A stretch of 32,000 bases of DNA, taken from the NCBI RefSeq assembly GCF_000010625.1, contig NC_010296.1, positions 90,001-122,000 on the forward strand, in the 5' to 3' direction. This DNA is from Microcystis aeruginosa NIES-843. GTDB taxonomy: Bacteria > Cyanobacteriota > Cyanobacteriia > Cyanobacteriales > Microcystaceae. The notes beneath the pieces were generated by a model. It was not told the DNA's origin, made no database searches, and saw only the letters and a program-made list of their open reading frames with translations. The translations under genes were made by a program, and so were the position numbers. Of the stretch, positions 1-32,000 are shown in pieces (the stretch's first letter is position 1; the number at the start of each line of letters is the position of its first letter).

Positions 1-1
1 A

Positions 2-889
2 TATCCTCTGGCGATTGATCGTCTGCAAAAAGCGATTAATCAGGCCAAAAAATTCGGTTTAATGGGTTCCCAAGTATTCGAGTCCACTTTCGATTTTAAG
101 GTGGATATCCGCATCGGGGCGGGAGCTTTTGTCTGTGGAGAGGAAACCGCTCTCATCCATTCCATCGAAGGCGGCCGCGGCACTCCCCGCACCCGTCCCC
201 CCTATCCGGCCCAATCGGGCCTCGATGGTTGTCCCACCCTGATTAATAACGTCGAGTCCTACGCTAATATCGCCGCTATTATCCGCGAGGGAGCCGCTTG
301 GTACGCCAATATCGGTACTGCCAGCAGTAAAGGCACAAAAATCTTCGCTTTAACGGGAAAAATCCGCAATAATGGGCTGATTGAAGTGCCGATGGGTATT
401 ACTCTCCGGGAAATTGTCGAGGAGATGGGGGGTGGTGTTCCCGATGGTCAAGTAAAAGCGGTACAAACCGGCGGCCCCTCTGGGGGTTGTATTCCCGCTA
501 ATTTACTCGATACTCCCGTGGATTACGAATCCTTAGCCAAACTCGGTTCGATGATGGGATCCGGGGGGATGGTGGTTATGGATGATACCACCAGCATGGT
601 GGAAGTGGCGAAATTCTATATGGAATTCTGTCGCGAGGAGTCCTGTGGTAAATGTATCCCCTGTCGCACGGGAACAGTACAAATGTTTGAATTATTGGCC
701 AAAATTATCGCTCGAAAGGCCGATATTCACGACCTCGAAAACCTAGAACATCTCTGTCAAATGGTCAAGGAAACCAGTCTTTGTGGTCTTGGTCAAAGCG
801 CTCCCAATCCGATTTTAAGTACCCTAAAGTATTTTAAGGAGGAATATCTGGCTCTGTTACAGGAAATCAAGCACCCCGTCTCTGTTTGA
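2..889 (+). CDS. hoxF: Bidirectional [NiFe] hydrogenase diaphorase subunit HoxF (NuoF-like flavoprotein), C-terminal part; the 5' end lies outside the window
   Basis: The frame is open from position 2 with no stop before the track Met at 62. It carries the NuoF/51-kDa motifs [19 protein letters not shown] (FMN/NADH site) and [12 protein letters not shown] (4Fe-4S N3 cluster). In cyanobacteria the only NuoF homologue is HoxF. Confidence 0.85.
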
Positions 890-900
890 GATTGACATCC

Positions 901-2146
901 TCACCGCCGGGGCCGGACGGTGATGACCGGCAGATCAAACAAACTTAATTGAACGATCTTCGGTTGGGTTGACGCTTCACGGGATGCTGCTTCTTTAACA
1001 GAAGTCTTACACTTTCCTCTGCGTCCGTTTTTTGAGGTCTCCGATTGCCCACCGGCGACCTTGATATTAATTGCGGCGTTCACGTCTCGATCATGGAAAG
1101 TCCCACAGAAAAGACATTCCCACTCACGGATATTTAACGCTTTCTTCCCGCCGATATTCCCACAACAGGAACACCTCTGAGACGTTGGCTCCCATCGGGA
1201 AATTATCCGAAAATCACGCCCATATTTGTCAGATTTTGCCGATAGCATATCTCGAAAAGAACGCCATCCTAAATCTGATATAGCACGGGACAACTTGCGA
1301 TTTTTAACCATTCCCGATGTGTTTAAATCCTCTAAAATTATCGTTTGATTTTCACGAACAACTCTAGTGGATATTTTATGCAAGAAATCAGTGCGAGTGT
1401 CTTTAATCTTTGCGTGGATTCTAGCTACTCGTTTCCTAGCTTTTTCCCGTCGTTTACTTCCCTTCTGTTTTCTAGAAAGGTTTTTCCGATGCTCTTCTTA
1501 GTCGTTTTAATCGTTTCTTTAACGGTTTCGGTGCGTCTATCTTTTCTCCTGTTGAGAGGGTAGCAAAGGTAGCAATCCCTAGATCAATTCCCACTGACTC
1601 CCCATTATTGGGAAGTATTTCGGACTGAATCTCGACGACAAAACTAAGAAAGTATCGATCTGATGCGTCTTTGATCACGGTGACGCTAGAAGGTTTAGAA
1701 GGTAATGGGCGACTCCAAACTATTCTTAAATCACCGATTTTCGCTAAAGTAACGCAGTGTTGGTTAACGGTAAAACCATTATCGGTAAATCTTGCTAATT
1801 GTTTAGATTTACGCTTCTTAAATTTAGGAGGTTTGACTTTCTTTCCTTTTCTTTCTCCCTTGCAAGATGCAAAAAAGTTAGAATAGGCTGTCTCTAAGTC
1901 TCTCAAAGACTGCTGTAAAGGGATAGAAGAAACCTCGGTTAACCACTGTTTTTCTTCTGTTTTCTTGACTTGAGTTAGTCTTTTAGATAACTCAGTATAT
2001 TTTGGCTTTTTCTCCCCTTGTCGATAGAGTTCTTGACAGTAAGCTAAGGTATCGTTCCAGACAACGCGCACACACCCGAACAACTGAGACAAAAGCCTCT
2101 TTTGTTGGTCTGTTGGGTAAATACGGTATTGATACCTTGCTTTCAT
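901..2146 (-). pseudogene. tnpB: tnpB (IS605 OrfB / RNA-guided nuclease family), split by a frameshift near 1475-1497
   Basis: The N-terminal ORF 1472-2146 (MKARYQYRIYPTDQQK...) and the C-terminal ORF 901-1383 with the zinc finger CSCCG...CLFCG are in different frames. The C-terminal frame stays open upstream to a TAA at 1498-1500 and reads ...LSRKQKGSKRREKARKRVARIHAKIKDTRTDFLHKIS, which continues the N-terminal part. A 1-nt indel near the A-run in the 1475-1497 overlap would explain the split. Confidence 0.8.
902..922. other. Imperfect hairpin at the tnpB-proximal (right) end of the IS200/IS605 element
   Basis: caccgccgg-gg-ccgg(a)cggtg forms a 9-bp stem with one bulged A. Bulged subterminal hairpins are the TnpA recognition structures in this family. 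Confidence 0.45.
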
Positions 2147-2195
2147 TGGGTTAAGATATGTGTGTCTGTATTTATTTTAACTAGGTCTGTTAATA

Positions 2196-2627
2196 ATGTC
2201 AAGTCGGTTGCGAAAAGAAAGAAACTCTGTTTCCGATTTAAAGATACACTTGGTCTGTGTGACAAAATACAGAAGAAAGGTTTTTACTGGTAAAAGTCTG
2301 ACTTTGGTTGAAAAGTCTTTTAAAAGTCTGACTTTGGTTGAAAAATCTTTTAGAGAAGTTGCGGAAAAGATGAATTTTCAGATATTGGAATTTAATGGGG
2401 AGTCTGATCATGTACACGCATTGATTGAATACCCACCGAAACTATCTATTTCCGTGATGGTCAATTCTTTAAAGGGAGTCTCTAGTCGCAGGTATGGACA
2501 AGCTGGTTATCCTAAACCGTACGGGAAAGACGCTCTTTGGTCGCCCAGTTATTTTGTATCTTCTGTAGGAGGTGCGCCACTGGAAGTTCTTAAGTGCTAC
2601 ATTAAAAATCAGGAAAAGCCGTCGTAA
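2196..2627 (+). CDS. tnpA: IS200/IS605 family transposase TnpA (Y1/HUH), carrying an in-frame 10-aa tandem duplication
   Basis: The HUH motif is SDHVHALI and the catalytic-Tyr region is LEVLKCYIKNQ, in a typical ~140-aa size. The duplicated peptide is KSLTLVEKSF x2. Confidence 0.85.
   Translation: MSSRLRKERNSVSDLKIHLVCVTKYRRKVFTGKSLTLVEKSFKSLTLVEKSFREVAEKMNFQILEFNGESDHVHALIEYPPKLSISVMVNSLKGVSSRRYGQAGYPKPYGKDALWSPSYFVSSVGGAPLEVLKCYIKNQEKPS
2291..2350 (+). repeat. 30-bp perfect-period tandem duplication inside tnpA (2 units, 1 mismatch)
   Basis: taaaagtctgactttggttgaaaagtcttt (2291-2320) is followed by taaaagtctgactttggttgaaaaatcttt (2321-2350). Confidence 0.95.
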
Positions 2628-2635
2628 AACGACGG
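2619..2635. other. Perfect 6-bp hairpin overlapping the tnpA stop codon (IS left-end hairpin or terminator)
   Basis: ccgtcg-taaaa-cgacgg is followed by ggtttt. The tnpA TAA (2625-2627) sits in the loop. Confidence 0.45.
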
Positions 2636-2662
2636 GGTTTTAACCCAAATTTTCGATAACTC

Positions 2663-2693
2663 GATCGAGGCCTAACAATCTTCGGCCTCGATC
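2663..2693. other. 10-bp stem / 11-nt loop hairpin just outside or at the edge of the IS
   Basis: gatcgaggcc (2663-2672) pairs with ggcctcgatc (2684-2693). Confidence 0.35.
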
Positions 2694-2775
2694 AATTTCT
2701 TCAGTTACGCGAAGTCTGGTGGGCTGCCGGGTTATCTTGAAGAGAGTTAGCAGTAGTCTCAGGAGACAATAGATT

Positions 2776-3261
2776 ATGACTTGGCGCGGCTCAACCGATA
2801 CAAAAGATCGCATTTTTGCAGCTTTAGTATATCTTTTACCCTTATATTCGGCTTTTGCCTTCGGGATCTTTATCTTTCAGCAAATTCCTTTTTTAGGAGC
2901 GGCCTTAGCAATAGCCTTATATCCCTTAGCTTTTCTCTATAGTTCTCTGGGAAGCTTTGGCAGTTTAATTATCTTTTTCGTCCTCTTTTTCGCCGTGGTA
3001 CGCAATCCCCGCATCAGTCATTTTATCCGCTTTAACACCATGCAGGCGATTTTAATCGAGATTTTGGTGTATTTATTGGGATTGGTCTTAGGTTTCGTCG
3101 CTAGGGGTTTAGGGGCGAATTTAGTGGTAGAAACTCTTTTTAACGTCGTCTTTTTGGGAGCATTTGCCGCCTGTGTTTACAGCATTATACAGTCGGTTAT
3201 CGGCAAATACGCCGATATTCCCACAATTTCCGAGGCGGCCTATTCCCAGGTGGGAGGTTAG
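2776..3261 (+). CDS. Tic20-family membrane protein (cyanobacterial homologue of the chloroplast inner-envelope translocon component)
   Basis: It has four predicted hydrophobic helices. The motifs FIRFNTMQAILIEI and C-terminal GKYADIPTISEAAYSQV match my recollection of the Tic20 signatures (RFxxMQAxLLD and GxYADIPxxxDAAYxQ). Confidence 0.75.
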   Translation: MTWRGSTDTKDRIFAALVYLLPLYSAFAFGIFIFQQIPFLGAALAIALYPLAFLYSSLGSFGSLIIFFVLFFAVVRNPRISHFIRFNTMQAILIEILVYLLGLVLGFVARGLGANLVVETLFNVVFLGAFAACVYSIIQSVIGKYADIPTISEAAYSQVGG

Positions 3262-3334
3262 GTTAACTTGAGTTTGTCCCCTTTTTCGGCTACAGTCTCT
3301 CCAGAATCAATGCGTTCGCTGCCAGGCCACATCT

Positions 3335-4708
3335 ATGAGTCCATTTAAACAGACGCTACGGGAACTCAACGCTCAGAAGGGGAAAATAGCCGCTTCTGTG
3401 GGCAGAAAAACGCCTAAACGAGTTAATCGTTGGTTTAAATGGCTTTCTCCCGGTCTTTTTGTCAAACGCTGGCTTTTAATCAGTTTAAGCGGCGTTTTTC
3501 TCACCTCCTTCGGTTTGGCTATTTGGGTAAAATTAACCCCAGTTAATCGCTTTTTAGAGTTTGTTTCCCAAGCATTAGAAACGATCGCCCGTTTGGTCCC
3601 CAATTCTGTTTCCGGGCCGCTGGCGGTTTTGTTGGGTGTCTTTTTGTTATTCTGGGGTCAGAGTCGCACCGTGGAAACGATTACAGAAGCACTACAACCG
3701 GACGCATCGGAGGAATTAGTTGATCTCCTACGCACCCATCGTCGTCTCCATCGCGGTCCGAAAATTGTGGCCATCGGTGGAGGTACAGGTTTATCGACGC
3801 TTTTACGGGGTTTAAAACAGTATAGTTCCAATATCACCGCTATTGTCACCGTAGCTGATGATGGCGGTTCTTCGGGCCGATTACGTCGGGAAATGGGCAT
3901 TTTACCCCCGGGGGATATTCGCAATTGTATCGCCGCTTTAGCCGATGAGGAAAAGTTATTAACGGAATTGTTTCAATATCGCTTTCATGCCGGGGATGGT
4001 TTATCGGGCCACAGTTTTGGTAATTTATTTATCAGCGCTATGACCGAGATTACTGGGGATCTGGAACAGGCGATCGATGCTAGTGCCAAAGTTTTGGCCA
4101 TTCGCGGTAAAGTGCTACCTGCTACCCTTACCGATGTTAGTCTCTGGGCTAAGTTAGCCGATGGGCGCATTATTGAGGGAGAATCGAAGATAACCGAAGC
4201 TATGGGGCAAATTCGTCAGATTGGCTGTCATCCTGCCGATCCGGTCGCTTTACCGGCTGCTTTAGCGGCAATCAAGGAGGCAGATTATATTATTATCGGG
4301 CCGGGTAGTCTTTATACCAGTATTATCCCTAATTTGTTGGTTCCCGCAATTCGTCAGGCCCTAGCACAGGTGACAGTCCCCCGTGTCTATGTTTGTAATA
4401 TTATGACCCAGCCGGGGGAAACGGATAATTATTCGGTGGCTGATCATATTCGGGCGATCGAAAAAGTCTGCGAGGAACGCGTCTTTGATGCGGTTTTGGC
4501 CCAAAGAACTGCACCATCGCCCCAATCTCTGCAATTATACGCCCAAGAGCATAGTCATCCTGTGTTTTTAGACCGCGAGGAGGTGGGAAAAATGGGTTAT
4601 CGCATTGTTTTAGCGAATGTAATGGCAGAAGATGAAGTTACTGCCAAAGTTAGTCATGATCCCCAACGTTTAGCGCGAGTTTTATGGCGCTGGTATGCTA
4701 AAAAGTGA
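3335..4708 (+). CDS. YvcK/CofD-like (UPF0052, gluconeogenesis factor family) protein with an N-terminal membrane anchor
   Basis: The family motifs are [37 protein letters not shown] and PPGDIRNC. Two N-terminal hydrophobic segments are present. Confidence 0.85.
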
Positions 4709-4875
4709 ATAGCGAGTTGACTAAATGTTTTTATCTAGCTTTGTCAAGTTATAAAATCATATTTTTTGCTTTAATTTGCCGACATTAGCCAAATTTGCTG
4801 ATTAAAGCCCTAGGAAAAAATTAGCCTAAAAACCATTTCGCCTTATTCTGTGTTATACTCAGATTTTGAAGAGAG

Positions 4876-5190
4876 ATGATCATGCACTACTCTACTAAAT
4901 CTAATCAAGAGACAGGTGCGACAGTCTATTCCCCAAGCGATGGAAGTGAATTAATTCCTGCTGAGGTTAAACTAGATATAAACGGGCAAAACTATCAATC
5001 ACTTAATATACCTCTCCCAGAGGGCTATACAGTAGATGATGAAGGAATCATCAATAACTATGGTAGCGAACCCAAGATTTATCTATCAAAATCCCCATCT
5101 TTAGAACAGCAAAAATGGTATATTTTGCAAGGAGTAGGGGCGGTTTTGTTGGTTGCTTTGGTGTTATTAATCACCTTTTCCGTTAGCTAG
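4876..5190 (+). CDS. Hypothetical small tail-anchored membrane protein
   Basis: It is the only long ORF in this intergenic stretch and has a C-terminal hydrophobic helix (GVGAVLLVALVLLITF). No family was recognised. Confidence 0.4.
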   Translation: MIMHYSTKSNQETGATVYSPSDGSELIPAEVKLDINGQNYQSLNIPLPEGYTVDDEGIINNYGSEPKIYLSKSPSLEQQKWYILQGVGAVLLVALVLLITFSVS

Positions 5191-5442
5191 ATAAAAACCG
5201 TAGGATTGACATTTAAGTTGAGCGAGACAGGAAAACTTTAATTTACACCATAGAGTCTGCATCCCAAGTATCGGGAGCATATCTTGGAACCGACTCTATC
5301 TATCTGTCCAAATAGTAAATCTGACAGCTGAACTTTTTTACTTTGCTAAACTTGACAATTTTTTTCAGTTTTTTGTGGGTTGCTTCGTGATCAACAATAG
5401 AACAACCAATAGAGATAACTTCTCAAAGGAAATTCAACAGGT

Positions 5443-5655
5443 ATGAAATTTAATCCTTCTCTTAGTCAAGAACCTCGCTATCAGGCAATTCCTGTTATGC
5501 AGATAACTTCCAAAGAAACCCTTCTCCATTGGTTAGAACGGACAGGAAGATTAAAATTACGTCAATCTGATGCTCATCCCGATTTGCAAATTTTAGAAGA
5601 ATTAGACGATATTATCGATCCAGATAATTATGCTATAGAAGAAGAAGAAGAATAA
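5443..5655 (+). CDS. Hypothetical small acidic protein (70 aa)
   Basis: It has an ATG start, an acidic tail ending EEEEE, and no overlapping alternative ORF. It resembles small conserved cyanobacterial proteins, but I cannot assign a family. Confidence 0.45.
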   Translation: MKFNPSLSQEPRYQAIPVMQITSKETLLHWLERTGRLKLRQSDAHPDLQILEELDDIIDPDNYAIEEEEE

Positions 5656-5665
5656 ATAGTCTTAA

Positions 5666-5760
5666 GTAGGTGGGTGGAATTAAATATAAGATGAACGTAG
5701 TTGGGTTGAAGCATGAAACCCAACGCCCGCTCATGTTACGCTACTGCTAACCCATCCTAC
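5666..5760. repeat. Small MITE-like/hairpin element (~95 bp) with terminal inverted repeats and an internal stem-loop
   Basis: The ends are gtaggtgggt (5666-5675) and acccatcctac (5750-5760), inverted with one indel. The internal hairpin is gttgggtt-gaagcatga-aacccaac (5700-5724). The GTTGGGTT/AACCCAAC motif is typical of dispersed cyanobacterial repeats. Confidence 0.4.
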
Positions 5761-5835
5761 AAATAATTGTGCCTCCCTACTTACTGGGAGTTAGGAGTGA
5801 AATTTCAATTATCTAATATTCAGGAGATTAAGAAA

Positions 5836-6957
5836 GTGGTATCAACGAAAAAAACGGCTTTAATTTACTGTGAAAATCAGTTTGGACGTGTGGACGGAAA
5901 AACGGCAGCTGGCTTGATCAGACAATCAGAAATATATACAATTGTTGGAGTGCTGGATAGTTCCTTAGCGGGAAAAGATGCGGGAGAAGCATTAGGAGAC
6001 AAAAAAAATCATATTCCCATTTTTGCCAATTTACAAACAGCCTTAGAAAAACTTAGAGATGTTCCCAATTGTTATATCTACGGCAAAGCACCCTTAGAAG
6101 CGTTTATTCCCCCCCTAGAAAGACTGCTAATTTTAGAAGCAATGGCACAAGGAATGGAGATTATTAATGGTTTGCATCAATTCTTCTCCGAGGATTTAGA
6201 ATTTAGGGAGCAAGCTAGTCAGTATGGTGTGCAAATTACAGACATTCGTAAACCACCACAATTAGCTGATCTTCATGTATTTACTGGGCAAATTTCCCAA
6301 GTAAATATACCCGTTATTGCCTTTTTAGGAACCGATTGTGCTTGCGGAAAAATGACCACTGCGGTGGCAGTTAATCAAACTCTCCAAGGCTTGGGTATTA
6401 AGTCTGTCTTAGTCGCTACTGGACAAACTAGCTTGATGCAGGGAGCAAGATATGGGGTTTCGATCGATGCTTTGGTTTCTCAATTTGTCATCGGTGAAAT
6501 TGAAAATGCTGTGGTTCAAGCTTTTGAGCAAGAAAAACCCGATATTATTTTAGTGGAAGGACAAAGTTCTCTGAGTCATCCTGCTTTTATGAGTTCCGTG
6601 GGAATTTTGAAAGGAAGTAGGCCCGATGGGATTATTTTACAACATCCCCCAGCCCGAAAATTTCGCTGTGATTTTCCTCATTTAGCCATGCCAAAATTAC
6701 AGGAAGAAATTTCACTAATTGAGGCAATTTCTCCCACTAAAGTTATCGCTATTGCGATTAATCACGAAAATCTCACCGCAGCAGCCACTGAGCGTATTAT
6801 TGCCAAATATGAGCGAGATTTTCAGTTACCGACTACTGATGTTTTGTTACACGGATGTGAGAAATTAGTCCAAGCTTTATGCGATCGCTTTCCGAAATTA
6901 AACCGGAAAATCAAAGGGGAAATTTTAGCTGCAATTCCCGCAATTGGGAGCAAATAG
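5836..6957 (+). CDS. DUF1611-family protein (P-loop-like GTDCACGKMTT motif)
   Basis: The sequence KKTALIYCENQFGRVDGKTAAGLIR...GTDCACGKMTTA is typical of DUF1611 (COG3367). I prefer the GTG start at 5836, which has AGGAG at 5822-5826. The track TTG start at 5767 lies next to the upstream repeat element. Confidence 0.7.
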   Translation: MVSTKKTALIYCENQFGRVDGKTAAGLIRQSEIYTIVGVLDSSLAGKDAGEALGDKKNHIPIFANLQTALEKLRDVPNCYIYGKAPLEAFIPPLERLLILEAMAQGMEIINGLHQFFSEDLEFREQASQYGVQITDIRKPPQLADLHVFTGQISQVNIPVIAFLGTDCACGKMTTAVAVNQTLQGLGIKSVLVATGQTSLMQGARYGVSIDALVSQFVIGEIENAVVQAFEQEKPDIILVEGQSSLSHPAFMSSVGILKGSRPDGIILQHPPARKFRCDFPHLAMPKLQEEISLIEAISPTKVIAIAINHENLTAAATERIIAKYERDFQLPTTDVLLHGCEKLVQALCDRFPKLNRKIKGEILAAIPAIGSK

Positions 6958-6961
6958 GCTG

Positions 6962-8047
6962 ATGAAAGACCTTTTACCCAGAATCGAGATTTCTCTCCCG
7001 AAAATACGCCATAATGCTCGTTTACTCTGCCAATTCTACGGTAGCAAGGGACTTTCTGTGATGGGAGTTTCCAAAGCGATTTTGGGTGATCCCTCGATCG
7101 CCTTGGCGATGATTCAAGGTGGAGTCAACTTTATCGCTGACTCTCGAATCGAAAATATTCTCAAAATGAAACAAGCAGGAATAGTGACAACTTTTGTTCT
7201 GTTGCGTACTGCCTTGAGTCAAGCAGAATCAGTGGTTAACATTGCAGATATCAGCTTAAATACCGAATTAGCAACAATTCAGGAACTTTCCTATTATGCT
7301 CAGGAAAAGCAAAAAATACACCGCATTATTATCATGACGGAGTTAGGGGATTTACGCGAAGGTGTACTGCCGAAAGATCTGGTCAAGTTCATCAAAAAGA
7401 CCCTCGCTTTTCCCTTTATCAAAATTATTGGACTGGGTTGTAATTTGGCTTGTTATGGAGGTATTAAACCTGATAGCCATAATATGAGCAAATTATCTGT
7501 GTTAACAGATACAATTGAGCAGGAATTTTTAATAAAATTACCGATTATTTCAGGAGGCAATTCTGCTAACTATCAATGGTATCAAAAAAGTAGCGAAGTT
7601 GGTCGGATTAATAATCTGCGTTTAGGAGAATCAATTTTATTAGGTTGTGAAACAGTTAATCGACAAGTGATACCTGGCTTATATACCGATGCTTTTCGGT
7701 TAATTGCTGAAGTAATCGAATCCAAAGATAAACCATCTCTACCCTCTGGAGAAATTGGTCGAGATGCTTTTGGTAATGTTCCCAGCTTTATCGATCAAGG
7801 CATTCACCGTCGAGTTATTATTGCATTAGGAAGACAGGATATTCTTATCTCTGGATTACAAACAAGTCAGGAGATAAAAATATTAGGTTCTAGTAGCGAT
7901 CATCTAGTTCTTGATAGTCATAACAAGAGGTTAAAAGTAGGAAGCGAAGTCAGTTTTAATCTTGATTACGGAGGACTTTTAACAGCCATGACTTCTCCTT
8001 TTATTACTAAAAGTTATGCTCTCAATGCAGTAGCACAACTGTCTTGA
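6962..8047 (+). CDS. Fold-type III PLP-dependent amino-acid racemase family protein (alanine/ornithine racemase-like, COG3457 type)
   Basis: The N-terminal TIM-barrel-like region has the candidate PLP-Lys context VMGVSKAILG. The size is about 360 aa. The ATG at 6962 lies 4 nt after the upstream stop, which gives an operon-like layout. Confidence 0.65.
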   Translation: MKDLLPRIEISLPKIRHNARLLCQFYGSKGLSVMGVSKAILGDPSIALAMIQGGVNFIADSRIENILKMKQAGIVTTFVLLRTALSQAESVVNIADISLNTELATIQELSYYAQEKQKIHRIIIMTELGDLREGVLPKDLVKFIKKTLAFPFIKIIGLGCNLACYGGIKPDSHNMSKLSVLTDTIEQEFLIKLPIISGGNSANYQWYQKSSEVGRINNLRLGESILLGCETVNRQVIPGLYTDAFRLIAEVIESKDKPSLPSGEIGRDAFGNVPSFIDQGIHRRVIIALGRQDILISGLQTSQEIKILGSSSDHLVLDSHNKRLKVGSEVSFNLDYGGLLTAMTSPFITKSYALNAVAQLS

Positions 8048-8056
8048 GCGATGAAT

Positions 8057-8280
8057 AAATAGGGTTTGCGGCAAAAAGTTTTTCGGTGGTGGCAGGGTGT
8101 GGGGTGTGGGGTGTGGGGTGTGGGGTTTTACCAGTTTTGAGGTGGCCAATTACCTAATTTTCAGGGAAAAAGTGCCTAAATTTCCCCCCGATCACTCCCA
8201 GATCCAGTACTTTTTGATTGACAAAAGGTCTAAAAGTCTTACCCAACAAGGTTTTTAGATTTATTCAGCAGACCCTATTT
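8057..8280 (+). mobile_element. MITE family copy A (~224 bp) with an internal (GGGGTGT)n array
   Basis: The ends aaatagggtttgcgg and cagcagaccctattt are imperfect inverted repeats. The whole element recurs in reverse orientation at 14220-14417 and 15364-15589. Confidence 0.8.
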
Positions 8281-8395
8281 AGGGGTTGCTGGCTTATCAC
8301 CTTGACATCAGGGCCGTAGAGATTTGTACTCAATTACTATCCTATCGCTAAATTCTGGGAAGAAATCAAAATCCCCCTCAATCCTTAACAAATTC

Positions 8396-9133
8396 CTAAT
8401 CATCTCGTTTGGCATCATGATAAGCCGCCCCGAGGTATAATTCCCCTACTTTCGGGTTATTGAGTAAATCTTGACCCGATCCCTGAAAACGATCTTGACC
8501 ACTTTCTAAAACATAACCTCGATCGGACATCATTAGGGCTTTTTTGGCATTCTGTTCCACTAAAATAATTGCAGTTCCCGTCTGATTAATCGCTTTTATC
8601 TGTTCAAAAACGCTGGTTACTAAGATAGGAGATAAAGCTGCCGAAGGTTCATCGAGAATTAATAAATCTGGTTCCAACATCAGCGCTCGTCCCATGGCTA
8701 ACATCTGTCTTTCTCCTCCGGATAAAGTGCCAGCTTTCTGACGACGGCGCTCAAGCAAACGGGGAAACATGGCATAAATGCGCTCTTTTAGCGGTTTAAT
8801 CGCTTTTTTACTGGTAAAAGCCCCCATTTCCAGATTTTCCTCGATGCTCAGGGACGGAAAAACATTAGCAATTTGGGGAACATAACCCATTCCGAGGGGA
8901 ACGATTTGATTAGATTTCCAACCGGCGATATTTTGTCCCTTAAAAGTGATAGTTCCAGCACTGGGTTTTAATAAACCAAAAATCGTCTTAGCGAGGGTAG
9001 ATTTTCCCGCACCATTGGGACCGATAACCGTGACTAATTCCCCCGGTGCAATGCGAAAGTTAACCCCTTGCAATATGTATAAATCCTGCACATAACCAGC
9101 ATAAACTTGTTCAACTTCTAAAAGATAATCCAT
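8396..9133 (-). CDS. ABC transporter ATP-binding protein, LivF/NatE-like (branched-chain/neutral amino-acid type)
   Basis: It has Walker A GPNGAGKST, signature LSGGERQ and Walker B LLILDEPS, with an N-terminus MDYLLEVEQVYAGY typical of LivF. I chose the start at the ATG 9131-9133 because the upstream 43 codons of the track ORF run through heptamer repeats. Confidence 0.85.
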   Translation of the reverse strand: MDYLLEVEQVYAGYVQDLYILQGVNFRIAPGELVTVIGPNGAGKSTLAKTIFGLLKPSAGTITFKGQNIAGWKSNQIVPLGMGYVPQIANVFPSLSIEENLEMGAFTSKKAIKPLKERIYAMFPRLLERRRQKAGTLSGGERQMLAMGRALMLEPDLLILDEPSAALSPILVTSVFEQIKAINQTGTAIILVEQNAKKALMMSDRGYVLESGQDRFQGSGQDLLNNPKVGELYLGAAYHDAKRDD

Positions 9134-9165
9134 GGTAAGGTAAAAAGGAGATAGCAGACAGTAAT

Positions 9166-9275
9166 ATGAATTATGAATTATGAATTGGGAAGTGGGAAGC
9201 ATTTTCAGTGAACAGTAATCAGTGAACTGAAAACTCACATCTGATAACTGATAACTGATCACTGATAACTGATAA
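9166..9275. repeat. Cluster of heptamer short tandem repeats (STRR-type): (ATGAATT)x3, (GGGAAGY)x2, (CTGATAA)-type x5
   Basis: Read directly: atgaatt x3 at 9166-9186, gggaagt/gggaagc at 9187-9200, and ctgataa/ctgatca units at 9241-9275. Confidence 0.9.
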
Positions 9276-9471
9276 ATGGTTCTTCGTTACTTGGTATGGT
9301 TCGATAGGGGGTCATAAATCGACTAAATCCTTATCTGGTAAGAGACTTAATTGATTAGTTCGCTCTAGATCAAAAATAATTGACAAAAATCGCTAAATGC
9401 CTTTCTATATAAGGGTTCCATCCCTTATAACCCCCGTCCATTGCATAACAATTACCGAAGAGCCTGATAAA

Positions 9472-9696
9472 TTAGGGAGTTTTTTGTAAATCGGGACGTT
9501 CTTGTGGCAGAATTGCACCTTCGACGGGGCATACTTGAAGACAGATACCACAGTCGATACAAGTGGCAAAATCAATCCAATACCAATCGGTTCCCTTAAC
9601 ATTTTTACCCGGTCCGGGATGGATGCAAGCAACAGGACAAGCGGAAACGCAATCGGCAACCCCTTCACAAGTTCCAGTGACGATCGAATGTGGCAC
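9472..9696 (-). CDS. 2x[4Fe-4S]-type ferredoxin family protein
   Basis: The Cys clusters are CEGVADCVSACP and CIDCGICLQVCP. The GTG start at 9694-9696 is preceded by GAGGAG (rc of 9700-9710) and gives an N-terminus MPHSIVTGTCEG. An upstream ATG at 9721-9723 is the alternative start. Confidence 0.8.
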   Translation of the reverse strand: MPHSIVTGTCEGVADCVSACPVACIHPGPGKNVKGTDWYWIDFATCIDCGICLQVCPVEGAILPQERPDLQKTP

Positions 9697-9791
9697 AGTG
9701 TTTTCTCCTCTAATTCTTAACATTACTTTACCACTTTTAGGCCCTGCCGTGCCAGGATCGGATCATTGTTAGGAAACTTTCTCTTAATTCC

Positions 9792-11477
9792 CTAAAATAT
9801 TGGGAGTTTTTTCTTGATCTTAGCAAGAAGTAAAATAGAAGTTTTCGATAGGGTTTTTACTATTCCCTTACGGGAGGACAAATAGTTAATTTCTTCCCGT
9901 AATTCCTGATTATTTTTCTGGAGATAGTTATGATTATTATCTAATTCTTTTAGGGATATTCCCATCCCTTGCATAGTATGATAATCTTGCTGTTGTTTCA
10001 GATACATTGTCTGTTGTGCTTCCTGTAATTTTCTTAACTCTAACCAGACTTGATGCTGACTTGATTCGTTCCCTTCACTGAGCGCATACCAGAGAAAATT
10101 ACTGATTTCTTCCGCTATTTTTTGATTAACTTCAAAAAGCTCGATAATATCAATTTTTTCGGGGTTAATTTTCGGGTATGACTTTCTTAAGTCTTGGGCG
10201 ATATCAGAGGAAAAAGCGATGATTCTAGAAGCGGATAAAATTGCATAGTGTTTTTCTAAATCCACTGTTAAATTGCCGTTTTTTTGTTGTAGTTCAGAAG
10301 CAAGTAAAAGTAGAGAAGGAGTGTTTAAGGGACTGGTATAAAAAGTGGAAATAAATAAATTTGCCTGTAGGCGATCGCAAATAGCTTGAATTTTTCTGGC
10401 ATCCTTTCCCGTGCAATTATAATCGTAGGATTCCGCAGGCCAATATTTAAATTCTTCCCATCTTGGTGCGGTGTTATTTCTATCTAAAATAACAATGTGT
10501 TGACTAAATTCTAATTGACTCCAATGCTCTAGAATTGAAGACCAAATTCTGGCTAATTTTCGTTGCTCAAGTTGAAAGATCACGCCATCAATAACAATAA
10601 TTGGGCATCTTTTCCGGGAGATAGCTTGAATTGTTTGTAATTTTTCTCGCTCATCTTCCTGTAAAATTATGCCTAAATCTTCCATCTTAACTGGATTGGG
10701 TTTAATTTCTATATCCTTAATGTCTGGGTGGGGAATTTTATAGATTTTACACACTTGATAATGTTCCTGTAATGCTTGACCATTACTGCCATGTTCTAAG
10801 CCTTGGAGATTTAAATAATATAACCCTAAAATCTCAGGAATTAAAGCCATTTTTTCGCCTTGAATGCCGATTCTTAACCAAAATTCGTAATCACCGGCAC
10901 AGCGAAAATTTTCCTGAAAATAACCATATTTATCGTGCAGCATTTTTCGCCACATTGGTTGAGAACCCACACAACAACCTTGACGCATCTGTTGATAGGA
11001 GTAATTTGGCCAATTCCAATGTTTTAAAGCTGGGGTGGTGGCAAAAGTATCATTTTTGAGGGTGGTAATTAATTGATCGGCATAAACTAAACTAATCTCT
11101 CTATTGTTATCTAGATAATTAGCCATAATTTCCAGAGCATTAAAACAGCGACGATCATCAGTATTCCCATTGGTGATATAGGAACCCCTAGCTAGTTTAA
11201 TAGCACGATTCCAAGCGCGGTAGAGGGTTTCTCGTTCTCTAGTTCTCTGGTAAATAATATTAGGATAATTTTCTTGAAACTCTTGAATAATCTCCCCTTC
11301 ATTCTCCGGAGAAGCACTATCGATAATAATAAGTTCTACTTCTCCCTTTTCATAAAGAGTTTGAGTAACTAAATCCTCTAGACAACCCCAGATAAACTCT
11401 GCTGATTTATAGGTAGAAACAATTACAGAAACTTTGATCCTCTGCACTGGTATAGAGTTATTAAAACTAGGATTCAT
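9792..11477 (-). CDS. Multidomain glycosyltransferase: N-terminal GT2 (GT-A) domain, a half GT-B-like region and a coiled-coil tail
   Basis: The GT2 signatures are VSVIVSTYKSAEF...ELIIIDSASPENEG. The middle region IVIDGVIFQL...LFISTFYTSP resembles the N-terminal Rossmann half of GT-B enzymes. I prefer the ATG at 11475-11477 over the track TTG at 11495. Confidence 0.7.
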   Translation of the reverse strand: MNPSFNNSIPVQRIKVSVIVSTYKSAEFIWGCLEDLVTQTLYEKGEVELIIIDSASPENEGEIIQEFQENYPNIIYQRTRERETLYRAWNRAIKLARGSYITNGNTDDRRCFNALEIMANYLDNNREISLVYADQLITTLKNDTFATTPALKHWNWPNYSYQQMRQGCCVGSQPMWRKMLHDKYGYFQENFRCAGDYEFWLRIGIQGEKMALIPEILGLYYLNLQGLEHGSNGQALQEHYQVCKIYKIPHPDIKDIEIKPNPVKMEDLGIILQEDEREKLQTIQAISRKRCPIIVIDGVIFQLEQRKLARIWSSILEHWSQLEFSQHIVILDRNNTAPRWEEFKYWPAESYDYNCTGKDARKIQAICDRLQANLFISTFYTSPLNTPSLLLLASELQQKNGNLTVDLEKHYAILSASRIIAFSSDIAQDLRKSYPKINPEKIDIIELFEVNQKIAEEISNFLWYALSEGNESSQHQVWLELRKLQEAQQTMYLKQQQDYHTMQGMGISLKELDNNHNYLQKNNQELREEINYLSSRKGIVKTLSKTSILLLAKIKKKLPIF

Positions 11478-11674
11478 CGGCTTATCTGATCGCAATTCAA
11501 GACAGGGAAATTTTTTGATAATTTTGAAAAAGAAGATTTTAAGACTCTATATTTGATCGGGAGAATTGTCAAGATGTTATCGACTCTTATTGAAGATACC
11601 AGTTTATTTACCTTTTGCTTGTTACTTGACATAATAAAAAACTATAATGGGAAGGCTGTGGAAAATGAGCAACA

Positions 11675-12892
11675 ATGACCGTATCTTCCTCCCTAGACTG
11701 GCTAACCCGTGGCACCAGTGACCTATTCCCCCATCAACCCGACTCCCAAGATCCTAGGGAAAATTTAACCCAACTACTGCAAACTACCGATCGCCCTTTA
11801 AGAATTAAACTAGGTATTGACCCCACCGGCAGCGATATTCACCTAGGCCATAGTATCCCTTTTCGGAAACTGCGTGCTTTCCAGGATGCCGGTCATGTAG
11901 CAGTGGTGATTATTGGTGATTTTACCGCTAGAATCGGCGATCCGACGGGAAAATCGGAAGTTAGAAAACAATTGACGAGCGAAGAAGTGAGAGCCAATGC
12001 CGAGAATTATCTGGCACAATTACGCCCAATTTTAGATTTTAACACGCCTAATCGCCTAGAAATTCGCTATAACTCGGAATGGTTGGGGAAATTAGACCTA
12101 TCGCAAATTCTCGAACTTCTCTCCACCATGACTGTCGGGCAAATGTTGGCAAAAGAAGGCTTTTCCGAACGCTACGACCAGGAAAAACCGATTTTTCTCC
12201 ATGAATTTCTTTATCCCTTAATGCAGGGTTATGATTCCGTAGCTGTCGAGGCCGATGTCGAATTGGGAGGAACTGATCAAAAATTTAATATTGTCGTCGG
12301 TCGCGATTTACAGAAATATTTCGGCAAAACACCGCAATTCGGGCTACTTTTACCGATTTTAATCGGAACCGATGGCAGTCAAAAAATGTCCAAATCCCTG
12401 AATAATTATGTGGGATTGCGGGAATCGGCCCTGTCCATGTACTCGAAACTGGAAAAAACCCCCGACGCTTTGTTAAAAGATTATTACGAACTATTGACAA
12501 ATTTGCCCTTAGATGCTATGGCGAGCAATCCGCGGGAGGCACAAAAACAACTGGCGATCGAGGTAGTTGCCCAGTTTCACGGGAAAGAGGAGGCATTAAA
12601 AGCACAAAAAACGGCGCAGGAGATAGTTCTACAGGGAAATACAGCGGCCGCTGCTTCTGTACCCGAATTTTCCCTCGCGGCGGTCACTTTTCCCCTGAAA
12701 TTATTCTATCTCCTCTCGGCCACTGGCTTATGTAAAAGTAGCGGCGAAGGGAGAAGACAGATTCAGGGGGGTGCGGTGAGGATCGATAGTGAGAAAATCA
12801 CCGATGTGGACAAAAGTTTTGAGACAGCCGAAGCTTTAACCGGAAAAGTCCTACAGGTGGGCAAAAATAAATTTATTCGCTTTGTAGCTTAA
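11675..12892 (+). CDS. tyrS: Tyrosine--tRNA ligase
   Basis: The class I motifs are HIGH-type (DIHLGHS) and KMSKS (KMSKSLNN). A C-terminal S4-like RNA-binding domain is present ([11 protein letters not shown]). Confidence 0.95.
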
Positions 12893-12908
12893 ATAAGCGA
12901 AAAAGTCC

Positions 12909-13145
12909 CTATTCGGCGGCTTTTTCCAGGATTTCTAACTCAAAATCTCGAAAATGGGCTTTAAACTTTTTACTGAACTCGACGAGGACGGGTAGGTTGG
13001 CGCTAACCGGCCTACCACGCCATTCGGTGACAATCCCTTTCACCTCTCCCTCTAGTCCTTTCACGTCAAAAGGATCCGATTTGTGTTCAGGATGGTGATA
13101 AACTACCACAGACTCAATTACACGAACTCGATCGCCAACTTTCAT
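12909..13145 (-). CDS. ftrV: Ferredoxin-thioredoxin reductase variable subunit
   Basis: MKVGDRVRV...VVVYHHPEHK...PVSANLPVLVEF...FKAHF closely matches my recollection of the cyanobacterial FtrV sequence pattern. Confidence 0.85.
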   Translation of the reverse strand: MKVGDRVRVIESVVVYHHPEHKSDPFDVKGLEGEVKGIVTEWRGRPVSANLPVLVEFSKKFKAHFRDFELEILEKAAE

Positions 13146-13377
13146 AAACTCTCTAGCGAAGACAAACGCCTATTGTATCTTTGAAAACAATCTTATCATT
13201 CTACGCCGTATCAGGGAACGGGGAACTGAAAACTCTTAAGATTGAAACCTAGAGCCTGAGCTTTTTTCTCCAGATAACGGAGGCAGGGGGCAGGAGGCAG
13301 GGGGCTGACGGCTAAAAAACTGATAACTGCTCACTGATTTGATAGCATGGGGGAAAACCTATAGAGGGTTAAGCGGT

Positions 13378-14208
13378 ATGAGTGACTATAAAAATTCTTC
13401 TTCCATGCGCTATTTCCTGGCGGGATTAAAACCCTTTGCCCAACCTTTATTTTGGCTACCGTTAGGAATATTTTCCTTGGCTCTAATTGGTTTGTGGGTA
13501 TATCAACAGAATCCTGAATGGTTGGGTTCGGTATTAGATACCCCAGGAATGTCCTTGGAGGAGCGGGAAATCAGGGCTAACCAGATTACCGATACTCCTC
13601 TCCCCACTGCTGTACCATTGCCGGCCATTCCTGCCCATAATAATACCGCTCGCCTGAACAAACCGGCCTCGACGCAGCCTTTTGACCCTTTAAATACTAA
13701 TCCCGATAACAACCAGAAACCCTCTTTGTTCACCCCGTTAATGCCGCAGCCTAAGCAAAATCAGGCTCCGAAGGCTAGTAAAAGTCTGCAACCGATTCAA
13801 GTGCGACCGATTAGTGGCGACACTAGCAATTATCCTTTACAAAGGGAAATCGAAAATCGCTCGCGGACTAATAACTGGAATAATTTTCCTAATCCCAACC
13901 CCGGGGGCAGCCCGAATCAAGTCAACCCCCAGGGAAATTATTCCCCTGAGCAACAAAATGTTCAGGCCCTACCCTCCCGGAATAATGCCAACCCTAACCC
14001 CGTCCCCGGCTCTAGCAACCAATCCAACTATTATCAACCCCCCGTATATCAGGCCCCCGTCTACGGCAGTCAACCTAACGTCACTGGTTATCCCAATCAG
14101 GGAATGCCACCTAACAATAATGGCACCCCCAATCAAGTTCCACCTCAAAGTATTAACCGAGGTTTCTCCATCCAACAACCCATTAATACCAGGTCTTCTG
14201 GTTACTAG
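13378..14208 (+). CDS. Hypothetical membrane-anchored Pro/Asn/Gln-rich low-complexity protein
   Basis: The ATG is at 13378. One N-terminal hydrophobic helix (LFWLPLGIFSLALIGLWVY) is followed by about 200 aa rich in P, N and Q. Confidence 0.5.
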   Translation: MSDYKNSSSMRYFLAGLKPFAQPLFWLPLGIFSLALIGLWVYQQNPEWLGSVLDTPGMSLEEREIRANQITDTPLPTAVPLPAIPAHNNTARLNKPASTQPFDPLNTNPDNNQKPSLFTPLMPQPKQNQAPKASKSLQPIQVRPISGDTSNYPLQREIENRSRTNNWNNFPNPNPGGSPNQVNPQGNYSPEQQNVQALPSRNNANPNPVPGSSNQSNYYQPPVYQAPVYGSQPNVTGYPNQGMPPNNNGTPNQVPPQSINRGFSIQQPINTRSSGY

Positions 14209-14219
14209 AGGAACTTAGA

Positions 14220-14417
14220 TAGGGTTTGCTGAATAAATCTAAAAACCTTGTTGGATAATATTTTTAGACTTTTTTGAAATCAAAAAGTACCAGCGATTGG
14301 AGTGATTGGGGGGAAAATTCCGGGACTTTTTCCCTGAAAATTAGGTAATTGACCGCCTGAAAATGGGTAAAACCCTACACCCTACCCCCACCAACAAACT
14401 TTTTGCCGCAAACCCTA
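14220..14417 (-). mobile_element. MITE family copy B (~198 bp, heptamer array degenerate)
   Basis: It aligns by eye along its length with the reverse complement of copy A (tagggtttgctgaataaatctaaaaaccttgttgg...ttttgccgcaaacccta). Confidence 0.8.
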
Positions 14418-15305
14418 GATAGGAGCTTGTAGGAAGTCTAATAAAATCGGATTAACTATTTCTGGGGCCTCGTCCTGGGGACAGTGGCCTAAACCGGCTA
14501 AGGGGATAAACTGTTTTACTGTCGGGAATCGTGCTAATTCTTGGCCCAAGGCCAAGGGCTCCCAGGGATCTTCGCTACCCCAAAGCAGAATCGCCCGACA
14601 GGGGAGAATCGGCAGTAGGTCTTCTGGCAGCGGGCCGCCAGAATAAGCGGTAAAAGCGAGGAAAACCTCGATCGCTCCCTGATCTCTGGCGGGTTTTAGG
14701 ATTATTTCTACTAATTCCTCCGTTACCGCTTCCGAGCGCCGATAAGCTTGCAGGAGAATTTTACGCACTGTCTGGGGTTTAGCGATCTGTTGGAAGAAAA
14801 AAGCCCCAATTGCCTTATTTTTTAGAATTATTTGGGCAAAATCTGCGCCTAAACGACGATACCATGGTAATTCCCCCCGTTTTCTTTCGTGCAGTAGTCT
14901 GAGGGAACAATTGATCGCCGCTACCCCAAGGACAAAATCGGGATAATCGACGGCAGCCTGCATGATGGCCACACAACCGATGGAATTACCCGCCAAAAAA
15001 GCAGGACCCCCCACCACTTCCCGACAAAAATCGGCAATTTGCGCCCCCCAAGTCTCGAAAGTGTAATCGATCTCGTTTTTCGGTTCGGGTTTGTCGGAAC
15101 CGCCAAAACCAATTAAATCTAGGGCAAAACAGCGACATTTTTCGCCTAAAACGGGGATATTTTTCCGCCAATGTCCCCAAGATGCCCCAAATCCATGCAC
15201 AAGCACGATCGCAGGTCCCGTCTCCCCCGCACTCTGATAGGTGATTTTGAATCCCCGCCAATGCCAGATTTTTGGTTGTGTCTCTAATCCTAGAATTTGC
15301 TGCAT
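14415..15305 (-). CDS. Alpha/beta-fold hydrolase
   Basis: The oxyanion region is VLVHGFGAS and the nucleophile elbow is GNSIGC. The C-terminal HCPQDE supplies the catalytic His. Confidence 0.85.
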   Translation of the reverse strand: MQQILGLETQPKIWHWRGFKITYQSAGETGPAIVLVHGFGASWGHWRKNIPVLGEKCRCFALDLIGFGGSDKPEPKNEIDYTFETWGAQIADFCREVVGGPAFLAGNSIGCVAIMQAAVDYPDFVLGVAAINCSLRLLHERKRGELPWYRRLGADFAQIILKNKAIGAFFFQQIAKPQTVRKILLQAYRRSEAVTEELVEIILKPARDQGAIEVFLAFTAYSGGPLPEDLLPILPCRAILLWGSEDPWEPLALGQELARFPTVKQFIPLAGLGHCPQDEAPEIVNPILLDFLQAPI

Positions 15306-15363
15306 ATTTTTGTTTATCTGTAAAGTATTTGTTGCTTTTCTTAATATATACTGTCAGGTTAAG

Positions 15364-15589
15364 TAGGGTCTGCTGAATAAATCTAAAAACCTTGTTGGAT
15401 AAGACTTTTGGACTTTTTTCCCCTCAAAAAGTGCCAGCCATTGCGGGGATCGGGGGGAAAATTCCTGGACTTTTTCCCTGAAAATTAGGTAGTTGACCAC
15501 CTGAAAATCGATAAAACCCCACACCCCACACCCCACACCCCACACCCCACACCCTGCCACCACCGAAAAGCTTTTTGCCGCAAACCCTA
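15364..15589 (-). mobile_element. MITE family copy C (~226 bp) with (CCCCACA)x5
   Basis: It has the same ends and core as copies A and B. The heptamer array spans 15517-15554. Confidence 0.8.
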
Positions 15590-15663
15590 AGTAGCGGCTA
15601 GGAGAATGGGAAGTGGGCTGTTAAAGTTCGATCGGGAGTTAATCATACTATTTAAAAGGGATT

Positions 15664-15672
15664 TGGTATAAT
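15664..15672 (+). promoter_or_regulatory. Candidate extended -10 promoter (TGgTATAAT) upstream of the ATPase gene
   Basis: tggtataat lies at 15664-15672, about 120 nt upstream of the ATG at 15793. It is followed by the hairpin ggcgtttt-ttg-aaaacgtc (15685-15703). Confidence 0.3.
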
Positions 15673-15792
15673 ACAGTGTCTATAGGCGTTTTTTGAAAAC
15701 GTCTGCCAAAATTTCTAGCTTCAACGCCTCGATCCTCTCAAGTTATGAGTAGTAGAGTGCGTCTAAGTTTAATCGCTTGCTCCCGGGAAATT

Positions 15793-17148
15793 ATGAGAAT
15801 TAAACAAATTACAGTTAAGCATCTTTTTGGCATATTTGACCATACAATTAATCTCAATATGGAGGAAAGAATAACTATTATTCATGGTAAAAATGGCTTT
15901 GGTAAAACCTCAATACTGCGATTGGTCAATGGCTTTTTTAACTTAAAGTATTCAGATATAAGAGCTATTCCTTTTCAAAAATTTACTATAATTTTTGACG
16001 ATAACAGCTTTGTGGATGTTGTCAAAGCTTCCACCAGTAAGAATAAAAAAAGTAATGTAAGACCAGAGATTGATTTTAATTTTACTTCCTCCGATCAAAA
16101 AGAAAAACTGACTTTTTCTCCTAATTTACTAGACGGGAGAAAAATCCCTTTACTGACCGGCATGATAGCTGATGTCATACCCGGTTTAGATAGAGTTGGA
16201 TCAGAAAAATGGCTCTATACCCCCACAAAAGAAATTCTGGATTTAGAAGATATTTATGAACGATTTGGAGAATATTTACCAAAGCAATTCCAGCAAGAAT
16301 ATCCTGATTGGTTAAATAAAATTCGAGACTCTATTAATGTTCGTTTTATTGAATCACAACGTCTATTAGATATTTCCAATAGTGCCAAAAATGGCAGAAC
16401 TATAAGGATGCCGATGACATTGTACTCTGTGGCCAGCTATTCTGAAGATTTAGCAGAAAATATTCAAACTAAATTAGCAGAGTATGGACAACTATCTCAA
16501 ACTTTAGACCGAACCTTTCCAGCGAGAGTTGTACAAAAAAAGGCATCATTGACCGATGATGAACTAAGGGAAAAAATTGATCAACTTGAAAGCGAAAGAA
16601 ATCAATTAATTAGTGCAGGACTATTGAAAAAAGATGAAGATTCTAACTTCCAAGTTAAAGATAGTATTGATGATAGCACCAGAAAGTTATTATCGGTTTA
16701 TATTGAGGATGTAGATAAAAAGCTCAATGTATTCAATGACATTTATCCTAAAGTAGAGCTATTTAAAAATATAATTAATAAAAAATATTCTTTCAAAAGT
16801 GTTACTATTGATCAAAGCAAAGGGTTTATCTTCACTACCCAGGAAGGGGAGGTTTTATCGCCAACAGATTTATCTTCTGGGGAACAGCACGAATTAGTAA
16901 TTTTATATGAATTGTTATTTAAAGTTAAACCTAATACTTTGATCTTAATTGATAAACCAGAAATGTCACTTCATATTTCATGGCAGCAGGAATTTTTAAA
17001 AGATTTACAGGAAATCACGAAACTTTCCGGGTTAGATATTTTGATGGCTACCCATTCTCCTGATATTATTAATGATCGTTGGGATTTGACAGTTGAATTA
17101 GAGAAACCAAAGCAAAAAAGCAAAGATGAGAGAACAGATAACACCTGA
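15793..17148 (+). CDS. ariA: ABC-type/AAA_15-21-like ATPase, AriA-like (PARIS system ATPase component)
   Basis: It has Walker A GKNGFGKTS (15886-15912), ABC signature LSSGEQ (16870-16887), Walker B LILIDKPE (D at 16951-16953) and H-loop ATHSPD, with a coiled-coil-like insert between the lobes. I prefer the start at the ATG 15793 (MRIKQITVKHLFG) over the track ATG at 15745. Confidence 0.75.
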   Translation: MRIKQITVKHLFGIFDHTINLNMEERITIIHGKNGFGKTSILRLVNGFFNLKYSDIRAIPFQKFTIIFDDNSFVDVVKASTSKNKKSNVRPEIDFNFTSSDQKEKLTFSPNLLDGRKIPLLTGMIADVIPGLDRVGSEKWLYTPTKEILDLEDIYERFGEYLPKQFQQEYPDWLNKIRDSINVRFIESQRLLDISNSAKNGRTIRMPMTLYSVASYSEDLAENIQTKLAEYGQLSQTLDRTFPARVVQKKASLTDDELREKIDQLESERNQLISAGLLKKDEDSNFQVKDSIDDSTRKLLSVYIEDVDKKLNVFNDIYPKVELFKNIINKKYSFKSVTIDQSKGFIFTTQEGEVLSPTDLSSGEQHELVILYELLFKVKPNTLILIDKPEMSLHISWQQEFLKDLQEITKLSGLDILMATHSPDIINDRWDLTVELEKPKQKSKDERTDNT

Positions 17149-17968
17149 CAGAATTGCCAATAGCATTCGTTTACTACGCAGCGATCATGAGGGAGTTTTT
17201 TTAATTGTTGAAGGTCATAGTGATAAACTTATTTATGAGCGATTAGTAAACAAGCAAGAGGTTAGGGTGACAATTGCCTCTGGTAAAAATAATGCTATCA
17301 AAGCATTATCCATCTTAGAAAAAGAAAATTTTTGCCGAGTTGTTGCTGTTATAGATGCGGATTTTTCGAGAATAGAACAGCAAATTTCCGACAGTAATAA
17401 TCTCTTTTTAACCGATGAACATGATTTGGAAATGATGTTAATTAAATCTGCCGCTTTCGATAAATTATTAAAAGAACGAGGAAGTGAAGAAAAAATTGCA
17501 GCTTTTTCCAAAGATATTAGAGAAACTTTACTAAAGTTAGGTCAGGAAATTGGTAAATTAAGATTGCTATCTCTTAGAAATGAGTTAGATTTAAAGTTTG
17601 AAGGATTAAAGTTTGGTAAGTTTATTGACAAAAAGAATCTGTCAATAGATATTGACAAATTAATTATAAGTATCAAAAATCATTCTCAGAAACTGTCCTT
17701 AGACGAACAGCAAATTAAACAGTATTTATCGGTAATTAGCGATGAAAATCATGATCCGTGGCAGCTATGTTGTGGACACGATTTTATCAGTATTTTAGCG
17801 ATCGCACTCTGCAAGGTTTTAGGTACATGGAATGCTAATGATGTTAAAAAAGAAGACTGGGAAAGAGAGTTAAGATTAGCTTATGAGTTATCTTATTTTT
17901 ATCAAACACAAATATATCAACTAATGGTCAATTGGCAATCTAATAATCATCCTTATCAAATATTCTGA
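17126..17968 (+). CDS. ariB: DUF4435/Toprim-like protein, AriB-like (PARIS effector component)
   Basis: The Toprim-type acidic motifs are LIVEGHSD (E29, 17210-17212), VIDADF (D77/D79, 17354-17362) and TDEHDLE. It overlaps the upstream ATPase gene by 23 nt. Confidence 0.7.
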   Translation: MREQITPDRIANSIRLLRSDHEGVFLIVEGHSDKLIYERLVNKQEVRVTIASGKNNAIKALSILEKENFCRVVAVIDADFSRIEQQISDSNNLFLTDEHDLEMMLIKSAAFDKLLKERGSEEKIAAFSKDIRETLLKLGQEIGKLRLLSLRNELDLKFEGLKFGKFIDKKNLSIDIDKLIISIKNHSQKLSLDEQQIKQYLSVISDENHDPWQLCCGHDFISILAIALCKVLGTWNANDVKKEDWERELRLAYELSYFYQTQIYQLMVNWQSNNHPYQIF

Positions 17969-18331
17969 TTTGGCTTATTGCCTTAAGTTTGAGATGATAT
18001 ATTTAACAAATCGGCTCGACTTTGTGTTATAATCAAAGCAAGGCTTTAAAGACGATATTCTCAGCAAATTATGCCTATTGTTCTTCCTGGCACTCTAATT
18101 TCACTGAAAGATTAATTTAACCTTGATCTGTCGGGATTGATTTCTTAACCTGTTAATAAATTGATTTTTTCCCCAGTCAGGCTAGAATCAGTAGGATTAG
18201 CATCCAAGATAATCGGGGTAACTTTGGTTAATCTGGGGCAGTGTAGCCTAAAAAAACGCCAAAAATAGTCAAATTTAGACTTGAGTGGCTTCTTACTAAC
18301 TGTTTAATCTATTATTTAGGTATTAGACTCT

Positions 18332-20500
18332 ATGGCTAAAGCTTCTACCGTAACTTCCGAAATCGATCTTAAAGATTCGCAATATTACTTTAACCGAGAA
18401 TTAAGCTGGTTAGAATTTAATCGTCGCGTGCTTTATGAAGCACTTGATCCTCGGACTCCCCTACTGGAAAGATTAAAATTTACCGCCATTTTTTGTGCCA
18501 ATCTCGACGAATTTTTTATGGTACGGGTGGCAGTTCTTAAACAACAGGTAGAGGCAAATGTAGCCGTTTTAAGTGCCGATGGCCGGACTGCCTCGGAACA
18601 GCTAACCGAGATCAGTAAACGTCTGCGTCCCCTTGTACAACAGCAGGATCGTCTTTTTGAACACACCCTAAAAAATCTCTTAGTGGAACAGGGAATTCAT
18701 CTGATTAACTATGTAGATTTACATCAAGAACAGCGCAATTATCTCCATGATTACTTTGAACAAAATATTTTCCCCGTTTTAACTCCTCTAGCGGTGGATC
18801 CTAGTCATCCTTTTCCCTATATTTCTAATCTTAGTCTCAATTTAGCCGTAGTCGTTCGCGATCCCGACACCGATAAAGAACTATTTGCCAGGGTGAAAGT
18901 GCCGCAGGTTTTCCCCCGTTTTCTGGCATTACCCAAGGAATTACGCCACCAAGACGGAAAAGCTTCGATTTGGACGGGAGTACCCCTTGAACAGGTGGTA
19001 ATGCACAATTTAGAGGCACTTTTCCCCAGCATGATCATTCAAGAATGTTATCCTTTTCGGGTGACGCGCAACGCCGATATCTCCGTCGAAGAAGATGAGG
19101 CCGATGATTTATTATTAGCGATCGAGGAAGAAGTACGCAAGCGCCGCATCGGTAAATCGGCAGTACGTCTGGAAATTCACAGTTCTACCCCTAGCAATAT
19201 TAAAAACCGGATCATGCGCGATCTCGGACTTGAGGAGATCGATGTTTACGATGTGGATGGACTGCTGGGACACAAAGATTTATTTTATTTTATGTCTTTA
19301 CCCTGTCCCGAACTGAAAGATCCGCCTTGGAATCCTGTCACTCCAACAGTTTTACAGGGATTGCGAGAAATAGTTGACGGTAACGAAGACGGTATCCTAG
19401 AACAGGATGGCGAAGATATTTTTACTTTAATTCGCAATAACGATATTCTCGTTCATCACCCTTACCATTCCTTTAGTGCCTCAGTACAACAGTTTATCGC
19501 CCAGGCGGCCTATGATGCCCATGTTTTAGCGATTAAAATGACTTTGTATCGTACTTCCGGAGATTCCCCGATTGTCAATTCCCTGATTGCAGCGGCGGAA
19601 AATGGGAAACAGGTAGCGGCGTTAGTGGAACTAAAAGCACGCTTTGATGAGGAAAATAACATTACTTGGGCGAAAAAGCTCGAACAAGCCGGAGTTCACG
19701 TTGTTTATGGCTTAGTTGGTCTAAAAACCCATACGAAAGTGGTTCTCGTGGTCAGAAAAGAAGGGGATAAAATCCGTCGTTATTTCCATATTGGCACGGG
19801 CAATTATAACCCAAAAACTGCCAAATTATACACTGATTTGGGTTTACTTAGCTGTCGTGAGGATTTGGGGGCAGATATCACCGATTTATTTAACTTTCTG
19901 ACTGGATACTCCCGTCAGCAATCCTATCGCAAACTTTTAATTGCTCCGGTGAGTTTGCGAAAACGGATGTTAGCAATGATCGATCGCGAGGCCAAAAACT
20001 GTAAAAATGGCGGTACGGGGCGCATTGTCGCAAAAATGAACTCTATTGTCGATAAACCGATTATAGAAGCTTTATACGCCGCTTCTCGTGCTGGTGTGCA
20101 GATTGACTTAATTATTCGCGGCATCTGTTGTTTACGACCCGGATTGCCAGAAATAAGCGAAAATATCCGAGTAATTAGCATTATCGGCCGCTTTTTGGAA
20201 CATTCCCGCATTTTTTACTTTTACAATGATGGTCAGGAGGAGGTTTATATTGGTAGCGCCGATTGGATGACGCGGAACCTGACTCGTCGCGTGGAAGCAG
20301 TGACACCCATCGATGAACCAGCGATCGCCAAGGAACTAGAAGAAATTCTCGGCATTATGTTGTCAGATAACCGGCAAGCATGGGAATTACAATCCGACGG
20401 CAGTTATATTCAGCGTCGTGCTGCCAACCAGGGACAGGAAAGCAGTACCCATGTAATTTTGATGGAAAAAGCCCTTAAATCTGCGGGTATTAGTCAATAG
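18332..20500 (+). CDS. ppk1: Polyphosphate kinase 1
   Basis: It is 722 aa. The N-terminus YFNRELSWLEFNRRVL, the autophosphorylated-His region GLKTHTKV and two PLD-like HKD-type domains match the PPK1 family. Confidence 0.95.
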   Translation: MAKASTVTSEIDLKDSQYYFNRELSWLEFNRRVLYEALDPRTPLLERLKFTAIFCANLDEFFMVRVAVLKQQVEANVAVLSADGRTASEQLTEISKRLRPLVQQQDRLFEHTLKNLLVEQGIHLINYVDLHQEQRNYLHDYFEQNIFPVLTPLAVDPSHPFPYISNLSLNLAVVVRDPDTDKELFARVKVPQVFPRFLALPKELRHQDGKASIWTGVPLEQVVMHNLEALFPSMIIQECYPFRVTRNADISVEEDEADDLLLAIEEEVRKRRIGKSAVRLEIHSSTPSNIKNRIMRDLGLEEIDVYDVDGLLGHKDLFYFMSLPCPELKDPPWNPVTPTVLQGLREIVDGNEDGILEQDGEDIFTLIRNNDILVHHPYHSFSASVQQFIAQAAYDAHVLAIKMTLYRTSGDSPIVNSLIAAAENGKQVAALVELKARFDEENNITWAKKLEQAGVHVVYGLVGLKTHTKVVLVVRKEGDKIRRYFHIGTGNYNPKTAKLYTDLGLLSCREDLGADITDLFNFLTGYSRQQSYRKLLIAPVSLRKRMLAMIDREAKNCKNGGTGRIVAKMNSIVDKPIIEALYAASRAGVQIDLIIRGICCLRPGLPEISENIRVISIIGRFLEHSRIFYFYNDGQEEVYIGSADWMTRNLTRRVEAVTPIDEPAIAKELEEILGIMLSDNRQAWELQSDGSYIQRRAANQGQESSTHVILMEKALKSAGISQ

Positions 20501-20503
20501 GAA

Positions 20504-20538
20504 CAGTTATCAGTTATCAGTTATCAGTTATCAGTTAT
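20504..20538. repeat. (CAGTTAT)x5 heptamer STRR array, followed by (TGCCTAT)x3 at 20613-20633
   Basis: Read directly. CAGTTAT is a circular permutation of the reverse complement of the CTGATAA units at 9241-9275. Confidence 0.9.
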
Positions 20539-20759
20539 CAGTGGGTAAGTTGTCAGTGATCAGATGTGATACTAAATCTGGTTATTAAAAACTGATTATC
20601 TATTGCTCCTTTTGCCTATTGCCTATTGCCTCTCCTGATATGTAGCCTATACTCAACGGATTTAGTATGACTAACTGGTTGAGAGGTTAAACCATCTCAA
20701 AAGCTGAGAGCAAGCATCTTGATCTGTATTTTCTCAACCAGTCAAATCAAGCAAGAATC

Positions 20760-22484
20760 CTAATAATAATTACCGACTTTGCGATGGTGAACAGCCGTTA
20801 AACCATCAGGTTTAGAAACGCGACCATCGGCGACTTTATTGTAAACAATCCAGTGGTCAGCACATTCCATACGACTAACTACCTCACATTCTAAATAAGC
20901 GAGGGCATCGGCTAAAATCGGCGAACCATTATTAGCGGTGCGAGTATCGACTCCTGCAAAACGATCTTCCCCAGGTCCGAAACGTTTTAAAAAGTGTTTC
21001 ATCAGGGTTTGATAATTGCCTTCTTCCAGAATATTTAAAATGAATTGATCCCCCACTTGCAGTAAAGACTCGATCGCCCGATCTTTGGCCACAGCAACGG
21101 TAAAACCGGGAGGATCAAAACTTGCTTGAGTGACCCAAGAAGCGACCATTGCCCCGCTTCTGTCTCCTTTCTTGGTGGTAATAATATATAGACCACCGCT
21201 AATCCGTCCGATGGCTTTATCGAGGTCAGTATCGAGGGATTTTCTTTGTTTAACTTTTACCTCTTGGGTTAATAGTTGTCCCAGATCTGTCCCCGCTTCT
21301 TCACAGCGTTGATAGAGACTCTCGTTAGGAGTTTCCGCGCTACGAATGGGATCGAAAGCTTTGGTTAAGCCAACTTCACGAAACTTATTAAATAGAGGTA
21401 AAATCGGTTCATCATCATCCCCTTGAGATTCAAACATTCCGAGGTATTGTTTGGGGTTAACCGAGGCGAGAATTGTGCCTAGATTCCCCGTAATTTCTTG
21501 GGCATGAATACCAGAAACGGGGGGAGTACCGATGACGATTCCCACCGCGGAAGAAGCTAATTCTTTTACCTCTTGGGGGTCGGCGGATTTCAGGTCTAAA
21601 GTTTCTACAGCCACACCGGTTTTAGTAATACCTTTGGCAATAGATTGACAGAGGCGATCGCTATAACCATAATCGGAAACATAGAAAACTGCAACGGTTT
21701 TTTCTGCCTTAGTTTGTGCCTGACTCCAATCACGATAATGGGTCAATAATTCAGTAACATTATGTTTTAATAACGGTCCATGACCATTAGCCACGAGATT
21801 AATATTACCTAGGGGTTCCATCCTTTTCATCGCCGCTAGTACGGAACGAGCATTAGGAGCCATTAAACATTCATAATAGAAACGATAATCCGGTTCAATA
21901 GCACTTAATTGCTCATCGTAAAGATCATCGGAACAGTAGTGCATTCCGAAGGCATCACAGGTAAATAAAATTCCCGAACCGTGATCGTAGGTAAAAATAG
22001 TATCGGGCCAGTGTAAATTAGGAGCATTAACAAATTCGAGAATGTGACCGTTGCCTAGGTCTAACTGATCGCCATTTTTGACCAGTTGACGTTGAAAGGG
22101 ATGATGCACTAAATTCTCTAAAAACTGAATTGCTACTTTCGACCCAACGACGGTAATATTGGGAGCGAGTTGCAATATATCTCTGACTAACCCACTGTGA
22201 TCGGGTTCGGTATGACTGATAATTAAATAATCGATTTCTTGGGGGTTAATTAATCCGTTGAGACTATCAAAATATAGTTGACGGAATTTTTCGTGAGAGG
22301 TATCCACAAGGGCGATTTTTTCCCCACGAATCAGATAGGAGTTATAAGTCGTACCGTTTTGTAATCCGAATTCAATATCGAAGCGATCGCGATCCCAATC
22401 GAGGGAACGAATAGCGGTAGTGTCTGCGGTGAGATCGGCCACCTGCACGGTGAGACGTTTTGTTTTGACTGGTGTAGCAACCAT
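20760..22484 (-). CDS. Flavodiiron protein (class C, Flv1/Flv3-type diflavin flavoprotein): metallo-beta-lactamase-like, flavodoxin-like and flavin reductase domains
   Basis: The canonical di-iron motif is SHTEPDHSG. A flavodoxin-like middle section and a C-terminal flavin-reductase domain (GGLYIITTKKGDRSGAMVASWV) are present. The N-terminus AIRSLDWDRDRFDIEFGLQNGTTYNSYLI resembles Flv3. Confidence 0.9.
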   Translation of the reverse strand: MVATPVKTKRLTVQVADLTADTTAIRSLDWDRDRFDIEFGLQNGTTYNSYLIRGEKIALVDTSHEKFRQLYFDSLNGLINPQEIDYLIISHTEPDHSGLVRDILQLAPNITVVGSKVAIQFLENLVHHPFQRQLVKNGDQLDLGNGHILEFVNAPNLHWPDTIFTYDHGSGILFTCDAFGMHYCSDDLYDEQLSAIEPDYRFYYECLMAPNARSVLAAMKRMEPLGNINLVANGHGPLLKHNVTELLTHYRDWSQAQTKAEKTVAVFYVSDYGYSDRLCQSIAKGITKTGVAVETLDLKSADPQEVKELASSAVGIVIGTPPVSGIHAQEITGNLGTILASVNPKQYLGMFESQGDDDEPILPLFNKFREVGLTKAFDPIRSAETPNESLYQRCEEAGTDLGQLLTQEVKVKQRKSLDTDLDKAIGRISGGLYIITTKKGDRSGAMVASWVTQASFDPPGFTVAVAKDRAIESLLQVGDQFILNILEEGNYQTLMKHFLKRFGPGEDRFAGVDTRTANNGSPILADALAYLECEVVSRMECADHWIVYNKVADGRVSKPDGLTAVHHRKVGNYY

Positions 22485-22822
22485 CGAACCTCTCCTTATT
22501 GTTAAGTTTTTTATACTTTGTCTCTATTGTGCCACGAGGAAATAAGGTATGGGGATTTATTTTCTCAATAATTACTGATAACAGTTATCTTAATGGTCAG
22601 GTAGGAGTCGATCGTCGATACCGAATTAGCTTATACTTCATCTTTATGAGAAAAGCTCTCTATCGATCTGTGTGGGGAAATGGGTCTTATACATTCCAGT
22701 CAAATTAAATTTGAGGCGTTGCTGATTTCAGATATGAATCCTCTTTTCTGGGATTTTTAAAACCTAGACCCAAACTAACTTTTGGATACGATTGAACGCC
22801 TTTATTAGCTGTCACCTTCTTT

Positions 22823-23149
22823 TTAACAGTTCATATTTATCCCCCAATGTGAAAATTGGCGGTCTTTGTAGGCAAGGGTAAAAGTGGATAAATAATCTTG
22901 ACCGTCTAAATCGAGATTAAAGGCAGAAAAGCAGACCCACAGACTACGTTTATCAACGGCGACAGAGCGACTAAAAATTTTACTGAGAGTATTGGCAGTC
23001 AGTCCAGTGTGTTGGCTAAGAATGTCTAAGGTGCAGCGAGTGTTTTGTTTTATTTCCCAATTCACTTTAGCACGGTGCAGTTTTTGGTAGCCGATAGAGG
23101 TTAAGATTACGCCGCGCTGACGAGAGGATTTACCCTTTGACTGTTCCAT
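22823..23149 (-). pseudogene. Orphan N-terminal HTH-like domain, probably the 5' fragment of a larger signalling/STAND-type gene
   Basis: RGVILTSIGYQKLHRAK...TLDILSQHTGLTANTLSKIFSR...AVDKRSLWVCFSAFNLDLDGQDYL matches the N-terminal module I recall at the front of very large cyanobacterial NTPase/repeat proteins. Here the ORF stops about 20 codons after the domain. Confidence 0.45.
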
Positions 23150-23392
23150 AAGTTACCTCATCAACATAGAGATTAGCAGAATTTTCCATTATGGTAATCA
23201 GTGGGAATACAAAAAATTACTTTTTTTACAATATTTAAAGTTTGCGCTAGGAGTCAGGATTTTAACTAGGTGAGATCACCGATGATTCTCCTTGAACAGT
23301 TATTATGTACTTAACCTATAGGAGTCCATCGTTATTTAGCGATTGAATGGTGCGATCGCCGTTATGCTTCATCAATTTCCCATAGATTGTGA

Positions 23393-23770
23393 TTAATCCC
23401 ATACGGCATTTTCATAATGATTTAAAATGTGATAATCTTTGGTTAGCAAAATATGGTTATCTACTGAAGCGTTACTAACAATTAAGCGCTCAAAGGGATC
23501 ACGAGTCTCGTTAATAATGACAGACTGATTAATAATTAAATTAAAATCTTTTTTACATACCTTTAAATCAAGGCAACTTACTAATTCTAGAACAATGTCG
23601 TCTGATTTTTCAGTAATTCGCCCAATTTCGTATAAATATTGTAACTCTAGCCTTACTATCGGCGAAATATAGAGTTCATTCTCGTTAATTAGATGTTTGG
23701 CGCAATCGCTTAATTTAGCAGTTAGTCCTGCATAAAGCCAGACAACAATATGAGTATCAAGGTAAATCAA
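23393..23770 (-). CDS. vapC: PIN-domain toxin (VapC family), TA cassette 1
   Basis: The PIN acidic residues are in MIYLDTH, LELQYL, TRDPFERLIV and LTKD. It overlaps the upstream antitoxin gene by 14 nt. Confidence 0.8.
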   Translation of the reverse strand: MIYLDTHIVVWLYAGLTAKLSDCAKHLINENELYISPIVRLELQYLYEIGRITEKSDDIVLELVSCLDLKVCKKDFNLIINQSVIINETRDPFERLIVSNASVDNHILLTKDYHILNHYENAVWD

Positions 23771-23993
23771 GGTTTATCTCCTGTTCCCAACTGATTTGTA
23801 CAAGATCATCGGGATCGCCAATAATGGCTTGAGGACGATAAATTAATTTTTGTAATTTATCTACGGTTTCAACGGGACTAATGATTAATCGTTTGCCGTT
23901 GCGATCAATTTCTAGGGGTTTTCCTGTGTTGAGGATTTCATCGAGCAGTTGGTCTAGGTTATTTTGTAATTTACTTGAGGTGACGCTTTTCAT
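23757..23993 (-). CDS. Antitoxin (Phd/YefM-like), TA cassette 1
   Basis: It is 78 aa, and its N-terminus MKSVTSSKLQNNLDQLLDEILNTGKPLEIDRNGKRL is typical of the Phd/YefM fold. It is translationally coupled to the PIN gene. Confidence 0.7.
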   Translation of the reverse strand: MKSVTSSKLQNNLDQLLDEILNTGKPLEIDRNGKRLIISPVETVDKLQKLIYRPQAIIGDPDDLVQISWEQEINLDLP

Positions 23994-24039
23994 TGCTGGT
24001 CAAGGGAGTAGGGAGTTTTGGGGACGGGAGATATTCGAT

Positions 24040-24068
24040 ATTATAGCGATCACCGTTATGCTTGATAA
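24040..24068 (-). promoter_or_regulatory. Candidate sigma70-type promoter of TA cassette 1 (-35 TTATCA, 17 nt spacer, -10 TATAAT)
   Basis: On the minus strand, TATAAT lies at 24045-24040 and TTATCA at 24068-24063. The GATCGCTATAAT block recurs upstream of TA cassette 2 (24827-24838). Confidence 0.45.
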
Positions 24069-24142
24069 ATTTCCTGACGATGCCCGATTTTGTGGAGATC
24101 AATAATGAAATACTGCTCTGGGCAATCAAATTCTAAGTAAGA
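24056..24142 (-). pseudogene. RelE/ParE-type toxin 3' tail remnant (junction-module copy ii)
   Basis: The minus-strand reading is ...LEFDCPEQYFIIDLHKIGHRQEIYQA*. The ending xxKIGHRxEIY resembles the C-terminus of cyanobacterial RelE-family toxins. No N-terminal part is present. Confidence 0.5.
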
Positions 24143-24567
24143 TTATTAAAATTAGAATCTTGGAACAAAATCCGCAAGTTCTCTTGGGTAAAGTGTTTGT
24201 CATGGGTTAAGACTTCTATAATGCCTCTTTGTTTCATTACAATCATAGAGATGCAATCTGTGAGGCTATAGCCTTTATCAGGACGTTCATCGAATAGTTG
24301 AAATCCAGCTTGTCTTAGTTGAGGCGTGTAAGAAATAATTTCCATATTCGACTCTTGGCAAATTTGAAGGTAGGTAGCAAGAGCTTTTCGACGCATAATA
24401 GCACCTTTAGTTGCAAAATAATTCAGTGTTTCATCTATGATGCCATCGGTAGTTATTAGGTAATCATCTGCATATTTTTGGGCATAATCTAAGGCAATAG
24501 TGTGCCAGTTATCTCTGGGATTAATCAAGGCAATCCAATAAAAGGTATCAGCAAAAATGACTTTCAT
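24133..24567 (-). CDS. vapC: PIN-domain toxin (VapC family), TA cassette 2
   Basis: MKVIFADTFYWIALINPRDNWH...LTDCISMIVMKQRGIIEVLTHDKHF fits the PIN pattern. It lies 2 nt downstream of the small antitoxin ORF. Confidence 0.8.
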   Translation of the reverse strand: MKVIFADTFYWIALINPRDNWHTIALDYAQKYADDYLITTDGIIDETLNYFATKGAIMRRKALATYLQICQESNMEIISYTPQLRQAGFQLFDERPDKGYSLTDCISMIVMKQRGIIEVLTHDKHFTQENLRILFQDSNFNNLT

Positions 24568-24569
24568 TA

Positions 24570-24797
24570 TTATTGTTTTGGTGTGCCATAAAGATAATGA
24601 TCGTGTTGTTCGGCTCCGTCGGTGGGTAAGGTTTCTAGGACTTCTGGGGGAATATCGGCGGTGAGTTCTTCAATGAATTGCCAAAAGGGTTGTTTCGGTT
24701 TGGCGGTTTGGGTTTGATGGAGGAAATCGAGGAGTTGGTGAATGGTTTCATCGGAAGCGGTTTCGATTTCCTGGAGGAGTTGTTCTTTGGCTGTCAT
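24570..24797 (-). CDS. Putative antitoxin of TA cassette 2 (family not recognised)
   Basis: It is a 75-aa acidic ORF immediately upstream of the PIN toxin, in the classical TA layout. Confidence 0.6.
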   Translation of the reverse strand: MTAKEQLLQEIETASDETIHQLLDFLHQTQTAKPKQPFWQFIEELTADIPPEVLETLPTDGAEQHDHYLYGTPKQ

Positions 24798-24878
24798 GGC
24801 TGGTTTGGGATGGGGAGATGTTCCAGATTATAGCGATCTCTATTATAAACAGTTGAAAAAAGTAATTGCCTTTATTTT

Positions 24879-25178
24879 TTAGGGGTTTTCAAAGAAAAAA
24901 GCTTCTAAATCTCGCTCTCCTTTGATAAAAGGCATGATTTCTAGCCCTTGCTCAGTTAAGCGATAGAAAATAATGTAGTTTTTCATCGGTAAGCCACGCA
25001 AATAGGGACGAATCTCTCGATAACTGCGCCCCATTAGAGGAAATTGGCTAAGATAACGACACTTTTTGCTAAACTCTTCTAGGAATTTCTCGCCCGCATT
25101 AATATTGGTATTAGCCAAATAATCAAGAATTTGTTCCATATCTCGAATGGCTTCGGTCGAAATGATGTATTGATTCAT
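24879..25178 (-). CDS. parE: ParE/RelE-family toxin, TA cassette 3
   Basis: It is 99 aa. The pattern ...LEEFSKKCRYLSQFPLMGRSYREIRPYLRGLPMKNYIIFYRL is typical of ParE. Confidence 0.8.
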   Translation of the reverse strand: MNQYIISTEAIRDMEQILDYLANTNINAGEKFLEEFSKKCRYLSQFPLMGRSYREIRPYLRGLPMKNYIIFYRLTEQGLEIMPFIKGERDLEAFFFENP

Positions 25179-25184
25179 GAATAT

Positions 25185-25442
25185 TTAAGCTTCACAGTTT
25201 TTTTGAAGTCTTGCTTTGAGTTGAGCGATCGCGGTTTCTCCATCAATCCCTTCGCTTCGATCTAATTGTTCGGCAGCAATATCAATTTTTTGGCCAATGT
25301 CTTCCACCCATTGTTGATACTGATCGCGTTTACTGAGTAATTGTAAGGCTTCGGCAATAACTTCATCTGGATTGGCATAATGCCCTGTATCTAGTTTGGC
25401 TTCGATCAGCTTTTGGTGTTCGGGTTTTAAAGTTAATTTCAT
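25185..25442 (-). CDS. parD: ParD-family antitoxin, TA cassette 3
   Basis: MKLTLKPEHQKLIEAKLDTGHYANPDEVIAEALQLL is a ribbon-helix-helix ParD pattern. I prefer the ATG at 25440-25442. A minus-strand TATAAT at 25473-25468 overlaps the alternative upstream ATG at 25467-25469. Confidence 0.75.
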   Translation of the reverse strand: MKLTLKPEHQKLIEAKLDTGHYANPDEVIAEALQLLSKRDQYQQWVEDIGQKIDIAAEQLDRSEGIDGETAIAQLKARLQKNCEA

Positions 25443-25526
25443 GGTTGTTAAGGCTTGACTTTTTTTCATTATAGGTTTGTCGCGGTGAAATCATTCCGGG
25501 TTTGCCGAGGCAGAATGATCATTTTA

Positions 25527-25806
25527 CCCACATTCCGCACCCTAAAGTGTCACATTGAAAATTTTATCTAAATCGTCAAAACGATTGCCGGCTCTGAATT
25601 ACAGGCTAATTTGTTTGCCCAGCAGATGCACAATTAGCCCTAAAAATCTGATAGCTCTGATACCAAATTATTGAGATAAACTCTCATTAAGCTGGCGATC
25701 GCTGACTAGAGTGTGACACTTCATAATTCTTAGTAATCGCTAAAAGTCTTACTATACAAGGGCTAGAGCAACTTTTGATTTCAACGACTAGGGTGCGGAA
25801 TGTGGG
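25527..25806. mobile_element. 280-bp MITE with perfect 18-bp terminal inverted repeats and a 6-bp target-site duplication
   Basis: The TIR is cccacattccgcacccta (25527-25544) against tagggtgcggaatgtggg (25789-25806). ATTTTA flanks both sides (25521-25526 and 25807-25812). It has no coding capacity. Confidence 0.8.
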
Positions 25807-25807
25807 A

Positions 25808-26011
25808 TTTTAGAGATTCCCAATCTTCTTGATCCACGATAGGACTGACAATATCCCCTAAGGTTTTGCCTTTACCGATTAAATGAGCAGGGGTCGTGCG
25901 TTTTACTTGGGTCGAGAGAGATGGTTCTTCTTCAATGATAATGATGGCGCGAACATTCTGTGCTTTGGGCTTTTCCCCTAGCCATTGGCTGCGGTCTTGC
26001 GAAGCAAGTGC
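25808..26011 (-). pseudogene. Antitoxin-like gene remnant (no start codon; its native stop is displaced by the MITE)
   Basis: The minus-strand reading is ...QWLGEKPKAQNVRAIIIIEEEPSLSTQVKRTTPAHLIGKGKTLGDIVSPIVDQEDWESLK, which resembles small cyanobacterial antitoxin-type proteins. The frame is closed upstream by a TAG (rc of 26012-26014) and has no ATG/GTG/TTG start. Confidence 0.35.
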
Positions 26012-26166
26012 CTACGGCATCGCCCTCTCAGGTCAAGTCATAATGTTTGAGCATGGTTAAGATTCTCTAACAATTCTTTTAACTAAGTCTACGGTATTGC
26101 AATGATAAGCTAAAACGCACTTAAACCACCTAAAATAGAAATAGTAATTTTAGAAAAATCCTACTT

Positions 26167-27326
26167 ATGCCAGCCAAAGATTTCCTAGACTTAGAAGAAA
26201 AGAAAAACTTACAAAAAGCTCTTAAAGAAGAAGAAAGAGCAGAGGTTAGGGAAAGAATTTTAATGTTTCTCTTGCTAAACGACGGAAAAACTCAACGAGA
26301 AATAGCTGACTTTATTGGCTGTTCACTCAAAACGGTCGCCCATTGGTGTGTTCACGGCGATCCTAACAATTTAGAAAGTCTAGAAGATGGGAGAAAAAAT
26401 GGAAATCATAAAAAAGCCACAGAGGAATATATTAATTTACTATTAAAAATAGTTGATGAAGACCCGAAGGAATTTGGATATGAATTCGGGAGATGGACAG
26501 CGGCAAGATTAGCAGAGCATCTAGAAAAGGAAACAGGAATTAAACTGAGTGGCTCGCAAGTGAGAAGAATATTGAGAAGAAAAAAGTATGTGTATATCTG
26601 GGCGAAATATAGTCTAGAAGATAAGCAAGACAAGAAATTAAGAAAAGCATTTAAAGAAAAATTAGATGAATATTTAAGGTTGGCTAAAGAAAAGCCAGAG
26701 TCAATCCAGGTATGGTTTTGGGACGGGGCTTTCAAGGTGGCGACGCAGGTTCGCCACAGGGTTCCCCTCATGAATGTGGATTTAGTTTGAGAGTAATAAG
26801 AAGGAGAGCTTGGACAAAAAAAGGAAAGCGAAAAAAAGTGAATGGACAAAGAAAAAGAGGAAGGGTGAATGTGATGGGATCCTTAAGATATAATGACAAA
26901 AAACGAGTCTGTTTTATGAGCAAAAAAGGAAATTCAGAAACTTTCCATGAACAATTAAAGAAACTTCATGAAGAGATTCGTCAAGAATGGATAAACTTGG
27001 GAAATCTGCCCGAAGATTTTCGAGAAAAAGGACCGAAGATTATCATTATATTAGACAATGCTAGTTATCACAAAAAGAAAGATGTTATTGAGCAGGTGGA
27101 AAAAGAGTTGCCCAATATTAGGCTAGAGTTTTTACCAGCTTATAGTCCAGATTACAACCTAATAGAATTAGTGTGGCATTCCGCTAAAGAGTACATAGCT
27201 AATCGAGAATTTGAAAATAAAGAAGAACTGGAAAAAGTAGTCAATCAGCTTTTAAATGAAGGGGGATTGATTATTAAATGGAGTAGAAAACTTAAAAATA
27301 AGGGTAATGCTGTCAATGTAACTTAA
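26167..27326 (+). pseudogene. IS630-family DDE transposase disrupted by a 47-nt insertion
   Basis: The N-terminal HTH part ends ...IQVWFWD at 26724. The DDE part resumes ECGFSLRV... at 26772 in another frame, with DNASYHKK and LPAYSPDYNLIELVW motifs downstream. Confidence 0.8.
26725..26771 (+). other. 47-nt hairpin-forming insertion inside the IS630 transposase gene
   Basis: The sequence is ggggctttcaaggtggcgacgcaggttcgccacagggttcccctcat. It has a perfect 7-bp stem gtggcga/tcgccac and outer gggg/cccc pairing. Deleting it in silico fuses WFWD to ECGFSL in frame. Confidence 0.7.
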
Positions 27327-27383
27327 ATGCGTAAAAGCTTAGTTTAGTTTAGTCTGAATTAGGAGTTTCGGCAGAAAAGGGTC

Positions 27384-28628
27384 GGCTCTTCTAGGTTCTG
27401 TGTGAGCATGGTATAATAGTAACACAGAACAGGAGGTGGGTTATGTGGATAAATTTTGATCAACTCCTCGATTTACCAAATGTAACAGTGGTCAATTATC
27501 AAAAAATTGATGAGACAATTTTCCTAAAGCTCGCTCTTTTAAATGAAACAATTGAATGTCCGAATTGCCATCAAACCTTGGACAGAATCAATCAGACAGA
27601 GTATAATCTAGTCAGAGATTTGTCAATATTAGGCAATCGAGTATATTTGGAAGTACCACGCCGCCAGTTTCATTGTCAAAAGTGCCAAAAGTATATCAGC
27701 GAAAGACTAAGTTTTATGAGATTAAGACAGCATCATACAATTCGCTATGAATCGATGATTTATGAGAGAGTAAAAAATTGTAGTATCGAAGAAATAAGTC
27801 GAGAAGAAGGGTTAGGATGGTCAGAAGTTGAGTTAATATTTAATCACTGTGCTAAAGAACTAGAAAAGGAAGAGTGGGAAGCACCAGAACGAATAAGCTT
27901 AGATGAATTTAGTAACTTAAAAGGACACAAAGATTTCATAACAACGGTCGTAGATCTGGACAAGAAAATTTTACTAGATGTGATTAAAGGACATAAGCAA
28001 GAAGAATTAATGGAAGCCTTAAAAGCACAGCCAGAGGCAGTTCGGGAGAAGGTGAAAGAAGTGAGCGTCGATATGTGGTCAGGATTTACAGCAGTGATCA
28101 AGGAATTATTTCCTAATGCTAAAATCATCTATGATCGTTTTCATGTAATGGCTATCATCAATGACGAGCTTAATAAATTGAGAAAATTAATGGGGGTGCA
28201 TGAAAAAGGATTACCTCATTTATTATGGAAGAATAAAGAGGACTTAAAAGACGAGCAAAAACAACAACTAGAAGTTATCCTGAAAGAACATCCCTGCTTG
28301 GGAATAGCCTGGGAAATGAAAGAAGAAATTAGACAAATTTATCAAAGTAGTAGAACGTTCAGAGGTGCTGAGAGAAAATTGGAAAAATGGATAAGAATAG
28401 GCGGAATATTATATGAAAGTGGTGCCAGCATGATCCAGAAGCATTTGCAGGGTATTTGTAATTACTTTGAAAATCATACAACCAACGGATTAATTGAGGG
28501 AATGAATACCAAAATAAAGCTTATTAAAAGAATGAGTTATGGATTTACCAATTTTCAACATCTTCGACTTAAGCTGTTTGCTTGCTTTAATTCATAACAA
28601 AAATTAACACACGAAAACCAGAAGAGCC
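27384..28628 (+). mobile_element. ISL3-family element, copy 1 (1245 bp, apparently intact)
   Basis: IRL is ggctcttctaggttctgtgtg and IRR is cacacgaaaaccagaagagcc. The 7-bp direct repeat AAGGGTC flanks it at 27377-27383 and 28629-28635. Confidence 0.85.
27443..28597 (+). CDS. ISL3 family transposase
   Basis: The N-terminal zinc finger is CPNCHQ...CQKCQ. The DDE region has SVDMWSGF, DRFHV and TNGLIEGMNTKIKLIKRMSYGF. Confidence 0.9.
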   Translation: MWINFDQLLDLPNVTVVNYQKIDETIFLKLALLNETIECPNCHQTLDRINQTEYNLVRDLSILGNRVYLEVPRRQFHCQKCQKYISERLSFMRLRQHHTIRYESMIYERVKNCSIEEISREEGLGWSEVELIFNHCAKELEKEEWEAPERISLDEFSNLKGHKDFITTVVDLDKKILLDVIKGHKQEELMEALKAQPEAVREKVKEVSVDMWSGFTAVIKELFPNAKIIYDRFHVMAIINDELNKLRKLMGVHEKGLPHLLWKNKEDLKDEQKQQLEVILKEHPCLGIAWEMKEEIRQIYQSSRTFRGAERKLEKWIRIGGILYESGASMIQKHLQGICNYFENHTTNGLIEGMNTKIKLIKRMSYGFTNFQHLRLKLFACFNS

Positions 28629-28672
28629 AAGGGTCTATATTCTTCTTAAAAGTCAGGGTTAGGCGATCGCCG

Positions 28673-28738
28673 TTATGCTTGATAAATTTCCTGACGATGC
28701 CCGATTTTGTTGACATAAATAATGGGATTCTGTCTGAG
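28673..28738 (-). pseudogene. RelE/ParE-type toxin 3' tail remnant (junction-module copy iii)
   Basis: The minus-strand reading is LRQNPIIYVNKIGHRQEIYQA*. The 48-nt core 28663-28710 differs at 1 position from 24046-24093. Confidence 0.45.
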
Positions 28739-28779
28739 TTATCAAAAAAGAATAGTTAGACCTTCTTGGGTAAAATGTT

Positions 28780-30024
28780 GGCTCTTCTAGGTTCTGTGTG
28801 AGCATGGTATAATAGTAACACAGAACAGGAGGTGGGTTATGTGGATAAATTTTGATCAACTCCTCGATTTACCAAATGTAACAGTGGTCAATTATCAAAA
28901 AATTGCTCAGACAATTTTCCTAAAGCTCGCTCTTTTAAATGAAACAATTGAATGTCCGAATTGCCATCAAACCTTGGACAGAATCAATCAGACAGAGTAT
29001 AATCTAGTCAGAGATTTGTCAATATTAGGCAATCCGGTATATTTAGAAGTACCACGCCGCCAGTTTCATTCTCAAAAGTGCCAAAAGTATATCAGCGAAA
29101 GACTGAGTTTTATGAGATTAAGACAGCATCATACAATTCGCTATGAATCGATGATTTATGAGAGAGTAAAAAATTGTAGTATCGAAGAAATAAGTCGATA
29201 AGAAGGGTTAGGATGGGAAGAAGTTAAGTTAATATTTAATTCCTTGGCTAAAGAACTAGAAAAGGAAGAGTGGGAAGCACCAGAACGAATAAGCTTGGAT
29301 GAATTTAGTAACTTAAAAGGACATAAAGATTTCATAACAACGGTCGTAGATCTGGACAAGAAAATTTTACTAGATGTGATTAAAGGACATAAGCAAGAAG
29401 AATTAATGGAAGCCTTAAAAGCACAGCCAGACGCAGTTCGGGAGAAAGTGAAAGAAGTGAGCGTCGATATGTGGTCAGGATTTACAGCAGTGATCAAGGA
29501 ATTATTTCCCAATGCTAAAATCATCTATGACCGTTTTCATGTAATGGCTATCATCAATGACGAGCTTAATAAATTGAGAAAGTTAATGGGGGTGCATGAA
29601 AAAGGATTACCTCATTTATTATGGAAGAATAAAGAGGACTTAAAGGACGAGCAAAAACAACAACTAGAAGTTATCTTAAAAGAACATCCCTGCTTGGGAA
29701 TAGCCGACGAAATGAAAGAAGAAATTAGACAAATTTATCAAGGTTGTAGAACGTTCAGAGGTGCTGAGAGAAAATTGGAAAAATGGATAAGAATAGGCGG
29801 AATATTATATCAAAGTAGTGCCAGTATGATCCAGAAGCATTTGCCTGGTATTTGTAATTACTTTGAAAATCATACAACCAACGGATTAATTGAGGGAATG
29901 AATACCAAAATAAAGCTTATTAAAAGAATGAGTTATGGATTTACCAATTTTGAACATCTTCGACTTAAGCTGTTTGCTTGCTTTAATTCATAACAAAAAT
30001 TAACACACGAAAACCAGAAGAGCC
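28780..30024 (+). mobile_element. ISL3-family element, copy 2 (1245 bp, decayed)
   Basis: It has the same inverted repeats as copy 1. The 7-bp direct repeat AAATGTT flanks it at 28773-28779 and 30025-30031. Confidence 0.85.
28839..29993 (+). pseudogene. ISL3 transposase pseudogene (premature stop)
   Basis: The TAA at 29199-29201 replaces the GAA at the equivalent 27803-27805 of copy 1. A zinc-finger Cys is changed to Ser (TCT at 29070-29072), and a dozen or so further amino-acid differences are visible. Confidence 0.85.
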
Positions 30025-30121
30025 AAATGTTTATCATTGGTGAGTATTAGAGCATCAATTTTGTTTTGAGGGATAAAAAAAGAGCTAATCTGGAAGAAGT
30101 TATCCAACTTCAGACAAAAAA

Positions 30122-30571
30122 ATGCCGAAGAAAAAATATATTGTAGAGCTAACAGACTCCGAAAGAACTGAACTCGAGCAGCTAACCAAGAAAGGAAAAA
30201 TAGCAGCTTACAAAATGAACCATGCCAGAATACTACTTTTAGCAGACGTCAATCAACAGGAAGGTGGTTGGACTGACTCGAAAATTAGTGAAGCCTTAAA
30301 TGTTGCTCAAGCCACCATTGAGAGAGTACGACAAAGATTTGTCGAGTCAGGAATTGAATCATCATTAACTCGAAAAAAGCAAGAACATCGCCGTGCCAAA
30401 ATTATCGATGGGGAAAAGGAAGCAGATCTGATTGCCATCGCTTGTAGTGAAACACCAACGGGACGAGCAAAATGGACACTTCAAATGCTGGCAGATAAAA
30501 TGGTCGAACTTGAATATGTGGAAAAAATATCACGAGAAACCATCAGAAAAACCTTAAAAAAAATGAATTGA
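30122..30571 (+). CDS. IS630-family transposase orfA (HTH domains) of the outer element
   Basis: ELTDSERTELEQLTKKGK... fits the helix-turn-helix pattern of IS630 N-terminal regions. It ends at the slippery run A8 (30556-30563). Confidence 0.75.
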   Translation: MPKKKYIVELTDSERTELEQLTKKGKIAAYKMNHARILLLADVNQQEGGWTDSKISEALNVAQATIERVRQRFVESGIESSLTRKKQEHRRAKIIDGEKEADLIAIACSETPTGRAKWTLQMLADKMVELEYVEKISRETIRKTLKKMN

Positions 30572-30656
30572 AACCATGGCTGAATCAATCATGGGTCATT
30601 CCCCCAAAAGAATCAGCGGAGTTTGTCTGTGCCATGGAAGATGTCTTGGATATTTA

Positions 30657-31690
30657 TAGCAATTCTTGGAGCTATGAGGTACAATAGAAAGTAAATAGAC
30701 AAATAATAGAACTTACCAGCTTCCTATGAGACCCTATTCCGTAGATTTTCGCCAAAAAATTATCGATGTCTGGAAGAAAGAAAAAATTTCCATTCGAGGA
30801 CTAGCCCAGAGATTTGACGTGGCTAAAAGCTTTATTCAGAAGTTATTGAAGCAACATAAAGAAACAGGAGATATCCGTCCTCGTCCGCAAGGGGGAAGTC
30901 CGCCAACCAAGTTAAATAGTGAACAACTGATAATTTTAATAGAAATCATCGAAGCTAACAATGATGCAACTCTCGAAGAATTATCGGACTTACTGTATGA
31001 AAAGACACAGGTGAAAGTCAGTAGAGCCACCCTGGGGCGGCTTACGCAAAAACTCAATTACAGTTTCAAAAAAAAACACTACACGCGGCGGAAAAAGAAA
31101 GTGACAGGGTACAGCAAAAAAGAGTGGAATACTGGTCAGAAGTTCGGGAAATTGAGGCATCAAAACTAATTTTCATCGATGAATCGGGGGTAAATTTAGC
31201 CCTTTTGAGACTCTATGCTAGAGCCTTAATTGGCCGAAGAGCTCGGGGAAGAAAACCACAAAAAAGAGGGAGAAATATTTCAATAATTAGTGCTATAAGC
31301 TTAGAAAAAGTTGTCGCATCAGTCAACATATACGGTGCAGTGGATGCGGTAACATTTGAAGGATTTATTCTAAAGGAAGTGCTGCCAAAAATTAAAGAAG
31401 GAGACTGTCTGATCATGGATAACGCCAAGATTCATCTCGGAGAAATGGTCAGAGAAATAATCGAACAAGAAAAAGCTAGACTCATCTATTTACCTCCTTA
31501 TTCTCCCGAATTCTCTCCTATTGAAAACTTTTGGTCAAAAGTGAAAGCGACGTTAAGAAAACTGAAGGCGAGAACTTACAAAGACTTAATAGAAGGGATT
31601 GAATTGGCTATGTTAGAAGTTACTCAAAAAGATATTCGCAATTGGTTTACTCACTGTTGCTACTGTACCTCATAAGTCAGAGAATTGCTA
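30657..31690 (+). mobile_element. IS630-family element no. 3 (inner, ISY100-like size, 1034 bp) nested in element no. 2
   Basis: The TIR is tagcaattct (30657-30666) against agaattgcta (31681-31690). The TA duplication lies at 30655-30656 and 31691-31692. Confidence 0.85.
30726..31675 (+). CDS. IS630-family transposase of the inner element, two frames joined by a -1 shift on an A9 run
   Basis: Frame 1 ends ...NYSFKKK at the A-run 31068-31076. The -1 frame continues TLHAAEKESDRVQQKRVEYWSEVREIEASKLIFIDESG...DNAKIH...YLPPYSPEFSPIENFW, giving a complete DDE. This may be programmed slippage or a frameshift mutation. Confidence 0.75.
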
Positions 31691-32000
31691 TATCATAGTG
31701 AGTATGACCAGCAAAATCCCTGGCTGTGTTTTGATGAGAGTTGTCAACAATTAGTCAAAGAAACAAAAGAGAAAATACCAGCCGAACCGAGAGAACCAGA
31801 AAGGTATGACTATCAATATGAGCGTAATGGTGTAGCCAATATGTTTATGTTTTTTGAACCATTACAAGGTTGGCGACATGTAGAAGTTACACAACAAAGG
31901 ACGGCGAGCGATTATGCACACCAAATGAAATATTTGGTTGATGAGCGTTATCCGGATGCCCAGAAAATTAGAGTAATTCAAGACAACTTAAATACTCATG

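Follow-up and report, generated by a model that had tools for sequence, protein, structure and literature searches.

The 32-kb stretch of Microcystis aeruginosa NIES-843 DNA analysed here (the window) carries two overlapping forward-strand genes: ariA (15793-17148), encoding an ABC (Rad50/SMC-like) ATPase of 451 aa that is identical to BAF99949.1/WP_012263865.1, and ariB (17126-17968), encoding a DUF4435/Toprim nuclease of 280 aa. The MRIKQ start of ariA at 15793 is common to all AriA homologues, and an alternative ATG at 15745 is lineage-specific. The ariA stop and the ariB start overlap by 23 nt on the forward strand (17126-17148), implying that translation of the two genes is coupled; the overlap is preserved in all Microcystis loci and measures 4 nt in a distant Microcystis-like lineage (L100). 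The ORF positions and the overlap had been proposed from an inspection of the letters alone (the sequence-only reading), and both were re-derived exactly. Its spot counts of G+C (16/60, 15/60, 38/60 and 32/60), by which it had called the pair AT-rich, were likewise exact on recounting. We found that the cassette has a GC content of 0.319, whereas the window averages 0.40 (sd 0.035), that no other 2.2-kb sliding window within the 32 kb is as low, and that ariB ranks lowest and ariA third lowest among the 26 ORFs checked.

The native upstream region of the cassette (15671-15792, +) is common to the divergent L100 cassette and to L104. By blastn, positions 1999-4362 of L100 matched window positions 15671-18012 at 88% identity, and the left flank of L104 is identical to the native upstream region of the window. 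A possible extended -10 promoter element, TGGTATAAT, was read at 15664-15672 (+) and might serve ariA. A consensus scan of 15300-18400 gave no convincing ariA promoter and no terminator 3' of ariB; TGGTATAAT was missing from its output because it is not accompanied by a -35 element. Folding of the ariB-ppk1 spacer gave a z of 0.5, and neither Rfam at gathering threshold nor ARAGORN returned a match in the whole window. The cassette is chromosomal and adjoins ppk1, no satellite or prophage is involved, and no tRNA gene or phage element was found near ariAB. The window as a whole abounds in toxin-antitoxin (TA) pairs and transposase genes.

The PARIS detection rule of Rousset et al. 2022 (PMC9122126) calls for adjacent genes matching AAA_15 at ≥32 bits or AAA_21 at ≥27 bits, together with DUF4435 at ≥27 bits. 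The two overlapping genes scored 85.7 bits for AAA_15, 51.1 for AAA_21 and 57.9 for DUF4435. In the Pfam search, AriA matched AAA_15 over its full length (6e-24) and AAA_21 (3e-13), while AriB matched DUF4435 (1.7e-15) and, weakly, an OLD-like Toprim model. Individual PADLOC models gave the same answer, since the top models for the two proteins were AriA (PDLC04164, 3.8e-25; PDLC02979, 2.6e-23, full length) and AriB (PDLC02983, 2.8e-25). The best PDB sequence match of AriA was E. coli AriA (1e-14). For the AlphaFold model of AriA (pLDDT 79.9), the best 15 Foldseek matches were all E. coli AriA, with E values of 8e-19 to 9e-14 and TM scores of 0.45-0.57 on the query and 0.59-0.64 on the target (0.57/0.62 for the top match). 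The AriB model (pLDDT 97) agreed best, among PDB structures, with the E. coli AriB chains 8ux9_A and 8v46_D (probability 1.0, E 4.5e-5, TM 0.54/0.50); they were also the sole matches with E<1e-3, followed by an OLD C-terminal region at 1e-2. With phmmer and with a 65-sequence profile searched against PDB sequences, AriB found no AriB chain but only the Toprim proteins 1t6t and RNase M5, indicating a distant clade whose link to E. coli AriB is obtained by structure only. The Yersinia phage homologue described below likewise has no sequence match to E. coli AriB. Profile models, the detection rule, fold comparison and a two-gene layout conserved in relatives thus all bear out the sequence-only reading that the pair is of AriA/AriB type, and we regard membership of ariAB in the PARIS family as highly probable.

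The acidic motifs attributed to AriB were found at the expected places. The Toprim motif VEGHSD (17207-17224, +; residues 28-33) provides Glu29 and Asp33, the DxD motif IDADF (17351-17365, +; residues 76-80) provides Asp77 and Asp79, and the third cluster TDEHDLE (17411-17431, +; residues 96-102) provides His99, Asp100 and Glu102. Motif order and spacing suggest that Glu29, Asp33, Asp77, Asp79 and Glu102 correspond to E26, D30, D88, E90 and E122, the catalytic residues of E. coli AriB (PMC11464382). All five positions of the two-metal Toprim site are occupied by acidic residues in NIES-843. Across 65 diverse relatives, E29, D77 and D79 never vary, and D33, H99, D100 and E102 each reach a conservation of 90% or more; in E. 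coli AriB, E90A abolishes defence (PMC10802264).

AriA carries the hallmarks of an ABC ATPase at the places where they had been claimed. Walker A, GKNGFGKTS, lies at 15886-15912 (+; residues 32-40), with Lys38 equivalent to E. coli K39; the signature LSSGEQ lies at 16870-16887 (+; residues 360-365) and is present in 116 of 120 homologues; and the H-loop ATHSPD lies at 17047-17064 (+; residues 419-424). In the homologue alignment A3, G37, K38, T39 and H421 are invariant. The insert described as coiled-coil-like appears in the AlphaFold model as a helical insertion that splits the ATPase head in two (16429-16785, +), with helices at residues 213-248, 255-274, 294-314 and 317-331. Sequence entropy over 38 Microcystis alleles is maximal at residues 76-180 (16018-16332, +), and this segment is not conserved among cyanobacterial homologues either. 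Compared with the L090 allele, ariA shows a dN/dS of 1.78 within the segment and 0.31 elsewhere; compared with L100, the values are 0.84 and 0.17. The dN/dS of ariB is 0.30-0.46 and that of the neighbouring ppk1 is 0.06-0.12, and both ariA and ariB are under purifying selection apart from the fast-evolving AriA segment. In E. coli AriA, poorly conserved pore loops around R116 and R119 bind the trigger (PMC11464382). We infer that residues 76-180 are positionally equivalent to these loops, which makes the hypervariable segment a candidate trigger-sensing surface, where cyanophage triggers are likely sensed.

The reference system, the PARIS of the E. coli B185 P4-like satellite (PDB 8ux9, 8v45-8v49), has the same organisation, in which the gene for an ABC ATPase with a helical insert precedes a DUF4435/Toprim gene. 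It shares Walker A, the signature, the H-loop and the five acidic Toprim positions with the NIES-843 pair, is similar in size (464/306 aa against 451/280 aa for AriA/AriB), and is the best structural match for both predicted folds. It differs in that sequence identity is 14-18% and AriB is unlinked by sequence profile, and in that the NIES-843 cassette is chromosomal at ppk1 without a satellite or prophage, has the 23-nt overlap, and carries Lys in place of the Walker B Glu. A closer pair is found in the P2-like Yersinia phage vB_YenM_31.17, which belongs to the same clade and has the same gene order, with AriA 34% identical over its full length (E 2e-67) and AriB 28% identical (E 3e-13); unlike the NIES-843 genes, it is phage-borne between cI and int, in the classical P2 hotspot, and has a canonical LIDEPE Walker B. 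Closest are the homologues of other cyanobacteria (Rippkaea PCC 8801, Gloeothece PCC 7424, Nostoc, Dolichospermum, Planktothrix and others), whose AriA proteins are 52-59% identical and agree in length and motifs, but which have the canonical Walker B Glu except for P0327 (Lys) and P0346 (Asp). The annotation of these homologues goes no further than AAA family ATPase, 'excinuclease ATPase subunit' or DUF4435. No close ariAB relative was found on a cyanophage or plasmid, the best matches being 28-35% identical. No publication dedicated to PARIS in Microcystis or in other cyanobacteria came up in the literature searches, where the matches were dominated by the city name and by general surveys. 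The sequence-only reading had described PARIS as studied mainly in enterobacterial satellite hotspots. The system is not unusual outside enterobacteria: its reported frequency is 5.2% of prokaryotic genomes, spread over diverse clades (PMC9122126), and the present clade is widespread in cyanobacteria.

The Walker B of AriA had been overlooked in the sequence-only reading. It reads LILIDKPE instead of LILIDEPE (16939-16962, +), and codon AAA at 16954-16956 puts Lys388 at the position normally held by the catalytic Glu, E393 in E. coli; K388 stands opposite E393 in the HMMER alignment to 8ux9/8v46. This substitution bears directly on whether the NIES-843 copy works. Among 120 AriA homologues, Walker B has DE in 112, DK in 2 and DD in 1, and in alignment A3 the catalytic-Glu position reaches a conservation of 90% or more. 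Closely related Microcystis alleles have Glu, so the missing catalytic residue is a property of the allele and not of the clade: judged from the sequences, the two forms are one substitution apart, G to A at window position 16954. The nearest Glu allele differs otherwise by K83N, E92K, N200I and E257Q, and the other ATPase motifs show no compensating change. Lys388 is also encoded, by AAA, in NIES-102 and four metagenome contigs, and occurs in 8 of the 14 sampled members of the 90% cluster; NIES-298 has Glu, and both alleles are found in bloom populations and culture strains. A sequencing error was ruled out, since two complete genomes and no fewer than six independent contigs carry the codon. 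The Lys allele sits in intact cassettes with an intact ariB on at least two haplotype backgrounds. As its carriers share a haplotype block at nt 800-1240, recurrent mutation within Microcystis is less likely than a single origin followed by recombination, and the allele appears to have spread through Microcystis by recombination.

The flanks of the cassette behave differently from each other. To the right, ppk1 (polyphosphate kinase 1; 18332-20500, +) is the constant neighbour in Microcystis, and ariAB is tied to it in all Microcystis ppk1 loci long enough to judge, except one candidate empty site on a metagenome contig (L095). To the left, the window has an alpha/beta-hydrolase gene (14415-15305, -), a neighbour in the NIES-843 lineage only; NIES-298-type genomes have a PKS/NRPS-like gene there and L100 has a Lactamase_B gene. 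In three further loci (L007-L009), homology to the window stops at 15358-15364; neither ariAB nor ppk1 occurs in the 8 kb past this point in L007 and L008, and L009 covers only ~0.7 kb. A 223-bp MITE lies left of the pair (15365-15587), with terminal repeats AGGGTYTGC and the target-site duplication TAAGT at 15360-15364 and 15588-15592, and further copies of its family lie in the window at 14215-14432 and, inverted, at 8060-8281. The sequence-only reading had identified it rightly as a MITE but took it for the border of the islet. A clean empty site in one Microcystis genome (L010), where 15364 is joined directly to 15588, indicates instead a separate, independent insertion in the hydrolase-ariA spacer.

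In NIES-298-type genomes, the ppk1 upstream segment and the first 79 nt of ppk1 are duplicated immediately left of the ariA ATG. The corresponding 329-bp direct repeat lies at 5684-6012 and 8307-8633 in L087-L091; the window has the right copy only, with the ppk1 upstream region at 18094-18331 (+). The L095 contig looks like a ppk1 locus empty of ariAB. It might instead have been chimerically assembled across the 329-bp repeat, but its SNPs match the right-hand copy from the very start of that repeat. The pair is also absent at ppk1 in the sister genus Pannus. The acquisition proposed in the sequence-only reading thus holds in part, with Pannus and the candidate L095 lacking the pair and the other Microcystis loci that could be judged keeping it linked to ppk1. 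A recent insertion between hydrolase and ppk1, where that reading had placed a horizontal acquisition, is unsupported, since the linkage to ppk1 is tight while the left flank differs; in addition, the ~88% DNA identity to the distant L100 lineage is the same for ariAB and ppk1.

Taken together, we consider it likely that the locus is best explained as a chromosomal AAA_15 plus DUF4435 PARIS anti-phage cassette carrying a locked Lys388 allele. On the model of E. coli B185, AriA would oligomerise by way of its ATPase heads and its helical insert, and the oligomer would hold AriB, the Toprim nuclease, in an inactive state. AriB would be released by a phage protein binding the variable AriA surface, together with ATP binding and hydrolysis, and the freed nuclease would dimerise and cleave an essential RNA (tRNA in E. 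coli), so that translation would arrest and the infection would be aborted. In NIES-843, Lys388 would block firing, leaving AriB caged and never released. E. coli supplies the model for the complex, for the trigger and for the RNA target alike, and because AriA and AriB are 14-18% identical to their E. coli counterparts, stoichiometry, trigger and RNA target may differ.

The lock itself is proposed by analogy with E. coli AriA, where E393Q shows no ATP hydrolysis, T7 protection, Ocr binding or AriB release, with AriB staying bound (PMC10802264), and E393A is ATPase-defective (PMC11464382). We lean, by a modest degree, towards the view that Lys388 AriA is hydrolysis-dead, so that it would cage AriB and could neither bind the trigger nor release the nuclease. 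The allele, however, is common, occurs in intact cassettes on several backgrounds with both genes open and all AriB catalytic residues in place, and Lys recurs independently in P0327 of the 58%-identity lineage. This pattern is unlike what simple decay predicts, and Lys388 could be tolerated or give an altered mode of action. It is accordingly conceivable, though we doubt it, that the system is fully functional, with the Glu/Lys polymorphism tuning its sensitivity rather than acting as an off-switch; ATP binding alone could suffice for AriA to signal, or catalysis could fall to Glu390 of DKPE or to a partner residue. Such a role has to contend with the near-universal Glu of the homologues, with the loss of ATPase activity in both E. 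coli mutants and of defence in E393Q, and with the non-conservative placing of a positive charge beside the Mg-ATP site, as judged from general knowledge of ABC ATPases. More speculative still, and in our view unlikely, is that Lys388 represents a selectively maintained 'safety-on' state of PARIS, in a high-frequency, recombination-shuffled armed/disarmed polymorphism of which NIES-843 is a disarmed member. If this were true, AriA-Lys would cage the AriB toxin without firing, and the cost of autoimmunity would be balanced against phage protection.

Other identities for the pair were weighed against the locked PARIS cassette. A selfish TA or addiction remnant, in which AriB is the toxin, AriA the antitoxin, and the Lys a step of domestication or decay with no defence role, seems improbable. 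PARIS does act as a type II TA system in E. coli (PMC10802264), TA pairs and transposase genes are plentiful in the window, and a hydrolysis-dead AriA would still neutralise AriB; on the other hand, the AriA sensing region shows the raised dN/dS and high intraspecific diversity that phage-driven selection predicts, Glu alleles are widely maintained, and deletion of either gene was non-toxic in Rousset et al. (PMC9122126). Another ABC-ATPase pair, of the class 2 OLD, Gabija, Septu/retron PtuAB or AbiL kind, is very improbable. PARIS-related ATPases share the AAA_15/21 fold through common descent (PMC11464382), and PtuA, NsnB and ATPase-Toprim models do match AriA (1e-22 to 1e-16), as AbiLii and OLD-Toprim models match AriB weakly (0.004 and 0.02); OLD nucleases, which also have a Toprim domain, and PtuA are the second-best structural matches. 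The best models and structures for both proteins are nevertheless AriA and AriB (for AriA, PtuA gave E 3e-12 and TM 0.38 against 8e-19 and 0.57 for E. coli AriA), and AriA is paired with a DUF4435 protein that is separate and full-length, unlike the HNH nuclease of PtuA (PtuB) or the Toprim fused to the ATPase in OLD and GajA; the pair contains neither an HNH nor a fused Toprim. Most remote of all is a housekeeping or regulatory role in polyphosphate metabolism, which the constant linkage to ppk1 in Microcystis and the placing of NIES-298-type ariA behind a duplicated ppk1 promoter would favour, but which is at odds with the absence of the pair at ppk1 in Pannus and in the apparent empty site L095, with homologues in unrelated contexts including a phage hotspot, and with the atypical composition of ariAB.

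Microcystis is known for its very large defence repertoire, and the PARIS call by itself is routine annotation that gives a name to Microcystis genes entered as 'AAA family ATPase', 'excinuclease ATPase subunit', 'DUF4435' or 'RNase M5'. Of greater use is a natural polymorphism at a catalytic-site residue that is essential for firing in E. coli. The Glu and Lys alleles form a ready-made isogenic contrast for PARIS function in cyanobacteria, and they allow one to ask whether natural populations turn abortive-infection systems off while keeping the genes.

The gene pair was confirmed as two overlapping ORFs on the + strand, ariA (15793-17148; 451 aa) and ariB (17126-17968), which share 23 nt, an arrangement that points to translational coupling. 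Each motif quoted for the two proteins in the sequence-only reading was found at its position, and the four spot GC counts were reproduced exactly. The conserved start of ariA lies at 15793 (MRIKQ), and an alternative upstream ATG at 15745 is missing from lineages whose 5′ flank differs. The encoded AriA is an exact match of BAF99949.1/WP_012263865.1 from M. aeruginosa NIES-843, and M. viridis NIES-102 (AP019314.1) is 99.7% identical to the window DNA across 17.9 kb. GC content averages 0.40 (sd 0.035) over the window and is 0.319 in the cassette, which is the lowest-GC 2.2-kb stretch of the window, with no other as low.

AriA gave a full-length match to Pfam AAA_15 (6e-24, 85.7 bits) and one to AAA_21 at 51.1 bits, while AriB matched DUF4435 (1.7e-15, 57.9 bits) and, weakly, an OLD-like Toprim model. 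PARIS systems have been defined and counted by adjacent genes scoring at least 32 with AAA_15 or at least 27 with AAA_21, and at least 27 with DUF4435 (PMC9122126); from these scores and the gene adjacency, the pair falls under the PARIS detection rule. The top PADLOC models were AriA (3.8e-25, 2.6e-23) and AriB (2.8e-25). In a PDB sequence search, the top match of the window AriA was E. coli AriA (1e-14). E. coli AriB was not reached by sequence in the PDB from the window AriB, even with a 65-sequence profile, which matched small Toprim proteins and RNase M5 only. The structure model of AriB (pLDDT 97) had as its only significant PDB matches the E. coli AriB chains 8ux9_A and 8v46_D, with a probability of 1.0 and TM-scores of 0.54/0.50 over the whole chain. 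Similarly, the top fifteen matches of the AriA model (pLDDT 80) were all E. coli AriA chains (E 8e-19, TM 0.57/0.62), followed by retron PtuA (3e-12). The AriB residues E29, D33, D77, D79 and E102 agree in order and spacing with E26, D30, D88, E90 and E122 of E. coli AriB, and in diverse relatives each is either invariant or conserved to at least 90%. The PARIS-like identity proposed from sequence was therefore right, as judged by HMMs, the detection rule, PADLOC and structure matches.

The dN/dS ratio was 0.06-0.12 for ppk1, 0.30-0.46 for ariB and 0.17-0.31 for ariA outside residues 76-180, and it rose to 0.84-1.78 within residues 76-180. Most of the variation among 38 Microcystis AriA alleles falls in this segment, which is also unconserved across cyanobacteria; we infer that it is equivalent, at the residue level, to the E. 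coli R116/R119 region. This agrees with the published picture of PARIS, in which signalling and effector parts stay conserved and the pores that bind the trigger diversify (PMC11464382). Together, the results show that the window pair belongs to the PARIS family, that its Toprim effector is intact and that its sensor segment evolves fast.

AriA relatives with 52-59% identity were found in Rippkaea, Gloeothece, Cylindrospermum, Nostoc, Dolichospermum, Planktothrix, Spirulina and Chroococcidiopsis, and the AriB-like family is large (3,035 representatives at 50% clustering). A P2-like Yersinia phage carries members of the same clade (AriA 34% identity, E 2e-67; AriB 28%) in its cI-int hotspot, linking the cyanobacterial pair with the phage-hotspot systems where PARIS was discovered. 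No close ariAB copy was found among cyanophages and plasmids.

On the right, ariA-ariB-ppk1 is contiguous in all Microcystis ppk1 loci with enough upstream sequence, except one metagenome contig (L095). The left flank is variable: the neighbour is the hydrolase gene in the window, whereas NIES-298-type genomes have a PKS/NRPS-like gene there and L100, a locus from a divergent Microcystis-like lineage, has Lactamase_B. Two other Microcystis species representatives carrying the hydrolase (L007, L008) have neither ariAB nor ppk1 in the next 8 kb; in a third (L009), homology stops at the same point and only ~0.7 kb of sequence lies beyond. In the divergent lineage (L100, 2148-5718, and L101), AriA and AriB are 84-85% identical to those of the window (a 443-aa ariA product at 84% and ariB at 85%, with a 4-nt overlap). 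At the DNA level, its cassette and its ppk1 both share ~88% identity with the window, indicating that the cassette is old in the genus. A 412-aa C5 cytosine DNA methyltransferase (PADLOC MTase_II, 2e-108) is encoded between ariB and ppk1 in L100/L101, so that the site upstream of ppk1 acts as a small defence hotspot; no restriction enzyme was called at the L100 locus. In the sister genus Pannus, the PP2C-ppk1 arrangement lacks the cassette. A foreign origin, as previously proposed, thus stays plausible from composition and the absence in Pannus, but the acquisition is not recent and is not an insertion between the hydrolase gene and ppk1, given the ~88% identity shared with ppk1 and the variable left flank.

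NIES-298-type genomes (L087-L091) carry a 329-bp direct repeat around ariAB (5684-6012 and 8307-8633), which comprises the ppk1 upstream region and the first 79 nt of ppk1. The left copy abuts the ariA ATG exactly and thereby yields a ppk1′ leader ORF of 29 codons, with a stop codon that overlaps the start of ariA; because the duplicated ppk1 upstream region abuts ariA, the gene is presumably driven by a duplicate ppk1 promoter in these strains. The window has the right copy only (18094 to about 18420). Such a layout would be expected if a circular ariAB-ppk1′ fragment had entered an empty ppk1 site by Campbell-type integration. In L095 (1-815; ENA ERZ27271755, a megahit metagenome contig), the PKS-side flank joins a single ppk1 upstream region and ppk1 without ariAB. 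Its SNPs track the right-hand repeat copy from its start, which makes an assembly or k-mer chimera less likely, and the contig is an apparent cassette-free allele.

The MITE at 15365-15587 (terminal repeats AGGGTYTGC, TAAGT duplication) had been taken as the left border of the islet. At the L010 locus, a clean MITE-free site was found where the cassette upstream sequence runs on uninterrupted, so the MITE is an independent insertion and not a border. The ~225-bp family has three copies in the window (this one within the repeat span 15359-15604, the others at 14215-14432 and, inverted, 8060-8281), with 5-bp duplications (TAAGT, TAGAT) and an internal (CCCCA)n tract. The hydrolase gene lies between two copies in direct orientation, which could promote its rearrangement. 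A second short repeat, with the hairpin CCGTCGTAAAACGACGG, occurs at window 2571-2664 and L010 1-94; in Microcystis sp. LSC13-02 it is inserted at the window equivalent of 15746/15747, just upstream of ariA, where the contig ends. At 15664-15700, 120 nt upstream of ariA, lies an extended -10-like element, TGGTATAAT (TAGCATAAT in L010), followed by an imperfect hairpin, GGCGTTTTTTGAAAACGTC; together they may be the native promoter and leader of the cassette.

Elsewhere in the window, an IS200/IS605 element (901-2627) carries an intact Y1 transposase gene, tnpA (2196-2627, + strand), and a tnpB split into two ORFs, probably through a frameshift, one with HTH_OrfB_IS605/OrfB_IS605 (1472-2146, - strand) and one with a Cas12f1-like TNB domain (901-1383, - strand). 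A Pro/Asn/Gln-rich, low-complexity ORF of 289 aa (13339-14208) had no Pfam match and diverges much faster among Microcystis strains than the adjoining hydrolase (78-92% against 97-98% aa identity). The 22800-32000 region is rich in toxin-antitoxin genes (PIN/PhdYeFM, ParE), followed by IS630-type (HTH + DDE_3, split ORFs) and ISL3 transposase genes; it contains a 300-nt direct repeat (27376-27675 and 28772-29071, 97% identity) and, relative to NIES-102, additional sequence near 27.4-28.6 kb.

The feature that the sequence-only reading missed is a substitution in the Walker B motif of the window AriA, which reads LILIDKPE. HMMER aligned K388 with E393 of E. coli AriA (VLIDEPE, or VLIDQPE in structures of the E393Q mutant), and among the 120 closest database homologues the motif is Asp-Glu in 112, Asp-Lys in 2 and Asp-Asp in 1. 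Besides NIES-843, the AAA codon (16954-16956) occurs in NIES-102, in four metagenome contigs and in further MAGs, which ruled out a sequencing error. Lys carriers are not monophyletic in the protein tree and share one common haplotype block (ariA nt ~800-1240) inside otherwise divergent cassettes, so that the allele within Microcystis most likely had a single origin and spread through recombination. An independent Asp-Lys Walker B, LILIDKPEISLH, was found in P0327, an AriA homologue of a 58%-identity lineage, and another homologue, P0346, also departs from Glu (LILIDDPELSLH), which indicates that the catalytic Glu has been lost or altered recurrently in the clade. Lys carriers keep ariB intact, and no compensating change was found in the other ATPase motifs between the window and the nearest Glu allele.

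By analogy with the E. coli system, AriA oligomers would cage AriB until the binding of a phage protein to the variable AriA surface, together with the ATPase cycle, frees it; freed AriB would then dimerise and cut tRNA or another essential RNA, leading to translation arrest. In E. coli, E393Q abolished ATP hydrolysis and T7 protection, and the mutant AriA neither bound Ocr nor released AriB, which was still held (PMC10802264); E393A is also ATPase-defective (PMC11464382). Lys388 probably blocks hydrolysis likewise, so that the NIES-843 AriA would still neutralise AriB yet be unable to fire. The main rival explanation is that Lys388 may be tolerated or may shift the firing threshold, in keeping with the high frequency of the Lys allele, which 8 of the 14 proteins sampled from a 90% cluster of 74 members carry. 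The window PARIS is an ordinary further member of a known, widespread family; the one feature meriting experiment is a natural and common Glu/Lys polymorphism at a residue required for firing.
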